In this document: piece after piece, positions 1-64,000 of the stretch | Layout: each line of letters opens with the position of its first letter | How positions within the stretch are numbered: the stretch's first letter is position 1 | Source: Pseudomonadota bacterium | Lineage (GTDB): Bacteria; Bdellovibrionota; FAC87; UBA2466 | Direction: 5' to 3' | DNA: 64,000 nucleotides | Assembly: GCA_043767805.1 (NCBI GenBank) | Contig: JAYUGC010000014.1 | Location: forward strand, 1-64,000 | Notes under the pieces: model-generated | What the model was told of the DNA's origin: nothing | The model's input: only the letters and a program-made list of their open reading frames with translations | Database searches by the model: none | Program-made: the position numbers and the translations under genes

Positions 1-146
1 ACTCGGTGGCAGGTGTAGACGCCGCGGGAGCTGAAGACGACTAGATCGCCGCAAAGAATGGCTTCCGGCTTATCCGATTCCACTTCGATAGTGGTGCCGT
101 TGCCAATGGCGGGGGCGAGACACTCACCAAGACAAGTCAGTCGCAT
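1..146 (-). CDS. S24/S26 peptidase-like protein, N-terminal part (runs off window)
   Basis: Own translation from ATG at 146: MRLTCLGECLAPAIGNGTTIEVESDKPEAILCGDLVVFSSRGVYTCHR; matches the G-x-SM-x-P...GD(I/L)VVF...HR pattern of S24/S26-like proteins; overlaps the 3' end of the DUF2064 gene. Confidence 0.5.
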   Translation of the reverse strand, partial: MRLTCLGECLAPAIGNGTTIEVESDKPEAILCGDLVVFSSRGVYTCHR

Positions 147-828
147 CAGGATCCTCCTCGCGCTCACGCGCCCAAGCCGCCAGCCGCGCGAGCCCCCGGG
201 ACAAGCCCGGATAATTGGCGAGCCGGCGCGCGAGCCTTTCCAAATCGCCCGCGTTGTCGATGTCGTCCAAAAGGGGAAGCCAGCGGCAAGTGCCGAGGCG
301 GCTCATTTCGCGCGCGAGCACATGAGAGGCGGTCGGGGTGCTGAGCGGAATCGCCTTCCATACCGACTCGGGCAAATCGAGATTGGAGCCCGCGAGATAA
401 AAGCCGCCGTCCGCCGCGGGCCCGATGACCGAGCCGGGGTTTTGCAAAGCGCGCCAGGCGCCCAGCCACATGCCGGGAGTGGCTTCCGGCGAATCGGTCG
501 CCGCGATGACGACGGAGCGGTGAGTTTTTCTCAAGGTTTGATATACGTGATGCATCCGCTCGGCGAAGCTTCCCTCGCCTTGAGAGACGATGGGGAAACC
601 TTCCCACGCGGCCGCGGCTTCGGGCCCGCTCTCCGCCACGGCCCAATACGGCGTCAAACGATCCGGAAAGCGGCGCACGCAAGCGGCGAGCGATTCCGCC
701 ATGGCTTTCGCCGACAAGCGATGAAAAATCTGCGCGTGGCGCTCGCCGATGCCTTCCGCCAAACGCGTCTTCACGGGCGAGTGCCCTGGTGTCTTCACTA
801 GGAGTGCGACGGCGGTAGTGGCGTTCAT
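124..828 (-). CDS. DUF2064 / TIGR04282-family glycosyltransferase-like protein
   Basis: Motifs KTPGHSPVKTRLA, QGEGSFAERM, ATDSP, IGPAADGGFYL, LDDID. Confidence 0.85.
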   Translation of the reverse strand: MNATTAVALLVKTPGHSPVKTRLAEGIGERHAQIFHRLSAKAMAESLAACVRRFPDRLTPYWAVAESGPEAAAAWEGFPIVSQGEGSFAERMHHVYQTLRKTHRSVVIAATDSPEATPGMWLGAWRALQNPGSVIGPAADGGFYLAGSNLDLPESVWKAIPLSTPTASHVLAREMSRLGTCRWLPLLDDIDNAGDLERLARRLANYPGLSRGLARLAAWAREREEDPDATDLSW

Positions 829-904
829 TGAAGGCGTGGGGACAGGCTACCGCCCCGAGACGTGGTCTTCAAGCGAATCGCTTGAGCGCCGCGGCAATCA
901 CTCT

Positions 905-1153
905 TTAAGGAGAGATGGGGCGGGGCGCGAAGCGAACGATATTGCTGGCGGGAAGCGGCGCCGCGCTGAGCGCCTGCGGCTCATTCAAGGCCCGTTCGGC
1001 GACGCGCACGCCTTGCACCAGTTGATCGAAGGCTTCTCGCGAGAGCTTCACCGTCACCGGTCCGACCCCGAGGTACACCATCCCGCAATCACAGAGATCG
1101 ATGTGGGCTACGCCGAGTCTCGCCAGTGGTTTCAAACCTTTTCCGTGTTCCAT
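905..1153 (-). CDS. Small hypothetical protein with H-x3-CxC motif
   Basis: 82-aa ORF, RBS-like GGGAGA upstream, HIDLCDCGMVYLGVGPVTVKL. Confidence 0.65.
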   Translation of the reverse strand: MEHGKGLKPLARLGVAHIDLCDCGMVYLGVGPVTVKLSREAFDQLVQGVRVAERALNEPQALSAAPLPASNIVRFAPRPISP

Positions 1154-1188
1154 GCAATTCTCCCTATGTCTGGTAGCTTATCAAAGTT

Positions 1189-1207
1189 GATAATGAGTAT
1201 CAATATC
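1189..1207. promoter_or_regulatory. Fur box
   Basis: GATAATGAGTATCAATATC, 16/19 match to GATAATGATAATCATTATC, in the AT-rich gap between divergent genes, one of them a flavodoxin. Confidence 0.8.
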
Positions 1208-1334
1208 GTAGTCGTCAATCGGGTATTTCCGCCTCACCGTGCCGGGTAGGGACCGGAAATTGCTTGAATTTCCCCTTCAAACCGGTAAGTTTTTTGCGCA
1301 CACTTTTTCGAACGGAAATATGGGAGGCGTGGCT

Positions 1335-2498
1335 GTGAGCCTGTTCGGTAAGCGCAAGTCTTTGGGTCCCCTGGAAGTCGGTTTATGCCGGGGCAATCGC
1401 CCGGGACACCTCGGAGCTTGGGCCAAGTTCGCCCCGGAAGCCGCCCCCGCGGAAGTGTTTCAGCTGCGTTTCACGGCCTCGAGCCGCTCGGGCGGCGTGC
1501 AGCTCGCGCCCTGGAGCTACACTTTCTCGCCGGCGCATTCCGTGCCCTTTTTTCACTCGCTGGAAACGCCCTATCCCTTCAAAGAATTTTTGACCGGCGC
1601 CCGTCACGTCAATGAAGGCTCGGTCACCGTCGAATTTCTCGTTTCCGCAGAGCGGGTCGTCACGCAGACTTACCCCGTCGCGGAAGTCTTGAAGCTTTAC
1701 CGCGGCAAGGGACTCAGCGCGCCCGAAGGTGTCAAGGAGGCGATTCCTTATCAAACCCCCGACGAGCCCTACCTGGGTGCGTTGTCTTTCGGTGAGCTGA
1801 AAACCAATAGCGACAAGGCCCGCGCCGCCGCCGAAGCGGAAAAGCAGGGCAAAGAGCAGGAAGCCAAAGCCGCGGCGGATGCCGCCGCCAAAGCGGCCGC
1901 CGACGAAGCCGCGAAAAAAGCCGCCGCCGCCTCATCTGCCTTGGGGGCGCCAGCCGCCGCCGCGAAGCCCGGTGGTCCCACGATCTCCGGCGGAAAGTGC
2001 GCGATATTCTTCGGCTCCACCACCAACAATACGGCGGACATCGCGGCGGCCATCAAGGAGCAGCTCGGCTCCTCGGTGGATCACATGGTGAACGTGGCCT
2101 CTTGCAGCCCCAAGGATTTCGAAGTGTGCGAGATTATGATTCTCGGCGTGCCCACCTGGCACATCGGCGAGATGCAGGACGACTGGGCCGGCATTCTGCC
2201 CGCGCTTAAAGAAGGCAATTACGCCGGCAAGAAGATTGCGGTCTTCGGCCTGGGCGATCAAAAGGGCTATCCCGAGACCTACGTGGACGCCATGGGCGAG
2301 TTGCTGGAGCCGTTCGAGGCCAAGGGCGCGAAACTTTTCGGCCTCTGGCCGACCAACGGATACGATTTCAAAAAGTCGAAGGGCATGCGGGACGGTAAGT
2401 TCCTGGGCCTCGTCATCGACATCGAGAACCAAGCCGACAAAACTCCCGCCCGCGTGAAAGCGTGGTGCGATCAGCTCCGTAAAGAGCTGGGACTCTAG
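1335..2498 (+). CDS. Long-chain flavodoxin fused to an unknown N-terminal domain through an Ala/Lys/Glu-rich linker
   Basis: C-terminal GSTTNNT, PTWHIGEMQDDW, FGLGDQKGYPETYVDAM; GTG start chosen at 1335 after GGAGG. Confidence 0.85.
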   Translation: MSLFGKRKSLGPLEVGLCRGNRPGHLGAWAKFAPEAAPAEVFQLRFTASSRSGGVQLAPWSYTFSPAHSVPFFHSLETPYPFKEFLTGARHVNEGSVTVEFLVSAERVVTQTYPVAEVLKLYRGKGLSAPEGVKEAIPYQTPDEPYLGALSFGELKTNSDKARAAAEAEKQGKEQEAKAAADAAAKAAADEAAKKAAAASSALGAPAAAAKPGGPTISGGKCAIFFGSTTNNTADIAAAIKEQLGSSVDHMVNVASCSPKDFEVCEIMILGVPTWHIGEMQDDWAGILPALKEGNYAGKKIAVFGLGDQKGYPETYVDAMGELLEPFEAKGAKLFGLWPTNGYDFKKSKGMRDGKFLGLVIDIENQADKTPARVKAWCDQLRKELGL

Positions 2499-2561
2499 GC
2501 TTTAGGTCTTTCGCGGACGAGGGCTTATTATTTTCGCATTTCCCTTTAGAGGAGATCCACC

Positions 2562-5000
2562 ATGTCCACCCCTGTCGCCGTGAAACCGAAAAAAAGCTGG
2601 CCGAAGAAGCTCGGCATTGCCGCCGGAGTCTTTTTTGGGCTCCTGCTGCTAGCGATGATCGTGGTTCCCCTGGTGGTAGACGTGGACTCCTACCGGCCCC
2701 AAATCGTGCAGACCGCAAACGAGAAGATCAACGGCAAGCTCGAGATGGGAAAGCTGACGCTGTCTCTTTGGGGCCAGATTAAAGTCGTGGTCGATGGTTT
2801 CTCGCTCACCGACTCCGCCGGAAGAAAAGTCGTCGCCGCGAAAGACGTCTACTTCCATCTGCCTTTTCTCTCCATTTTCTCCGGCTCCCCGGTGCTCACT
2901 TTCAAGATGAGTCACCCCGAGGTGAACGTCGTGAAAGACCGGGCCGGAAAGATGAACGTGATGACGCTCGTGAAAAAGGAGCCTCCCGGCTCGGTCCCGA
3001 CGGCCGCTCCCGCGGCTTCCGGCGGCGGGCTGAAATCATTGCCGGGGGTCGTGACCTCGGCCCGGCTCGGCGTCGAGCTGAGTGACGCGAACCTCGCCTA
3101 CACGGATCTCGCCACCGATCTGGTGAGCAAAGTGGAAAAGCTGAACGTGCAGGTGAAAGACATTTCGCTTTCTCGCACGATGAAAATCGCCGTGTGGGCC
3201 GATCTCGATACCCGCATGGGCAAGCTCCTCTCGGTGAAAGGCCCCTTTCGGCTGACCGGCGAAGTGGCGCCTACCTTTCAAGGCACCGAATTTCAGTCGG
3301 CGACTCTAGAGATGAACGCCGACGCGAACGGGGTCGCCATCTCGGCATCCGATCTCTTCATCAAGAAGGCGGGCCTTGCCACCAACGCGCAAGCGAAGCT
3401 GAAAGTGACGATGGACTCCGTCGTCATCGAGAGATTAGAAGCGAACTTTCACAACGCGAAGCTCACCGCGAAGGGCGGCATGTCCGGTCTTTCGAAAACC
3501 GAAGCGGATCCCACCTTCGACTTTCAATTTCAAAGTAACGACATCGCCTTTGGGCCGTGGACCGAGCTCGTGCCGATGCTGAAGGACTATCAGCTCGAAG
3601 GTTCGGCCCTCATGAAGGGCAATGCTTCGGGCACGGCGAAAAAGCCGGAGTACGCCATCGATCTCGCCGCCAAGAACGTGAAGGCCGCGGCGCCCATGCT
3701 CAAAGCCAAGCCTGAGTTCCAGGCGATGATGAAAATCGTCACCGATCAGGTAAAGCAGATGTCTCTCTCCATGAAAGCGCCGGGCAATCAGCTCGCGGTC
3801 AATGGTTCGGTGCTATCTTTCACGAGGCCGCATTTCGAAGTGGCCGTCACCTCCACGGGCCTGGATCTCGATCAGCTCATTGACTTGCCGAAGCCTGCCC
3901 CCAAGGGCAAGGACGCCGCTCCCGCGGCGCCCGCGAAGACCGCGGACGGCAAACCGGCGCCGGCGGCGGATTTCGACCAGATGGTCGATCCTTTACGCAA
4001 AAACGAAATCGCCGCGGCGGCTCGCGGCAACATCAAGTTCAATCTCCCGCTCCTGAAAATTCACGAGGTCGCCATGACCGAGATGAACGGCGTCATGACG
4101 ATGAAAGATCTGGCCATTGCGCTCGATAAGTTCGCGGTGAAAATGTTCGGCGGCAGCATCCAAGCGACGTTTGGAACGCAGCTGAGACCCAAGACGCCCA
4201 CCTATCGTTTCTCGACGAACGTCGCGAACCTGAGCCTGCAGAAAGCGGTCGAAAGCCAGTTTGCGTTCTTGAAGAACACTCTACTCGGCACGGCCGACTT
4301 CAAGATGGAAGGCACGGGCGCGAGCTTCAATCCGGAACCCGCGAAGCGCAACCTCGCGGCCAAGGGCAGCATGAAGGTCGCCAACGGTTCGTTTGCCACC
4401 GTCGACGTGGGTCGCCTGGCGGCGGACGCCTTGAACGGCTCCATCGCGAAAGCCGCCGAGAAGCTCGCGGCGCTCAAAGGCAAGAAGGTGAACCCGCCCG
4501 GCAATACGGAAGCGGCGTACGAGAGCATTTCCTCCGATTTCACCATCGCGGGCGGCAAGTTCAACGCGCCTAATTTCTCGGCTGTCTCCAAACCCGGTAA
4601 AGGCATCGATCTGAAAGGCTCGACGGTCGTCGACATCACCAACTACGGCCTAGACGCCAGCTGGGAAATCATCGACACCCACAATCTCACGCACGCGAGA
4701 GACATCTCGGTGACCGAGCAGGGCGTAATCGTGAACAACATCCTCGCCGAGAACGGTGGCATCGTGAAGTTCCCGGTGAAGGTGACCGGCACTTGCTTCG
4801 AGCCGAAGATAAACTACACGGCGGTTCCCGAGGCGCTCGCGAAAGTGGCGTTCAACAACGTCGCCCGCGCGGCCGGCGACAAAGTGAAGGCGGAAGCCTC
4901 CAAAGCCGTCGAGCAGCAGATCCAAAAGGCGGCCGGCAACGCCCCTCCCCAAGTCCAACAAGCCCTCAAAGGCCTTGGCAAAAAACTTTTCGGCAAATAG
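2562..5000 (+). CDS. AsmA-family protein
   Basis: 812 aa, single N-terminal TM then VDVDSYRPQI, beta-rich body; GGAG RBS. Confidence 0.8.
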   Translation: MSTPVAVKPKKSWPKKLGIAAGVFFGLLLLAMIVVPLVVDVDSYRPQIVQTANEKINGKLEMGKLTLSLWGQIKVVVDGFSLTDSAGRKVVAAKDVYFHLPFLSIFSGSPVLTFKMSHPEVNVVKDRAGKMNVMTLVKKEPPGSVPTAAPAASGGGLKSLPGVVTSARLGVELSDANLAYTDLATDLVSKVEKLNVQVKDISLSRTMKIAVWADLDTRMGKLLSVKGPFRLTGEVAPTFQGTEFQSATLEMNADANGVAISASDLFIKKAGLATNAQAKLKVTMDSVVIERLEANFHNAKLTAKGGMSGLSKTEADPTFDFQFQSNDIAFGPWTELVPMLKDYQLEGSALMKGNASGTAKKPEYAIDLAAKNVKAAAPMLKAKPEFQAMMKIVTDQVKQMSLSMKAPGNQLAVNGSVLSFTRPHFEVAVTSTGLDLDQLIDLPKPAPKGKDAAPAAPAKTADGKPAPAADFDQMVDPLRKNEIAAAARGNIKFNLPLLKIHEVAMTEMNGVMTMKDLAIALDKFAVKMFGGSIQATFGTQLRPKTPTYRFSTNVANLSLQKAVESQFAFLKNTLLGTADFKMEGTGASFNPEPAKRNLAAKGSMKVANGSFATVDVGRLAADALNGSIAKAAEKLAALKGKKVNPPGNTEAAYESISSDFTIAGGKFNAPNFSAVSKPGKGIDLKGSTVVDITNYGLDASWEIIDTHNLTHARDISVTEQGVIVNNILAENGGIVKFPVKVTGTCFEPKINYTAVPEALAKVAFNNVARAAGDKVKAEASKAVEQQIQKAAGNAPPQVQQALKGLGKKLFGK

Positions 5001-5002
5001 CC

Positions 5003-5092
5003 AAAAGGTGTGTGGATACTTTTAGCTAGGCAGCCGCCTCGCGAAAATACGCACGCGTTTTTTCAGCCGCTAAAAGTATCCACACACCTTTT
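5003..5092. repeat. REP/REPIN-like inverted doublet
   Basis: AAAAGGTGTGTGGATACTTTTAGC (5003-5026) and its exact reverse complement (5069-5092). Confidence 0.9.
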
Positions 5093-5516
5093 AGCCGGCG
5101 ATGGGTTGGGGGATGGCAATGGGGCGTCGGAGGGCGAGGGCCGCGCGCTGATAGGCCATGGCCCATTCGCGAGAGAGCTCGCCGGTCCAGGCGTCTTTGC
5201 GGGCGGAGGCGAGGGTGCGAAGCCAGGTTTCGCCGAGGGCCGCGAAGTGCACGTTTCTCACGCCGTTTTGGCGGAGCGAGCGGGCGTAAGGAGCCAGTTC
5301 CCGCGCGAGCTCGTCGGGATCTTCCAAGTGTTCGAGAATGAGGCGAAGGGCTTGGGCGGTCGCGCGCTCGAGATTTCCGGCGGCGAACGCGGGGAGCAGG
5401 CGCTTCATTTCGGGGTAAGTCTCAAACAGCAGACCATAGAAACGCGCGACGATCTCTTCCTCGGAAACTCCGAGCAACTTGAAAGAGTCCCGCACCAGTT
5501 TCGTGTTGATCGCCAT
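5091..5516 (-). CDS. Single-domain globin-like protein (proximal His absent)
   Basis: VRDSF...RFYGLLFETYPEMKRL...GVRNVHFAALGE...WTGELSREWAMAY follows the flavohaemoglobin-type globin pattern. Confidence 0.8.
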   Translation of the reverse strand: MAINTKLVRDSFKLLGVSEEEIVARFYGLLFETYPEMKRLLPAFAAGNLERATAQALRLILEHLEDPDELARELAPYARSLRQNGVRNVHFAALGETWLRTLASARKDAWTGELSREWAMAYQRAALALRRPIAIPQPIAG

Positions 5517-5534
5517 CCTTCTTCTCCCCCTACT

Positions 5535-5561
5535 TTGTCGGCGGAAGCGAGGCTGGTCTTA
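5535..5561 (-). promoter_or_regulatory. sigma-28 (FliA)-type promoter
   Basis: Minus strand TAAG-N15-GCCGACAA just upstream of the globin RBS. Confidence 0.6.
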
Positions 5562-5588
5562 AGGATTCTTAACAGGGCAAAGAACGCC

Positions 5589-6371
5589 TCAGCGATGGGC
5601 GAGGCTGTTAAATTGCCGCGTCGGGCGAGTGTCTTTGCGGAGCGCTGCGCCAAATTCTTCCAGATTGCCCGAATTTCTCAAGGAATCCCGCAACGCGATC
5701 AGGCTTTTGACCTGGTCTCGGTGATGGCTCGGCAGCGAGTCGAGGGTCGCTTTCGAAACTTTGACCAAGCCCGCCTCGGGTTGCGCCTTCAGCGCCATTT
5801 CAAAGGCGCGGTGTTCTTTTTCCCGGAGGCCCTGGCCGGGCTCTGCAGCGAGGGCGGCATAGGCTTCGCCGTAGCTCACCAAAAGCTCCGCCGTCTCGCG
5901 AGAGACCGCGAGGGCTTCCTTCGTGAAAATCTGATTGCCCCAGGCGCTTTCCTTGTCGCGGTTCTGCCAGCCCTCGATCTCACCCTTCAAGGCGACGAGC
6001 GCGCCTTTGGTGTTGGCCGTGAGCGAGTTGCGATTGGGGAGAAGGGTGCGCAACCGGGCGAGAAGCGACTTCTGATCGTCGCGCCATTTCGTGAGCGGTT
6101 CTTCCCACTGCGCTTTTTGCGCCTCGGTCTTCGGCAGTACTGAGTCGAGGCTCGCCGCGGGGACACCGCCAAACACGGTCGTGAAATCGATGACGGCAAG
6201 AGCGGGAAGTTCTTGAGAAGGGGACTCGACGGATTGAGGTGCCCGAGGTCTCGCGAGAGCGGAGCCGGGGTCGTTCGAATGAGAGGGAGGCACGGCCAAA
6301 GCCTCGCCTAGCGAGCCCGCCATCACTCCTACTACTGCCACCGTCCACATCCACAACATCCGCATCTTCAT
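5589..6371 (-). CDS. Secreted hypothetical protein, helical
   Basis: Signal peptide MKMRMLWMWTVAVVGVMAGSLGEALA; GGAAGGA RBS. Confidence 0.65.
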   Translation of the reverse strand: MKMRMLWMWTVAVVGVMAGSLGEALAVPPSHSNDPGSALARPRAPQSVESPSQELPALAVIDFTTVFGGVPAASLDSVLPKTEAQKAQWEEPLTKWRDDQKSLLARLRTLLPNRNSLTANTKGALVALKGEIEGWQNRDKESAWGNQIFTKEALAVSRETAELLVSYGEAYAALAAEPGQGLREKEHRAFEMALKAQPEAGLVKVSKATLDSLPSHHRDQVKSLIALRDSLRNSGNLEEFGAALRKDTRPTRQFNSLAHR

Positions 6372-6404
6372 GAACTCGGTCCTTCCGTATTCAATAGAGA
6401 ACTT

Positions 6405-6420
6405 TGCATCGGCCATGCCA
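6405..6420 (-). promoter_or_regulatory. sigma-54 promoter
   Basis: Minus strand TGGCATGGCCGATGCA (GG-N10-GC), 34 nt upstream of the start codon. Confidence 0.6.
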
Positions 6421-6599
6421 CTTTATCCAAGGCTAAGCGCGGCGGGCGGAATGTCCGTATTCCCGACGGAAATGCCCCGTGCCTTTTTGGAATACATCGG
6501 AGTTCGGCGAGCTTGAGAGGCATTGACTGGGTTTCAGGCGGTGCCTGCGGCGTCGTCGGCTACATTGCCGCTTCCACTTCCCTCTGCTAAACCTCGTCG

Positions 6600-7493
6600 A
6601 TGGTTTCCTTTCCGCTCATAGGCGAGCTCGCGTCACTCGGCGCCGCCCTCGTTTGGTCCGCGTCCATGACGGGCTTTCGTCGGTACGGCACGGGCTTTCC
6701 GGCGAGAGAGACCAATCTTTTCAAGAACGGCGTGGCGGTCATCGGGCTCGCCCTGATGCTGCTCGTGATGGGAGCCGTCTGGCCCACGCGCTCCTCCACC
6801 TGGACGCTGCTCATCGTATCGGGGCTCATCGGCATCGCGCTCGGCGACACGGCATTTTTCGCCGCTCTCTCCCGGCTGAACACTCAAGTGACGGCCGTCG
6901 TCCAATGTTTGAGTCCGGTCACGGCCGCAGTGCTGGCGTGGATGTGGCTGGGCGAGTCGCTCAGGTGGAACGAGATCGCGGGCATCTCGGTCACCATGGC
7001 CGCCGTCGCGGGCGCCATCTGGCTGGGCGGGCATGCGAAGACCATTCGAAGGGAACATTGGCGCGCGGGCCTGGGCTTTGCCGTCTTGTCCGCGGTCTCA
7101 AACGGCGCGGGAATCGCGATTGCGAGAAGCGCATTTCAGGAAGTCGACGCGGTCCTGGGCACTTTCATCCGGGTGACGGCGGCGGTGATCGTGCTCGTCC
7201 CTATCGTACGGCTCAAGCGGCCGACTGGATTTAAGTATGCTCACGTGCTCCGGCCCTGGCGCCGTGGGTTTGGCCTTTTGCTGTCGGCCTTGGGAGGGTC
7301 GTTTCTGGGATTGCTCCTCATGTCGGTGGGAATCAAGTACGCGAAGGCGGGAGTGGCGGCGGCCTTAAGCCTCACTTATCCCATTTGGATTCTCCCGCTC
7401 TCGAGGATTTTTCTCGGCGAGAAATCGACGAAGCTCGGCATCGTCTTCATCTTGCTCGCCGTTTTCGGCGCGGCCCTGATGTTCTATCAGTGA
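6600..7493 (+). CDS. DMT/EamA-family transporter
   Basis: About 10 hydrophobic segments in two repeats; WLGESL and FLGEK motifs. Confidence 0.9.
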   Translation: MVSFPLIGELASLGAALVWSASMTGFRRYGTGFPARETNLFKNGVAVIGLALMLLVMGAVWPTRSSTWTLLIVSGLIGIALGDTAFFAALSRLNTQVTAVVQCLSPVTAAVLAWMWLGESLRWNEIAGISVTMAAVAGAIWLGGHAKTIRREHWRAGLGFAVLSAVSNGAGIAIARSAFQEVDAVLGTFIRVTAAVIVLVPIVRLKRPTGFKYAHVLRPWRRGFGLLLSALGGSFLGLLLMSVGIKYAKAGVAAALSLTYPIWILPLSRIFLGEKSTKLGIVFILLAVFGAALMFYQ

Positions 7494-8885
7494 TTAAGGC
7501 TCGACGCCTTTATGCTCGGGCGCCGTGTTGGCGGGAAGGGCCGAAGTGGCTTGACCCGCGTCGGGCTGGACGGTGCCCGGATAGAACTGCAGCGAGAACT
7601 TTTTGATATTGGGAAAGTATTGCCGATAGGTTTTCGTGGACTCGTTGTGCATCCAAACGCAGGCCCGCGCTTCCGACGGAGGGAATTCCCACATTAGAAC
7701 GTGCTCGGTGTCGCGGATGGGGTATTGGCTCGGGCGAGAGCGCTCTTTCCACTTCATCTTGCTCACGGGACCCTTGAAGCCGGTTTCCTGAAGGTAAACC
7801 TGGACGCCCGACTCGTAATCGGAGGCCCGCATTTGGCCTCCAAAGCCGTAGGTGAGCTCGTGGTGTTTTGCTCTAAAATCCTTGAGGGTCTTATGGGCGG
7901 CTTCGATGCTGGCTTCTTTTTCGGCGATTTCCGCGTCGATTTCCTTGCGGCCGGTACGGGGGATACCTCTTCTCTTTTCGTAGAGTTCATTGAGGGGCGC
8001 GACCCGGGAATTGTAAGCATCGAGCAATTTTTTGGACTCGACGAAAAGCTTGTCGTTTTCCTCGGCGAGGGCTTTGAGACGTTTGCTTTTCGCCTCGGGG
8101 AATTCCCCTTTGCCCATCGCGGCCAGCGCTTTTTCGAGGTAAAGCGTGGCGAGCTCTTTCACCTTTTCGATATTCGCGTTCAAGGCGTCCCCTTCGCCGT
8201 GGGGCTCGAACTCGAGATAGGGGCGTCCGTGGTCGGCTTCGTTGCAGAAATAGCCGGCGAGCTCGATGGGAGAAACTTCCCCGTTATGGTCCGTGTCGGT
8301 GCGATCGAACTTGTCGGGATCGCAGTAAAGCTCGGCCATGGCTTGAGTCGCCGGATCGAGGGTGCCCGGCCACTCACGGGCAATCTCGTTCGCCTGACAG
8401 ATTCCGCCGACGCAATAGCCCTGGGTGTTGTCGCAAGCCGCTCCTGCGTGGCACGCGGAGATCCAATAAGCGGGCTGGGCGGAGCCGACTTTCAACACGC
8501 TCATCAAGTCTTCCGTCTTGAAGTTGTGGACCTTTTGCCGAGGCGTGCTGATGCGATGGGGCTCGCTCGTTTTTCCCATTTCCATGCCATGGCCGAGCAC
8601 GAAGACGGGGGTGCCCGCGGGTAAAACTCCGTCTTTTATTTTCTCTTCGACTTTGGCTTTTGCCTCTTCGGGCAAAGCGTCGTCGGGTATGTCGATGAGA
8701 GTGAGGGGAGGCTTACAATCTTCTTTGAGCTTCTTCTTAAGTGCCTTGCAGGCGGGCCCGCGGTTGCCGTAACAGACGACGACCGCGTGACGGGTTTTCT
8801 CCTTCTTTTCGCCCATAACTTTCGGCTCGGCGTGAGCAAGACAGGTTACCAGCATCGATAGAAAGAGGATTCGCACGGTAGGCAT
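7494..8885 (-). CDS. Secreted caspase/legumain-like (clan CD) cysteine peptidase with EF-hand
   Basis: Signal peptide from ATG 8885; VFVLGHG and YWISACHAG His/Cys dyad motifs; DTDHNGEVSPIE EF-hand. Confidence 0.55.
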   Translation of the reverse strand: MPTVRILFLSMLVTCLAHAEPKVMGEKKEKTRHAVVVCYGNRGPACKALKKKLKEDCKPPLTLIDIPDDALPEEAKAKVEEKIKDGVLPAGTPVFVLGHGMEMGKTSEPHRISTPRQKVHNFKTEDLMSVLKVGSAQPAYWISACHAGAACDNTQGYCVGGICQANEIAREWPGTLDPATQAMAELYCDPDKFDRTDTDHNGEVSPIELAGYFCNEADHGRPYLEFEPHGEGDALNANIEKVKELATLYLEKALAAMGKGEFPEAKSKRLKALAEENDKLFVESKKLLDAYNSRVAPLNELYEKRRGIPRTGRKEIDAEIAEKEASIEAAHKTLKDFRAKHHELTYGFGGQMRASDYESGVQVYLQETGFKGPVSKMKWKERSRPSQYPIRDTEHVLMWEFPPSEARACVWMHNESTKTYRQYFPNIKKFSLQFYPGTVQPDAGQATSALPANTAPEHKGVEP

Positions 8886-8931
8886 GGAAACTAAATTATA
8901 CCGGCATAACGGGGGTAGGCGGGAGAGGAAA

Positions 8932-9066
8932 AATCTCGGCGTGGGCTGGGACAAGAAGGCGAAAAAGATGAAGGACCTGGGCCGCGTGGTCATCTCCAAG
9001 AAGGAAGAAGACACGGGCGCTTTCAAGACGCCTGGCCTTCGTGAGACCACCAAGCACGCGCCTTAC
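8932..9066 (+). pseudogene. Fragment of a di-haem cytochrome c peroxidase/MauG-family gene
   Basis: NLGVGWDKKAKKMKDLGRVVISKKEEDTGAFKTPGLRETTKHAPY matches the family C-terminal D-x-GR...D-x-GAFKTP-x-LR...APY motif; no CxxCH and no upstream coding sequence. Confidence 0.8.
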
Positions 9067-9104
9067 CGCCCCCACGCCCCTGAATTAGGCTGGGCTCGGC
9101 TATA

Positions 9105-9137
9105 TTTACCGGGAATTTAACAAATCTTTAAGAAGCT
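9105..9137 (+). promoter_or_regulatory. Putative Pho box (three 11-bp direct repeats)
   Basis: TTTACCgggaa TTTAACaaatc TTTAAGaagct upstream of phoB. Confidence 0.65.
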
Positions 9138-9176
9138 AGGTTAAACCCTTCAGGCAAGACCTTGAAAGGGAGACCC

Positions 9177-9884
9177 ATGGCCGGCGAGCCCAAGCACTCG
9201 AAAGTCAAAGTCCTCATCATTGAAGACGATCCCGATATCGTTGAGCTTCTCGAGTACAACCTCGAGAGGGACGGGTTTGAGACCGTCACCGCTCGCGACG
9301 GGGAAATCGGCATCCGGGAGGCCGAAAGGTGCCGCCCGGCGGTCATCCTCCTCGACTTGATGTTGCCGCGAGTGGACGGACTCGAAGTGTGCCGGTCCCT
9401 GCGCGGCCGGCCGAGTACCAAAGACATTCCCATCATCATGGTGACGGCCAAAGGCGAAGAGAGCGACATCGTGCTGGGACTCGGCATCGGTGCCGATGAC
9501 TACGTGGTGAAGCCCTTCAGCCCCAAGACCATCAGCGCCCGCATTCGTGCGGTGCTTCGGCGCTCGACTATCCGTAGCCGAGATACCGAGGGAAGTCCCA
9601 TCAGCGTTGGCACCATCTCCATAGATCCGGCCCGCTACGAAGTGACCGTCGAAGGCGAGCCGGTCTCCATGACCCGCGCCGAGTTCCGCCTCCTTTACAC
9701 CTTGGCCTCTCACCGCGGCCGCGTGCTCACCCGGGACCAGTTACTCGATAAGGTAACCGGCGGGGAAAGCATCGTGATCGATCGCAATGTCGACGTGCAT
9801 ATCGGCGCCATCCGCCGTAAGCTCGGCGACCAAAGCGACTTGATCACCACCATCCGTGGTGTCGGGTACAAGATGAAGGACTAA
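9177..9884 (+). CDS. phoB: Phosphate regulon response regulator (OmpR family)
   Basis: Receiver domain (IEDD, LLDLMLP, KPFS) plus winged-helix (RNVDVHI, TIRGVGY); heads the pst operon. Confidence 0.9.
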   Translation: MAGEPKHSKVKVLIIEDDPDIVELLEYNLERDGFETVTARDGEIGIREAERCRPAVILLDLMLPRVDGLEVCRSLRGRPSTKDIPIIMVTAKGEESDIVLGLGIGADDYVVKPFSPKTISARIRAVLRRSTIRSRDTEGSPISVGTISIDPARYEVTVEGEPVSMTRAEFRLLYTLASHRGRVLTRDQLLDKVTGGESIVIDRNVDVHIGAIRRKLGDQSDLITTIRGVGYKMKD

Positions 9885-9889
9885 GGGTT

Positions 9890-11668
9890 TTGTTCCATTC
9901 CCGATTTTACTGGAAGGTCTTTGCTAGCTACGTGGCTTTGGTGGGCGTGACGAGCTGCCTATTGGGCGGCCTCGCTTACCATCGTTTCCAGAAATCGCTT
10001 CATTCCTCCATCGAGCAGGATTTGCGCGGCCAGCTTCAGGCGCTCTCCGCCATGGGCCCGGAAGTTTTCCTAAATCCGTTGCGAGAAAATCTCGAGCTCA
10101 GGTTCAAGGAGCTGGGACGCCAAGCGCATTCGCGCATCACCGCCATCCTTCCCGACGGCACGGTGGTCATGGATACGGAAGCCGATCCGAAAACCATGGA
10201 GAACCACGCTTCCCGGCCGGAAGTGGCGGAAGCCATGAGAAGCGGCGCTTCGCTCATCCGCCGCCATAGCGCCACGCTCGGAAAAGACGAGCTCTATGCT
10301 TCTCAAGCCATTACCCGGGACGGGAAGGTCTTGGGCGTGCTGCGCGTGGCGATGCCCATCGAGGAAGAGCAGCTTCAGCTTTCCGAAATGACTCGCAATC
10401 TTTTGATGGGTGTTTTAATCAGCGTGCTCGCGGCCTTGGGGCTCGGCGCGTGGGTCGCTATTCGCATCACGAAGCCGTTGAACGAGATGCGGGCCGTGGC
10501 TGAAGGCATGCGGGTCGGCGAGTACCATCGCAAGGTGACTGCTTTGCCGAAAAACGAAATTGGGCTGCTGGGCGATACCTTGAATCGGCTTGGGTCCGAG
10601 CTGACGGTGAAGATCAGTAACCTCGCCCATGAAGAAGCCCAGCTCCGCGCGATTCTCTCCGGCATGGTCGAAGGGGTCATCGCCGTCGACAACGGAGACA
10701 CGATTCTCTATCACAACGGCGCGGCCGCTCATCTTCTGGGCCGCGGCGCCGAGGGTGGTCTTTCCGGGAAAAAGATTTGGCAGTACCTGGAGCTTCGGAG
10801 TCTTCGCGAAGTCGTCGAGCTCGTGCGGCTACGCAAGCAATCGGTGGAACGGGAAATCCAGCTCACGCTCGAAGGCGGCGATAGGGTGCTCAACCTGCAC
10901 GCCGCTCCCTTTGAAAGTTCGGTGTCGAACGGCGTCATCCTGGTCTTGGACGACATCACCGACCTGAGGCGGCTCGAGGGCGTGCGCCGGGATTTCGTCG
11001 CCAACGTGTCTCACGAGCTGAAGACGCCGCTCACGTCGATAAAAGGGTACGTGGAGACCCTTCTCGAAGGAGCGCTTCACGACGAGAAGTACAACACCCG
11101 CTTTCTCGAAAAGATTCACAAGCACGTGGGGCATCTTACCGATCTCGTGCAAGATCTCTTGGCGCTCGGCGAGATCGAGTCGGAGACGCGTAAGCTTCTC
11201 TTGGCGCCCGTCGATTTGAGCCAGACTGTCGACGAAGTCGTGAGCCGGTACGAGTTGGAGATCACCCGCAAGAAGCTCGTCTGCCGCAAGGAAGCTTCCT
11301 CGAACGTTCGCGTGATGGGGGAGAGTGGGGCGCTTTACCAAATCGCGAGCAATCTCGTTTCCAACGCCATCAAATACACGCCGGAGGGCGGAAGCGTTCT
11401 AGTGCGTTGCTATGAGAAGGATCGCTTCGGCTGTTTCGAAGTGGTCGATACCGGAGTCGGCATTCCCGAAAAGGATCTTCCCCGCATCTTCGAGCGCTTC
11501 TATCGGGTGGACAAAGCCCGGTCCCGGGATGTGGGCGGTACCGGTCTCGGACTTTCCATCGTAAAGCATTTAGTCAGCGCGATGAATGGAGAAATCCGTG
11601 TCGAGAGCCGTCTCGGAGGCGGCAGTAAATTCACCGTCCGCTTGCCCCTAAGTGCTGAGACTGCCTGA
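9890..11668 (+). CDS. phoR: Phosphate regulon sensor histidine kinase
   Basis: Two TMs, HAMP, PAS, DFVANVSHELKTPL, ERFYRVDKARSRDVGGTGLGLSIVKH. Confidence 0.92.
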   Translation: MFHSRFYWKVFASYVALVGVTSCLLGGLAYHRFQKSLHSSIEQDLRGQLQALSAMGPEVFLNPLRENLELRFKELGRQAHSRITAILPDGTVVMDTEADPKTMENHASRPEVAEAMRSGASLIRRHSATLGKDELYASQAITRDGKVLGVLRVAMPIEEEQLQLSEMTRNLLMGVLISVLAALGLGAWVAIRITKPLNEMRAVAEGMRVGEYHRKVTALPKNEIGLLGDTLNRLGSELTVKISNLAHEEAQLRAILSGMVEGVIAVDNGDTILYHNGAAAHLLGRGAEGGLSGKKIWQYLELRSLREVVELVRLRKQSVEREIQLTLEGGDRVLNLHAAPFESSVSNGVILVLDDITDLRRLEGVRRDFVANVSHELKTPLTSIKGYVETLLEGALHDEKYNTRFLEKIHKHVGHLTDLVQDLLALGEIESETRKLLLAPVDLSQTVDEVVSRYELEITRKKLVCRKEASSNVRVMGESGALYQIASNLVSNAIKYTPEGGSVLVRCYEKDRFGCFEVVDTGVGIPEKDLPRIFERFYRVDKARSRDVGGTGLGLSIVKHLVSAMNGEIRVESRLGGGSKFTVRLPLSAETA

Positions 11669-11679
11669 TTTTCCCTTCC

Positions 11680-11712
11680 TTTAACCGGCCTTTTTAGAAT
11701 CTTTACAATCCA
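11680..11712 (+). promoter_or_regulatory. Putative Pho box upstream of pstS
   Basis: TTTAACcggcc TTTTTAgaatc TTTACAatcca, 11-bp period, same motif as upstream of phoB. Confidence 0.6.
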
Positions 11713-11775
11713 ACGGTACACCTACGCGGTATATAAACGCACGTTTTGCCGCAATGCACTAAAAGGAGTCCGCTT

Positions 11776-12699
11776 ATGATACGTTTTGCGTTCCTCGCTC
11801 TCGCCTTGGCCGCGTTGGCCAATCAACCTGTTCGCGCCGCCGAATTGTCGGGCGCCATCCGAGTCGATGGTTCTTCCACGGTTTACCCCATCACCTCGGC
11901 CCTGGCGGAGGAGTTCGGAAAAGGATCCGATTCGAAGAACGTCCGCGTGACCGTCGGTAACTCCGGTACGGGTGGTGGCTTCAAGAAATGGTGCCTCGGT
12001 GAAACCGACATCAACGATGCCTCTCGGCCCATCTCCGAAAAAGAAGAAGCCTGCGCGAAAGAGCACGGTATCACCTACTTGAAGATCCCCGTCGCTTACG
12101 ACGGCATCACGGTCATCGTCAGCCAAAAGAACAAGTTCTTGAAGCAAATCACTTTCGCGCAGCTCAAAAAGATTTGGGAGCCCGAGAGCACCGTGAAGAA
12201 CTGGAACGATGTGGACGCGTCTTGGCCCAAGGAAGCCATCAAGCTCTTCGGCCCCACCACCGACCACGGTACCTTTGACTATTTCACCGAAGAAGTCGTC
12301 GGCAAGGCGCGCGCGAGCCGTTCCGATTACCTGGCCAGCAAGACCGAGATGATCGCGACCGGCGTGCAGAGCACCCAGTTCGCTCTAGGTTACGAAGGCT
12401 ACGCGAACTTCTTGGAGAGCAAAGGCACGCTCACGGCGGTTCCCGTCGACAGCGGCAAGGGCGCCGTTGCGCCCAACGCCAAGACCATCGAGAACGGTAC
12501 GTACCCCCTCTCTCGCCAGATCTTCATCTATGTGAGCAGCAAGGCCGCGACCCGTCCCGAAGTGCAGGCCTTCGTGCGCTTCTACTTGGCCAAGGCGCCG
12601 GAAATCGTCCAGCAGGTCGGTTACGTCGCCTTGAAAGCCGCGGATTACAAGAAGTCCTTGCAGGCGTTCGAAAAGCTCGCCAACGCGAAAGCCGAGTAA
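11776..12699 (+). CDS. pstS: Phosphate ABC transporter substrate-binding protein
   Basis: Signal peptide; [36 protein letters not shown]. Confidence 0.95.
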
Positions 12700-12721
12700 C
12701 GGGCGAAAAGGACATAGCATC

Positions 12722-13642
12722 GTGGAATCATCAGCATTCGGAGAGGGCGGGCAAGGACTGGGAAGGCGGCGGCTGGAGTCCGTCATTCATCTCATTCTTT
12801 TCAGTTGTGCCTTCCTCTCCGTGCTGACCACGGCCGGGATCATCTGGGTTCTTTTCAGCGACGCTCTCGATTTTTTCAAGAATGTTTCCGTCTGGGACTT
12901 TACCTTCGGTACCCGCTGGGCGCCGATTCTTGAGCCGCAGAGTTTTGGAGTGTTGCCGCTCCTCTGGGGCACCTTGCAGATCGCCATTGGCTCCTCGCTC
13001 ATCGCGATTCCGCTGGGCCTCGCCTGCGCGATCTTTCTCAGCGAGTACGCTTCCGATCGCACGCGGCTCATCGTAAAGCCGGTGCTGGAAATCCTCGCGG
13101 GCATTCCCACGGTGGTCTACGGGTACTTCGGCGTCACCACCGTCACTCCGTTTCTCGCGAAAATGTTCCCCTCCATCGAAGTGTTCAATGCGGCCAGTGC
13201 TTCCATCGTGGTGGGCATCATGGTGCTTCCCATGATCGCTTCCCTCGCGGACGATGCGCTGCGGGCGGTGCCGAAATCCCTGCGCTACGCAGGCTACGCA
13301 CTTGGCGCGACCAAGGCCGAAGTTTCCTTGAGCATCGTGGTGCCGGGAGCACTTTCGGGAATCTTGGCGTCCTTCGTCCTCGCGGTCTCCCGCGCGGTCG
13401 GCGAGACCATGGCGGTGACTCTCGCCGCCGGCTCCAATCCCAGAATGTCTTTGAATTTTTTGGAGAGCATCCAGACCATGACGGGGTTTATGGTTCAGGT
13501 GAGCATGGGCGACGTCGCCGCCGGTTCCATTGAGTACCAAACGCTTTTCGCGGTCGGTCTCGCGCTTTTCGGAATGACGCTGATGATGAACCTTCTCTCT
13601 CACTGGGTTGTGAGACGGTTCTCTCAGTACCCACAGGTTTGA
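12722..13642 (+). CDS. pstC: Phosphate ABC transporter permease
   Basis: [28 protein letters not shown]. Confidence 0.95.
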
Positions 13643-13665
13643 TGGACGATAAAAGAGGAAAGCCC

Positions 13666-14682
13666 ATGTCCGATGGATCCAAAGTAGAATTGACGTTGAC
13701 CCCGAGAATTCTGTTCAAGGCTTTGCCGCAGCGTCCCCATGCGGCCCGCGAATCAGAGGTGGCGGTAACCGTGCCGGTGGTAAAACAAGAGAAAATCCAG
13801 CTGACTGCGACGAACGGGCAGTTCCGGCCTCGCTTGGGCTGGCGCCGTTTTAAGGCCCGAGTCTTCTCGTTGGTGGTAGCGGGTGCCGTGACCCTCGGCA
13901 TCCTTTCGCTCTGTTTTCTAATGATGGAGGTCTTTCTCCAAGGCGGGGAATCGCTCAGCTGGTCCTTTCTAACGAGCTTTCCTTCTCGTTTCCCCGAGAA
14001 GGCCGGTCTTTACTCGGCGTTCGTCGGTACCCTTTGGTCGATGGCTCTCACTGCTCTCTTCTCCGTGCCTTTGGGCGTCGGGGCGGCGCTCTATCTCGAA
14101 GAGTACGTGAAGCGCGGTCGGCTATCGCAGTTCATCGAGATCAACATAGCGAACCTCGCGGGCGTGCCTTCGATCATCTACGGTCTTTTGGGACTGGTGG
14201 TCTTCGTGCGCTTGGCCTCACTCGGGCGTAGTGTCATCGCGGGCTCCTTGACCCTGACGCTGCTCATTTTGCCGGTCATCATCGTTGCGTCTCGCGAAGC
14301 GCTGCGAGGCGTTCCGACTGCCATCCGCCAAGCGGCATATGCCTTGGGCGCGACTAAATGGCAAACCCTCTGGGCGCACGTTCTGCCGGCCGCGACTCCC
14401 GGCATTCTGACGGGAGTCATTCTCTCTCTGTCCCGCGCCATGGGAGAGACGGCGCCTCTCATCGTCATCGGAGCGGTCGCCTACGTGGCCTTCCTTCCGG
14501 ACGGCCTGACCTCGGCTTTCACCGTGCTCCCCATTCAGATTTACGATTGGACGTCTCGTCCGCAGGAGTCTTTTCACGCGCTGGCCGCCGGCGGCATCCT
14601 CGTCTTGCTTGTGGTGCTGCTCTCCATGAACGCAGTCGCGATTGTGATTCGTAACCGGTATCAAAGGAAGTTTCGATGGTAA
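13666..14682 (+). CDS. pstA: Phosphate ABC transporter permease
   Basis: [25 protein letters not shown]; start position uncertain. Confidence 0.95.
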
Positions 14683-15455
14683 CCGATAACGCCGCCTTCA
14701 AGTTCGAGAACCCCGTGCTCGCGACACGGAACTTAAGCATCCGGTACGGAGCCCGGCCCGCGGTGAAGGACGTGACGCTGGACATTCCGGCGCACGCCAT
14801 TACGGCTATCATCGGGCCGTCGGGTTGCGGGAAGAGCACTTTCCTGCGCACCTTCAACCGCATGAATGATTTTATCGACGGTGTCGGCATCGACGGCGAC
14901 GTGCTCTTTCAGGGCCGTGATATTTTCGCCAAGGGCCTCGATCCGGTGGAAGTGCGCCGTCGCATCGGCATGGTTTTCCAGAAGCCGAACCCGTTTCCGG
15001 GCTCCATTTACAAGAACGTGTCTTGGGGACCGCAGATCAACGGCTACAAGGGCAATCTCGATGAGCTCGTCGAGCGGTGCCTGACCAAGGCCGCCCTTTG
15101 GAACGAAGTGAAGGACAAGCTCAACGAGAGCGGTCTCGCGCTCTCTGGCGGCCAGCAGCAGCGCCTTTGCATCGCGCGGGCCATCGCTATGGATCCGGAA
15201 GTGATTTTGTTCGACGAGCCTTGCTCGGCGCTCGATCCGGCTTCCACCGCTAAAATCGAAGAGCTCATCTTGGAGCTCAAGGAGCGCTACACCATTGTCA
15301 TCGTCACGCACAACATGCAGCAGGCGGCGCGCCTTTCGGACTACACCGCCTTTTTCTGTCAGGGGTTTTTGGTGGAATTTGGGGCCACTAAGGACATTTT
15401 CACGGCACCGAAAAAGCGCGAGACGGAAGACTACGTAACCGGCCGATTCGGGTGA
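14676..15455 (+). CDS. pstB: Phosphate ABC transporter ATP-binding protein
   Basis: [37 protein letters not shown]. Confidence 0.97.
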
Positions 15456-15466
15456 AGAGGGGATAA

Positions 15467-16192
15467 ATGTCGAAGCACTTACATCACAGCATGGACGAGC
15501 TCAAAAAGAACGTTCTCATGCTGGGGAGCCTGGTCGAAGAGTCAATCGAGAGCGGCGCGAAGGCCTTGCGAGAGCAGGATGCCCGGCTCGGCGCCATGGT
15601 CGCGGCCGACGATGACGCCATCGACGATATGGAGCTACTCATCGAAGATGAGTGCCTGAAGCTTCTCGCTCTCTATCAGCCTGTGGCCGAAGACCTGCGA
15701 TTTTTGTGCGCGGTCATGAAGATCAATAACGATCTGGAACGTCTAGGGGACCTCGCGGCGAGTATGGCTCGCCGGGGCGGCCGCATCGGCCAGTTACTTC
15801 CGCTGGAATTGGTCGAACAGTTCGATACGATGGCTCGCGAAGTGATCCGCATGCTCCGCAACGTGCTGCAAGCGTTCGTCGAGCGCGATCCGGGCGCGGC
15901 TCGGCTCGTCGTCAAGTACGACGACACGGTCGACGTCCTTCATCGCAATATGATCGAAAAAGTCATCGCCTTCATGAAGCTGAACCCTTTGCACGTGGAA
16001 GCGGGCGTGCATTTGGTGTGGGTGTCGAGAAACCTCGAGCGCATCGCCGATCACATCACCAACATCGCCGAAGACATTGTGTACATGGTCGAGGGGGAGA
16101 CGATTCGGCATCGGTTGCGAGGCCCGCGCGCGGAGGGACCGCCGTCCAGCCCCAAATCGAAAGTGCTGACGCTCAAATCACCGGAACGATAA
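15467..16192 (+). CDS. phoU: Phosphate signalling protein
   Basis: QPVAEDLR, DLERLGD, LERIADHITNIAE. Confidence 0.95.
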   Translation: MSKHLHHSMDELKKNVLMLGSLVEESIESGAKALREQDARLGAMVAADDDAIDDMELLIEDECLKLLALYQPVAEDLRFLCAVMKINNDLERLGDLAASMARRGGRIGQLLPLELVEQFDTMAREVIRMLRNVLQAFVERDPGAARLVVKYDDTVDVLHRNMIEKVIAFMKLNPLHVEAGVHLVWVSRNLERIADHITNIAEDIVYMVEGETIRHRLRGPRAEGPPSSPKSKVLTLKSPER

Positions 16193-16642
16193 TTACCAGT
16201 GGGAGAGCTCCCAGGGATCGGAGGGCTCGCCCTTCCGGCTGCGGACCCGAAAGCACGCTGAAATTTCTTCCGGAATGCGCCGAGGGGTGCCCCGTTTCAA
16301 GTCGACGAAAGCCCAAATGGTTTCACCGCGCGCGATTTTTTGCGGCACCGGCTCCAGGCGCCAGACTTCGTAGCGGCGCAGGCTTCTCGCAGGGCTCATG
16401 TCCTCGACCCAAGTGCGGACCTTCAAACTATCTCCGACGTTTGCTTGGCTTAGGTACGCCACGTGATGAGAGCGCACCATGAAGGCTGCGCCGAAGGCGA
16501 CGTAACGCTCGAGGGGCCAGCCTTGGGCGGCGGAATGAGCGATGGCCGCGGTCTGCAACCAGTCCACGAAGGCGACGTTACTCGCGTGACCCAGGCCATC
16601 GGCTTCGGCCGCGGTCACCGTGTGAGTCCATTCGAAGTACAT
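16193..16642 (-). CDS. Acyl-CoA thioesterase (4HBT/YbgC hot-dog fold)
   Basis: DGLGHASNVAFVDW motif; WAFVD...PRRIP. Confidence 0.85.
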   Translation of the reverse strand: MYFEWTHTVTAAEADGLGHASNVAFVDWLQTAAIAHSAAQGWPLERYVAFGAAFMVRSHHVAYLSQANVGDSLKVRTWVEDMSPARSLRRYEVWRLEPVPQKIARGETIWAFVDLKRGTPRRIPEEISACFRVRSRKGEPSDPWELSHW

Positions 16643-16673
16643 GCGCCCAAAGTCGGGCGGCGGCGGCGCTCTG

Positions 16674-18245
16674 TCAAGGCGCCGAGGCCAGCGAGCGGGC
16701 GAGGGGCCAGGGGTAAGGCGACGGGAGACTCATCTGGCGAGGTTCAAAGCTGACTCGCACGGGAAGAGGGATGTCCCTTTTACCGACGCGGACCACGAGC
16801 TGAAGGGTGTCGTTTCTCGGAGGCAGGGAATAGGGAATCGCTCTGCCGCGGAAGTTCCAGGTGATGGGTGACGGGCTCCACTGGGACTCTCCAACGGCGA
16901 GCTGGGGGGCGAGAGGGAAAGGTTTTCCTCCCAGCGTCAGCCACACCTTGGAATATTTCTCCTTCGCCAGGAAATGAAAGCCTTCTTTCCACCGCAGCCG
17001 GCCGACGGGAAGCGTAAGCTCGTTTTTCGCGAGGGGAATGAAAACGCCCATGAAATCGTTGTGGCGATGGATGTGCCCTATCGGAAAGCGAGCGCGCGTT
17101 CCGGGCGTCGCCACTACGAGCTCCGCGAGGAGATCTTTTTTGAGGGGAGTCGCGAGCTCCAGATAACGGAAAGGATCCAGCGCAACGAGCGAGACCGGCG
17201 CCGTTCGCGGGAGCCTCTCGGGCGGGTCTAACGTGCCTAAGTGGGAGTCGCCGCCGAAGATATGCCACCGCTTATCCGCTTCCGGCCAGGGCGTCCCATT
17301 GCCATAGAGGGGGGCCAGCTCACCTTTCAGGAGGGAAACCGAGAACGATTTATCTCCCATCAAATAGTGAAAGAGCTCTTTGGCCCGTGCCTGATTTCCC
17401 AAGGAGGAAAGATGCACGGCGGAGCTACGGTACACTTTAGGCAGTGGCTCGAGCTGACTTTCGAAGAAGGGAATATTAAAATGCCGTAGCCGTGCCTCAA
17501 GGTCTGGCATGCCTTGCCTCGGAAAATAGACGCTCAGATGCGCGGCTTCCTGGTTCCAGCGCACAAGAAGTCGCCTCACCACTTCTTCCGCCTCCTGTTT
17601 CGGATCGGGCCGGTAGTAGAAGGGATTGGTCACCAGATCGGGAAAGAATTTCTTCAAGAGCGGCGGGACGCGCGTGTCGTAGCGGAAATAGTTCCACCGA
17701 GGCACGAGGGAATGATAGATGGCTTCGGCCTCGCTCGGCGTCTCGCCGATGGGGCGAACGGCTCTCAAGCCGTTTCCGCTCAAGACGAATCGTCCGTGCA
17801 TGCCGCCGTTGCCTTGAAAGTGTGTCTCGCGATCGCGGTAGATCTGAGGGAGCATGACCACCACGTGATCGAGCTCCATGCGTTTTCCGATAGCTTGCCA
17901 AAGCAGATAAGAATATTGCAGGGACGCGCTGCCAAATCCGAACCCCAAAACTTCCACGTTGGTATGACCGCTCGCTTTGAGCAGCTCTTGCAGATGCGTG
18001 GGGACGTCTTCCGACTGACCCACTTCGGAAGTGGTCGCGACGGAAGGGCCGAAGATTCCGATGCGAATGCGCCCCGCGGGTTTGGGCGTTTGGCGGCGCG
18101 TGTAACTTACTCGTCCGCCGGCGTAAGGCGTATGCGCGGCCCCGAGCCAGACGACTCGGTCCGGATCGATTTTTGGCAGGATAATGGTTGGCGACTGCCC
18201 GACGGCAGTTAGCAACATCATCCCTAATAGGAGCCAAGCGCGCAT
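16674..18245 (-). CDS. Secreted SGNH-hydrolase-like protein with C-terminal extension
   Basis: Signal peptide; RIGIFGPS (block I), VEVLGFGFG (block II), AVHLSSLGN (block V). Confidence 0.55.
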   Translation of the reverse strand: MRAWLLLGMMLLTAVGQSPTIILPKIDPDRVVWLGAAHTPYAGGRVSYTRRQTPKPAGRIRIGIFGPSVATTSEVGQSEDVPTHLQELLKASGHTNVEVLGFGFGSASLQYSYLLWQAIGKRMELDHVVVMLPQIYRDRETHFQGNGGMHGRFVLSGNGLRAVRPIGETPSEAEAIYHSLVPRWNYFRYDTRVPPLLKKFFPDLVTNPFYYRPDPKQEAEEVVRRLLVRWNQEAAHLSVYFPRQGMPDLEARLRHFNIPFFESQLEPLPKVYRSSAVHLSSLGNQARAKELFHYLMGDKSFSVSLLKGELAPLYGNGTPWPEADKRWHIFGGDSHLGTLDPPERLPRTAPVSLVALDPFRYLELATPLKKDLLAELVVATPGTRARFPIGHIHRHNDFMGVFIPLAKNELTLPVGRLRWKEGFHFLAKEKYSKVWLTLGGKPFPLAPQLAVGESQWSPSPITWNFRGRAIPYSLPPRNDTLQLVVRVGKRDIPLPVRVSFEPRQMSLPSPYPWPLARSLASAP

Positions 18246-18294
18246 TCGATCTCCCGCCGACTCGTGCCCATCTTGGGGTCGGCCTCAACTCTAC

Positions 18295-18321
18295 TTATCG
18301 GCGTTGCGTTATTATTCTTTA
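18295..18321 (-). promoter_or_regulatory. sigma-28 (FliA) promoter
   Basis: Minus strand TAAA-GAATAATAACGCAAC(15)-GCCGATAA, exact consensus. Confidence 0.8.
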
Positions 18322-18372
18322 GGCGAGGGTGGTCGACTCGCCGATCGGAGGGGACTGTGCTAAGAGGTTGAG

Positions 18373-19740
18373 GTGGGTAAACCCTCGGAAATCTTGGTAG
18401 TAGGCGGCGGTCTGGTGGGCTCGCTCCTAGCCGTGTATCTCAGGCGGCGGGGATTCGGAGTCGAAGTCCGGGAACGCCGCGCCGATCCTCGTTTGGCCAA
18501 GGTCGACGAAGGCCGCAGCATCAACCTCGTGGTCACCTCCCGCGGCATCGCGGGGCTCGAGCGCGTGGGACTCTGGGAACCGGTGAAGGCGATGTCGGTT
18601 ACCGTGCGCGGGCGCAGCCTGCACGCGGCCGATGGGACGCGCGCGTTTCAGCCGTATGGGCGCGACGATTCCGAAGTAAACTATTCCGTCTCTCGCGGAG
18701 AACTAAATCGTTTCTTGGTGGAGACCGCGGAAAAGGAGGGCGCGCGCTTCTTGTTCTCGCAACGTTTCGCCGGACGAAGAGACGGGCTCTGGCGTTTTGA
18801 GACCCCGCAAGGGGACGCTTATTCGAGTCATCCGACTATCATCGGAACCGACGGCGCGGGCTCCCAGGTCCGCGCCGAGATGGAGCGCACCGGAGTGTGC
18901 GGCGCCGTCCAGGACATTCTCGAGTACGGGTACAAAGAATTTTTCATCGCCGCGGGTAAAGGCGGCGCGTATCAGCTCGACGCTTCCGCGCTCCATATCT
19001 GGCCCCGCGGAAATTTCATGATGATGGCGCTCCCGAACCGCGCGGGAAGCTTTACCGTGACGCTCTATCTTCCCAACGAAGGCACCGTGAGTTTCGCGAG
19101 TCTCGCCGCTCCGGGCGCCATGACGAAGTTTTTCGAAAAGCAGTTCCCGGACGCGCTTAACCTCGTCGATGACCTCGAGGGCACTAACGCGAAAAATCCC
19201 GTGGGCACGCTATTGACGGTACGCTGCGATCGGTGGCACCGGGGCGGAGATACGTTGCTCCTGGGAGACGCCGCGCACGCCATCGTTCCCTTCTTCGGAC
19301 AAGGCATGAACTCCGGCTTCGAGGATCTCCTGATCCTCGACGATTACGTGAAGCTCTGGGGCCCGGATTGGGGCTCGGTCTTTCCGGAAGTGTTCGCCAA
19401 GCGTAAGCCTAATACGGACGCCATCGCCGACATGGCTTTGCAGAATTTCGTCGAGATGCGGGACAAGGTCGGAGACAAAGCTTTTCTGCTGCGCAAGGCA
19501 GTCGAAGCGGGTCTCGAAAAGCGGTTCCCGGCGAAGTACCGCACCCGGTACGCGCTCGTGGCTTATAGCCTCGTGCCCTACGCGGAAGCGCTGGAAGCGG
19601 GTAAGATTCAAGAATCTGTTTTGGAAGAGCTCTGTCGCGGCCTGAGCTCCGCGGATGCGGTCGATTGGGCGAAAGCGGAACGGCTCATCGACGAGCGGCT
19701 CGTGCCTTTTTGGAAGGCGCGAGCCATCACGTGGAACTGA
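18373..19740 (+). CDS. kmo: Kynurenine 3-monooxygenase
   Basis: GGGLVG, GRSINL, LHIWPRGNFMMMALPN, GDAAHAIVPFFGQGMN, NFVEMRD. Confidence 0.93.
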   Translation: MGKPSEILVVGGGLVGSLLAVYLRRRGFGVEVRERRADPRLAKVDEGRSINLVVTSRGIAGLERVGLWEPVKAMSVTVRGRSLHAADGTRAFQPYGRDDSEVNYSVSRGELNRFLVETAEKEGARFLFSQRFAGRRDGLWRFETPQGDAYSSHPTIIGTDGAGSQVRAEMERTGVCGAVQDILEYGYKEFFIAAGKGGAYQLDASALHIWPRGNFMMMALPNRAGSFTVTLYLPNEGTVSFASLAAPGAMTKFFEKQFPDALNLVDDLEGTNAKNPVGTLLTVRCDRWHRGGDTLLLGDAAHAIVPFFGQGMNSGFEDLLILDDYVKLWGPDWGSVFPEVFAKRKPNTDAIADMALQNFVEMRDKVGDKAFLLRKAVEAGLEKRFPAKYRTRYALVAYSLVPYAEALEAGKIQESVLEELCRGLSSADAVDWAKAERLIDERLVPFWKARAITWN

Positions 19741-19752
19741 AAAGGACGACCG

Positions 19753-20835
19753 ATGCCTAAAAAGCCTCTTTATTACGGCGACTATTTGCACCTCGATACC
19801 TTGCTCGGGACCCAAAAGCCGGAGAGCACGCGACTCGGCGCGCCCGTGCATGATGAGATGCTCTTCATCATCACCCACCAGGTGTACGAGCTCTGGTTCC
19901 GGCAAATCCTCCATGAGCTCGACTCCTGCCGCGAGATTTTAGCCGGTCAGCAGCTGGCCGATCAGCAGATGTCGGTACTCGTTTCTCGGCTTCACCGGGT
20001 GACGGAAATTCAGCGGGTGCTGGTGGACCAGATCAATATCCTGGAAACCATGTCGCCCATGGATTTCCTCGAGTTCCGGGACACGCTTTCGCCGGCGTCC
20101 GGCTTTCAGAGCTTTCAGTTTCGCCTCGTCGAAAATCGTTTGGGCTTGAAGGTGCGCAACGAGTACACGGCGGGCGGGTACCAGACTCGCTTGAGCGAAG
20201 CGCACCAAAAGACGGTCTCGCTCGCCGAGAAAGAGCCGTCCCTGTTTGAGCTCATCGACAAGTGGCTCGCGCGGACGCCTTTTTTGAGAAATGACGAGTT
20301 CAAGTTCTGGGAGTCCTACCGGGGCGCGGTCGAAGGCGTGCTCGCTCACGACGAAGCTTACATAAAAGGCGACCAAGAGCTCAGCCCCGCGGAGCGGGAC
20401 TCGCAATTAAAGAAAGTCGCGGCGACCCGCGTGAACTTCCAGGCGCTCTTCGATCAAAAGAAGTATGACGAGCTACTCAATAAGGGCGAGCGGCGTCTGA
20501 GCTTGGAGAGCACGCAAGCGGCGCTCCTCATCATGCTCTACCGCGAGCAGCCGGTATTTCAGCATCCGTACCGGCTCTTGTCGTTACTCATCGATATCGA
20601 TGAAGGCTTTACCCAGTGGCGGTCCCGGCATTCGCAACTTGTGTTTCGGATGATTGGCACCAAGATTGGAACCGGCGGATCCTCCGGCTTTGATTACCTG
20701 AGACAGACGGCGGAGAAGCACAAGATTTTCTCCGATCTCGCCAATCTCTCTTCGTTTCTCATTCCGCGCTCGGTATTGCCGGAGCTTCCGGAACGGTTTC
20801 GTAAGTTGTTGGGCTTTTCTTATACGGACGCGTGA
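19753..20835 (+). CDS. kynA: Tryptophan 2,3-dioxygenase (long form)
   Basis: YGDYLHLD, HDEMLFIITHQVYELWF, PASGFQSFQFR, GTGGSSG. Confidence 0.95.
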   Translation: MPKKPLYYGDYLHLDTLLGTQKPESTRLGAPVHDEMLFIITHQVYELWFRQILHELDSCREILAGQQLADQQMSVLVSRLHRVTEIQRVLVDQINILETMSPMDFLEFRDTLSPASGFQSFQFRLVENRLGLKVRNEYTAGGYQTRLSEAHQKTVSLAEKEPSLFELIDKWLARTPFLRNDEFKFWESYRGAVEGVLAHDEAYIKGDQELSPAERDSQLKKVAATRVNFQALFDQKKYDELLNKGERRLSLESTQAALLIMLYREQPVFQHPYRLLSLLIDIDEGFTQWRSRHSQLVFRMIGTKIGTGGSSGFDYLRQTAEKHKIFSDLANLSSFLIPRSVLPELPERFRKLLGFSYTDA

Positions 20836-20839
20836 CGAG

Positions 20840-21133
20840 CTACTTGAGCTCGTTGAAGCTGCGGATGTGGACCGAAGGCTTGCGTTGGAGGACGGGCTCC
20901 GACGCCGTGGACCCGATGGCCGGCTCGCTGATGACGCCTCTTTCTCGGGGCGCGAGGGGCTGAGAAACCGCGGTGGCTACCGGTGCGCTCGCTTCGGCGG
21001 CCGCTTCCACGGCGGAGTTCGTGTTGGCGACGAAGCTGTTTTTGAAAACATCGCGATCCTGGCAGGCCGCGCAGGCAAAAGCCTGAGCGGAAACCAGAGT
21101 CGAGACCAGCGTTATGAGAGCCAAGCGAAACAT
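20840..21133 (-). CDS. Small secreted hypothetical protein
   Basis: Signal peptide MFRLALITLVSTLVSAQAFA followed by CAAC. Confidence 0.6.
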   Translation of the reverse strand: MFRLALITLVSTLVSAQAFACAACQDRDVFKNSFVANTNSAVEAAAEASAPVATAVSQPLAPRERGVISEPAIGSTASEPVLQRKPSVHIRSFNELK

Positions 21134-21264
21134 CGTACTCAAAGAGAAGTACAAGTCCCGGGCCAGATTCCCAGGCTCGCCGTTTCCGCCCAGATTGACG
21201 TTTCTTAGGGCGTATTCCCCCCGAATACCCTCGACCCAAGCCTGTACACCCCCTGTCCAACCCC

Positions 21265-21288
21265 AAAAGGTGTCTGGATACTTTTAGC
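21265..21288. repeat. Single REP-like unit
   Basis: AAAAGGTGTCTGGATACTTTTAGC, 1 mismatch to the 5003 copy. Confidence 0.85.
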
Positions 21289-21321
21289 CATCGCGGCGGG
21301 ACGGGGGGCGGGGAGAGGGTT

Positions 21322-22335
21322 ATGATTCGGGCCGTGCGGATTCTCATCGATATGGTTCACCCGGCGCATGTGCACTTTTTCAGGCCACTGCTGGCGCGTT
21401 TGAAGGAGCGGGGGCACGAGCTTTTCGTGACCTCGCGGGACAAGGACTGCACCCTAGATCTTCTCGACGCGTTTCGCATTTCGCATTTGCCGCTCACCAG
21501 GGCGGCGAAATCGAAATGGGGACTTGCGCGTGAGATGGTCTTGCGGGACGCGCGGCTCATCGGCGCAATGAAACGTTTTAAGCCGGATCTCGTGCTGGGC
21601 AAAGAAGCGGCGTGTGCGCATCAAGCGGCCTGGCTGCTCGGCGTTCCGTCCCTTGCGGTCGATGACACCGACGATGCGAGCTGGCAGCGAAGGTTGTCGC
21701 TTCCTTTCGCCACTCGCGTTGCCGCCGATCCTGCGGCTCGTGTCTCTCGCTCGCACCTGCCCGTCCCCGGCGTGAGCGCGCTCACCTATCTGCATCCGCG
21801 GCGCTTCAGCCCTCCGACCGAAGTGAGCGATTCGATTTTGGTGCGGCTGGTGCGGTGGGAATCGAGTCACGATTTGGGAGAGGGTGGCTTCGCAGAAAAA
21901 AGCCTGACCACGCTCGTGAAGGGGCTCTCCCGTTTTGGAATGGTAAAAATTTCTTCTGAAAGACGGCTTCCCGAAAAGCTTCGTCCTTATCTAATCGAGA
22001 TCGCGCCGGAGCAATTGCATCAATGGATGGCGAGCTGCCGGCTCTACGTGGGAGAGAGCGCCACCATGGCCGCCGAATGCGCGGTATTGGGCGTGCCAGC
22101 GATTTACTGCAGCACGCGTGAGCTTTGGTACACGCGGCTTCTCGAACAGCGCGGACTTTTGAGCCACGTGCGCAGCACGAAGCTCGCTCTGAAGGCGGCG
22201 GCTATTTGGGCCGGCATGCCTCGCGCGGAGCTACGTTCGCGCCGGGACGCCTATCTGGCCGAAGTCGGAGATCCGGTCGAGCGCTGGGTCCAGATCATAG
22301 AGTCAAACCGCCGCTCCAAAGCTGGATCACATTGA
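21322..22335 (+). CDS. DUF354-family GT-B-fold protein
   Basis: IDMVHPAHVHFFR, VTSRDKD, YLHP, GESATMAAECAVLGVPAI. Confidence 0.85.
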   Translation: MIRAVRILIDMVHPAHVHFFRPLLARLKERGHELFVTSRDKDCTLDLLDAFRISHLPLTRAAKSKWGLAREMVLRDARLIGAMKRFKPDLVLGKEAACAHQAAWLLGVPSLAVDDTDDASWQRRLSLPFATRVAADPAARVSRSHLPVPGVSALTYLHPRRFSPPTEVSDSILVRLVRWESSHDLGEGGFAEKSLTTLVKGLSRFGMVKISSERRLPEKLRPYLIEIAPEQLHQWMASCRLYVGESATMAAECAVLGVPAIYCSTRELWYTRLLEQRGLLSHVRSTKLALKAAAIWAGMPRAELRSRRDAYLAEVGDPVERWVQIIESNRRSKAGSH

Positions 22336-22382
22336 TCCAAATCCCATTGATCCGGCACGCTCCCGCGTGGCATTTTAGTTAA

Positions 22383-23186
22383 ATGCTCCTCGAACTAAAT
22401 GACTACCGCGTCTTCCTATCGGAAGAGCTGGCCCGCCGCACCAAGGCGCACCCGCGGTACTCCCAGCGCGCCTTCGCCCGGGACTTGAGAATCAGCGCGG
22501 GGGAACTATCCGAAGTGCTTCAGAAAAAGCGTCGGCTCAGTGTGCGCTCGGCGTTGAAGGTCGCCCGCTACCTGTCTCTAAATACCACTGAAACGAAGCA
22601 CCTTTTGTTCCTGGTTCAGCTGGACGGCGCCGCCGATTCCCGGGAAGCCCTCGAGCGCGGTCCCTGGCAATCCATGGCGCCGGACGCAAGCGCCGGGCTC
22701 GATCGGTTTCGCCTGGTCTCCGACTGGACCTGCTTTGCGATTTTGAACCTTTCCGAATGCGACAATTTTCGTCCTCTGGAAAGCTGGATGGCCAAGCGCC
22801 TCGGCATTTCCGCGTCCCAAACGAGAGTGGCCCTAGGCCGTCTCGAAAAAGTGGGCCTCGCGAAACGCGCCCAAGGACGCTGGCATTTTCCGAAAGGCGA
22901 CATCGCCGCGCCTGAAGGCGTGCCTTCGGAATCCATCCGCGCTTATCACGGACAAATCTTGGAGAGAGCGGCCCGTGCCTTGGAGCTGCAGCCTGTACAC
23001 GAGAGAGAATTCGCGGGCGTCGGTTTCGCGGTGGATCCCAAACAGCTTCCCGCCATGAAGCGTGACGTAAGTCATTTTCTCGATGAGATGATCGCGAAAT
23101 ATGCGAAGGGCAAGAACCGCACGGAAGTATATCAATTGGAAATGGCTTTGTTTCGGCTGACCGAAGGAGACTCGAATGCGAACTAA
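22383..23186 (+). CDS. TIGR02147-family (DUF4423, N-terminal HTH) protein
   Basis: DYRVFLSEEL...PRYSQRAFARDL, SESIRAYH, VYQLEMALF. Confidence 0.88.
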   Translation: MLLELNDYRVFLSEELARRTKAHPRYSQRAFARDLRISAGELSEVLQKKRRLSVRSALKVARYLSLNTTETKHLLFLVQLDGAADSREALERGPWQSMAPDASAGLDRFRLVSDWTCFAILNLSECDNFRPLESWMAKRLGISASQTRVALGRLEKVGLAKRAQGRWHFPKGDIAAPEGVPSESIRAYHGQILERAARALELQPVHEREFAGVGFAVDPKQLPAMKRDVSHFLDEMIAKYAKGKNRTEVYQLEMALFRLTEGDSNAN

Positions 23187-24510
23187 GGGAATGTGGTTGT
23201 TAGCGTTGCTGATGTCCTGGAGTACGCTCGGGGCGACGAAGGTAGGTAACGGCGATGACGGCGCGGATCTCGAAGCCGGCACGCCGGTCACCGAAGGGCC
23301 GATTCTCGAGGCGCGGGACGCGGCCGTGAAAAAGCTCGAGTCCTTGAACGTACGCGGCATTCCAGGCCTCGGGCAACTCGCGCCCGAGGCGGCAAGCGCG
23401 AAGCTCGTCATGGCGAAAGAAGACGTTGAAGCGCGCGTGCAGGAAGACCAGGGTGCCTTTCACGTGAACTTTCAGGGCAAAGTCTACGCCCGCACTTTTG
23501 CGGAGACTCACGCGGCGACTCGCTTTTTCCCCGCCGCCTTGAAGCTCGATAAAGAGCAGCTCACGGCGCTCCATATTCACGAAGCACTCCACCGCGCGTT
23601 GCCCGAGAGCGTGCGCGAAAACGAGAGCACCGTCGCGGCCATTACGCTTTCGATGACATCCCCCGAGGCAAATCACGACCGCGTTCGCCACACGGTTGCT
23701 TCCCTCGTGCCCGAAACGGTCATCGCCAAAGACGCGAAGCCCGTGGAAATCGATCATTTCAAGACGCCCTCGCAAGTCGGCTATCGTTACACTTTGTTTC
23801 AGTCGGGAAACACGCCGTCGCAGTATCCGATTCAGTCGATGCACTCGGTGGTGAGCGAGCTTTATCCTTTTGGTGGCTTGAACGCGCCCTTCGGTATGGG
23901 CATCGAAGGCTCTCTGGTGAAAGACGCTAAGGGCAGTCACATGGGCCCGCTCGGGCTATCGGCGCGACTTAGAGCATGGACCGTGCGGGACTTCGCCGTG
24001 GGGTTCTGGGCCGAGGCGAGCCTTAATACGCTTTCCGCCGACGAGCTCAAAAATTCTCCTTTCGGACGCGATGTTTTCTCGGTGGGAATCTCGTTCAAAA
24101 AAGAGCTGACCCGCTTTTACGTCGAGAATCGGGTTGGTATCAGTTTCGCGGGCGCCGCCGCGCAAAACGTGGGGCTCGTGGCCTATAAGTATGACTACGG
24201 TCACGTATGGGATGTGAACCTACGCGCGGGAACGACCCTATGGAAAATCGACCTTGGAGCCTACGTCGATCTTAAATTGGCCGACCACTTGCGAGTGTCG
24301 GGTGGCGCCTTCAATTACGATAGCGGCCGGTACCGGATCCTTTCGGGAGGTCCGGAGATCGCTTTTCGCACCGAGGACGTGGTTTTCTCCGTCTTCGGCC
24401 GGTTTCTTCTCGATTCCACCAAGGGGGCGAGCTTCGATTACTTAGGCAACCTCCTCGGCGCCGGCGTGGCTCAGGGTGGCGTAGGCGCGAGCCTGGGGGT
24501 CTTCTTCTAA
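23176..24510 (+). CDS. Secreted protein with HExxH motif and putative C-terminal beta-barrel
   Basis: Signal peptide, TKVGNGDDG, HIHEALH, amphipathic beta strands, terminal Phe. Confidence 0.6.
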   Translation: MRTKGMWLLALLMSWSTLGATKVGNGDDGADLEAGTPVTEGPILEARDAAVKKLESLNVRGIPGLGQLAPEAASAKLVMAKEDVEARVQEDQGAFHVNFQGKVYARTFAETHAATRFFPAALKLDKEQLTALHIHEALHRALPESVRENESTVAAITLSMTSPEANHDRVRHTVASLVPETVIAKDAKPVEIDHFKTPSQVGYRYTLFQSGNTPSQYPIQSMHSVVSELYPFGGLNAPFGMGIEGSLVKDAKGSHMGPLGLSARLRAWTVRDFAVGFWAEASLNTLSADELKNSPFGRDVFSVGISFKKELTRFYVENRVGISFAGAAAQNVGLVAYKYDYGHVWDVNLRAGTTLWKIDLGAYVDLKLADHLRVSGGAFNYDSGRYRILSGGPEIAFRTEDVVFSVFGRFLLDSTKGASFDYLGNLLGAGVAQGGVGASLGVFF

Positions 24511-25157
24511 TGCGCGCTTTTCTCGCCTTGCCTCTGTTGGCACTTCTCTCCGGCTGCGGGTATCCGTACTTGGGAGGAACAACCGCTCCCTCCGTGTCCC
24601 AAACGTTTTCGCTCGACGCCGTGAAACAAATTTCTCCGGACATCGTCGGCGGAGACACGCCGTCCGCGTACGGACAAGCCGCTTATGACTTGGCGAGTGA
24701 AGCGCGGCTGCTTTTTCGCTACGAAAGTTTCAGTACGCACGTGAGCAACGTGAATCTAGAAAATAACAAGCGGGTCCTCGTGCAGGTAACCGTGGAAAGC
24801 GACCCCTCCGAGGCGCGCACTCGCTTGAAGCTCTGTCCGCTCGTTTCGGATTGGATGATGCTGGCGACTTGGACTCTCGCGCACCCGTTCGGACTCGGCG
24901 GGCAGTGGAAGAGCCCCGGAGCGGATTATGATGGCTCCGCCTGCGAGTCCGCTCAGCCCGTACCGGTCACTCCCGACCTGGATTACAAGCCCGAGCGGCT
25001 TTTCTTCGACATGACCCAGTGGTTTGTCGACTATGCGCGAGGACGCAACGTGAATTACGGCTGGGTGCTCAAGGCGTCGGGCACCGTGCGTGTCGTGGGG
25101 GATACTTCGGCTAGTAACTCCCCGCGGGTCTACTTCGAAAAATACCTCACTTATTAA
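24510..25157 (+). CDS. Lipoprotein, DNRLRE/CBM96-like domain
   Basis: Lipobox LLSGC; ARLLFRY...ATW...W-x-x-PGAD...FDMTQW...NYGWVLK...PR pattern. Confidence 0.65.
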   Translation: MRAFLALPLLALLSGCGYPYLGGTTAPSVSQTFSLDAVKQISPDIVGGDTPSAYGQAAYDLASEARLLFRYESFSTHVSNVNLENNKRVLVQVTVESDPSEARTRLKLCPLVSDWMMLATWTLAHPFGLGGQWKSPGADYDGSACESAQPVPVTPDLDYKPERLFFDMTQWFVDYARGRNVNYGWVLKASGTVRVVGDTSASNSPRVYFEKYLTY

Positions 25158-25329
25158 GGGGTCTTAACCCGTCCGGGAAAGATCTGTTCCATTTCGGGCA
25201 ATCGGGCTAGAGTTTCTCCTTTTCGCGAGGAGAAGCCAATGAGCCCTAAAACGTTTCGCTCCTCGAAATTTAATCACTGCCGTGGTGCGGCGGGCTCAAG
25301 CGAGAGCCCACTAGGAGCTAGTAAGCCAA

Positions 25330-26700
25330 GTGCAGTGGACGGAGTTTGAAACCGAACGCGAGCTGGGTCGAGGCGCCACCGCGCGGGTTTGGCTCGCGCG
25401 CCGGCTATCCGATGGCACGCCGCTCTGTCTCAAAGTCTTCCATCCCGGGCTCGGCGAAGCGGCGGAGCGCCGGATTTTGCGGGAAGCGGAATTCTCGGCA
25501 AGCCTCATTCATCCGAACATCGTGCGGGTGCTTGGCGCGGTGGCGGGCGGAGACACGGCGGTGCTCGCCTTGGAGCTTCTGGATGGAGGCAATCTAGAAG
25601 CCCACCAGGCGACTCTGCCCTACGTGCTTCCCGAAGTTTCCGTCGCCATTGTTGCCGAAGTGTTGAAAGCGCTCGAGTTCGCGCATTCTCTCGGCGTCAT
25701 TCATCGCGACCTCAAGCCCGGCAACGTGCTCTTGGATAAACTCGGGCGGGTCGCGGTAGCGGACTTTGGCCTTGCCCATGTGGTGGGTAACGAGATGACG
25801 GCGTCCATGGGACTTTTGGGATCAGTCGATTATCTTTCTCCCGAGCAGGTTTCCGGAGAAGCGGCTAGAGCCTCTTCCGATCTTTTTTCCGTCGCGGCCC
25901 TTCTCTATTTTCTCGTGACGGGAACCCGGCCGTTCACGCGTTTGAGCGCGGCGGCCACCATGGCGGCCATCCGTACCGAAGCCCCTGAACCGCCTCAAAA
26001 AAGAAATCCAAAGATCAGCCCCGAGCTTTCCCGGATTCTCTTGAAGGGTCTCGACAAAGATCCCGAGCGGCGTTTTAAAGATGCGGTCGAATTTAGGGGG
26101 GCGTTGCAGGGCTATCTCGGCGATTTGCGTTTGCTACCGTTCCCGCTGGCCGAGTGGCAGAAAGATCCGGCGGGCCGTACGATGGCGAGTCTCGAAGCCG
26201 CCGCGGAAGCGCTCATCCAGCGGGCCGAAGTCCAGCTGGTGCGCGCGGAGTGGGGCCCGTTTTTGGAGACCTTGAGCCATCTTTCGCTGAAGGCGCCCAG
26301 TACGCCGGCGCTCGCTCGGCTCACCGAGAGTTACCGCAAGGCGAAGCGGAGCCGCCGAAGGGCCGCGATCTTTTTCTGGACGGGATCGGTCGCGGGGCTG
26401 GCACTTCTCGTGTGGGGACTTTGGCCAGAGCGCAAGCTGCTCAAGCCCGTCCCTCCCGCGGCGGTGGCGGCGCCTGACGCGCTTCCCAAGGTCGCAAAGC
26501 CAAAGGTCGGACGCGTTCAGTTCAAAGTTCCGGATTCAGTGACGGTTTTCTGGGACGGTCACAAGATAGATCCGAAGCTAGGCCTTCTGGAAGAAAAACT
26601 AGGGGAGCACTGGCTTCTCATGGAAAGAGAAGGCTTTGCCCCCATTCGGAGCAAAGTACGGGTGAGGGCGGAAAAACCGACCGTCATCCAAGTCGATTGA
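25330..26700 (+). CDS. Membrane-anchored Hanks-type Ser/Thr protein kinase
   Basis: LGRGATARV, CLKV, HRDLKPGN, DFG, YLSPE; one TM then a short PEGA-like C-terminus. Confidence 0.92.
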   Translation: MQWTEFETERELGRGATARVWLARRLSDGTPLCLKVFHPGLGEAAERRILREAEFSASLIHPNIVRVLGAVAGGDTAVLALELLDGGNLEAHQATLPYVLPEVSVAIVAEVLKALEFAHSLGVIHRDLKPGNVLLDKLGRVAVADFGLAHVVGNEMTASMGLLGSVDYLSPEQVSGEAARASSDLFSVAALLYFLVTGTRPFTRLSAAATMAAIRTEAPEPPQKRNPKISPELSRILLKGLDKDPERRFKDAVEFRGALQGYLGDLRLLPFPLAEWQKDPAGRTMASLEAAAEALIQRAEVQLVRAEWGPFLETLSHLSLKAPSTPALARLTESYRKAKRSRRRAAIFFWTGSVAGLALLVWGLWPERKLLKPVPPAAVAAPDALPKVAKPKVGRVQFKVPDSVTVFWDGHKIDPKLGLLEEKLGEHWLLMEREGFAPIRSKVRVRAEKPTVIQVD

Positions 26701-26710
26701 AGGAAAGTGT

Positions 26711-28423
26711 ATGTGGCTTCATGTAAGCGGCGGCTCCGATGAGCGTTTAGATAAACCCGTGACGACCGTTGGGCTCGGGGTCGGTTGCGATCTCGATTTA
26801 GGCGCCGGGGAGCCCGCGGCGTGGTTCTCGCTTCGGCGGTCGGGCGAAACTTTCGAAGTCCTTACCGGAGAGGAAGCGGTTCGGGTGAATGGAAAGCGCG
26901 TGTTCGGAAGCCGCCTCCTCGACGACGGCGATCGGCTCGAGTCGGGCAGCCGAAGTTTTATATTCTTGAAGCAGCTCGCGCGCGCGGTAAACGGCCGAGA
27001 GGTGCTGGCGAGTAAATGTTTGGAGCTACTTTCGTCTCTCGCCGCAAGTCTCGAGCGCGGTGCCGAGGTCGTTCTCGAAGATACGCTCGCGGCGCTCGTC
27101 GAGCTCGCCGGCGCTGAGTCGGGTCATTTAGTCGTCGAGAACGAGCGCAGCGGGGGCTGGGCCATTGCGGCCAGCGTCGGCGGGGAGGGAGCTGCCGGAA
27201 AAAAGGAGCTGCTTTCCAATACGGTTCTCAGAGAAGCGATCGCCTGCCGCAAGGCCGTGCACGTGGAGAGTCTCGTCGGCCATCCTTGGGCCGCCAATGC
27301 CTCGCTTCTCGGCGCGCGCATCTTTTCGCTCGCCTGCTTGCCGCTCTTCGTGTCGGGCCGGTGTTTCGGTTGCGTCTATCTCTACACGCGAACCCCGGGC
27401 CGCTCCATTCAGCGCGAGTGCCTGGACGATCTCGCGGTGCTTGCGACTCAAGCGGCTTTGTTGCTCGCGTCCGAGAGCCGCGCGGGACGTGCAAAAAGTA
27501 AAAGCCCCGCGGAACCTCGTTTGTCCTATTCGGAAGGCCCGATGCGGATGCTCGAAGAGCGGCTTGCCAAGCTTGCCCCTTCCGAGCTCACTCTTCTCGT
27601 TCTGGGTGAGACCGGGACGGGCAAGGAGCTCGTGGCCTGCGCCATTCATGGCAGAAGCCGCCGAGCGGCAGGACCTTTCGTGGCCGTCAACTGCGGCGCT
27701 TTGCCGCCGACCCTCATTGAATCGGTCCTGTTCGGTTACCAGAAAGGCGCTTTCACAGGTGCCGACCGCGACACGAAGGGCAAGTTCGCGGCAGCTGACG
27801 GAGGAACGCTTTTTCTAGACGAGATCGGGGACTTGCCGCTCGAGCTTCAGGTGAAGCTTTTGCGCGTGCTTCAAGAGCGGCAGATCGAGCCGCTCGGTGC
27901 GACGCGATCGGTTGCGGTGGACATACGCGTCGTCTCGGCGACTCATCGCGATTTGCAAGTGCTGGTGCGGGAAGGAAAGTTTCGCGAGGATCTCTTTTAT
28001 CGATTGGGCGGAGCGACTCTCGAGCTTCCACCGCTACGGGAACGTCCGGGGGATATTTTGCCTCTCGCCCAAGCCTTTCTCGAGCGCACTCACTCGGGCC
28101 TCGCTTTGTCGGAAGCCGCTTGTGAAAGGCTTCTCGCTCACCGCTGGCCCGGAAACGTGCGCGAGCTAGAGCAAGTCGTTGCCCGGGCCGCGGCTCTTGC
28201 GTCCGGCACTCTCATTGCGGCTGACGACCTGGAGCTTCGCGATACCGACGCTTCGGCTTCAGGGGAATTGCGAGAGGCAAGAGGCATCCACAGTTTTGAA
28301 ATGGTGCAACGAGCGCTCGCTCGTCTCGGGGGGAGCCGCGCCAGAGCGGCCTCCGCCCTCGGCATCTCGGAACGAACGCTTTATCGCATCCTTGCTTCTG
28401 ACGGGAGTGGCAGTGGCGTCTGA
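26711..28423 (+). CDS. sigma-54-dependent activator with FHA-like and GAF domains and Fis HTH
   Basis: GETGTGKE, GAFTGA, FLDEIG, FREDLFYRL, WPGNVREL, LGISERTLYR; N-terminal VRVNG...LDDGD. Confidence 0.92.
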   Translation: MWLHVSGGSDERLDKPVTTVGLGVGCDLDLGAGEPAAWFSLRRSGETFEVLTGEEAVRVNGKRVFGSRLLDDGDRLESGSRSFIFLKQLARAVNGREVLASKCLELLSSLAASLERGAEVVLEDTLAALVELAGAESGHLVVENERSGGWAIAASVGGEGAAGKKELLSNTVLREAIACRKAVHVESLVGHPWAANASLLGARIFSLACLPLFVSGRCFGCVYLYTRTPGRSIQRECLDDLAVLATQAALLLASESRAGRAKSKSPAEPRLSYSEGPMRMLEERLAKLAPSELTLLVLGETGTGKELVACAIHGRSRRAAGPFVAVNCGALPPTLIESVLFGYQKGAFTGADRDTKGKFAAADGGTLFLDEIGDLPLELQVKLLRVLQERQIEPLGATRSVAVDIRVVSATHRDLQVLVREGKFREDLFYRLGGATLELPPLRERPGDILPLAQAFLERTHSGLALSEAACERLLAHRWPGNVRELEQVVARAAALASGTLIAADDLELRDTDASASGELREARGIHSFEMVQRALARLGGSRARAASALGISERTLYRILASDGSGSGV

Positions 28424-28465
28424 CAAATTTGTCGGTCGCGGTGCTTCCCGCAAGGCTAATGCGCC

Positions 28466-28481
28466 CGGCACGGCTGTTGCA
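28466..28481 (+). promoter_or_regulatory. sigma-54 promoter
   Basis: CGGCACGGCTGTTGCA (GG-N10-GC) directly downstream of the activator gene; palindrome GACAAATTTGTC at 28422-28433. Confidence 0.8.
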
Positions 28482-28512
28482 CAAGGGGTCGGCAATCAAA
28501 CGGAGGCTTTTC

Positions 28513-29415
28513 ATGCGATTGCTTAAAGCAAAACGCCGGCTTCCCTGGCCCGCCCTTATGGTTTTGTTCCTTTTGGGTGCGTTGGGAATGTCGGTCGCCG
28601 GCTACAGTGAAACTTATAATTTCTATTTCGAGAAAAAGAAGACCGAGGGCAAAGACGAGGAAGAGGCGGCCCCCGTCGTGCCACCACCCGCTCAAGTGCC
28701 GACTCCGATCGTCATCAACAATAACAATACGAACAACGTGGGCACTCCCGCCGCGGTGACGACGAATAACAACGCCGGCGTCGCCTCGGCGCCGGTCGGC
28801 GCTCCCGCGTCGCTGCCGACCCTGGTCTCGCCAGCGCCGGCCCCGGTGGGGGAAACGTCGATCGTGACGGCGGCTTTCTCTCGCCCGCCGGAGCGATCCC
28901 CTTGGCGAATGTCTCTAACCGGGATGGCATTTTTTCAGGAGTACCCCAAGTCCTATCTGTCCAATGGCGAAAAGAAGTCCTCTACGGCATTCGATCCGAC
29001 GTGGGGTGGATTGCTCTCCGTGGGTTATAACTTCAGCCGATTCTTCGCCGTCAATCTCTATGGCGGTTTAAGAGTCGCTGATGTCGACACGAAAAGAGTC
29101 CACACCCATCTTGGCGCGGATCTCGAGTTCATGCCCTTCCGAATTCCGGTGTCCGAGCGCCACGATATCTTTGAGCTTGGTTTCCTCTTGGGAGGCAGTA
29201 CCGCCTTGGCGGCTAAGAATAAGAATACGCTGACGACGTTCGACTCCGCTGGGAAATCGGTTCAGATTTCCTCGGGAGAGTCTGATAACTGGGGCAGGCT
29301 CCATGTGGGCGTGCGAGTGAACATCAACATCGTGCCGGAATTCGGCATCACGACTTCGGCTCGCGGCAATTTAGGCTCCGTCCTCATTGAGGGCGGAATC
29401 GTCGCGCGGCTCTAA
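28513..29415 (+). CDS. Putative outer-membrane beta-barrel protein with Pro/Asn-rich N-terminal linker
   Basis: GGAGG RBS, signal peptide, low-complexity linker, about 8 amphipathic strands. Confidence 0.6.
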   Translation: MRLLKAKRRLPWPALMVLFLLGALGMSVAGYSETYNFYFEKKKTEGKDEEEAAPVVPPPAQVPTPIVINNNNTNNVGTPAAVTTNNNAGVASAPVGAPASLPTLVSPAPAPVGETSIVTAAFSRPPERSPWRMSLTGMAFFQEYPKSYLSNGEKKSSTAFDPTWGGLLSVGYNFSRFFAVNLYGGLRVADVDTKRVHTHLGADLEFMPFRIPVSERHDIFELGFLLGGSTALAAKNKNTLTTFDSAGKSVQISSGESDNWGRLHVGVRVNINIVPEFGITTSARGNLGSVLIEGGIVARL

Positions 29416-29431
29416 AAAGGAAAGATTATCA

Positions 29432-30064
29432 ATGAAACACATTTCATTTTTGATGGCACTTTTGGCTCTTCTGATGCTCGGCGGATGCCGGTTCGATCCC
29501 GATGGACTTCTTGGTAACGATCCGGCGGTGAAAGAAACCGAAGTACTAAGTTCCTACGACCGCGAAGAGCTCTGCAAGCAAAAGAACGTTGGCTTCGTAG
29601 TGGCGAAGGAGGTCGAGAAGTGCGTCTCTCCTTCCGACCCGGCCTTGATTGCGCGCTTCGATTCGTATGCACCAGATACGATCCGTATCGAGCTGGAAAA
29701 AATGTCGGACGGCACCTTTCCCAAGATTAACCGCCTTCAATACAAGAAAACGATTCCCTGGGCCTCCTCGATCCCTTCGGAAAAGCCTCGGGACTTAACC
29801 TGCAAAATCGTCGAGTCACCCAGCGCGGTCCGGAACTATGATTGCCGGCTGGAAGGTCTAACCAAAAATTCGCATGGAAATGACTTCATTTTCGATTCGA
29901 TGGAGCTCGGCCATGAGACCTGCGGCTCGACCGCGCTCTACAAGGCAAATTTCCTGTTCGATTTTTGCGAAAGTCAGGTCGATATGTCCTATACGCGCGT
30001 CGAGGTCTTCTTCAAGAGGGAGAAGCTTCCCGAGATCGATCCCTACGAAGCGCCTAAGCCCTGA
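29432..30064 (+). CDS. Lipoprotein, hypothetical
   Basis: Lipobox MLGGC; six further Cys. Confidence 0.7.
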   Translation: MKHISFLMALLALLMLGGCRFDPDGLLGNDPAVKETEVLSSYDREELCKQKNVGFVVAKEVEKCVSPSDPALIARFDSYAPDTIRIELEKMSDGTFPKINRLQYKKTIPWASSIPSEKPRDLTCKIVESPSAVRNYDCRLEGLTKNSHGNDFIFDSMELGHETCGSTALYKANFLFDFCESQVDMSYTRVEVFFKREKLPEIDPYEAPKP

Positions 30065-30072
30065 AATTAAGC

Positions 30073-30104
30073 AGGGCCGGCCCTCGCGAGAGGACCGGCC
30101 CTTT
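30073..30104. terminator. Intrinsic terminator between convergent genes
   Basis: AGGGCCGG...CCGGCCCT hairpin followed by a short T run. Confidence 0.65.
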
Positions 30105-30122
30105 AGATTGAGCTCGTTTGGC

Positions 30123-31226
30123 TTACTTAAGCTTCAGCTTGAGTTTCTTCTCGTTCGTGAGATCGCCCGAGTGGAACTTGCTGCCGGCGTAGCGAACCTT
30201 ATACGTGATGATTAGGTTCTTCTTGGCCGGAACGCCAGTGACCAGGTCCACGAAGCTGGTGACGCTGGAGTTTTTAGAGAGCGGCTTCTCGAAGCTGCCG
30301 AGATCGGTAACGGCATGGAACCAGCCGTTGTCGACGACGACCTTAACCGTCACGAACTTGTCTTCGACATTGGCGAGATCGGCGTCGAAGCCGGCGTCCG
30401 CGATGTTTACCGAGAGATTCGAGCCCGCGACCGAAGCCGTGAGGTTCAAGTCGTTGGTGGCGCGGACCTGCTTGCGGGTGCCCTGAAGCTCGATGACGGT
30501 GACGCCATTCTGCTCGGTTTTTCGCTGCGTGTACGCGTTGTAGTATGAGTTGACGTAGATCGTGTCGTCGACGCCGTCGAAAGAAATCGAGATGGATTCC
30601 TTTTCGTTGGCGAGAAGAGGAGCGTCCACGATGCGGACGTCGAACTGTCGGGTCTCGTTGTGGTGCAGCTGCTTCACCGGAACCGTGACCCAGCCCCAGA
30701 CCGTCTTGTAGCCGCACTGGCCTTCGGTGAGGTAACCGAGGTTCGTCATGTTCTCTTTCTTGAACGTGACCAAAACTTCGTAAGAGAAGCCGGTGTTGTA
30801 GCGATCGTCCGCGTCCTGGATGCGGCTCTTGAACTCGCTCCAAGAACGGGGCTTGTTCGAGAAGGTGCCGTCGTCGATGAGGCGCTTCGCCGTGGAGACT
30901 CCCACCCCTTTGATGGCGGCGGCGAGGCGAGAGGGCTTCTCGGCTTTCGGAACGTTGAAAAACTCTTTCCAATCCCCTTTCGTACCGTCGCCCTGTTGAT
31001 CGCCTTCGCAATCCCAGACCTGCTCGGCCACGAATTTCTTTTCCGTGGTAATGCGGTAAATGGACGAAGTGAGGCCGAACGCCTGACGGGCTTCTCCCTT
31101 GAGATCCTTACCGGTGCGCTCCAAATGTTTCGTGACCGTGGTGCCTTCGAAGCTTGCGCCTAGCGCGAGACTGGAGACGAACGCCGTCACCGCCGTAAAT
31201 CTGACTAACCAAGAAACGTTACGCAT
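30123..31226 (-). CDS. Secreted protein with helix-hairpin-helix motif
   Basis: GGAGG RBS, signal peptide, IKGVGVSTAKRL. Confidence 0.65.
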   Translation of the reverse strand: MRNVSWLVRFTAVTAFVSSLALGASFEGTTVTKHLERTGKDLKGEARQAFGLTSSIYRITTEKKFVAEQVWDCEGDQQGDGTKGDWKEFFNVPKAEKPSRLAAAIKGVGVSTAKRLIDDGTFSNKPRSWSEFKSRIQDADDRYNTGFSYEVLVTFKKENMTNLGYLTEGQCGYKTVWGWVTVPVKQLHHNETRQFDVRIVDAPLLANEKESISISFDGVDDTIYVNSYYNAYTQRKTEQNGVTVIELQGTRKQVRATNDLNLTASVAGSNLSVNIADAGFDADLANVEDKFVTVKVVVDNGWFHAVTDLGSFEKPLSKNSSVTSFVDLVTGVPAKKNLIITYKVRYAGSKFHSGDLTNEKKLKLKLK

Positions 31227-31340
31227 GAAATCCTCCGCGTGATGAAAACCAACTATTGGTGCGAGGAATATGCTCCGGCCTAAAATGACATGGCAAGGCG
31301 AATAGGTAAGAAGGTGATAACGGAGGGTAACTTTTGGAAC

Positions 31341-31378
31341 AAAAAAAAGAGGCGAGCCCCGAAGGTCCCGCCTCTTTC
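31341..31378 (-). terminator. Intrinsic terminator of the PPIase gene
   Basis: Minus strand AAAGAGGCGGGACC-TTCG-GGGCTCGCCTCTTTTTTTT. Confidence 0.8.
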
Positions 31379-31391
31379 TAAAGAAAACTAA

Positions 31392-31814
31392 CTATTCGCC
31401 CGGAAGTTTCAGCAGCTCGATCTCGAAGTGGATCTTCTTGCCAGCGAGGGGGTGATTGCCGTCGATGGTGACTTTCTCGCCCATGGCGGTCACCCGGAAC
31501 GGAATTTCCTCATCCATGGTCTTCATGACCACTTCGTCGCCCAGCTGAATGCCCGGCTCGACCTGATTCTTCTCGATTTGAAACACGAGGCTTTCGTCGC
31601 GCACGCCGTACCCGTTGTCGGGCTCCAGCGAAACGTCGCGCTTCTCGCCGACTTTCATTCCCACCATGGCTTTTTCCACGCCCGGAATGATGCTGCCGTC
31701 GCCCAGCTCGAACTCGAGCGGGTCGCCGTCGTACGTCGAGACGAAAATAGTCTTATCTTCCAGTCGGCCGACCAAGTGGACTTCCACCTTCGAGCCGTCG
31801 GTTACAGTCTTCAT
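31392..31814 (-). CDS. FKBP-type peptidyl-prolyl isomerase (SlyD/SlpA-like, no His tail)
   Basis: PLEFELG...IIPGVEKAMVGMKVGEK, IDGNHPLAGK. Confidence 0.92.
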   Translation of the reverse strand: MKTVTDGSKVEVHLVGRLEDKTIFVSTYDGDPLEFELGDGSIIPGVEKAMVGMKVGEKRDVSLEPDNGYGVRDESLVFQIEKNQVEPGIQLGDEVVMKTMDEEIPFRVTAMGEKVTIDGNHPLAGKKIHFEIELLKLPGE

Positions 31815-31874
31815 GGGTCCCCCTCCCGATTTGACTATGCCAAACTTAAATTTTGCCGAAAAACTTGTAAACTT

Positions 31875-32123
31875 TTAGGCCGGGCGCGCGAATCCCGGTT
31901 TATTGAGGCGCTCGCGGCTCAAGATCAGGCCGTGGGTCAGGTCGTAAGGCGACATGCCGATGGTGACCTTATCGCCGACGATGATGCTGATCCGAAATTT
32001 CCGAAGCCGTCCCGAAAGCTTGGCGAGCACTTCTTTGCCGTTGCCTAGCTTGATGGCGAAGAGCCCGCCCGACTTGATGTCGGACACTACACCGGGAAGC
32101 TGAATTAGATCCTCTCGGCTCAT
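31875..32123 (-). CDS. infA: Translation initiation factor IF-1 (divergent)
   Basis: MSREDLIQLPGVV...LSGRLRKFRISIIVGDKVTIGMSPYDLTHGLI; GAGGAG RBS. Confidence 0.92.
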   Translation of the reverse strand: MSREDLIQLPGVVSDIKSGGLFAIKLGNGKEVLAKLSGRLRKFRISIIVGDKVTIGMSPYDLTHGLILSRERLNKPGFARPA

Positions 32124-32229
32124 AGGCCTCTCCTCACCAAAAATAAAACCGGCCCACCGGAATAAGGTCCTCGGTAGACCGTACTTCTTTTCATTCGCAG
32201 AAAACGTCTTTGGAACCAAAAAAGACTCT

Positions 32230-32245
32230 AGCAGAAGGCATGCCA
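32230..32245 (-). promoter_or_regulatory. sigma-54 promoter upstream of infA
   Basis: Minus strand TGGCATGCCTTCTGCT (GG-N10-GC). Confidence 0.6.
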
Positions 32246-32302
32246 AAATGGGACCTAAAAACGCCACATTACGGGAAACCGGGGATAGGAGGAAGGGCGG
32301 CC

Positions 32303-33109
32303 TCAGGCAGCCTGGGAGGGGCTCTGGCCGGGGCGCTCGATCGATGAATCCGGGTAAAAAATCGCATTCGTATCGGGGGTTTCGGTCCGCATCCAGCGAT
32401 CCCAGAACGTGAAATAGAGGCCGTAGTTTCCGCGAAAGCGGGCGTGGTGGAGGCTGTGGTGGGTGGCATTGATGATCTGCCGCCCGAAGGAAGAGGTCTC
32501 AAATCGCCTCGGGTACATCTCATACCCCAAGTGATTGATGACCCCGAGGACGGTCATCCCCATGAGGAAAACGAGCAGAACGGCGAGGTGGGTCGGCACG
32601 AGCCAGACCAGCCCGGGGAGGACGATTGCCTGAATGAGGGCTTCCCACGGATGAAAAGAGAACGCGGCCCAAGGGGTGGGGTTGTGCGATTCGTGGTGAA
32701 CGAGATGCACGCGCCGAAATAGCGCCGGGTGATGGATCCAGCGGTGAGTCCAATAAAAATACGTTTCGTGAAGGAGCATTAGACACGGAAGACTCAAGAG
32801 GAGCCACGCCCAGCCGTACTCGTCCGGTTTCAAGTAGATCCGCAAATAACCTAAGTTCCAGGCGTGGAGAAGGACCGCGCCCGACACCGCGAAAATCGCG
32901 GAGGTCACGAGTGACCACCCGATCTCTTTTTGCATCCTTTCCTTCGGCGCGTTTTGCGCGCGCAGCTTTCTCGCCGAGGGAACCCCGCGCTTATAGAAGA
33001 GCCAGTAGAAGGCGCCCGCGAAGCAAAAATAGCGAGCCGTCAGGATGGTGAAAAGCACCATCGTGGTCTCCAGAAAGCCGGGCAGCTCGAATGGCAAAGG
33101 CGAAGGCAT
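32303..33109 (-). CDS. Sterol desaturase / fatty-acid hydroxylase family protein
   Basis: His boxes HRWIH, HLVHH, NHLG, HHSLHH; NYGLYFTFWDR. Confidence 0.9.
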   Translation of the reverse strand: MPSPLPFELPGFLETTMVLFTILTARYFCFAGAFYWLFYKRGVPSARKLRAQNAPKERMQKEIGWSLVTSAIFAVSGAVLLHAWNLGYLRIYLKPDEYGWAWLLLSLPCLMLLHETYFYWTHRWIHHPALFRRVHLVHHESHNPTPWAAFSFHPWEALIQAIVLPGLVWLVPTHLAVLLVFLMGMTVLGVINHLGYEMYPRRFETSSFGRQIINATHHSLHHARFRGNYGLYFTFWDRWMRTETPDTNAIFYPDSSIERPGQSPSQAA

Positions 33110-33166
33110 ACGTTTTACTTATCGGCATAAAAGCCCGGCGAGTGCAGCGGGGGCAACGCGAGGCGT

Positions 33167-34462
33167 CTATTTTGCGAGGTACCCTTTGAGCTGAACGTAG
33201 ACCCGGCTTCCCGCTTGAAAAGCCCCGAACTGACTGCGCGCCCCTCCGAGGAGCAAGTCGGTACCGAACATGAGCTCGAACTGCTGGGAGGTCGGAATGG
33301 TGTACTGCAAACGCGAAAGCGTACTGCCGTCGTGTATCGCCCAGCTCACAATCGCGTCCAAGCTTTGTTCGCGGTAAATCGGCGCTTTCACATTGGCCGA
33401 GAGGAGCTCGCGGTTTTTCGGTGTCGTGGAGGCCGCGTTCCAATGCGGAATGCCTTGGTAGGCGAACTGAATCGCCACGCGCCAGGGAAGCCAGCCCGTG
33501 TACTCCGCTTCGGAGGCGACGGTGACTTCGTCTCCCGTGTAAAAGGAGAGGCCCGTCGAATCGAACTTCTGAAACGCCTTGCCTTTCGTAAATAGGCTCT
33601 CCCAGCGCACCAGCCAGCTCGAATAATCCTTGGTGAAGGTGAGCCCGAGGGAGCCCACTCGACTATGGCTCGCGATGAGATCGAGCCCCGCCGGGCCGGG
33701 CGCGGAAGTGTAAACGGGCTGCCTGTCGAAATAAGTGAAGAAGAAGAAGCCGAGATCGTACCCCTGAAGTAGGGTCGTCATCCTTACGCCCACCTCTCCA
33801 TCCCCAATGGAGAATTTGCCTTGGGGATTATCGATGAGCCGGACAGGCGTGGTCGGGAAGAGATTTTTCCAGGGCGAAAAATCCCCGTCCACTCCCGGAA
33901 CGAGATTGAAGAACGGCTTCGGCGCGAAAAGAAATTGGATGGACGCGCCTTTGAGAAAAAACACCGTGTTCAGCATCGGCATCATGAGCCGCTGAGCGGT
34001 GAGATCTCTCAAGCCGAAGTCGCGCAGGTCTTTGGGATTGATTAGGTCGGCGTAATAAAAACCGAAGGCCTCGCCCCAGACCACTTGCTGATTGCCCAGT
34101 TTGACGAGGAGCCGCCGGGTTTTCGCCTGAAGATAAAAATCGCGGAGTCTCAGCTCCGCGGACTCGTCGTGACGGACTTGCGGGCCGTAGCGGTTGTCAT
34201 TGACGGCGAACGCCCCTTCGGCGTAAGCGCGAAGGCCAACCACCGCCATCCAGTCGGGATCGAACGTGAGTGTCTGCTCGGCATCGAGAATGTGGCGGTG
34301 AGAGGCGAGATCCCGCGGCGCTTTCGCGTGATAGGCAAGGCGTGACTCGGCCGTGATCTTGTAGCTCGTCGAAAAGCCCCATCTTGCCTGGGCCGAGGCC
34401 GAAGCCAGGGCGGCGGCGAGCGAGAGACTACGGCAGAGATTCTTTGTTGAAGAAGCTGTCAT
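33167..34462 (-). CDS. DUF1302-like outer-membrane beta-barrel protein
   Basis: LRDFYL...LGNQQVVWG...DLINP-x-D; beta-rich; follows a LolA-like gene. Confidence 0.65.
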   Translation of the reverse strand: MTASSTKNLCRSLSLAAALASASAQARWGFSTSYKITAESRLAYHAKAPRDLASHRHILDAEQTLTFDPDWMAVVGLRAYAEGAFAVNDNRYGPQVRHDESAELRLRDFYLQAKTRRLLVKLGNQQVVWGEAFGFYYADLINPKDLRDFGLRDLTAQRLMMPMLNTVFFLKGASIQFLFAPKPFFNLVPGVDGDFSPWKNLFPTTPVRLIDNPQGKFSIGDGEVGVRMTTLLQGYDLGFFFFTYFDRQPVYTSAPGPAGLDLIASHSRVGSLGLTFTKDYSSWLVRWESLFTKGKAFQKFDSTGLSFYTGDEVTVASEAEYTGWLPWRVAIQFAYQGIPHWNAASTTPKNRELLSANVKAPIYREQSLDAIVSWAIHDGSTLSRLQYTIPTSQQFELMFGTDLLLGGARSQFGAFQAGSRVYVQLKGYLAK

Positions 34463-35159
34463 CCAGCTTCTCCCGCTGGTAGTTGCTGTATCTGAGGTTG
34501 GAGCCCCGGCTCGTCTGCACTGCATCCTTGATCACCACGCGCGAGAGAATTTCCCGATCGAGCGCCTTCATGGGCATCGAGAACTCACCGGTCTTGAGAA
34601 GCTTGCCCGAGAGCGCGAAGAAGCCCGCGCGGAAAGGGCGATAGGTCGCCGGATCTACGAGCAGCTCGATGCGGCGGTAGGTGACATCGGGACGTTTCGC
34701 CGCGAGATTCAGTTTCAGGTAGCTCTTCCCGTCGACCGTCGCCATGCCTTTTTTCGAAGCTTTGTAGTCGACGTGGAAGCGGACGCGGGCGATGTCGCCG
34801 TTACTGACTTCGCCGGTCAAGCGCTGCTGAAAGCTCACGCGGGTCGGGCGCTTGATGCTGGGAAGATAGAGCCAAAGATCGTTGTCCCGCATGAGGAGCT
34901 TTCTGCCTTTTAAGCGCTCGGGCGCGGTGGTCTCGATGCGGGCCAGGTGATCGCCCTTGGCGAAAACCCGGTACTCGGTCTCGCGCACGACAGATTTGTC
35001 CTCCACGTCTTCGACGGTGACCGTGAAGGAGAAGTCGCCGCCCGGCGTGCGCATATCGTCCACCCGGCGGAGGATTTCATCCGCGTCCGGCCTCGCGGTG
35101 GGCGGTTTAGCGGCAAATGAAGTTGATGCGACGAGACAAAGCGCGAGAATCCATTTCAT
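34428..35159 (-). CDS. Outer-membrane lipoprotein-sorting protein (LolA-like)
   Basis: Signal peptide; KGRKLLM...LWLYLPS...QRLTGEVSNGDIAR; SGKLLKT. Confidence 0.85.
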   Translation of the reverse strand: MKWILALCLVASTSFAAKPPTARPDADEILRRVDDMRTPGGDFSFTVTVEDVEDKSVVRETEYRVFAKGDHLARIETTAPERLKGRKLLMRDNDLWLYLPSIKRPTRVSFQQRLTGEVSNGDIARVRFHVDYKASKKGMATVDGKSYLKLNLAAKRPDVTYRRIELLVDPATYRPFRAGFFALSGKLLKTGEFSMPMKALDREILSRVVIKDAVQTSRGSNLRYSNYQREKLDDSFFNKESLP

Positions 35160-35213
35160 CCAGATAGTTTAACCGTACCTTTACGGAGCGCTAACCGCGC
35201 TCCGTCATACGCT

Positions 35214-35810
35214 TTAGAACCACGCGGAGAGGGGCGGGAGGTCCGGCTTGTGGACCATGAGGAAGAAGATGATCAAGAGGGGTGCGAAGCCCAGGAAGTT
35301 GATGATCATCCGCCGCCACAGGAGCTTCTTCAGCTCCGCCGGTAAGACTTCGCTCCCTTTGGGCATCTCCGCGAAGAGGCGCTTCACCTTATGCTGATTG
35401 GGAATGTCCGCCACGATCCACACGAGCCCCGAGAGCAGGAAGAGGAGAAACGCCAGAGAAAGCCAGCCCATGCTCCAGACGCCTCCCAGAATAGTGCCAA
35501 GCATGATGCCCGACATCACCGAAAAGATGATGAGCGGCGCTGTGAAGACGGCGTCGAGCCAAAGTACGGTGCGGTAAGTGTGCTCGACGATAATCGGGTT
35601 ATCAGAGGTGAGACTTCTCAGCTCCCAGAGGGTGCCGATGACGGTGTTCGCAAAGAAAAGCGTCACGCACAAGATGTGAACGAACTTCACGTGCAAGTAG
35701 AGCTCGGGCCGCTCCAGCATGGACGTAAACGCGCGGGGGAAAAGAAGGCCGGCGAGCAGTAAGAACGCCATCAAACCGACATTAAAAATGAGAATCCGGC
35801 TCGTCTTCAT
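35214..35810 (-). CDS. DUF2269-family membrane protein
   Basis: KFVHIL...D-x-x-FTAP...LMVHKP. Confidence 0.75.
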   Translation of the reverse strand: MKTSRILIFNVGLMAFLLLAGLLFPRAFTSMLERPELYLHVKFVHILCVTLFFANTVIGTLWELRSLTSDNPIIVEHTYRTVLWLDAVFTAPLIIFSVMSGIMLGTILGGVWSMGWLSLAFLLFLLSGLVWIVADIPNQHKVKRLFAEMPKGSEVLPAELKKLLWRRMIINFLGFAPLLIIFFLMVHKPDLPPLSAWF

Positions 35811-36574
35811 CGGTTCAAGGCATCCACCAGATACGCGATATCGCCGCGGTGATAGTAAACCTTATCGGGGGCGCGGCTAAAGAACGGTCCCTTTACGCGG
35901 ACGTCTTTCAAGGCCGACCCTTCGATGGCGTGAAATCTCGCCGAGGTAAAACGGCTGTTGGTATTCACGAGATCGAAGGTTTTTCCTTCATTGAAGAAGG
36001 AGATGTCGTTGAAAGCGAGATAGTCGTCGGAAAGCCGAATCGTCGCCGTCATATCACTCAAGGGCTGATTGAGGGTAAAGCCCTCAAAGGCGATCTCGAG
36101 CTTGTCGCGGCCAAGCTCATACTTCAGCGGTACGAGCTTTCCGCACCCATAAATGAAAATCACCATCCGCTCGGCCATTTCACAGATTCGCCCGACGAGG
36201 CTCGGCTTTTCGTCCAAGGACACCAAGGGTGAGCCACTGAAAACGAGAATGCCTTTTCGGCCTTTCGGATCGGTCACGAAGGTATTTATCTCGCACCGGG
36301 CGCGGCGGATGTGAGCGAGCTCGGACTTCGGGTACTTGATGAGGTACAGGTTGTAGCTCACCCAAAACTCCGGAACGCAATCCTCGTCGGTAAAACGGAC
36401 TTTTTGGGGCATGAAGCCAGGGGGCAAGCACTCGCGAACGGCGTCCGCCTCCTCGGGAGAGAGCTTGAAGTTCACGAAGAGGGGATCGGTCGTCTCCAGG
36501 GCGAAAAACGTCTTGAGCCCCAGGCCGAGCTCCATGAACTTGAAGATGAGACGTTTCAAGAAAAACATCTTCAT
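35807..36574 (-). CDS. Hypothetical protein, possibly acetoacetate-decarboxylase-like fold
   Basis: Translationally coupled; LPPGF...RCEINTFV...G-x-x-G pattern. Confidence 0.5.
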   Translation of the reverse strand: MKMFFLKRLIFKFMELGLGLKTFFALETTDPLFVNFKLSPEEADAVRECLPPGFMPQKVRFTDEDCVPEFWVSYNLYLIKYPKSELAHIRRARCEINTFVTDPKGRKGILVFSGSPLVSLDEKPSLVGRICEMAERMVIFIYGCGKLVPLKYELGRDKLEIAFEGFTLNQPLSDMTATIRLSDDYLAFNDISFFNEGKTFDLVNTNSRFTSARFHAIEGSALKDVRVKGPFFSRAPDKVYYHRGDIAYLVDALNR

Positions 36575-37014
36575 CCCATCTTGAGGGCGAGCTTATATAG
36601 CCGGCCGAAGAGCGGAATCACCCCGATGGACTCCATGGGGTCGTAGTACTCGCGCTGGTAGATGACTTTTCCGTTCTCGACCTGGGCGTGCACGAGGCCA
36701 TGGATGGTCATCTCGAACCAGGTGAAACGGATCTTCAGGCTAATGGTCCATTTCCAGACGACGAGCTCCGGCGAGTCGACGAGGAGAGCGAAGTGAAACT
36801 TGTCGTTGGCGGCGCGCGGCACGTACTTCGCGAGCATCTTCAAGACTTCCGCCCGGCCATGCCTCTCGTGCACGGGGTCCACGTAATGGACGTCGTCGGC
36901 CAGCACTTCGCCCATCAACGCGACGTACTCGTCGAAACGGCGCGCGGGCAGAAGGACTTTGGAAACGTACTCGACCCGCTTGCCTACGGTATCGACATGG
37001 TGCGGAAAACTCAT
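36571..37014 (-). CDS. NTF2/SnoaL-like protein
   Basis: ADDVHYVDPV...GKVIYQREYYD. Confidence 0.85.
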   Translation of the reverse strand: MSFPHHVDTVGKRVEYVSKVLLPARRFDEYVALMGEVLADDVHYVDPVHERHGRAEVLKMLAKYVPRAANDKFHFALLVDSPELVVWKWTISLKIRFTWFEMTIHGLVHAQVENGKVIYQREYYDPMESIGVIPLFGRLYKLALKMG

Positions 37015-37023
37015 CCGCCCAAC

Positions 37024-38250
37024 TTAGACGACATTTCTCCGGAGGGCATCCGAGATTTCGAGCCGGGCGGCTCGCCAGGCGGAAATCAGGGCCGCGGCGG
37101 TCGCCGCGAAGAGGGACAGAGCCGTAGCGCCCAGGAAAGCGGCCAGAAAGAGGTCCACGTGCACGACGATGAAAGTCGTCGCCCCCGGCATGACGATCTT
37201 TATCCCCAAGGCGTTCAAGGTCGCGGCGAGGGCCGCGCCGAAGACGAGCCCAATCAGAGAGCCGAGAGCGCCCAGGATGAAGCCTTCCCGCAAGAATTGC
37301 CGGATGACGCTGCCTTGGGTTTCTCCCAAGGCGCGGATCGTTCCGATTTCGCCCGTGCGCTCGAAGACCGACATGCCGATGGTATTTGAGATCGCGCAAA
37401 GGGTGAGCACGCCGATGATGAGCGCGATGAGCAAGTTCTGCACGCGCAAGAAACCGGAAATCTGATTGTAGAGTTTCGCGACGTCGGTCCAGAGCTTCAG
37501 CTGCACGCCCGGATGTTCGGCCGCGAGCTTCGCCTGGAAGGCCCCGCCGATGGAGGCGGTAAGCGGGGTCGCGTGGAGGCCGACCAAGATTTGCTCGACG
37601 TCCGTGGTGTCTAGAAGCGCCTGGGTCGAGGACAGCGGCAAGTGAAACGTGAGATCGTCCACTTCGGCGATGCCCGTCTGGAAGAGCCCCGCCACTTCGA
37701 CGTCTTGGGCGTTGATGACGCCGTCAAACGTGTTGGCGATGAGGGTCAGAGAATCTCCGGTCTTTGCGCCGATGCGCTTCGCGAGTCCCTTCCCCAGAAT
37801 AACCTGGAAGGGGGCGTCGACGGTGAGGCCGTGGCCTTCGGTGAAAATCAGGCCGTCCTGGCGATCCTTTTCAAGCGCCGGATCGAAGCTGATGCCGCGC
37901 GCGCTCACCGACTGATCCTTCGTGCTCACCAAACCGTAGAAGGAGAGCCGTCCCGCCGCATATTTCACCCCGGGAGTTGCGTTCAAGTCCGCGAGGATTT
38001 TCGGATAATCCTTCAAGAGGCCTTCTTTCGGCTTCTTGACTTCGCTTTCCCAAAATTTCGCGTTGGCGATTTGGAGATGCGACGTCTGGGTGCGGATGGT
38101 CGTTTCTCTTAAAGAATCGACGAGGTTTCTGGTAAAGCCCTCAAAAATGAGAATGGAAGTGACGCCGGAGGCGATCATGAAGAGGTTCAGGGCCGTGCGC
38201 CGGCGGTTTCTGAAAATATTGCGGAACGCGAGACTCCAAAGCAACTTCAT
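37024..38250 (-). CDS. ABC transporter permease (LolC/E, FtsX family)
   Basis: LAFRNIFRNRRRT, MSVFERTGEIGTIRALG. Confidence 0.9.
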   Translation of the reverse strand: MKLLWSLAFRNIFRNRRRTALNLFMIASGVTSILIFEGFTRNLVDSLRETTIRTQTSHLQIANAKFWESEVKKPKEGLLKDYPKILADLNATPGVKYAAGRLSFYGLVSTKDQSVSARGISFDPALEKDRQDGLIFTEGHGLTVDAPFQVILGKGLAKRIGAKTGDSLTLIANTFDGVINAQDVEVAGLFQTGIAEVDDLTFHLPLSSTQALLDTTDVEQILVGLHATPLTASIGGAFQAKLAAEHPGVQLKLWTDVAKLYNQISGFLRVQNLLIALIIGVLTLCAISNTIGMSVFERTGEIGTIRALGETQGSVIRQFLREGFILGALGSLIGLVFGAALAATLNALGIKIVMPGATTFIVVHVDLFLAAFLGATALSLFAATAAALISAWRAARLEISDALRRNVV

Positions 38251-38969
38251 GCGGCCTGCCTTTCGAGAGCGGAGGTTACGGAGCCGTCACAGAGACGGAC
38301 GCCGTCGGTCGCGCGGGCGAGCACCAGGGGATCGTGGCTCGCGATGACGATGGTGAGGTTCTCGTGGGTGCGCAGGCCGTCTAAAAGCGTGAGAATCTCT
38401 TTGGTCGTCGCTTGGTCGAGGTTCGCGGTGGGCTCGTCGGCCAATATCACGCTCGGCTTTTTCACGAGCGCGCGCGCGATGGCGACTCGCTGGCGCTGTC
38501 CCCCGCTCATGTCGCCTGGCTTATGAGGCCCGAACTTTTCGAGGCCGACTTTGGTCAGCGCTTCCTGAGCGCGCGCCCGGCGTTCCGCGGCTCCCACACC
38601 CAAGAGAAGGAGCGGGTACTCCACGTTTTCCAGCGCGGTCAGCACCGGAAGCAAATTGAAAGTCTGAAAGATGAATCCGATGCGCTCGGCCCGAAGGCGG
38701 GCTTGGTCGCGCTGGTTGAGGGTGCCCAGCTCCTGACCGCCAATGAGCACGCGCCCCGAGGTGGGCCGATCGATGCCGCCCATCAGATTGAGCAGCGTAC
38801 TCTTGCCGCTGCCGGAGCTTCCGGCGAGCGCGTAGAAGGACCCCGTGGTCACCGAGAGTGACACGTTCTTCACAGCGGTCACGGTCATCTTGTTTAAACG
38901 GTACTCTCGGCAAACGCCCTCGACACTAATCGGAGTGTTGCCCGGAAACGGAAGAATTTTGGCAGTCAT
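38247..38969 (-). CDS. ABC transporter ATP-binding protein (LolD-like)
   Basis: GSSGSGKST, MSGGQRQRVAIARAL, ADEPTANLD. Confidence 0.92.
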   Translation of the reverse strand: MTAKILPFPGNTPISVEGVCREYRLNKMTVTAVKNVSLSVTTGSFYALAGSSGSGKSTLLNLMGGIDRPTSGRVLIGGQELGTLNQRDQARLRAERIGFIFQTFNLLPVLTALENVEYPLLLLGVGAAERRARAQEALTKVGLEKFGPHKPGDMSGGQRQRVAIARALVKKPSVILADEPTANLDQATTKEILTLLDGLRTHENLTIVIASHDPLVLARATDGVRLCDGSVTSALERQAA

Positions 38970-39022
38970 ACGCCTTACTTTTCGGCCGTTTGGCCGGAAA
39001 AGCTGAGGGAAAGAACGCTGTG

Positions 39023-40246
39023 TCAGAAGAAGCAGTGGCCGAGGCCGCGGTAGGTGGGGGCGCGGCCCACGAGAGTCCCGTTTCTGAGGAGGAGATAGTC
39101 GGGGAAACGCTCTGCAATTTCCCCGGCTTTGGCGGGGCGGCAAAACACGGGATCGCCGAGCGCGAGGCCATCTGCCGCCGGGCCTCGCAGCGGTGTTTGC
39201 ACTTCACCGAAGCCTTCGAGCGAAAGGGGGGCGAGCTCCCCGGGGAGAAAGACGGACGGCTGTTTCTCGGGGCCCAACGCGCCGCTCGCGATGAAGCCGC
39301 CGCTCTGACAGGTAACGACGCCAGGCTCGGGACGGCGAGCGACCGGGAGCGCGAAGGCAAAGGCCGGCGTGGAGGCATTGCCTTCGAAGTAGTCGAAGAT
39401 TTGCGACTGTAAAATCCCGGAGCCCACGGTGACTTCCGTCAAAACGGTTTCTTCGAGCGCGCCTTGAAAGGAGCCGGAGCCTCCGCCGTTAAAAAAATCT
39501 AGAACGGTTCCGCGGCTTTTGAGAAACGTGGCGATTTCCGCCCGCCGCCTTCGAATGCCTCTCCGAGAAAGAACTTTCATCGCCCGGCGAGCGAGATTGG
39601 AGACGGCCGCGCCCGGAACCCTATCGGGCACGCCGGCGACCTGCGCTTCGTACGCCATCACGCCGGTCAAGCGCACGCGGTCGCTCGCCAGAATCCGGTC
39701 GTGCAGGCGCGTGAAGCCCGCGAGATCCCGCACGGGAGAACGTTGCACGCCGATATGAAGCGAGCCAAACGCACGGAACGAAACATCGGCTTCGATACAG
39801 ACGTTCAGGCGAGCGCCTTTCGAAACGGCTTGCAGCACCGTCTCGATTCTCTCAACGTGCTCCACCGAGTCGATGACGAGGCTCACTTTTCGTCCGCGAA
39901 GAGAAAGACTGTGAAGGGCCTCGATATCGACCGCTTGGGCGGAAGGGTAAGCGACCATCAAATCGTCGAAGCCGAGATCTCCAAGGAACGCGGCTTCTCG
40001 GGCCGAGTAACACATCAGGCCCTGAAACGTGGGCGAGCCCGCGGCCAGAATCACTCGCAAGAGATCCGGCACTCGCACGGATTTCGTGGCGAGCCGCACT
40101 TTCTTTCCGGCTTTCTGCGCCCAGTCCGCGAATCGTCGCGTATTGGCCTCGACCAGATCCAGGTCGACCACCATCGCGGGCAGTGGCTCGTCTTTAAGGA
40201 GGGCCTTCAGCCGACCGTAATCCCAGGCCTTGGGCTCATTCGCCAT
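39023..40246 (-). CDS. Fold-type III PLP enzyme (D-threonine aldolase / DSD1-like amino-acid deaminase/aldolase)
   Basis: RLATKSVR (PLP Lys), MAYEAQ, NGGGSGS, EVTVGSG, RPAKAGE. Confidence 0.85.
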   Translation of the reverse strand: MANEPKAWDYGRLKALLKDEPLPAMVVDLDLVEANTRRFADWAQKAGKKVRLATKSVRVPDLLRVILAAGSPTFQGLMCYSAREAAFLGDLGFDDLMVAYPSAQAVDIEALHSLSLRGRKVSLVIDSVEHVERIETVLQAVSKGARLNVCIEADVSFRAFGSLHIGVQRSPVRDLAGFTRLHDRILASDRVRLTGVMAYEAQVAGVPDRVPGAAVSNLARRAMKVLSRRGIRRRRAEIATFLKSRGTVLDFFNGGGSGSFQGALEETVLTEVTVGSGILQSQIFDYFEGNASTPAFAFALPVARRPEPGVVTCQSGGFIASGALGPEKQPSVFLPGELAPLSLEGFGEVQTPLRGPAADGLALGDPVFCRPAKAGEIAERFPDYLLLRNGTLVGRAPTYRGLGHCFF

Positions 40247-41726
40247 GATCGCTCCCGCATTTTTGCCCGTGAGAATCGAGCCGGAACGCTATCGGTAAGA
40301 GACTTAGGAAACGGCCCGGCCCTTCTTGAAAGAGGGCGAGGGTCAGCTCGCGAAAGAGCCGGTACTTTTCTCGCGTGTAAGGAAACCAATTCGCCTCGAA
40401 CTTGCGATGGCTTTTGTCGAACAAAACGGATTTCTGATTGGTCATCTCTCGCAAGCCCGCCGCGCCTTTAGTGCGCCCGAAGCCGCTTGAGCCCACGCCG
40501 CCAAAGGGAAGGGCCGGATTGCCCTCGGTGAGCATGACGTTATTGACGGAGACGTTGCCCACTTTAAGGGCGGCGACCAGGCGATTCGCCCGCTTTGAAT
40601 CTTTCGTCCAAACGCTCGCCGACAAGCCAAAGGGCGAGTCGTTCGCGAGGCCGACGACTTCCGCTTCTTTATCGAACGGGACGAGAGGCAGCACGGGACC
40701 GAACGTCTCCTGACGCAGCAGAGCACAGTCGTTCGGAACGTTTTCCAAAATCAAAGGCGGGATCGCTTTCGAGACCCCATCCCAGCTTTCTCCGGTGAGA
40801 AGGCGCGCCCCGCGAGCCTTGGCCTCGTCGATGTGCTTTTTGACGGTGGCGACTTGAAAATCGGTCGTCATGCGGCCGAGATCCACCGCGGTATCGCGGC
40901 CCGGTTTTTGGACGAGCTTCGCCGCCCGAGTCAGCAGGCGCTTCTTGAACTCCTCGAAGGCCGGGCGCTCCACGTACAGTCTCTCCACCGAAGTGCACGA
41001 TTGACCGAGATTCGTGAGGCCTCCCCACAGGGCTCCCGCCGCGGCTCGATCGAGATCCGCGTCGGCGAAAACGATCATGGCGTCTTTGCCTCCAAGCTCG
41101 AGGGTCACCGGAATCAAAAGAGGCGCGGCCTGGGCCAGCACCTTTTTACCGGTGGCGACGCTGCCCGTAAAAACGATGCGTTCCGGCGCCGAGGCAATGA
41201 GGTGCGAGGCGGTCTGCCCGTCACCGTAGATAATCTGAATCCAGTTTGAGGCGATACCCGCTTGCACGAAGAGGCCTTCGAGAAGCCCTTCGAGCGGAGT
41301 CCATTCGGAGGGCTTGAAGACGACGCTATTGCCCGCGAGAAAAGCCGACATCATGGGTACGAGGCCCAGGTAGAAGGGATAGTTCCACGGAGAAATCACT
41401 AGGACGGTGCCGAGCGGATCGTAGCGAAGGCGCGAGCGCTTGCCGAAAAGCGCGATGGGAGTCCGGATCTTTTCCTCAGCGAGGATCTTCGGGCCTTCCC
41501 CTTCCAGAAAATGCAGATAGTCGAGTGTCGAGAAGATTTCCGAGACGAGAGCGTCGGTGCGCGGCTTTCCGGTGTCGTTTGAAATGCGCTCCACGATTTC
41601 ATCGAGCCGGCCCAGAATGGCGCGCTTGAGATTGCCACAGCGTTGCGCTCGAGCCGCGAGCGTGAGGCCCGCAACTTCGGCTGCTGCACCCCGCGCGCGC
41701 TCTCGGATGTCTTGCGTGGGCGTCAT
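40236..41726 (-). CDS. Aldehyde dehydrogenase
   Basis: ISPWNYP, FTGS, LELGGKD, GQSCTS, QETFGP, PFGG. Confidence 0.93.
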   Translation of the reverse strand: MTPTQDIRERARGAAAEVAGLTLAARAQRCGNLKRAILGRLDEIVERISNDTGKPRTDALVSEIFSTLDYLHFLEGEGPKILAEEKIRTPIALFGKRSRLRYDPLGTVLVISPWNYPFYLGLVPMMSAFLAGNSVVFKPSEWTPLEGLLEGLFVQAGIASNWIQIIYGDGQTASHLIASAPERIVFTGSVATGKKVLAQAAPLLIPVTLELGGKDAMIVFADADLDRAAAGALWGGLTNLGQSCTSVERLYVERPAFEEFKKRLLTRAAKLVQKPGRDTAVDLGRMTTDFQVATVKKHIDEAKARGARLLTGESWDGVSKAIPPLILENVPNDCALLRQETFGPVLPLVPFDKEAEVVGLANDSPFGLSASVWTKDSKRANRLVAALKVGNVSVNNVMLTEGNPALPFGGVGSSGFGRTKGAAGLREMTNQKSVLFDKSHRKFEANWFPYTREKYRLFRELTLALFQEGPGRFLSLLPIAFRLDSHGQKCGSDHGE

Positions 41727-42100
41727 GGAGCGGTCTCCCGTTGAATGTGCGTGTCCCAGCCGAGGCGCTTGCGAATGGCTGGGTCAGAGTAATAAAGCGT
41801 GTAGAGAAACCCCTTCACACCCAGATCGAGCTGTCTGAGGAGCGAGCCCACGGGATCGGGAAAGCGAGAGGCGTGGCCCGCGAGCCAAAAGAGCGCCGCG
41901 ATGGCCCAACTGGGCAGCCAAGCAAAAAGCTCGGCGAGATCGACGAGCTTTTTGCGATCGCCCCCGGGTAAATAGGCGAGCATGCGATCGACTTCTCGAA
42001 TGAGACCGCTTTGCGAGAAAGACGGAAGTCCTTCCGTTCCCGGCACGAGAAGATCGCCGGCTTTCTCCATTCCGCGTGTCGCTTTGGGAGTGAGGATCAT
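41723..42100 (-). CDS. Small partner protein of the GMC oxidoreductase (gluconate-2-dehydrogenase subunit 3-like)
   Basis: Coupled on both sides; GDLLVPG...PSFS...LYYS...LGW pattern. Confidence 0.6.
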   Translation of the reverse strand: MILTPKATRGMEKAGDLLVPGTEGLPSFSQSGLIREVDRMLAYLPGGDRKKLVDLAELFAWLPSWAIAALFWLAGHASRFPDPVGSLLRQLDLGVKGFLYTLYYSDPAIRKRLGWDTHIQRETAP

Positions 42101-43479
42101 TTGATTACCTCCGCGGCGGCCCGAAGGGACAAAGCTAAAATGGTGAGGGATGGGTTTAAGCCAGGGGCACTCGGAAAGACGGAGGAATCGGCGGAGTAGA
42201 CGTGCTTTTCGCCGTGGAGTCTGAAGTCGGCGCCGACCACAGACGTTTTCGGATCTCTCCCCAGCGCGCATCCACCCATCAGATGAAGCCCGATGGTTAC
42301 GCGGCCGGGGAGAATCTGCCGGGCGCCGGTCGACCGAAAAATGCGGGAGATGGCGTTCATGCCGGCGGCTCGCCTGCGCAAATCTTCCGCGTTCCAGTTT
42401 TTATCGACGACCGTAGCGCCTCCCGGGCCAACTCGAATCTGACCGGCGTTCGTGTCTCGCACGGCCACTTCGATGCACGCGAAATGGCGAAGGCGAGTCA
42501 TCATCGTCTGATGGGCTTTGCCAGCTTGGGGCAAGAGCATCGCGAGGCCCACGGGCGGCGCGAAAACATTTTCGAGTTTGAAGCCTTGGCGGCGAAACCC
42601 CGGGTCATCGGATTTCATCGTCTGAAAAGATCCCCGAAAGGCATCGACGGGCTCGTCGTAGAGCGCGAGCACCATCTCTTGCGGGTGGGTGTAGAAGCCC
42701 GTGCCGGTCGCGGGAAGTTTATCCGCGTACCCCGACTGCAAGAGCAACTTGCTATTGCCGATGGCGCCGCCCGCAAGAATGAGTCTCCGGCCCGAAAAGT
42801 GGGCGAGCGTCCCGTCTTTCAAGCGGACGTGCACTTCGGCGCCGTCGTCATCGGAGCGCACGCCAAGCACTTCGGTTTCCGCGTAGAGCTCTAGTCCTGC
42901 TTCGAGCGCGTGCTTGAGCGTCGTGACGGGGGTGCTTTGCTTGCTGTCCAGCGGACAGCCTTGCAGGCACTCGATGCAATCGTTGCCTTCCTCGTTCTTA
43001 CAATCCTTCTGAGCGCGGCGGAGGGCGGCCGCTTGATACCCGTTCCTGCGGAATCCCTCGTCGAAAATGCGCGCGTTCCGGTTTCGCTTTGAGCTTGGGA
43101 TCGTTTGGAGCGAAAGCTGGGCTTCCGCTTTCTCGTACCAGGGGGCCATTTCGCGCGGAGAAAAGAGAGAGGTGCCAGAAAGAGCTTCCCACTCATCCAA
43201 AGCGAGAGCATCGAAGCGATCGGCCAGCGCCTGGTTGACGATGGTGCCGCCGCCGACGGCTTTGGGCCGGAGGAGACCGAGGTCGGCCCGCCGGTTCAAC
43301 TCGATTCCGCCCGCCCAATAGAGCTGGCTACTCGCGTCGATTTCCTCGCGGGGGTAGGTGGCCGCGGTGAAATGCTTGCCCGCTTCAAACAGCGCGCATT
43401 TGAGGCCCGCGCGACAAAGCTCTTGAGCAAAGGCGGAGCCCGAAACCCCGGACCCCACGATAAGGGCATCATAGCGCAC
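42097..43479 (-). CDS. GMC-family FAD oxidoreductase
   Basis: VGSGVSG, VGGGTIVN, CIECLQGCP, HLMGGC, DSSVFPSAPGLNPSLTI. Confidence 0.92.
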   Translation of the reverse strand: MRYDALIVGSGVSGSAFAQELCRAGLKCALFEAGKHFTAATYPREEIDASSQLYWAGGIELNRRADLGLLRPKAVGGGTIVNQALADRFDALALDEWEALSGTSLFSPREMAPWYEKAEAQLSLQTIPSSKRNRNARIFDEGFRRNGYQAAALRRAQKDCKNEEGNDCIECLQGCPLDSKQSTPVTTLKHALEAGLELYAETEVLGVRSDDDGAEVHVRLKDGTLAHFSGRRLILAGGAIGNSKLLLQSGYADKLPATGTGFYTHPQEMVLALYDEPVDAFRGSFQTMKSDDPGFRRQGFKLENVFAPPVGLAMLLPQAGKAHQTMMTRLRHFACIEVAVRDTNAGQIRVGPGGATVVDKNWNAEDLRRRAAGMNAISRIFRSTGARQILPGRVTIGLHLMGGCALGRDPKTSVVGADFRLHGEKHVYSADSSVFPSAPGLNPSLTILALSLRAAAEVIK

Positions 43480-43495
43480 GCGCCTATTCTAACGC

Positions 43496-43712
43496 GCTAA
43501 AAGGTGTGTGGATACTTTTAGCTAGGCAATTGCCTTTTGGAAATCAAGAGCCAATAGGGCGCACGCGCCGTTATTTTGGCTAAAAGTATCCACACACCTT
43601 TTAGCCCCCCAAAAGGGCCCTGGATACTTTTAGCCAGCGCGGGCATGCCGCTTGCCCGTCTAAAAGTGTCCACACACTTTTTAGACGCTTAATGTGTCCA
43701 GACACCTTTTAG
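43496..43712. repeat. Cluster of five REP-like units
   Basis: GCTAAAAGGTGTGTGGATACTTTTAGC (43496-43522), exact inverted copy (43579-43605), degenerate copies at 43611-43634, 43660-43684, 43694-43712. Confidence 0.9.
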
Positions 43713-44977
43713 AAGTCGGCGAGGGTGATGTTGGCGAGATTGATCTTGTTGGCGAAGACGGAATAGCAGAGGTAGGCCGCGAGGCACTTGCGGTTCTCGA
43801 GCCACGGCGGTTCGTACAGCGGATTTTTGATGAAGCCAGTCGCGAAGAACGGCTCGAGCTGAACGATGTCGGCGAGAGTGAATCGCCCGGCGAAGAGATG
43901 CTCGGCGTAGTGAAACTTATTGGCTTGAATCGCCTTGCGCAAAAACGTGTGGGTGAAGATGAGGCCGCGCAGGTAGACGCAGTCCTTTGTAAACACCACG
44001 CCGCCCTTGGGATTGCCGCCGCGAAAAATGCGCGCGGCCGACTGGAAACTTTCGGTATCTTCCTGTCCCGCCGCGAGAAAGTACTTAAACACTTCGATGA
44101 AGTCGGCGCCGTCCAAAGCCATCTGAATCCCGTGAATGCGCAAGGCAATGCGCTCCAGACGGTTCAGGTCGATGGAAGAGGTGAAAAGCTCGGCGAAGGT
44201 GGCGATGCCTTCTTGAGTCGCCGTGGTGCGGGGCGATCCGAGCCCGAGACTTGGCAAATTTTCCTGCGCCATCCCGTTCAAGGCGGTCAGCATGTGGACG
44301 TAGCCTTCATGATGGACGAGCTGGGGCAAATCATGCGCGGAAAAGCAGGTCGCGTCTCTAAGGCGCACCCGCTTCGGGCCCGCCGCGGCTTTGGAGGCGA
44401 GCTTCGGATCGACGATAATCTCGATCTTGTGATGCTTAAAGAAGGGAACGAGCTCTTTTCTGAGAGTCTCCGCCGCTTGCTCCGCGGGGATGCAATATTC
44501 CCCGTCGTTTATCTTGTAGGCCGAGACAAAATCGCGCGTGCTCTCGATGAAGTAGTCGGCGGCTTGCAAGCTCGAGAGCTGATTGAGGCCGATGGCGTCG
44601 CTCGGTTTTCCGTAGAGCTCGATGGAGAGCTCGGTGAAAAGAGGCGTGCCCACGGCTCCGATGAGGCGCGCCGCCGTTACGTACGACTCGGCCGTCTGAT
44701 AAATGTAGTTTCCGATGGGGTGGCGTTGATCCGCCTCCGCCATGATCGCTTTCAGCTCTTTGATGTTTTCCCGGTGATCGGGCGGGGTGTACTCCACCCG
44801 CGGAATCCTGGGCTTTCCGGCGCGCCAGGATTTCACGAAAGCGGTGCTGCGCTCCTCGTCCCACGAGAGCGTCGTCAGAATCTTGATGGGCTTTGCGGCC
44901 GCCACCAATTTGCGATCGAGCTCGGTGAAGCGGGCGAGTTGCTTGGCGGCTTTTTCTTTGGGAAGGGCGGAAGTCAC
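43709..44977 (-). CDS. QEGLA-motif / DUF1704 protein (HExxxH metallocarboxypeptidase-like)
   Basis: HHEGYVH, TATQEGIA, RIFRGG, FTKD-x-x-YLRG. Confidence 0.88.
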   Translation of the reverse strand: MTSALPKEKAAKQLARFTELDRKLVAAAKPIKILTTLSWDEERSTAFVKSWRAGKPRIPRVEYTPPDHRENIKELKAIMAEADQRHPIGNYIYQTAESYVTAARLIGAVGTPLFTELSIELYGKPSDAIGLNQLSSLQAADYFIESTRDFVSAYKINDGEYCIPAEQAAETLRKELVPFFKHHKIEIIVDPKLASKAAAGPKRVRLRDATCFSAHDLPQLVHHEGYVHMLTALNGMAQENLPSLGLGSPRTTATQEGIATFAELFTSSIDLNRLERIALRIHGIQMALDGADFIEVFKYFLAAGQEDTESFQSAARIFRGGNPKGGVVFTKDCVYLRGLIFTHTFLRKAIQANKFHYAEHLFAGRFTLADIVQLEPFFATGFIKNPLYEPPWLENRKCLAAYLCYSVFANKINLANITLADF

Positions 44978-45026
44978 TGTCTGCTCATTTTACGGGGCGC
45001 CGCCCCGCTTGGGACGTCAATGCGCG

Positions 45027-45293
45027 TCAGAGAGGGGCGGCGTTCGGCGGAACGTCTCCGCTTCCCTCATCGCCTTCGTCAAAAACTTCGGGCGGAATGG
45101 TCTCCATGTCCTCTCCCACGTCGGACGGGTACGTGACGGACGGCGCGGCCTCGAGCGGCTGACCCCAAGCGGGGAAAATCACGTGGAGGAAAACGCCTCC
45201 AAAAATGAGAATCACCGCGATTAACACTCCGATGAGCGTGTTGCGCTGCTGCTTAGAAAGTTTGGAAGCCGGGGGCGATTTGCCGTCGATCAT
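45027..45293 (-). CDS. Small membrane protein with acidic C-terminus
   Basis: MIDGKSPP...one TM (TLIGVLIAVILIFGGVFLHVIF); fills the intergenic gap. Confidence 0.55.
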   Translation of the reverse strand: MIDGKSPPASKLSKQQRNTLIGVLIAVILIFGGVFLHVIFPAWGQPLEAAPSVTYPSDVGEDMETIPPEVFDEGDEGSGDVPPNAAPL

Positions 45294-45362
45294 GAAGGGG
45301 ACAGCGTAGCCGAAGGGTCGGCGCTTGGAAAGTTCCCATCCCCGGGGGTAAACTCTTTGGCT

Positions 45363-46184
45363 GTGGCAACCAACGATCCCTTTTTCGTATCCCAGCCCGT
45401 CTCGGGCATTCCCATCCTGCTGAGCGTCCCTCATTGCGGGGTGGAGTTTCCCCCTGAAGTCGCGGCGAAGATTCGCCCGCGCTACGTGGAAAATCCCGAG
45501 GACACCGACTGGTTCGTGCACGACCTCTACAATTTCGCCACAGACATGGGAATTACCACGTTGCACGCCCGTTATAGCCGGTACGTGGTGGACCTGAACC
45601 GGGACCCGGAAGGGCAACCGCTCTATAAGGATGGTCGGCAAGAGACCGAGCTGATGCCCACCCGATCGTTCGCGGGCGAGCCGCTCTACGACGGCGCGGC
45701 ACCGGACGCGGCCGAGCAGAAGCGGAGAGTCGCCGCTTACTATCGCCCCTACCATGACAAGCTCCGCGGGCTTCTCGCCGAGATGAAAAAGAAGTTCGGC
45801 GTGGTACTTTTGTACGACGCTCATTCCATCGTGCGTTTCGTGCCGACGATCCGGCCGACTCCGTTTCCGGATCTCATTTTGGGAGATCAGAGGGGCCGCA
45901 CCGCGGACGCCCGGATCATTCAGACGGCGGTGGATAGCCTTCAAGCGGGCGGCCGCTATGAGCTTTCTCACAACGATCCCTTTCAGGGTGGCTACATCAC
46001 GCGCCACTACGGCCAGCCTTTCGCGGGCGTGCATGCGTTGCAGCTCGAGATGTCTCAAGATGTTTACATGGAAGGCGGCAAGCTCGATACCAAGAAAGCG
46101 GAGCCGCTCCGCGCGGTGCTCAAGACGACGCTGGAGCGCCTCGCCGAAGGTATCCAGGGCTTTGGATCGAGGCGTGCGCGATGA
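45363..46184 (+). CDS. hutG: N-formylglutamate amidohydrolase
   Basis: LSVPHCG, DTDWFV, SRYVVDLNR, YDAHSI, GGYITRHYG, HALQLEM. Confidence 0.9.
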   Translation: MATNDPFFVSQPVSGIPILLSVPHCGVEFPPEVAAKIRPRYVENPEDTDWFVHDLYNFATDMGITTLHARYSRYVVDLNRDPEGQPLYKDGRQETELMPTRSFAGEPLYDGAAPDAAEQKRRVAAYYRPYHDKLRGLLAEMKKKFGVVLLYDAHSIVRFVPTIRPTPFPDLILGDQRGRTADARIIQTAVDSLQAGGRYELSHNDPFQGGYITRHYGQPFAGVHALQLEMSQDVYMEGGKLDTKKAEPLRAVLKTTLERLAEGIQGFGSRRAR

Positions 46185-47542
46185 AGCGTTTTCATTTCGA
46201 GGCCCTTTGGCAGGAGACGGGGTGGCTCGAGAAGGCCGTCGTTTCCGTCGACGAGCGCGGCAAGATCGCGAAGGTAGAGAGCGGGACGCCCGAGGGAGCG
46301 GAGAGTATCGCGGGCTGGGCCTTGCCCGGAATTCCCAACGCGCACTCGCACGCGTTTCAGTTTGCTCTCGCCGGCATGGCGGAGCACGTGCCGGAGGGCC
46401 GCAAGGACGATGATTTTTGGAGCTGGCGCCAGGTCATGTACGAGCTCGCGCTTTCCGTCGAGCCCGAGGGCGTGCAAGCCATTGCCGCTTATGCTTACAG
46501 TGAAATGGTGGCGCGGGGCTTTACCTCGGTGGCGGAATTTCACTATCTGCATCACCAGCCCGACGGACTTCCCTATGCGGATCCGACGGTGATGGCCGAA
46601 GCTCTGTGCCGGGCGGCCAATCAAGCGGGCATCAAGCTGACCCTCGTTCCCGTGCACTATCACTTCGGAGATTTTGGAAAACCGGCTTCGCCTCGTCAGC
46701 GCCGTTTTCTTTTTGAGAGTGCGGACGCTTATCTGAAGTTCGCCACCCTCTGCGCCGCGGTCGCGAAAAAGCACGGACAGACTAGCGGAGGCGGCGTTCA
46801 TTCCTTGCGCGCGAGCTCGCCCGAGGAAACGAAAGCCATCTTCAAGGCGCTTCCCAAAGAGTGGCCCCGGCATTTGCATCTCGCCGAGCAAAAGAAGGAA
46901 GTCGACGCTTGCGTCGCCTCCCTCGGAAAGCGCCCCGTGACCTGGGCCTTGGAAAATTTGAGTCTCGACGAGCGTTTTCATCTCGTGCACGCGACTCACT
47001 CAGATGAGCGAGAGACGCGCGCGCTCGCGAAAAGCGGCGCGAACGTCGTGCTCTGCCCGACCACCGAGGGCAACCTCGGAGACGGCATTTTTCCGCTCGC
47101 GCTCTACCAACAGTGCGGAGGCCGCTTCTCCCTCGGCACGGACAGCCACGTAGGCATCGACCCGTGGGAAGAGTTACGTCTGCTGGAGTACGGGCAGCGC
47201 TTGACACTGCAGAAGAGAAATCCGCTTTGCCGGCCCGGCGAATCAAGCGGGGAAGGGCTGCTTAAAGCAGTCGTCGCTTCGGGCGCGCGCGCGATGGGCC
47301 GCGCCGGCAAAAAAGGTTTTGTCGTTGGCGACGCTTTCGATGCAGTGGTGATCGACGCTTCCGATCCGCTCAATGCGGCGCTGAGACCTAAGTTTCGGAT
47401 CGACACCCGCGTTTTCGCGGGTGGGTCGGGCCCGCTCCTAGGCACGTTAATCGACGGTATATGGGTCGCTCGCGCCGGCCGCCATTTGCAGCGCGAAGCG
47501 CTCGCGACGGCGGCTCGTCTCGCGCTCGGCCACCGCCGCTAA
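46181..47542 (+). CDS. hutF: Formimidoylglutamate deiminase
   Basis: NAHSHAFQ, FWSWRQVMY, EFHYLHH, HSLRA, CPTTEGNLGDG. Confidence 0.93.
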   Translation: MKRFHFEALWQETGWLEKAVVSVDERGKIAKVESGTPEGAESIAGWALPGIPNAHSHAFQFALAGMAEHVPEGRKDDDFWSWRQVMYELALSVEPEGVQAIAAYAYSEMVARGFTSVAEFHYLHHQPDGLPYADPTVMAEALCRAANQAGIKLTLVPVHYHFGDFGKPASPRQRRFLFESADAYLKFATLCAAVAKKHGQTSGGGVHSLRASSPEETKAIFKALPKEWPRHLHLAEQKKEVDACVASLGKRPVTWALENLSLDERFHLVHATHSDERETRALAKSGANVVLCPTTEGNLGDGIFPLALYQQCGGRFSLGTDSHVGIDPWEELRLLEYGQRLTLQKRNPLCRPGESSGEGLLKAVVASGARAMGRAGKKGFVVGDAFDAVVIDASDPLNAALRPKFRIDTRVFAGGSGPLLGTLIDGIWVARAGRHLQREALATAARLALGHRR

Positions 47543-47819
47543 ATCAAACCCCAACCAAGTTGAGCTCGCTTGCGCGGGCAATGCCGCGCCACGCCTTCCA
47601 GAAGAGCTTGTCATGTAGTTAACCTAACTTAAGTTATACGACCATTTGTATTTCCCGACACCCGCGCCGAGTGTTCCAAACCACACAAAGGTACTCTCTT
47701 TAAAAAAACCCGAATTGACGATGCCAACTCGCGAGCCTACTTTTCTCCTCGTCACCCAGGGCTCGAGCGAATCTTGAGCGCTTAAATGACACGGAAACTT
47801 TTTTCCAAGGAGGCACTTC

Positions 47820-49037
47820 ATGCGAACCCAGATCAGAGTAGGGCTGTTGGCCCTGTTTATTTCGGTATCAGCTTTTGCCGTCGACGCGCGCGTCGCGGGC
47901 GAGGCCAGTAACCAATTCGGCGTTCAACTTTTTAAATCGACCACGAAGCGGACGGCGAAGGGAAATAAATTTCTTTCGCCGCTCTCGGCGTACTTAGCGC
48001 TCTCGATGGCCTACAACGGCACCGAGGGAACTACCCAAGCCGAGATGGAAAAAGCGCTCGCGCTCACGGGCATGACCCGCGATGAAGCGAACGATGCCAA
48101 TCGTCAGCTCATCGCCGCGCTCACCACGGGCCGCGACTTTGACTTGAGCGTCGCCAACTCCCTCTGGGCTCGTAACCAGTTCGTGATGAAGGACACCTTC
48201 TTGAATCCCGTGCGCACGAACTACGGCGCTCGCCTCGAGATGCTGGACTTCGATTTGCCCACCGCCTCGAAAACGATCAACGACTGGGTTAAGACCGCGA
48301 CCCATAGCAAGATCGACTCCATCGTTCCGGACAAGCTCGATCCGCAGCTTCGCCTGGTGCTCATCAACGCGACCTACTTCGAAGCGAAGTGGACGGCCCC
48401 GTTTCAAAACTCGGGCACGTACAATGAGCCCTTCAAACGCCCTGACGGCACGCGCGTGATTGTCCCCACCATGCACAAAGCCATGGTGGGTAAGCACCTG
48501 AAGGCCAGAGAGTATGAGGCCATCGAGCTCCCGTACGGCAAATCGGCGGAAGCCTCGATGATCGTCGTGGTCCCCACGGACCTCGCGGCTTTCGAGACCG
48601 CGCTCTCGGCCAATCAATGGAAATACATCGCTACTCAGCTCACCGCCGCGCCGGCCGAGCTCGGAACGCTTGCGCTTCCGAAAGTGGAGATCACCTACGA
48701 GTCGAGCCTCGTCGATTCGCTCAAGCAACTCGGCATGGTTCGGGCCTTCGATCTGAAGAACGCTGAGTTTAAGCCGTTGAGCGACGAACAAGTCGGCATC
48801 TCCGATGTGCTTCAGAAAACCTACGTAAAGGTATTCGAAGAAGGCACCATCGCCGCGGCCGTCACGAGCGTCAGCGTCGGTGCGGCTTCGATTCCGCAGT
48901 ACAAATTCCAAATGAAGGTGGATCGCCCGTATCTCTTCGGCATCCAGGACAAGAAAACCGGCACGCTCCTTTTCATGGGAACCGTGCAGGAGCCCGAAGG
49001 CGGCAAGCTTCCGCCTCCGCCGAAGCCTCGCCCTTAG
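47820..49037 (+). CDS. Secreted serpin (serine protease inhibitor)
   Basis: FLSPLS, INDWV, LINATYF-x-x-KW, EEGTIAAAVT hinge, DRPYLF, LFMG. Confidence 0.93.
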   Translation: MRTQIRVGLLALFISVSAFAVDARVAGEASNQFGVQLFKSTTKRTAKGNKFLSPLSAYLALSMAYNGTEGTTQAEMEKALALTGMTRDEANDANRQLIAALTTGRDFDLSVANSLWARNQFVMKDTFLNPVRTNYGARLEMLDFDLPTASKTINDWVKTATHSKIDSIVPDKLDPQLRLVLINATYFEAKWTAPFQNSGTYNEPFKRPDGTRVIVPTMHKAMVGKHLKAREYEAIELPYGKSAEASMIVVVPTDLAAFETALSANQWKYIATQLTAAPAELGTLALPKVEITYESSLVDSLKQLGMVRAFDLKNAEFKPLSDEQVGISDVLQKTYVKVFEEGTIAAAVTSVSVGAASIPQYKFQMKVDRPYLFGIQDKKTGTLLFMGTVQEPEGGKLPPPPKPRP

Positions 49038-49053
49038 TGGGTTAGCGTTCTCC

Positions 49054-49135
49054 AAGAGACCCCGGCGGGCGCCATTCAACGTTCAAGCTTAGCTTGAACG
49101 TTGAATGGGTACGGCCTGCCGGGGTCTCTTTTTTT
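49054..49135 (+). terminator. Unusually long composite hairpin / terminator
   Basis: Outer 17-bp stem (49054-49070/49114-49130), inner 18-bp perfect inverted repeat (49072-49089/49091-49108), then a T run. Confidence 0.75.
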
Positions 49136-49181
49136 GGGCGAGACAACTCGGATAAAACCGGCTAAAAAGTCGGGTAGTTAC

Positions 49182-49253
49182 TGGGGCGTAGAAAAGCGGT
49201 AATTCACTGGATTTTGATTCCAGCATTCCCAGGTTCGAATCCTGGCGCCCCAA
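49182..49253 (+). tRNA. tRNA-Gln (anticodon TTG), CCA not encoded
   Basis: Acceptor TGGGGCG/CGCCCCA, anticodon arm CTGGA-TTTTGAT-TCCAG, T arm CCAGG-TTCGAAT-CCTGG. Confidence 0.95.
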
Positions 49254-49309
49254 TTTTTTAGTCACTCATGGTTCACGGCTCAACCTCCCGAAATTCCTGG
49301 AGATCGACC

Positions 49310-50005
49310 TCAGCGCTTTTGAAAGAAGAGCGAGTGGAAGTCCGATACGAGCCGAAGCCAAGTCAACGCCCGGGACACCGCGCTTTTCGAAATCTTCAGC
49401 TTGAAGGTTTCCACGGGCTTCGTCGGTTTCAATGTCTCGTGAGTCACGAGACCGTCTCTGGTTGTGAGAGTGAGAAGCGCGCTCTGTTTGCAGGGAAGCG
49501 AAAGCACCGTCGGCGTCAGCCCGCCCGACCAAACGCGGTTCACCCGCACTTGAGTGCCGGAAGGCGTGGTTTCGAGCTCCACCAAGCAGCGAGGCCCGGA
49601 GCCCGGCACTTGATATACGGGAAAACCTTTTCCGTTGGTTTGTTGCGGCCGCGCGGTGGCGGGTTTCGACAAGGGGCTTAGGTACGAGTGAAACGCCGTC
49701 ATCCAAGCGCCGCCCAAAAATCCCAAGACGATCAAAACATAGAAGCTGCGAGAGACGGGCTGGCGGTCGGGCGCTGAAACGCGGGGACGGCGGAAGGAAC
49801 GCGCTTTGAAAGGCTTGGTGATGAGCACCCGTTCGCCTGTTTCCCGTCGCTCGGGCTCGGGAGTCGGCATCGCCTTCGGTTCCCACGACGGCTCACGGCG
49901 CGCGGGTGGCTGATGGCGCCCGCTGTCGGGGCTCTCGTCGATGGGAACGAGGTCGTGTTCCTTGGTATCGATCGCGAGGTTGTTTTTTTTGGGCTTTTTG
50001 GTCAA
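49310..50005 (-). CDS. Bitopic membrane protein with PEGA-like C-terminal domain
   Basis: TTG start after GGAGG; disordered N-terminus, one TM, ETTPSGTQVRVN...GLTP. Confidence 0.6.
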   Translation of the reverse strand: MTKKPKKNNLAIDTKEHDLVPIDESPDSGRHQPPARREPSWEPKAMPTPEPERRETGERVLITKPFKARSFRRPRVSAPDRQPVSRSFYVLIVLGFLGGAWMTAFHSYLSPLSKPATARPQQTNGKGFPVYQVPGSGPRCLVELETTPSGTQVRVNRVWSGGLTPTVLSLPCKQSALLTLTTRDGLVTHETLKPTKPVETFKLKISKSAVSRALTWLRLVSDFHSLFFQKR

Positions 50006-50041
50006 GAAAGCAGATCCTCCGACGCGGGGTTTCCCAATGAC

Positions 50042-50069
50042 GTTTCGGCTTAAGGCCGCGCTTTCTTGA
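50042..50069 (-). promoter_or_regulatory. sigma-28-type promoter
   Basis: Minus strand TCAAG-N15-GCCGAAAC. Confidence 0.45.
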
Positions 50070-50137
50070 ACTAAATTTATACGTCGTGTCGAATGCTTGA
50101 CGGCGCCACCGCTTGCGAGTTTGATCGGCGCAGTTCC

Positions 50138-50560
50138 ATGCAACTCTCTCCCTTTCATATCCTGGGCCTCTCGCTTCCGACTTTGGTGATGCTTTTTGCG
50201 TTATCCGTGCCTTCGCTCGGCGGACCGCGCGTGCACCGCGAAGTGTACGGAGATGGCCACATGGAGTTCGAAGCGCGGTTTGATACCAATCCGGATGGTT
50301 TCCTGCGCCGCCGCGATCCGGCCGGAGTGAAGTTCGCGGGCTTTTTCCGCGAAGCCGCTCGCAGTGTCGAAGTCGAAGGCGTCCGCTTTCTGAAACAGGG
50401 AAAGCCCCTCTATCGTTTCAAGGGCGAGGGCGGATCGGGAGAGGGCGAGCTGTCCGCCGGCCGGGGCGGATGCCCGGGCGAGCTGCACGTGCGTTGGCAA
50501 GAAGCGGGAACGAGCTCGCGCGAAGGCGTCTTGCCTTCGGGCCCGTGCCACGCCTTTTAA
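50138..50560 (+). CDS. Hypothetical secreted protein
   Basis: Hydrophobic N-terminus, fills gap, stop overlaps the stop of the convergent gene. Confidence 0.45.
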   Translation: MQLSPFHILGLSLPTLVMLFALSVPSLGGPRVHREVYGDGHMEFEARFDTNPDGFLRRRDPAGVKFAGFFREAARSVEVEGVRFLKQGKPLYRFKGEGGSGEGELSAGRGGCPGELHVRWQEAGTSSREGVLPSGPCHAF

Positions 50561-52035
50561 TCTTCCAAGTCCACCGTTCTGAAATCCCAGTTGCCCAAAA
50601 TATCCCGGGAGAGATTGGAAACTCGTTCGGCCACGAGCGATTGCCGGCGAATGCCGAGCAGAGGGAGCACCATCGCCTGAGTCTGCACCAGATCTTTTTC
50701 CACGTTCTGCAAGGTCAGATTCTTTTCCTCGAGCGTCGGCGACCAGTCCGCGTCGGCGAGTTTTTCTTCGAGGGCGCGCACGCGGTTGTGTCCCCAACGC
50801 TCGCCGTAGAGAGTGAGCCAACGTTTCAGATCCGTTTCGGGATGCAGGGGATTCCACGTCGCTTCGACGATGAGGCCCGGGGCGACCGAAGAGCTCGGGC
50901 TCAAGCCGAGGCGTTTCCCCCATTGAGCTTGGAGATTCGCCGCAAGCTCCGCGGGGGTCGCGGACTCGGTGCCGTGAACCGTATGCAAAAGAGGAGCGTG
51001 GCGGTCGGGGAGTGCGCTCAAATGTTTCGCGGCGCTCTCGGGCGCGAAGGCGATGGCCCAGCTCGGGACGGGCGCTTCCGCCGGGGCGGCAATGAGGCGG
51101 GTGATGCGGTAATGAGGCCAGTGCAAGAGCGGCAAAATCTCCGCGGGATCGACTGCCTGGATGAGCGAGCGCCGCCCGATCTCGTCAAAGCCACCGGGAG
51201 GTAAGACGAGAAACCAACCGGTTGGCACCGCGAAGGATTTTAGCCGGGGGTCGCCGGCCAAGGCCGCCGTGGTGGACTCGCTCAAGCCATCGACCGCGTC
51301 GGACTCCCTGGCGAAGAAACTTTGAACACGATGCGTTGCGTTCTTCATGCCCGGCATCAGCTCAATGCCGTCCAGGGGAGTGGCGCTGCCAAAATAAAAA
51401 GGATTTCGTTCGAAGCGGTCCGCCGTCTCGCCGGGCCGGAAAGGGCCGAGCCCCAAGCCCGCGTGAAAGGGCCAGGCCGCCGGCGAGGCGAGCCACATGG
51501 GAAAATCGGGGGCCGGCCCGGTGAGCCAGACACGAAAGTGGCGTGCGTCCTCGATTTTGATGCCCACCCGACTAAAAGGGGCCCGGCCGTGACAGAAAGC
51601 GCGCGCCGCTTCGATGCGGCCGAAGGTTTCCATGGCCGCGGGATAAGCGCGGCACCGGGAAATCACCTGTTTCCAGGACTCGATCACGTCCGCCGCGGTG
51701 AAACTCGTGCCGTCGCTCCACTTCAGGCCGTCGCGGAGCTCGATTCGCCAGGAGCTCGGTGTCACCGCTTTCAAACTTTGCGCAAGTGCCGGCGCCGCGA
51801 TCCATTGTCCCGAGGTCCAGCTTGCTCGCACCAGTCCTTCTTGAGTCAGGCAAGCGGGAGCGGAGAGAAAAGGATGCCGCTTCATCTCGCTCGCCGGACA
51901 AAGATCCTGGGCGTCGCCCGACCAACGAAGCCACTTTGCTTTTATCGTCGATAAACTGGGCGCGGGCGCTTTCGAACAGGCAGCGAGAAGGCCCAAAAGA
52001 AAAAGAGAAAAAAGAATTCTGCTTGACACCCGCAT
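50557..52035 (-). CDS. ABC transporter substrate-binding lipoprotein, family 5 (OppA-like, divergent)
   Basis: Lipobox LAAC; PALA-x-S, LRDGLKWSDG-x-x-FTAADV, GLGPF, ERNPFY. Confidence 0.8.
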   Translation of the reverse strand: MRVSSRILFSLFLLGLLAACSKAPAPSLSTIKAKWLRWSGDAQDLCPASEMKRHPFLSAPACLTQEGLVRASWTSGQWIAAPALAQSLKAVTPSSWRIELRDGLKWSDGTSFTAADVIESWKQVISRCRAYPAAMETFGRIEAARAFCHGRAPFSRVGIKIEDARHFRVWLTGPAPDFPMWLASPAAWPFHAGLGLGPFRPGETADRFERNPFYFGSATPLDGIELMPGMKNATHRVQSFFARESDAVDGLSESTTAALAGDPRLKSFAVPTGWFLVLPPGGFDEIGRRSLIQAVDPAEILPLLHWPHYRITRLIAAPAEAPVPSWAIAFAPESAAKHLSALPDRHAPLLHTVHGTESATPAELAANLQAQWGKRLGLSPSSSVAPGLIVEATWNPLHPETDLKRWLTLYGERWGHNRVRALEEKLADADWSPTLEEKNLTLQNVEKDLVQTQAMVLPLLGIRRQSLVAERVSNLSRDILGNWDFRTVDLED

Positions 52036-52157
52036 TTGAAACTCATTGTAACCTCGGATCGCTTGAAGATCGCTGGGGAAATTATTTGACCGCCTTTTTA
52101 CGAATTGCTAAATCCTCTGTTCGACACGCTTTTCAGACATGGGGAGGAATCACTAAA

Positions 52158-52430
52158 ATGAATAAGGCTCAGCTTGTGGAGCATCTCGCCTCGGAAGTCC
52201 AGCTTACGAAAGCCGACTGCGAACGCATTCTCGATAACGCTCTCGACACGATCCGTAAGACCGTGAAGAAGGGCGATGACGTGACGCTCGTTGGTTTCGG
52301 CACGTTCACGCGCACGAAGCGAAAGGCTCGCAAAGGCCGTAACCCGCAAACCGGCGAAGCGATCAAGGTTCCCGCTCGCACCGTTCCGAAGTTTCGCCCT
52401 GGAAAGGGTTTCAGAGACTTCCTGAACTAA
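52158..52430 (+). CDS. hup: DNA-binding protein HU
   Basis: MNKAQLV...LVGFGTF...RKGRNPQTGE...PKFRPGK. Confidence 0.96.
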   Translation: MNKAQLVEHLASEVQLTKADCERILDNALDTIRKTVKKGDDVTLVGFGTFTRTKRKARKGRNPQTGEAIKVPARTVPKFRPGKGFRDFLN

Positions 52431-52444
52431 TTTTTTGGAACTTC

Positions 52445-52485
52445 AAAGGCCCCCGGTGCATTTTTGTGCCGGGGGCCTTTTTTTT
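52445..52485 (+). terminator. Intrinsic terminator
   Basis: AAAGGCCCCCGG...CCGGGGGCCTTT plus T run. Confidence 0.85.
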
Positions 52486-52547
52486 AGAGGTCAAAAGCCC
52501 CGTCCGAGTTAAGATTTATAGTGAATCCAGAAAAAAAGGGGGCCTTG

Positions 52548-52913
52548 ATGACCGTGACGGAACTGATCGTGGATGCGTACGGCTGTACTGCGGATCTCAG
52601 TGACACCGACCGTCTCATGGAAGTTGCCCGGCAAGCGGCCCGATCCGTAGGCGCGACTATCGCGGAAGAGTCCTGCCATCGTTTTCAACCCCATGGCATC
52701 ACGCTCTGTCTGATTCTGAAGGAGTCCCATCTCATACTGAGCACCTGGCCCGAGCACGGTCTGGTCATTGTAAACGTGTTTCTGTGCCATCCTCAGATGA
52801 ACACGCACACCGTTTGGGAAACGATCTCCAAGTTCTTAAGGCCCACGCGTACCACGTTCCATTCCGTGGACCACAAGATCGGCAAGCAGGTAAAAGCCAT
52901 CAGTGCGGCTTGA
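52548..52913 (+). CDS. speD: S-adenosylmethionine decarboxylase proenzyme (short class)
   Basis: HRFQPHGIT...LKESH (pyruvoyl cleavage site)...TWPE...FLC. Confidence 0.85.
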   Translation: MTVTELIVDAYGCTADLSDTDRLMEVARQAARSVGATIAEESCHRFQPHGITLCLILKESHLILSTWPEHGLVIVNVFLCHPQMNTHTVWETISKFLRPTRTTFHSVDHKIGKQVKAISAA

Positions 52914-52942
52914 GTCCTCGGCTGAACCAAGGCCGAAAAAGC

Positions 52943-54037
52943 TTAGAGCATCTCGAGCGTTTCGGTGTCGCCGCGTTTTCCGTCCACGCCGACCTGGAAC
53001 GACTGCACGAACTCGCCAGGCCCGTCTTCTCGCTCGTAGCTCACTTCGACGCTGAGTCTTTCGGGGATCGTCGCGAGCTCCAGCGTCATGAGGCCGTCTG
53101 AAGAAAGGGTGGCGGCTCCCAAGTCGCGCTCAGTGCCATCGAACTCGCGCTGGAATAGATGGGCCGAGACCGGCTTCAATAGAATCCATTCGCCGCGCTC
53201 GACCTGGTTGTAGATGAAGTCATCTTTGCCGAGCTTACCGATAGCAATCGCCGGGCCGGGTTTCGGGGCAACGATGCCTTTCAGTACGAAGCCACCCTCG
53301 GGCTTGCGTTCACCGGTCCAAATCCGAGTCTGATAGAAGCGATGGGTTTGCGGCATGGCGAGATACGCGTTCGAAAGAGACGCGTAAATCCCGGGAGAAG
53401 ACTCCCATGGGGTGAGTCGCCCCTTCGGCTCGGTGAGACGCTTCACGACCGGGCGATAAGCCTCGGAATCTTGCGAAAAAAACTCGAGCGCTTGATCCTC
53501 GGAGAGGAGAGTCACTTCTCCTCCTTCACGCACGTTGGGGTGGAACACGATGAACTTGTCCTCACAATCGCGGAACGCCTTCGGGACGAGGGCATCCAAC
53601 CGCGCGTTCGCGCCGAGTAATCTTTCCGCGGTGGACTTATTGCCTTCCTGCACGGAGATATATTTTCCTTCTTCTCCGCGCACTCTTTGGTAAACGATCC
53701 GGCCTTTTCCTTCCATGCGAAAGACCACGACCGATTCGCACTTCATGCGGAAAGACAGATGCTCATCGGGAGCGATGGAAAGGGAAGCGGACCAGCCCCA
53801 TTGCGCGAAGTCGCGGTCTTCGGCGAGGATCTGCGCGCGGCCGGGGCCGAGGAAAATGATCTGAGAGTAAGCTTTGCCCTGCTGCGCTTCGATGAGAGAG
53901 GGCGCGGTGACGTAATTGCCTCGCCACCCCAAAGGCGGCTTTCGGCTCATCACGGAAATGCGGTTGTTGTTGGAACAACCCCACAAGGCCAGAGACAGAA
54001 CTCCGATAAGGAAAGCTCGCGCCAAAGTAACCTCCAA
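52943..54037 (-). CDS. Lipoprotein, hypothetical
   Basis: Lipobox LWGC; 364-aa ORF. Confidence 0.65.
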   Translation of the reverse strand: MEVTLARAFLIGVLSLALWGCSNNNRISVMSRKPPLGWRGNYVTAPSLIEAQQGKAYSQIIFLGPGRAQILAEDRDFAQWGWSASLSIAPDEHLSFRMKCESVVVFRMEGKGRIVYQRVRGEEGKYISVQEGNKSTAERLLGANARLDALVPKAFRDCEDKFIVFHPNVREGGEVTLLSEDQALEFFSQDSEAYRPVVKRLTEPKGRLTPWESSPGIYASLSNAYLAMPQTHRFYQTRIWTGERKPEGGFVLKGIVAPKPGPAIAIGKLGKDDFIYNQVERGEWILLKPVSAHLFQREFDGTERDLGAATLSSDGLMTLELATIPERLSVEVSYEREDGPGEFVQSFQVGVDGKRGDTETLEML

Positions 54038-54139
54038 GTGACGAAATCGAAAAGGACGAGCAGTTTAGCTAAAGGCGCAGTCCCGCCGCGAGGACAAAGA
54101 ATGTCACCGGCTTAAGTGCTTGAAATGGGGAACGAAGGC

Positions 54140-56002
54140 CTACTTGGCCCAGAGTCTAAAGGGCCACAAAATCACGTGCCCGTTCTTCGGGTTCACCTTG
54201 ATGTTCAGCTGCTCCTGCGGCTGCAGATAGAAGAGGAAACCCATGAACATCTCATCCTGAGTGCGCTCTCCGTTGATGGGAGCGATCTTATGGTTGGGGT
54301 TGTAGGTGTTCATGTCGGAGTTATCGTACAGCGCATGAAAAGTGAGTGGCGTGTTCTTACGCAGAATCATCGAGCCAGGTGTAAGCAGGTAAGCCATCTG
54401 CCAGGAGAAGCTATAAGCCGGCACTTCGGCGACTTTCTTCTCATTCGCGCCGTAACCTTGAGTGAGCCACATGGCTTTCCCGCGCAAATGCATGTGGGGA
54501 TAGAAGCCCACGAGATCCATGTCCTCAGGCGCTAACTTCGGCACGGTCAAGCGGACGTCGCCATCGCCCGCGGGAATATTGAAATTCCCGTGCTCGCTGA
54601 TGGAGAACATCATGCTCTTGAGCCGCTTGGTGATGGGGCCGCGGGCGTAACGGATGCCTACTCTGATGTTGGCAACCTCATCTCGTCCGGAGGCGACGAA
54701 ATGGATTTGAAAGCCGAGGACCGAGAGCGCGGGAATCACCACGCCGATGCCTTGGCCGAGCTTCTTCGTTTCCAAAGGCGTCGCGCCGGGTACATAGCCC
54801 GCGAGGAAAGTATTCGCCGAAGCGCCTTCGCCGGTACGGATGCGCTCCTGGACGTTCCAGAAAATTAAGTTCGCGTGGTGAGTGACGGTTTTATTGGTGG
54901 GAAGAATCTCGATGGACTCAATCCAAGTGTCTCTCGCGAAGGCCGTGGGCAAGACGGCGTTGACGTATTTTTCGTCGGCGCTTGCCTTCACGATGAAATC
55001 GGTGCGGAAGGTCAAAATCTTGTCCGGAGTGCCGATCTTCCATTCGGAAGTATTCTTAGGCGGGAGGACCTTTGCTTCCGACGGGCTTCCTTCGCGCTCG
55101 CCGCCCCGGATCCAGGACTCGAGAGTGAGCTTGTCGGTTTCCGTCATCTCTCGGTGATTGAGAAAGCGATACACTTTCTTTTGAGAGAACGCCGGCGGCA
55201 TGATCTCCGCTTTCACGAAGCTCAGGATCGTCGAGTCGTGGTCTTTCACGTCCTCGTAAGAGACGAGCGGGAAGGGGGCTTCTCCGCCGTCCCGATGGCA
55301 ATCCCAGCAATTGCGGCTGAGGATCGGCTGAATGTCTTTATAGAAGGAAATGTCGTGGCTATCGGGAAGCACGGGCTTGTCGTAATCCATGACGCAGCCT
55401 TCGGAAGGCGTCTCCGAAATCTCAGGCGTTCTGGCGACCAATAAGCGCAGCGCGCGGTGGAGCTCTCCTTCGAGGATGTTGGCGGCGGGCTTACTGCCCG
55501 CGTGTCCCACGCGGCCGTCGATGCGGCCGCGATAAATCATCCGCCCGCCTTTTTGAATCACGACGACTTGAGGCGAGCGCTTGACCCCCAGAATCTGTCC
55601 CGCGAAGACTTCGTTCTCGGGGTTGGAAATGTCGGGCTCGGGCAAATCTTTTCCCATGAGAAAGGGAATGTTCATGTCCACGCGGTAGGTGGCCGTATCC
55701 AAAATGGATTGGTTCGGGCGGCCGTAGAGGCCGACGAACTCGACGCCTTGCGCGCGAAACTCCTTATAGAGCGCGGCGAGGGTCGGGGCCTGGCGCTTCG
55801 CCAAGGGGCAATCGAGAAGGCCGAAGACTAAGACGTAAGCTTCGCGCGTGGGGAGATCCGAGTAATGGCGGCGGACTTTGTCCGTATCGAGGAAGCTGAA
55901 GTTAGGCACGATCTCGCCGGGGTTCACGGTTTTGGGAGGAGCTCCAAAGGCGACCGAGGTCACTAAGCTCAAAGGACCGAGAAGTGTGGCGAAACGGACC
56001 AT
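54140..56002 (-). CDS. Redoxin + cytochrome c + copper type II monooxygenase-like fusion
   Basis: LDCPLA and YRGRID (redoxin), CWDCH (haem c), THHAN / PHMHLRGK / DEM (Cu ligands). Confidence 0.8.
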   Translation of the reverse strand: MVRFATLLGPLSLVTSVAFGAPPKTVNPGEIVPNFSFLDTDKVRRHYSDLPTREAYVLVFGLLDCPLAKRQAPTLAALYKEFRAQGVEFVGLYGRPNQSILDTATYRVDMNIPFLMGKDLPEPDISNPENEVFAGQILGVKRSPQVVVIQKGGRMIYRGRIDGRVGHAGSKPAANILEGELHRALRLLVARTPEISETPSEGCVMDYDKPVLPDSHDISFYKDIQPILSRNCWDCHRDGGEAPFPLVSYEDVKDHDSTILSFVKAEIMPPAFSQKKVYRFLNHREMTETDKLTLESWIRGGEREGSPSEAKVLPPKNTSEWKIGTPDKILTFRTDFIVKASADEKYVNAVLPTAFARDTWIESIEILPTNKTVTHHANLIFWNVQERIRTGEGASANTFLAGYVPGATPLETKKLGQGIGVVIPALSVLGFQIHFVASGRDEVANIRVGIRYARGPITKRLKSMMFSISEHGNFNIPAGDGDVRLTVPKLAPEDMDLVGFYPHMHLRGKAMWLTQGYGANEKKVAEVPAYSFSWQMAYLLTPGSMILRKNTPLTFHALYDNSDMNTYNPNHKIAPINGERTQDEMFMGFLFYLQPQEQLNIKVNPKNGHVILWPFRLWAK

Positions 56003-56186
56003 GGGCGCTCCCTTGGAAAATAGGATTGATGCGATGTGTTACCATTCTCCGCGGTTCGGGGTCAACGGAGAGGGTGGTTAATAAATCCTTTAATTCCGAC
56101 AATTTTTGTCACCTCGCTTTCTGCTTGGCTTGGAATAACTCGGTGCAGTAAATTCACCCGTCAATTTCTAAAAGTGAGGTTCTCGC

Positions 56187-57623
56187 GTGAAGGGTTCTCT
56201 ACTCTTGGTTTCGTTGTGGCTCTCGGCGCTGGCGTTCGCCGCGCCCGGCTTCTTTGGCGAAAAAGGCGACGGCTATCGCCCGCGCTGCTTAACGAATCCC
56301 GCGTCCCGGACGCATCTATTTTTCACCTGGAAAGAATCTGAAAAGACCGAGCGCAAAATTTGGGCGCGCGTGCGCCGCTTGTCTTGCGGGCAGTGGCGCT
56401 CGGCCGGCTCCTGGCTCGCGGTACATTCCTGGACGGAAGTCGCTCCCAATCAAGACGTCGTTCTCGGCTACCGTCTCGATGCGGCCACGCGCGAAGCGCT
56501 TCGCCAAGTTCGTTATGGGGCGAGTGAGCTGCGCGCGGAGCCCAAAGCCGCCGACTGGATCCGCGCCCACCCTATCGGGAAGTACACCCACGAGGTGAAC
56601 GTCGCGCTCACCCAACGTTTCGGCATGGGCTTCTCGGGCGACGTCTATCAGGCATGGATCGAGCTTCGTCCCGAAAATCATTCGGTGAGAGATCGGTATC
56701 GCTACTGGTTCAATGAAGTGCGCAAAGACGCGTCTCGCACGGACTCGCTCCGCCAAAGAATGAAGGGCCGCAAGGTGCTCATCTCTCTCGGCATGGGCTG
56801 GGATCCCAAATCGGCTTCCGTTGGCAGCGAAGTGGATACGTTCGCGCGCGAGATCGGCGCGATGGGCGCCGACGTCACCATCTTGAAGAACTATCCGTTC
56901 GACGACATTCAAAGCAACGTGGGCATTCTCTGGGAGCAGTTGAACGGCGAGCTCAATAAAGGAAGCGACGTCATTTTAATCGGCATGTGCAAGGGCTCGG
57001 TCGAGCTCATGGCCGCGTACTCACTCGCGACTCGTCAGTACCTCGACGCGCAAAAATCGCAAAACTCGAGAGCCCCGGGCCGTGGCCGGGTCGTTGCTTA
57101 CTTAAATCTCTCCGGCATGATCGGGGGCACGTTCTTGGGCGATGTCCTAAACCGCGTGCCTTTTCACGAAACGATCAGCGCTTACCTCCATGACGATTTC
57201 AAGGGCACCAAGCACGAGATCGGCCAGGCGCTACTTCAGTTAGAAACCATGGGCACGGCAGAGATCAGAAAATTCACGGCCAGCACTTGGGGCAAGGGCG
57301 TCCCCGCGGACACCGTCTATTTTAACGTCGTCGGCGTTCCGCCGGAATCCGGGATCGCGCCTTACGAAACGGGTCTGCTAAAGAGCCTGCGCGCCGGAAT
57401 CCGGCGCTACCAGCTCTCGAATGCGGCGAGCGATGCTTACATCGAGTACCCGTTGAACGAGCTTCCCGCGGGCCTTGGCAAAACTCAGTACACGCTCGTG
57501 TTGCCCGGCTCTCATATGTTGTGGGACGGCGTCTATCAGGGTGAAGTTATGAGCAAGACGGAAAATCGTCAGGCCCTGACAATGGCGATGTTTCACACAC
57601 TGCTCGACGTGATCCCGGACTAA
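56187..57623 (+). CDS. Secreted alpha/beta-hydrolase-like protein
   Basis: Signal peptide; VILIGMCKG nucleophile elbow, SDAYI, GSH. Confidence 0.55.
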   Translation: MKGSLLLVSLWLSALAFAAPGFFGEKGDGYRPRCLTNPASRTHLFFTWKESEKTERKIWARVRRLSCGQWRSAGSWLAVHSWTEVAPNQDVVLGYRLDAATREALRQVRYGASELRAEPKAADWIRAHPIGKYTHEVNVALTQRFGMGFSGDVYQAWIELRPENHSVRDRYRYWFNEVRKDASRTDSLRQRMKGRKVLISLGMGWDPKSASVGSEVDTFAREIGAMGADVTILKNYPFDDIQSNVGILWEQLNGELNKGSDVILIGMCKGSVELMAAYSLATRQYLDAQKSQNSRAPGRGRVVAYLNLSGMIGGTFLGDVLNRVPFHETISAYLHDDFKGTKHEIGQALLQLETMGTAEIRKFTASTWGKGVPADTVYFNVVGVPPESGIAPYETGLLKSLRAGIRRYQLSNAASDAYIEYPLNELPAGLGKTQYTLVLPGSHMLWDGVYQGEVMSKTENRQALTMAMFHTLLDVIPD

Positions 57624-58495
57624 TAGCGGCCAGAGTCGTGTATGAGCTGCGCGAACTTCGCCTGTCCGTTCGGGCCGAGGTGATAGCAGTCGACGCTGAA
57701 GTACTCTGCGAGAAAATCGGTACTCAGCGCGCCCAGCATGATTTCAAACGAGTTGAACTTGGAGCGGTGATTCCATTTGTCCACGAGCACGGACATCGCG
57801 AGGTCCAAAGCTTCCGAGCGCGGCTTGACGAACTCTTCCAAGGTTCCGTCTTTGGCCTTGCGCGCAAAGCCCATGCAGTAGGGAAAGAACTTGTTCCAGG
57901 AATCCTCGCAGCGGTACTCCGTTTTGCCGTGGTACCAGACGTGGCCCTTTAAGGTCGCGAACACTTTATCCACGCGGGCCATCGGAATGAGAATGGCGCG
58001 CGAGCCGGAATGGGTCGCGTCCCATTTGGAGAGCGCGCGATCGAAGCCCTGAATGATTCCCGCGACGAGATCCTCCACGGCGGCGGGGTTGTCGCAAAGA
58101 TCGTTGTGACCGGAGAAGAAGAAGGCGAGGGCGCCTGAGCCCTGCTCCACGAGCTGGGATTTCAGGTCTCCCGCCTTCGACGCGGTCACCGCATGATTCT
58201 CAACTTCCACGACTGAGCCATCACGGCGCAAGATATCCGCGAGCTGATTGGGCCAAGCGCGTTTCTTGTCTTCGTGGGCCGCGATGTAGTGACCCTCACC
58301 GGTGAGCCGAAACATCGCGCCGTCCGACATGATTTTCCCGATGTCCTTCAGAGAAGGCGGGTTCATCAGACTCAAGTGGCTCAGGAAACCGGCGGTGAGA
58401 GAGTCGCCGTAGGTCTCCAGGCGATAACCCGACGAGGCGAGCGCAACCGTGCTCAAAAAAAAGGAGAGATAAGTCCAGGCGCGGAACGGTGGCAT
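57620..58495 (-). CDS. SGNH/GDSL hydrolase
   Basis: YGDSLTAG, GHNDLC, DCYH. Confidence 0.85.
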   Translation of the reverse strand: MPPFRAWTYLSFFLSTVALASSGYRLETYGDSLTAGFLSHLSLMNPPSLKDIGKIMSDGAMFRLTGEGHYIAAHEDKKRAWPNQLADILRRDGSVVEVENHAVTASKAGDLKSQLVEQGSGALAFFFSGHNDLCDNPAAVEDLVAGIIQGFDRALSKWDATHSGSRAILIPMARVDKVFATLKGHVWYHGKTEYRCEDSWNKFFPYCMGFARKAKDGTLEEFVKPRSEALDLAMSVLVDKWNHRSKFNSFEIMLGALSTDFLAEYFSVDCYHLGPNGQAKFAQLIHDSGRY

Positions 58496-58645
58496 GTGAG
58501 ACCCCTCAAAAACCTAACTTTGACTTACCGCGACGAAGGAGGCCCGGGAAGAAAAAAGTCTCCGCGCTGGGGAATCTTTTTCCGCCTAGCGGAACTGTTT
58601 TCCCCTATCAGCGTATCGGTTTTCAGGGATTTCAGCGAGTTAAAG

Positions 58646-58661
58646 TGGCATCGGGGTTGCA
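58646..58661 (+). promoter_or_regulatory. sigma-54 promoter of the flg operon
   Basis: TGGCATCGGGGTTGCA (GG-N10-GC). Confidence 0.75.
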
Positions 58662-58725
58662 GGAGAGAAGAGACGCACCCCTTCGTCTTCTTATCGGTTT
58701 TTTTCCCCCAGTACTTGAGAGGCAA

Positions 58726-59571
58726 ATGGATAAAGGAATCTATACGGCGCTTTCGGGCGGCATCGCTCGGGGCCACGAAGTCGAGATCCTCGCCAACAAC
58801 TTGGCGAACGTGAACACGCCTGGCTTCAAGCGCGATCAGGGGACGTTCAACGAGTATCTCACCGAGCTTCGGCGTCCGGACTCGGTGGAAGGCTTGAAGC
58901 GGGAGATCGTCAACGCCGCTTCGCCGGACGGCCGTCCAGCGGGCGATAAAAGTTTCGTCGAGATGGACGGGGTCTATACGGATTATCGCCAAGGCGCGCT
59001 TCAAAAGACCAACCGCGATCTAGACGTCGCCATCGACGGCAAAGGTTTCTTCGAAGTGCTCACGCCGGCGGGCATTCGTTACTCACGCCAGGGAAATTTC
59101 ACCTTGGACGGAGAGGGCCGCCTCGTAAACGGCGCGGGCCATCTCGTGCTCGCCCGCGATCCTCGTTTGACGCAAACCCTGCCAGCGGGAGCTCGCTTCG
59201 AGCCCACCGCGCCTGAATCGCGCGTCATTCAGATGGGCCGTATCGGCCGTCCTGAAATGACGCCCGACGGCCGCGTGATGCAGAACGGCGCGGAAGTTGC
59301 GAGTCTTTCTATCGTCGAGTTTCATGAGTCTCAGTGGCTCGAGAAGATGGGCAACGGCTTGTACCGCAACACGCACGAGAACAATTTAAAGCACGCGGCG
59401 CCGGAAAGCTCCATTCATCAAGGCTTCATCGAAGGCTCCAACGTAAACCCCGTCCAAGAAATGACCCGCCTCATCGAGGCCACTCGCGCCTATGAGTCCC
59501 AGCTGCAAACCATCAAATCCTACGGCGAGATCGATTCGCGTTCCGTGAACGACATCGCCCGTCAACGTTAA
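58726..59571 (+). CDS. flgF: Flagellar basal-body rod protein
   Basis: MDKGIYTALSG, ANNLANVNTPGFK, YSRQGNF, EGSNVN. Confidence 0.88.
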   Translation: MDKGIYTALSGGIARGHEVEILANNLANVNTPGFKRDQGTFNEYLTELRRPDSVEGLKREIVNAASPDGRPAGDKSFVEMDGVYTDYRQGALQKTNRDLDVAIDGKGFFEVLTPAGIRYSRQGNFTLDGEGRLVNGAGHLVLARDPRLTQTLPAGARFEPTAPESRVIQMGRIGRPEMTPDGRVMQNGAEVASLSIVEFHESQWLEKMGNGLYRNTHENNLKHAAPESSIHQGFIEGSNVNPVQEMTRLIEATRAYESQLQTIKSYGEIDSRSVNDIARQR

Positions 59572-59601
59572 CCCTCTGCTCAACTTTTTGGAGAAGAACC
59601 C

Positions 59602-60384
59602 ATGGTAAACGCTCTGCACTCCGCCGCTTCCGGCATGGAAGCTCAAATGGAGCAAATCGAAAACATCGCCAACAACCTGGCCAATGTGAACACCACGGGC
59701 TTCAAGCGCTCCCGCGCCGAGTTTCAGGATCTTTTGTACGAGACCTTGCAGGAGCCCGGAGCGAATACCTCCGCGCAGACTCAAGCGCCGGTCGGCATTC
59801 AGCGCGGCATGGGCGTTACCGTCTCGGGAACCCAGCGTAATTTCGAGCAGGGCTCTCCCCAGAGCACGAACCGCGATCTCGACGTCATGATCAAAGGCGA
59901 CGGCTTCTTCGTGGTCCAGCTTCCCAATGGCGAACCGGGCTTCCGCCGGGACGGCTCCTTCTTTAAGAGCGCGAACGGCCGCATCGAGACCAACGACGGC
60001 TATCCGCTGCAGCCGGAAATCGTCGTGCCTCAGGGCGCGCGGAAAATCGAAATCTCGGAAGAGGGGGAAGTGCGCGCGGTCTTCAACGAGAACGAGAAAA
60101 CCCAGATCGGGCAAATTCAGCTCGCTACTTTCGTCAATAACGGCGGCTTGAAAACCATGGGTAAGAACATTTACCTCGCGACCGAAGCGAGCGGCCCGGC
60201 CAATCTCGCCACTCCGGGTGACGGGCTCGCGGGCGGTCTTCTGCAGCAGCATTTGGAAGCGTCCAATGTCGACATCGTGCGCGAGATGACGAATATGATT
60301 TCCGCCCAGCGCGCCTTCGAGCTCAACTCGAAGGTGGTCCAGTCCGTCGATCAAATTCTCCAACACACGGTGAGCATCCGATGA
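59602..60384 (+). CDS. flgG: Flagellar distal rod protein
   Basis: ANNLANVNTTGFKRSRAEFQDLLY, LEASNVD, QRAFELNSK. Confidence 0.95.
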   Translation: MVNALHSAASGMEAQMEQIENIANNLANVNTTGFKRSRAEFQDLLYETLQEPGANTSAQTQAPVGIQRGMGVTVSGTQRNFEQGSPQSTNRDLDVMIKGDGFFVVQLPNGEPGFRRDGSFFKSANGRIETNDGYPLQPEIVVPQGARKIEISEEGEVRAVFNENEKTQIGQIQLATFVNNGGLKTMGKNIYLATEASGPANLATPGDGLAGGLLQQHLEASNVDIVREMTNMISAQRAFELNSKVVQSVDQILQHTVSIR

Positions 60385-61004
60385 AAAAATGGCTGATTCT
60401 GCTTCTCGCCGCTAGCGCTTACGGCGCCAGCACGCCCGAAGCGGCTCTCGAAAAAGCGGTACGTAAATCATTGGGTCATCCCGCCACCGTCGAGGTTCAT
60501 AAGGTGAGCCTCAATCTTCCGTGGCCGGGAAACGCCGAAGTGCGTCTCTTGAATCCCGATCACCCCTATGGCCTGGTGGCCTTCGAAGGGGGAGGGGTGA
60601 ACGGAACCGCGGAAGTGCGGGCGGTGGCGAGCGTCGTCGTTGCTTCCATGCCTATCTACGACGGTGATTCGTTCACGTCGAGCAACACCCGATTAGAAGA
60701 GCGCGAGCTTACGCGAGTAGCGGCCGGCGGGTACCACACTGATTTAAAGACGCTCGCTCCCATGCGCGCGCGCGGGCGGGTGATGGCTGGCTCGGTCATC
60801 GGCATTCGACAGACTCAGGCCCCGGTGCTGGTACAGCCCGGCCAGCTGGTCGATCTCGTCATCGATCGCAACGGCATGAAGGTGAAAGCCCGGGTCGAAG
60901 CGCTGCAGAGAGGCCGCGACCAGGAGTGGATCCGCGTGCGCAATCCCAGCACCAAAAAAGTGCTCCAGGCGAAAGTGGTCGAAGAGGGCACGGTTACCCT
61001 CTAG
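60381..61004 (+). CDS. flgA: P-ring formation chaperone
   Basis: SAF-like C-terminus ALQRG...IRVRNPSTKKV; position after flgG. Confidence 0.85.
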   Translation: MKKWLILLLAASAYGASTPEAALEKAVRKSLGHPATVEVHKVSLNLPWPGNAEVRLLNPDHPYGLVAFEGGGVNGTAEVRAVASVVVASMPIYDGDSFTSSNTRLEERELTRVAAGGYHTDLKTLAPMRARGRVMAGSVIGIRQTQAPVLVQPGQLVDLVIDRNGMKVKARVEALQRGRDQEWIRVRNPSTKKVLQAKVVEEGTVTL

Positions 61005-61014
61005 AGGAGAAGTT

Positions 61015-61647
61015 ATGCGTTGGATTTCCTTTTTTCTGTTTAGCGTCCTGGCGGTAGCGGCTCTTGGGGGCTGTGCCACGGCGGACTTGCGTCCCATAGT
61101 CGATAACAAAAAGCCCAAGCCGGTCGTCGTTGCGCCCCGCAAGGAATGCCCGAAAGAACTGGGCTCCATTTGGTGTGAGAACTCCGACTGGAACGACATC
61201 TATTCGGAAGCGCCCAATCGTTTCCCGGGCGATACCATTTTGGTCAAGCTCACGCCTCGCTTTAGACAGCAGATGCTCCGCCGCCTGAAGCACGACTACC
61301 CCATCCGCGTGAAAACTAAGGTCGAGGGGGTCGACAAGCTGAAGCCCAAGGTCGTCGCCAAGATCGAAAATACCAGCAATGCTTTGGCGGACGACGATAC
61401 CCAGCAGATTTACGTGACCATCACCGAAGTGCTCCCGCGCTATCTCTACAAAGTGAAAGCGCAGGAGACCGTTCGTCTCGGATCCCGCGAGCCTATCATC
61501 ACCCTTGAGGGCGAGATTCGTAACCGCGACATCCAGGGCGACGAAAGCGTCAGCTCGGACAACATCATGAATAGCGCCTTCGACGTGAAGCCGTACGGCG
61601 GCGATCGCCAGATCGCCTCGGAAGAAGCAGCTGAGGAAAACTCATGA
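61015..61647 (+). CDS. flgH: Flagellar L-ring lipoprotein (divergent)
   Basis: Lipobox LGGC; GSIW, GDTILV, GEIR-x-x-DI; between flgA and flgI. Confidence 0.75.
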   Translation: MRWISFFLFSVLAVAALGGCATADLRPIVDNKKPKPVVVAPRKECPKELGSIWCENSDWNDIYSEAPNRFPGDTILVKLTPRFRQQMLRRLKHDYPIRVKTKVEGVDKLKPKVVAKIENTSNALADDDTQQIYVTITEVLPRYLYKVKAQETVRLGSREPIITLEGEIRNRDIQGDESVSSDNIMNSAFDVKPYGGDRQIASEEAAEENS

Positions 61648-62687
61648 AAACCCTTTTACTGGCCCTCTCTCTGTGCGCGGGTTCGGCTCACGCGACCCGC
61701 ATCAAGGATCTCGCTCAGATCCGGGGCGCGCGCACCAATCAGCTTTCGGGCTACGGCTTGGTCGTCGGTCTCTCCAATACCGGCGATAAGAGCTTCGCGC
61801 TCACCGATAGCTCGCTGGCTCTCATCGTCAAAGGGCTTGGCGTCGAGCAAAAGCCCAACGGCAAATCGGAAAGCCGAAACGCCGCGGCGGTCATGGTCAC
61901 GACGGTCCTCCCGGCGTTCAGCCGGGTAGGCTCCCAGCTTGACGTCACCGTATCGTCTATCGGCACCGCCACGTCTCTCGATGGCGGCACGCTCATGATG
62001 ACGGCGTTAAAAGGCGCGGACGGCAAAATTTACTCCATGGCGCAAGGCAAGCTCGTGACCACGAAGCGCAATGAGCGCATTCGCGGCGGTCCCACGGGAC
62101 AGAGCATGGTGACGGCGGGTATTCCCGGCGGCGGTCTCGTCGAAAAAGAAGTGCAGTTCGACATGACCCAGCAGCACGAGATCGAGTACCAGCTGCTCGC
62201 GGCGGATTTTACGACTTCCGCTCGGATCGCGCGCGCCATTAACGAGGAGCTCGGCGGCAAGTACGCCACCCCTCAAGACGCCGGCGCGGTGCACGTGATT
62301 TTTCCTTACTCCCACACGGGCACGCCGGTGGATCTCATCGCGCAGATCGAGAACATCGAAGTCGAAGCCGACAGACGCGCGAAGATCGTCATCAACCAGC
62401 GTACCGGCACCATCGTGCTCGGCTCGCAGGTGAAAATTTTGCCCGTCGCCATCGCTCACAACAACTTGTCCGTCGAAGTGCGCGAGCCCGCGTCCATTTC
62501 GGCGAGCGGCCTGGGTCTTGAAGCCCCCGCGAAGCCCCGTCGCGTGATGATGATGGAAAGAGGCGCCACCATGGCGGACCTCGTTTCCGGATTAAACGAA
62601 ATGGGAGCGTCCGCCGACGATCTTGTCGCACTGGTTCAATCGTTAAAAGTCTCTGGGGCGCTTGTGGCCGAGGTGGTGATACAATGA
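61644..62687 (+). CDS. flgI: Flagellar P-ring protein
   Basis: RIKDLA...NQLSGYGLVVGL, NAAAVMVT, INQRTGTIV. Confidence 0.95.
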   Translation: MKTLLLALSLCAGSAHATRIKDLAQIRGARTNQLSGYGLVVGLSNTGDKSFALTDSSLALIVKGLGVEQKPNGKSESRNAAAVMVTTVLPAFSRVGSQLDVTVSSIGTATSLDGGTLMMTALKGADGKIYSMAQGKLVTTKRNERIRGGPTGQSMVTAGIPGGGLVEKEVQFDMTQQHEIEYQLLAADFTTSARIARAINEELGGKYATPQDAGAVHVIFPYSHTGTPVDLIAQIENIEVEADRRAKIVINQRTGTIVLGSQVKILPVAIAHNNLSVEVREPASISASGLGLEAPAKPRRVMMMERGATMADLVSGLNEMGASADDLVALVQSLKVSGALVAEVVIQ

Positions 62688-62980
62688 AAATAGCCCCACC
62701 CGCATCATCGCCCATGGCCCAAGCTCCCCAAGACGCTCAGAACGCCCAAGACGAAAAGCTCATGGCCGTTTCCAAGCAGTTCGAGGGGATCTTCGTGAAC
62801 CAAATGGTTTCGGCCATGCGTAAAACGGTAGTGCGTCAGGGTATCGTGCCTGAGAGTCACGCTGAGCGCGTCTATCAGGGCATGCTGGACCAAGAGCATG
62901 CGCAGCACATCACGGAAAGCGGCGAGCTCGGCCTCGCCAACTTGGTGTACCAGCATTTGAAGACTCAATCGTCTCGGTGA
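62684..62980 (+). CDS. flgJ: Rod-binding protein (short FlgJ, no muramidase domain)
   Basis: QFEGIFVNQMVSAMRKTV, GLANLVYQHL. Confidence 0.85.
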   Translation: MKIAPPASSPMAQAPQDAQNAQDEKLMAVSKQFEGIFVNQMVSAMRKTVVRQGIVPESHAERVYQGMLDQEHAQHITESGELGLANLVYQHLKTQSSR

Positions 62981-63011
62981 TACACTAGAGACGTAGACCA
63001 AAGGAGACGCC

Positions 63012-63338
63012 ATGAAGGTCACTAATAATCCGTCCGCCAATACGCAGCTCATCGACTCGACGCGTGCTGCTTCAACCACCAAAGGGACGGAAAAAGCCAT
63101 CGAAAGCGGCCGCAAGGCGGCGTCGGCGGCGGGCTCTCAAGTGACGATTTCTGAACGGGCTCAGCTGATGAACCAGGCTTCGGAAGTCGCTCACAATGCT
63201 CCCGACGTTCGCCGGGAAAAAGTGGACGCGCTGAAAGCTCAGATTCTGGGCGGCACCTACAAGATCGACAGCGAGACCATCGCCGAGAAGCTCCTCCAGA
63301 GCCACGTCGATTCCGATTTCGGCAAAAATAATCTGTAA
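63012..63338 (+). CDS. flgM: Anti-sigma-28 factor
   Basis: VTIS...REKVDALKAQI-x-x-GTYKID...IAEKL. Confidence 0.9.
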   Translation: MKVTNNPSANTQLIDSTRAASTTKGTEKAIESGRKAASAAGSQVTISERAQLMNQASEVAHNAPDVRREKVDALKAQILGGTYKIDSETIAEKLLQSHVDSDFGKNNL

Positions 63339-63410
63339 GCAATCGACCTCCTGAAAGATAAGGACGATTGTCCTGAGCCGTAGGCGAAGGATCCTCTCCT
63401 TAAATTGACC

Positions 63411-63890
63411 ATGGAACAGGCACACGCGCACGTCTTCGACCTCCACGAGGAGTGTATTCGGCTCTGTGCGGAGCTACGTCTTTGCCTGGGCCGGGAGCGG
63501 GCATTTCTGGTCGAGCTGAAGGTCTCCGAAATTCCTCACGTGACGCTCCAGAAGGAAAGCCTCGTGCTTTCCCTGACGAGAAAGCGCCGGGAGCTCAAAG
63601 AGTACATCCTGCATTGTTACGGCTACGAGAAAGTCTCCTTGTTCGCGGAGAAGCTCGAAGGCGACGATCGCGCGCGCTGGATCGAACGCGAGACGCGCTG
63701 GCGGATGGAATGGACCGAACTTCGCCAGGCCGTTCGCAGCAACCAAGATTTTTTGAAGCATTCCCTCAAAATGTTCTCGACCCTCGCCGACAGCCTCAAG
63801 CGCTGTCTGGGCGAGCCGTCTCTGTACTCGGCCAAGGGCGCGCGGGTAGAGACTCAAGTCGAAGGCAAAGTCGTCGCTGGCAGTTACTAA
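63411..63890 (+). CDS. flgN: Flagellar export chaperone
   Basis: Helical protein between flgM and flgK, C-terminal YSAKG. Confidence 0.75.
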   Translation: MEQAHAHVFDLHEECIRLCAELRLCLGRERAFLVELKVSEIPHVTLQKESLVLSLTRKRRELKEYILHCYGYEKVSLFAEKLEGDDRARWIERETRWRMEWTELRQAVRSNQDFLKHSLKMFSTLADSLKRCLGEPSLYSAKGARVETQVEGKVVAGSY

Positions 63891-63908
63891 TTCCCCGAAG
63901 AGGAGCGC

Positions 63909-64000
63909 ATGGCGATTTCAGAAATCCTCGATATCGGTAAATCGGGCATGGCGGCCAACCGCCAGGCGATGAATACGGCTTCGAACAACATCGCCAACGC
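63909..64000 (+). CDS. flgK: Hook-associated protein 1, N-terminus (runs off window)
   Basis: MAISEILDIGKSGMAANRQAMNTASNNIAN; GAGGAG RBS. Confidence 0.85.
   Translation, partial: MAISEILDIGKSGMAANRQAMNTASNNIAN

Follow-up and report, generated by a model that had tools for sequence, protein, structure and literature searches.

Breakdown of the sphingolipid backbone is a step still to be worked out in bacteria, and the four enzyme genes described here probably carry it out. The closest described system, SphBCD of Pseudomonas, pairs a flavin oxidoreductase with a threonine-aldolase-like PLP enzyme and was correctly quoted as a precedent in an earlier, sequence-only reading of this DNA; that pathway is itself only predicted, sphD is dispensable, and the enzyme module presented below is a variant of the unproven SphCD idea. 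A comparable oxidation is described for a GMC enzyme acting on chloramphenicol, an N-acyl 2-amino-1,3-diol, whose primary hydroxyl it converts to the acid in two steps (PMC9590159). Here we describe, from a Bdellovibrio-like bacterium, a string of twelve genes that we read as a join, specific to one genus, of three evolutionarily independent modules (A, B and C) and a membrane hydroxylase, with module A most likely being a cytoplasmic module for the oxidation and cleavage of sphingoid bases; taken jointly, we consider these two claims somewhat probable.

Gene content and layout

The window (the whole stretch of DNA analyzed, 64,000 nucleotides) carries twelve co-directional open reading frames on the minus strand, running from 43479 to 32303. 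The sequence-only reading had listed these twelve genes, and all were present at the limits it gave and with the families it named, although its title miscounted them as eleven. Pfam matches, counted only above curated cut-offs, agree with these families (GMC_oxred_N, GMC_oxred_C, Aldedh, Ala_racemase_N, ABC_tran, FtsX with MacB_PCD, SnoaL_2, DUF2269, LolA_like, DUF1302 and FA_hydroxylase). The many overlapping starts and stops it had seen are also there: from the coordinates, seven of the eleven junctions overlap (by 4, 4, 11, 4, 4, 4 and ~35 nt), and the other four are gaps of 53, 9, 54 and 57 nt, among which those of 53, 54 and 57 nt coincide exactly with module boundaries. A consensus scan found no sigma-70-like site within the string (0 vs. 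2.9 expected from shuffles) and no excess of terminator-like sites (19 vs. 16.3 ± 4.1 expected). The twelve genes are probably co-transcribed, and the flanking genes (IF-1-like and FKBP genes downstream, a MATCAP-family gene upstream) are unrelated to them.

Module A begins with a GMC-family FAD dehydrogenase (42097..43479, minus strand; GMC_oxred_N 85 bits, GMC_oxred_C 63 bits) that lacks a signal peptide and carries a conserved four-cysteine motif of the Fe-S type; C160, C168, C171 and C175, together with H399 and N442, do not vary across 17 orthologues and are at least 90% conserved in a set of 22. The top matches of a profile search were FAD-glucose dehydrogenase 6a2u_B (E 5.5e-25) and fructose dehydrogenase 7w2j_A, and the cysteine motif aligns with their CC..NCMPICP stretch. 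The next gene (41723..42100, minus strand) encodes a 125-aa small subunit whose real start is the ATG giving MILTPK, overlapping the GMC stop by 4 nt; it has no match in Pfam or NCBIfam, and its place beside the GMC gene is kept in other phyla. The two proteins are predicted, from our own alignments, to form a complex (ipSAE 0.92 vs. 0.01 for the best of three controls; contacts shared by ≥ 91% of runs; pLDDT of the partner ≥ 86), above a mark that was reached by 116/157 solved complexes and by 2/215 mismatched pairs, and this pass may partly reflect likeness to solved FAD-GDH and FDH complexes. The predicted interface takes in GMC residues 161-177, that is, the cysteine motif.

The third gene encodes an NAD(P)-dependent aldehyde dehydrogenase (ALDH; 40236..41726, minus strand; Aldedh 373 bits) with a C-terminal tail of ~55 residues, which falls below every NCBIfam equivalog cut-off and has betaine-aldehyde and aminoaldehyde dehydrogenases as its best solved relatives (E 2e-66). 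The fourth (39023..40246, minus strand; Ala_racemase_N 32 bits) encodes a fold-type III PLP enzyme of the D-threonine aldolase/D-3-hydroxyaspartate aldolase fold, matching D-threonine aldolase 7dib in the PDB at E 4e-12; its AF2 model (pLDDT 85.6) retrieved 6qkb, 7dib and 4v15 in Foldseek with TM 0.72-0.81. It is a member of a large uncharacterized family (1377 relatives with E ≤ 0.001 among 8000 candidates scored) in which the PF14031 C-terminal domain was not detected. At a position where the aligned D-threonine aldolases 4v15 and 7yqa carry His, the family shows an invariant Glu, and its reaction may therefore differ from retro-aldol cleavage.

Module B consists of an ABC ATPase of the LolD/MacB/DevA type (38247..38969; ABC_tran 126 bits), an FtsX/MacB-type permease with a periplasmic core domain (37024..38250; FtsX 57.6 bits, MacB_PCD 37.2 bits), a LolA-like periplasmic protein that has a signal peptide but lacks a lipobox Cys (34428..35159; PF17131 124 bits) and a DUF1302-like outer-membrane barrel, also with a signal peptide (33167 to ~34462; PF06980 41.8 bits over profile positions 85-378 of 541), all on the minus strand. 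The ATPase and the permease score below the cut-offs for LolD (TIGR02211, 225.8 vs. 307.75 bits) and lolCE (TIGR02212, 100 vs. 362 bits). Module C, likewise on the minus strand, comprises a SnoaL-like NTF2-fold protein (36571..37014; SnoaL_2 36.9 bits), a 255-aa protein (35807..36574) and a DUF2269 integral membrane protein (35214..35810; PF10027 73 bits). The 255-aa protein has no Pfam or NCBIfam match; its AF2 model (pLDDT 89.1) resembles the acetoacetate-decarboxylase-like fold in Foldseek (3bgt and 3c8w, E 4e-7 to 8e-7, TM 0.43-0.51), and outside an N-terminal helix its family has no invariant Lys. The last gene of the string (32303..33109, minus strand; PF04116 97 bits) belongs to the membrane di-iron fatty-acid hydroxylase/desaturase family, and it is tied to module B loosely: a homologue lies beside module B in only one further genome (G203, L120/L167).

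Occurrence of the modules in other genomes

Outside the source genome (G000), the full string was found only in G171, the sole other genome of the same genus, with the same gene order. Module A occurs in several phyla: 80 loci of the PLP family had a GMC orthologue within 4 kb in 32 cases, with an adjacent ALDH in 18 and without one in 14, and of the 54 loci flanked by 4 kb or more on both sides, 35 had neither gene. Transport-gene orthologues appeared in one of the 80 (L001, which is G171). Barrel relatives occurred in 73 of the 401 genomes of our phylum sample, and module B is widespread across the phylum; 28 of 30 loci have the LolA-like gene next to the barrel, all four module B genes were present in 12 of 12 enlarged loci and A or C genes in none, and the full junction was absent from all 28 other barrel loci. 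The 255-aa protein, with its NTF2 and DUF2269 companions, was found in 18 of the 401 genomes: in 16 other genomes the SnoaL/NTF2 gene is always followed by the other two, among unrelated housekeeping neighbors, and of 17 trio loci fetched 16 lacked the other modules and one showed the full junction. The sister genus (g5) carries modules A, B and C on different contigs, and G000 has one strong copy of module B, a set found by itself in the family's other genera. No phyletic association between PLP family and barrel was seen in the phylum sample (barrel in 8/57 PLP-positive vs. 65/344 PLP-negative genomes, odds ratio 0.70).

These counts bear on the idea, put forward in the sequence-only reading, of one dedicated pathway in which barrel, LolA-like protein and ABC transporter import a sphingoid base or other long-chain lipid that the enzymes then cleave. 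The co-directional packing with its seven overlaps, the absence of a promoter-like site inside the string and the identical order in G171 speak for such a unit. So do two distant partial echoes, a Myxococcales locus with a DUF1302 and DUF1329/LolA_like pair beside module A (L004) and a locus whose PLP gene is immediately preceded by two FtsX/MacB permeases (L016), and the lipid-related genes found next to module B in other genomes (1 of 12 loci each for FA_hydroxylase, Mpo1-like, FeeM and glycosyltransferases). Nevertheless, the three modules meet in one genus only and lie apart elsewhere, which contradicts a single conserved pathway; the single occurrence among 80 PLP loci and the solitary module B in all 12 enlarged loci contradict a transporter dedicated to it; and the refutation named in the sequence-only reading itself, enzyme and transport halves never occurring together elsewhere, nearly holds, with only the two partial echoes found. 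The housekeeping neighbors of the trio, module B alone in the family's other genera and the missing phyletic association argue in the same direction. Uptake through the transporter is also unsupported; known MacB/Lol-type ABC systems extract or expel, and none is known to import. We judge one dedicated pathway unlikely; the tight packing and the two echoes hint that a functional link with envelope lipid machinery recurs.

In the mosaic account, which explains these data best, none of the modules needs the others. Module B would be a Lol-like path of its own that carries a hydrophobic cargo between inner and outer membrane, most likely outward, as every known type VII ABC system does. Where the modules are expressed together, in this genus, the handling of envelope lipids may be linked to sphingolipid turnover.

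Linkage of the PLP family to ceramidases

In other genomes the PLP gene neighbors GMC, ALO oxidase and neutral ceramidase genes. Among the 401 phylum genomes, 62 carried the ceramidase family and 57 the PLP family; neutral ceramidase was present in 30/57 PLP-positive vs. 32/344 PLP-negative genomes (odds ratio 10.8, kinship ignored), with no ceramidase match in the other 27 PLP-positive genomes. The two genes lay within 1.5 kb of each other in 18 genomes of seven genera, all falling in two families (f10 and f14). We fetched eight such loci, and Pfam confirmed their ceramidases (215-333 bits). Four have the order ceramidase-ALO oxidase-PLP (L172, L173, L174, L178); one sets a ceramidase and a sphingomyelinase-like phosphodiesterase (EEP) gene around PLP-GMC-small-ALDH, with GMC and ALDH 52% and 54% identical to those of the window (L175); and the others comprise PLP, ceramidase-ALDH and small-GMC (L177), PLP-EEP-ceramidase (L179) or a ceramidase and PLP alone (L176). 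Among solved structures, only human sphingomyelin phosphodiesterase 2 is related to the EEP protein at E ≤ 0.01. In a Bacteroidota locus (L069) the PLP start and a canonical neutral ceramidase gene (PF04734, E 7e-114) overlap, and divergent ceramidase-like genes abut the PLP gene in three further loci (L017, L031, L058). The linkage falls in three separate parts of the PLP tree, including the supported clade of the window's own enzyme, and the flavin alcohol-oxidizing partner beside the PLP gene alternates between GMC and the unrelated FAD_binding_4+ALO type. No ceramidase adjoins the string in the window; G000 has a short, divergent ceramidase-family ORF on another contig, and G171, a genome 93% complete, gave no match.

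Several of these observations tell against the sphingoid reading of module A: the lack of an adjacent ceramidase here and of a match in G171, the 27 PLP-positive genomes without a ceramidase match, the 14 of 32 GMC-linked loci without an adjacent ALDH, and the undetected PF14031 domain and invariant Glu of the PLP family. The closest solved relatives of the GMC enzyme and the ALO oxidases, which act on sugars and polyols, tell against it as well.

Candidate reactions of module A

We favor sphingoid bases as the substrates of module A because its PLP family is linked to ceramidases and often to GMC/small/ALDH or ALO oxidase and EEP genes. The substrate guess of the sequence-only reading thus gains support as regards the flavoenzyme, ALDH and PLP enzyme, and loses the transporter dedicated to it. 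Substrate and order of steps are inferred as follows. Bases released from ceramides would be oxidized at the C1 hydroxyl of the 2-amino-1,3-diol by the GMC/small heterodimer, with electrons leaving via FAD and the putative Fe-S cluster; the ALDH, or a second flavoenzyme turnover, would finish the oxidation to a D-erythro 2-amino-3-hydroxy acid; the PLP enzyme would split C2-C3 into glycine and a fatty aldehyde, which would be oxidized to the fatty acid. On stereochemical grounds, C1 oxidation of a (2S,3R) sphingoid base should yield a beta-hydroxy amino acid of D configuration, the kind of substrate that D-threonine aldolases use.

Sphingoid bases could also be degraded in another order. The PLP enzyme might cut the unoxidized base directly, as sphingosine-1-phosphate lyase does, leaving the fatty aldehyde to the ALDH and the C2 fragment to the flavoenzyme; or the flavoenzyme might first oxidize the C3 hydroxyl and the PLP enzyme then cleave the resulting 3-keto amine (threonine dehydrogenase/KBL logic). 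The four loci with ceramidase and PLP but no flavoenzyme (L069, L031, L058, L176), the ALO-type clusters without ALDH, the Glu-for-His replacement and the frequent oxidation of secondary alcohols by relatives of both flavoenzyme types (matches include cholesterol oxidase, pyranose 2-oxidase and fructose dehydrogenase) are consistent with such an order. However, the characterized fold-group members among the matches all act on alpha-amino acids, GMC with ALDH is the classic alcohol-to-acid pair, the ALDH is nearest to aminoaldehyde dehydrogenases, and the chloramphenicol enzyme makes an acid from an analogous 2-amino-1,3-diol scaffold (PMC9590159); we regard a different order as improbable.

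Module A might instead act on a small polar amino alcohol, polyol or amino sugar (e.g. serinol, a lipid head group or an aminated sugar acid), the ceramidase neighbors then serving head-group or general amide salvage without sphingoid-base cleavage. The glucose and fructose dehydrogenases nearest to the GMC enzyme, the sugar-lactone and alditol oxidases implied by the Pfam name of the ALO family, the small aminoaldehydes handled by ALDH relatives and the D-threonine, D-serine and 3-hydroxyaspartate handled by PLP relatives would all suit this, as would the 35 of 54 well-flanked loci without GMC or ALDH and Bacillota neighbors that include a Na:alanine symporter. Yet ceramidase adjacency recurs across the 18 genomes, Bacteroidota and two other lineages; sphingomyelinase-like EEP genes, Ntn amidases (AAT family, L032, L024), enoyl-CoA hydratases and an alkyl sulfatase are among the neighbors; and no conserved sugar or polyol transporter was found beside the module. 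A small substrate therefore seems distinctly unlikely. Biosynthesis and export, in which the PLP enzyme would join glycine to a fatty aldehyde and the product would reach the outer membrane through the ABC, LolA-like and barrel proteins, would suit the outward mechanics generally known for type VII ABC systems and the lipid-making neighbors of module B elsewhere (the FeeM N-acyl amino acid synthase, glycosyltransferases and FA_hydroxylase), but is very improbable given that GMC and ALDH run toward acids and away from lipid building blocks, that the linked ceramidase and EEP hydrolases dismantle sphingolipids and that module A lacks an exporter in nearly all loci.

A dispersed repeat upstream of the string

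Four copies of a 25-bp dyad repeat lie upstream of the GMC gene (43480..43712). The pattern is dispersed across the whole source genome and is no operator particular to the string: it has 39 forward and 35 reverse matches there (reversed control, 0 and 1), spread over more than 30 contigs and often paired.

Organization of the twelve-gene string

The sequence-only reading had described a co-directional gene cluster, and we confirmed twelve head-to-tail ORFs on the minus strand, running from 43479 to 32303 of the window. Family names assigned by Pfam agreed with that reading for ten of the 12 ORFs (GMC oxidoreductase, aldehyde dehydrogenase (ALDH), alanine-racemase-type PLP barrel, ABC ATPase, FtsX/MacB permease, SnoaL-like NTF2, DUF2269, LolA_like, DUF1302 and FA_hydroxylase), and the 125-aa partner of the GMC protein and a 255-aa protein had no family match in Pfam or NCBIfam. 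Seven of the 11 junctions overlap; at the other four, 9 to 57 nt separate the genes. A consensus scan found no sigma-70-like sites inside the string (0 vs. 2.9 expected) and no excess of terminator-like sites (19 vs. 16.3 ± 4.1 expected). The flanks are unrelated, with IF-1-like and FKBP genes on one side and a MATCAP-family gene on the other. It is plausible that the twelve genes form a single transcript.

The MATCAP-family (PF08014) metallopeptidase-like gene (43709-44977, minus strand) lies directly upstream of the string, and a full-length bacterial serpin (PF00079, E 5.6e-97) is encoded at 47820-49037 on the plus strand. Dyad repeats upstream of the GMC gene were considered as a cluster-specific operator and ruled out, since the motif is dispersed genome-wide: this 25-bp repeat (CTAAAAGT..N10..CTTTTAG type) is present in ~40 copies over more than 30 contigs of the window's genome, often as inverted pairs 50-80 bp apart and also at contig ends. 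Within the window it occurs at 43480-43712, 5001-5094 and 21263-21287, and it resembles dispersed elements of the REP type.

The string is a mosaic of independent modules

We divide the string into module A (the GMC dehydrogenase, its small subunit, the ALDH and a PLP enzyme of the D-threonine-aldolase fold), module B (an ABC pair, a LolA-like protein and a DUF1302-like barrel) and module C (the SnoaL/NTF2 protein, the 255-aa protein and the DUF2269 membrane protein), plus the hydroxylase. Each of the three longest intergenic gaps (53-57 nt) coincides exactly with a module border, and module B is interrupted by module C in the window.

The PLP enzyme served as the anchor for a locus survey, with 1377 relatives at E <= 0.001 among 8000 candidates scored; a one-genome-per-species scan turned up 138 related sites, and the best 80 of these make up the locus set (three of them duplicate loci that were also fetched by genome handle). 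The counts for these 80 loci rest on tblastn with the window's twelve proteins and not on greedy ORF calls, which lose genes to antisense ORFs in GC-rich loci. A GMC orthologue lies no more than 4 kb from the PLP gene in 32/80 loci, and GMC plus ALDH in 18/80. Orthologues of the window's transport genes were found by tblastn in 1/80 loci, namely L001, in a screen that missed a divergent DUF1302/DUF1329 at locus L004 and an FtsX protein at locus L016; both were caught by Pfam scans, which covered selected neighbours in the 80 loci, so that weaker transport neighbours may remain unseen. Home-made HMMs for the barrel, the LolA-like protein and the permease, run on six-frame ORFs of the 80 loci, matched only in L001 and L016. 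L001 comes from a Pseudobdellovibrionaceae genome and encodes a PLP protein 81% identical to the window's; its contig is that of G171, the one other genome of the window's genus. Of the 54 loci flanked by 4 kb or more on each side, GMC was present in 19, neither GMC nor ALDH in 35, and transport genes in 1. Carriers of the GMC-small-ALDH-PLP set include Myxococcota, Binatota, Bacteroidota, Acidobacteriota, Thermodesulfobacteriota and Bdellovibrionota.

The other two modules also stand by themselves. The 255-aa protein is encoded in 18/401 sampled genomes of the window's phylum, 15 of them in its family, and in 16 of the 17 fetched loci the SnoaL-like/255-aa/DUF2269 trio occurs without other genes of the string, its neighbours elsewhere being housekeeping genes such as FabF, SHMT and tRNA synthetases. 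The DUF1302-like barrel is present in 73/401 phylum genomes and is adjoined by the LolA-like gene in 28/30 loci; in all 12 enlarged loci, barrel, LolA-like, ABC ATPase and FtsX permease genes lie within a few kb of one another, and genes of module A or the trio are present in none (0/12). Of the 34 genomes from the window's family, five, in two genera, carry the PLP gene, and in the sister genus PLP, barrel and trio genes are on different contigs. Across the 401 genomes, no association between PLP and barrel was found (8/57 vs. 65/344, odds ratio 0.70, with relatedness ignored). Because of the locus surveys and this lack of association, we conclude that the string is three independent modules plus the hydroxylase, joined only in the window's genus. 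The earlier proposal of a single eleven-gene pathway with a dedicated uptake system is unsupported, given that the modules are apart outside the genus and that PLP and barrel are not associated; however striking, the twelve-gene string should not be taken for a single pathway.

PLP genes of some other genomes adjoin ceramidase genes

At a Bacteroidota locus (L069), a canonical neutral ceramidase gene (PF04734, E 7e-114) has a stop codon that overlaps the start of the PLP gene, and at three further loci (L017, L031 and L058) divergent ceramidase-like genes (29.5-35.5 bits) abut it. The best PDB matches of the divergent proteins are the human and Pseudomonas neutral ceramidases, with the THTHxGP stretch aligned. 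In the window's phylum, Bdellovibrionota, the neutral/alkaline ceramidase family (PF04734) is common, being present in 62/401 genomes (35/204 genera; 0/14 well-known control genomes) and the PLP family in 57/401, and the two are found together in 30 genomes (odds ratio 10.8 across 401 genomes, a statistic that ignores relatedness). The distance between the two genes is <=1.5 kb in 18 genomes from 7 genera and two families (f10 and f14). Short divergent ceramidases of 430-530 aa are present beside full-length ones in many Bdellovibrionota genomes.

Eight such linked loci were fetched, with ceramidases scoring 215-333 bits (Pfam). Four gene orders include a flavoenzyme or a phosphodiesterase: ceramidase-ALO oxidase-PLP, where ALO denotes an FAD_binding_4+ALO-type oxidase (L172, L173, L174 and L178); ceramidase / PLP-GMC-small-ALDH / EEP phosphodiesterase (L175, with GMC and ALDH 52% and 54% identical to the window's); PLP / ceramidase-ALDH / small-GMC (L177); and PLP-EEP-ceramidase (L179). 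At L176, ceramidase / PLP are found alone. The only solved relative of the EEP protein at E <= 0.01 is human sphingomyelin phosphodiesterase 2. GMC is nearby in 11 of 12 other fetched PLP loci. The same ALO-type FAD oxidase follows the PLP gene in Bacillota, and the cultured carriers of this pair include Brevibacillus borstelensis, Priestia taiwanensis and Oceanobacillus. Two unrelated alcohol-oxidizing flavoenzymes, GMC and ALO, thus alternate beside the PLP gene. These genes adjoin hydrolases that, by their family assignments, would strip a sphingolipid down to its base. Among the other neighbours at PLP loci are AAT-family Ntn hydrolases at L032 and L024, a gene of the penicillin-amidase family at L058, enoyl-CoA hydratases at L004 and L080, and an alkyl sulfatase at L005, all of which fit a lipid amide theme.

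In the window itself, no ceramidase lies near the PLP gene; the PF04734 ORF of the same genome is on another contig (C11) and is of the short divergent kind (497 aa, 99.6 bits). In the region L192:6824-12048, a pectinacetylesterase/Notum-family esterase and a further esterase lie to either side of this ORF, with an MGDG-synthase-like glycosyltransferase nearby. G171 had no ceramidase match in the search of the 401-genome sample. The ceramidase linkage and co-occurrence strengthen the enzyme half of the earlier idea that the substrate is a sphingoid base.

A distinct PLP enzyme family

The model of the PLP enzyme (pLDDT 85.6) superposes on D-3-hydroxyaspartate aldolase (6qkb) and the D-threonine aldolases 7dib and 4v15 with TM 0.72-0.81, and its alanine-racemase-type barrel matches PF01168 at 32 bits. 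The PLP lysine is K55, which lines up with the Lys of 4v15 and 6qkb and does not vary among 20 sequences. The C-terminal domain PF14031 gave no match at E <= 0.01 in the PLP enzyme, in the whole genome or in 121 phylum genomes; among the control genomes, only Caulobacter and Corynebacterium matched. An invariant E200 aligns with a His of 4v15 and 7yqa, where 6qkb has Gln. In the D-threonine aldolase family, the His of the AYHG stretch is the proposed base, and a His together with Asp/Cys makes up the metal site, which lies outside the part that the sequence alignments of the PLP enzyme cover. Against the BhcC model the enzyme scores 61 bits (cut-off 690). The D-threonine aldolase/BhcC/D-serine dehydratase group thus shares the two-domain fold and the aligned PLP lysine with the window's enzyme, but differs from it in identity (18-21%), in the PF14031 domain, which was not detected here, and in the His replaced by E200. 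Judged by these comparisons, the enzyme belongs to a distinct family within the D-threonine-aldolase fold group.

In a FastTree phylogeny of 101 sequences (98 distinct; SH-like support only), ceramidase-linked members fall in three separate parts of the tree, including L017 in the window's supported 39-row clade. A large secreted GHSMG-motif protein (no Pfam family) is encoded before or after the PLP gene in 10 mostly Myxococcales loci. At L072:9958-13146, from a delta-proteobacterial MAG (also L047 and L046), the PLP enzyme and this protein share one ~1060-aa frame, possibly a fusion.

A cytoplasmic GMC enzyme with a predicted small subunit

The GMC protein scores above the Pfam cut-offs for both GMC domains (85.1 bits for GMC_oxred_N, cut-off 23; 62.9 bits for GMC_oxred_C, cut-off 24.6), has no signal peptide, and reads GSGVSG at its N-terminus, as in the GxGxxG FAD-binding fold. 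H399 and N442, invariant in 17 orthologues, align with the H and N of the C-terminal block of 6a2u_B; we take them to be the superfamily's catalytic pair (His plus Asn/His). The orthologue alignment also shows C160, C168, C171 and C175 to be invariant (C-x7-C-x2-C-x3-C), and the last three align with CC..NCMPICP of 8k6k/7w2j and 6a2u, a Cys-rich stretch in which the 6a2u/7w2j enzymes bind their Fe-S cluster. The window's enzyme carries an Fe-S-type Cys motif and may hold a cluster. With a profile of the 17 orthologues, the top solved relatives were 6a2u_B (Burkholderia FAD-glucose dehydrogenase, E 5.5e-25) and 7w2j_A (Gluconobacter fructose dehydrogenase).

The small subunit gene is kept beside GMC across phyla and starts 4 nt inside the GMC stop in the window. 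The predicted GMC-small complex scored 0.92 (best of three controls 0.01), above a mark reached by 116/157 solved complexes and 2/215 mismatched pairs, with at least 91% contact agreement between runs, a partner pLDDT of at least 86, and an interface that spans the Cys motif. The prediction supports binding between the GMC protein and the small subunit; because like complexes have already been solved, this pass shows likeness more than proof. No twin-arginine N-terminus was seen in 17 aligned small-subunit sequences, and no cytochrome domain was found by Pfam in any of the 12 ORFs. The nearest relatives of the ALDH are betaine-aldehyde and aminoaldehyde dehydrogenases. The tail at the C-terminus of the ALDH and a hydrophobic stretch in the small subunit were considered as possible membrane anchors; the Kyte-Doolittle maxima are 1.4-2.6, and the stretch has a Pro and charged residues inside it.

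The glucose and fructose dehydrogenases (6a2u, 7w2j) share the Cys motif and the (here predicted) small-subunit partner, but they are periplasmic complexes, whereas the window's enzyme is cytoplasmic and has neither a cytochrome c subunit nor a Tat signal, and its small subunit belongs to no sequence family. Since these nearest solved flavoenzymes act on sugars, a polar substrate is possible for module A; the substrate that we favour for the window's enzyme would be a lipid amino alcohol, not a sugar.

Proposed chemistry of module A and its relation to known systems

In the scheme that we favour, the substrate would be a sphingoid base freed by ceramidase, the flavoenzyme would oxidize its C1 alcohol, ALDH (or a second turnover of the flavoenzyme) would yield a 2-amino-3-hydroxy acid, and the PLP enzyme would cleave this by retro-aldol reaction to glycine and a fatty aldehyde. 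This order, C1 oxidation to the acid followed by retro-aldol cleavage, is our best guess because of the stereochemistry, the pairing of GMC with ALDH and the precedent of a chloramphenicol-oxidizing GMC enzyme. By stereochemical reasoning, C1 oxidation of a (2S,3R) base would give a D-configured beta-hydroxy amino acid, the substrate class of the fold group, and GMC plus ALDH is the usual alcohol-to-acid pair. Chloramphenicol is an N-acyl 2-amino-1,3-diol, and the GMC enzyme CapO/CmO, which inactivates it, is reported to oxidize its primary hydroxyl first to the aldehyde and from there to the acid (PMC9590159). A similar two-step oxidation would explain why ALDH is missing from 14 of the 32 GMC-linked PLP loci. 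The CapO/CmO structure 8b7s is among the PDB matches of the window's GMC protein (E 3.8e-16, N-terminal part only), but CapO/CmO is distant and has no small subunit or linked PLP enzyme. It is also possible that the PLP enzyme cleaves the unoxidized base directly, or that it cleaves a keto-amine formed by oxidation at C3; the same three lines of reasoning make C1 oxidation first our preferred order.

In eukaryotes, the sphingosine-1-phosphate lyase route begins with C1 phosphorylation, and the fold-type I lyase yields phosphoethanolamine and a fatty aldehyde, on which ALDH then acts. Module A would share PLP-dependent C2-C3 cleavage and an ALDH for the fatty aldehyde, but its PLP enzyme is of fold type III, and it has an oxidase or dehydrogenase linked in place of a kinase.

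The closest known system to module A is the SphR regulon of P. aeruginosa (sphBCD, sphA), which, as far as the source consulted describes it, places a threonine-aldolase-like PLP enzyme under common regulation with a flavin oxidoreductase and neutral ceramidase (cerN). The same source gives SphC as an FMN-linked, Tat-exported periplasmic enzyme working with the cytochrome c SphB, and describes the same two-step chemistry for SphCD as proposed, not shown, with sphD dispensable for growth with sphingosine. Like that regulon, the window's relatives tie a flavin oxidoreductase and a threonine-aldolase-like PLP enzyme to neutral ceramidase. In contrast to SphBCD, the window has a cytoplasmic enzyme of the GMC FAD/Fe-S type with a novel small subunit (an ALO oxidase in relatives) and an ALDH, and it has no signal peptides, cytochrome or FMN-oxidoreductase domain. 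Module A may thus work like the SphCD proposal without membership in that system; the resemblance is functional only, with SphD compared by description.

We found no description of a ceramidase-linked cluster of GMC or ALO, ALDH and PLP genes in the literature searched (mostly open-access, main texts). To our knowledge, the only proposal for bacterial sphingoid-base degradation is the unproven one for Pseudomonas SphCD. This degradation is unsettled in bacteria, and module A with its relatives is a concrete, widely distributed candidate gene set, of which cultured Bacillota carry the PLP-ALO pair. Sphingoid bases are host lipids with antimicrobial action, and Bacteroidota, Myxococcota and Bdellovibrio-like bacteria have them among their own membrane lipids (PMC10626005). 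The most far-reaching reading of our results, which we consider improbable as a whole, would be a widespread bacterial breakdown of sphingolipids without sphingosine-1-phosphate lyase, proceeding through a sphingomyelinase-like phosphodiesterase (EEP), neutral ceramidase, an alcohol-oxidizing flavoenzyme (either the GMC/Fe-S dehydrogenase with its novel small subunit or an ALO oxidase), an optional ALDH and the new PLP lyase of D-threonine-aldolase fold; in the window's genus, these genes would form one operon with a Lol-like ABC-carrier-barrel conduit and a membrane hydroxylase, and the type VII ABC system would help to retrieve or remodel outer-membrane or prey sphingolipids.

Modules B and C and the hydroxylase

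In its parts, module B resembles a route of the Lol kind, having an ABC pair of the MacB type, a soluble LolA-fold protein that carries a signal peptide, and a DUF1302-type barrel with a signal-like N-terminus. The FtsX plus MacB_PCD architecture and the LolA_like PF17131 domain are present, and the equivalog cut-offs for LolD (TIGR02211, 225.8/307.75 bits), LolC/E (TIGR02212, 100.2/362.45) and LolA (TIGR00547, 15.8/112) were missed. The barrel scored 41.8 bits (cut-off 23.2), over profile positions 85-378 of 541 only. The MacB-type ABC, LolA-fold periplasmic protein and DUF1302-type barrel are shared with LolCDE-LolA-LolB and the DUF1302/DUF1329/BNR/RND cluster, and this latter set is the nearest described analogue of module B, which differs in having PF17131 in place of DUF1329, an ABC in place of RND, and no BNR protein. 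In gammaproteobacteria, the DUF1302/DUF1329 pair co-fits with an inner-membrane exporter, and a role in envelope-component export or fatty-ester use has been proposed from mutant fitness, as given in the consulted parts of two preprints (bioRxiv 10.1101/072470, 10.1101/2020.07.04.188060).

The genes that adjoin module B at other loci differ from place to place, often with a link to lipids: among the 12 loci, FA_hydroxylase, Mpo1-like plus GT4, a GT28-type transferase and FeeM were each seen at one locus, and a small OMP barrel at three. All type VII ABC systems known to us push cargo outward, and for this reason we read module B, by analogy, as a probable exporter or extractor of hydrophobic cargo. 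In genome G004, the Mpo1-like gene (2-hydroxy-palmitate dioxygenase family; L162:7454-7837) directly adjoins the barrel gene, and in genome G148 a gene for a FeeM-type N-acyl amino acid synthase (L169:3925-5241) directly adjoins the LolA-like gene; these two neighbours hint that module B might handle an acyl lipid. Two distant loci hint that module A may at times be sited near such envelope machinery, with DUF1302 plus DUF1329/LolA_like adjoining it at L004 and two FtsX/MacB permeases upstream of the PLP gene at L016. These loci speak for a functional tie, to which we give a low probability.

The model of the 255-aa protein of module C (pLDDT 89.1) has a putative acetoacetate-decarboxylase-like (ADC) fold (Foldseek E 4e-7, TM only 0.43-0.51). 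The acetoacetate decarboxylase superfamily has a Schiff-base Lys in the active site, and the only invariant Lys of the 255-aa protein, K12, lies in the N-terminal helix. The hydroxylase was found beside module B outside G171 in one genome only (G203). Finally, at L159-L161 (genomes G120, G143 and G104, from one genus of the window's family), a small OMP_b-brl_2 barrel and a ~250-285-aa protein without family assignment are encoded between the DUF1302-like barrel and the ABC genes, and this insertion occupies the same position as the NTF2/ADC-fold/DUF2269 trio in the window.
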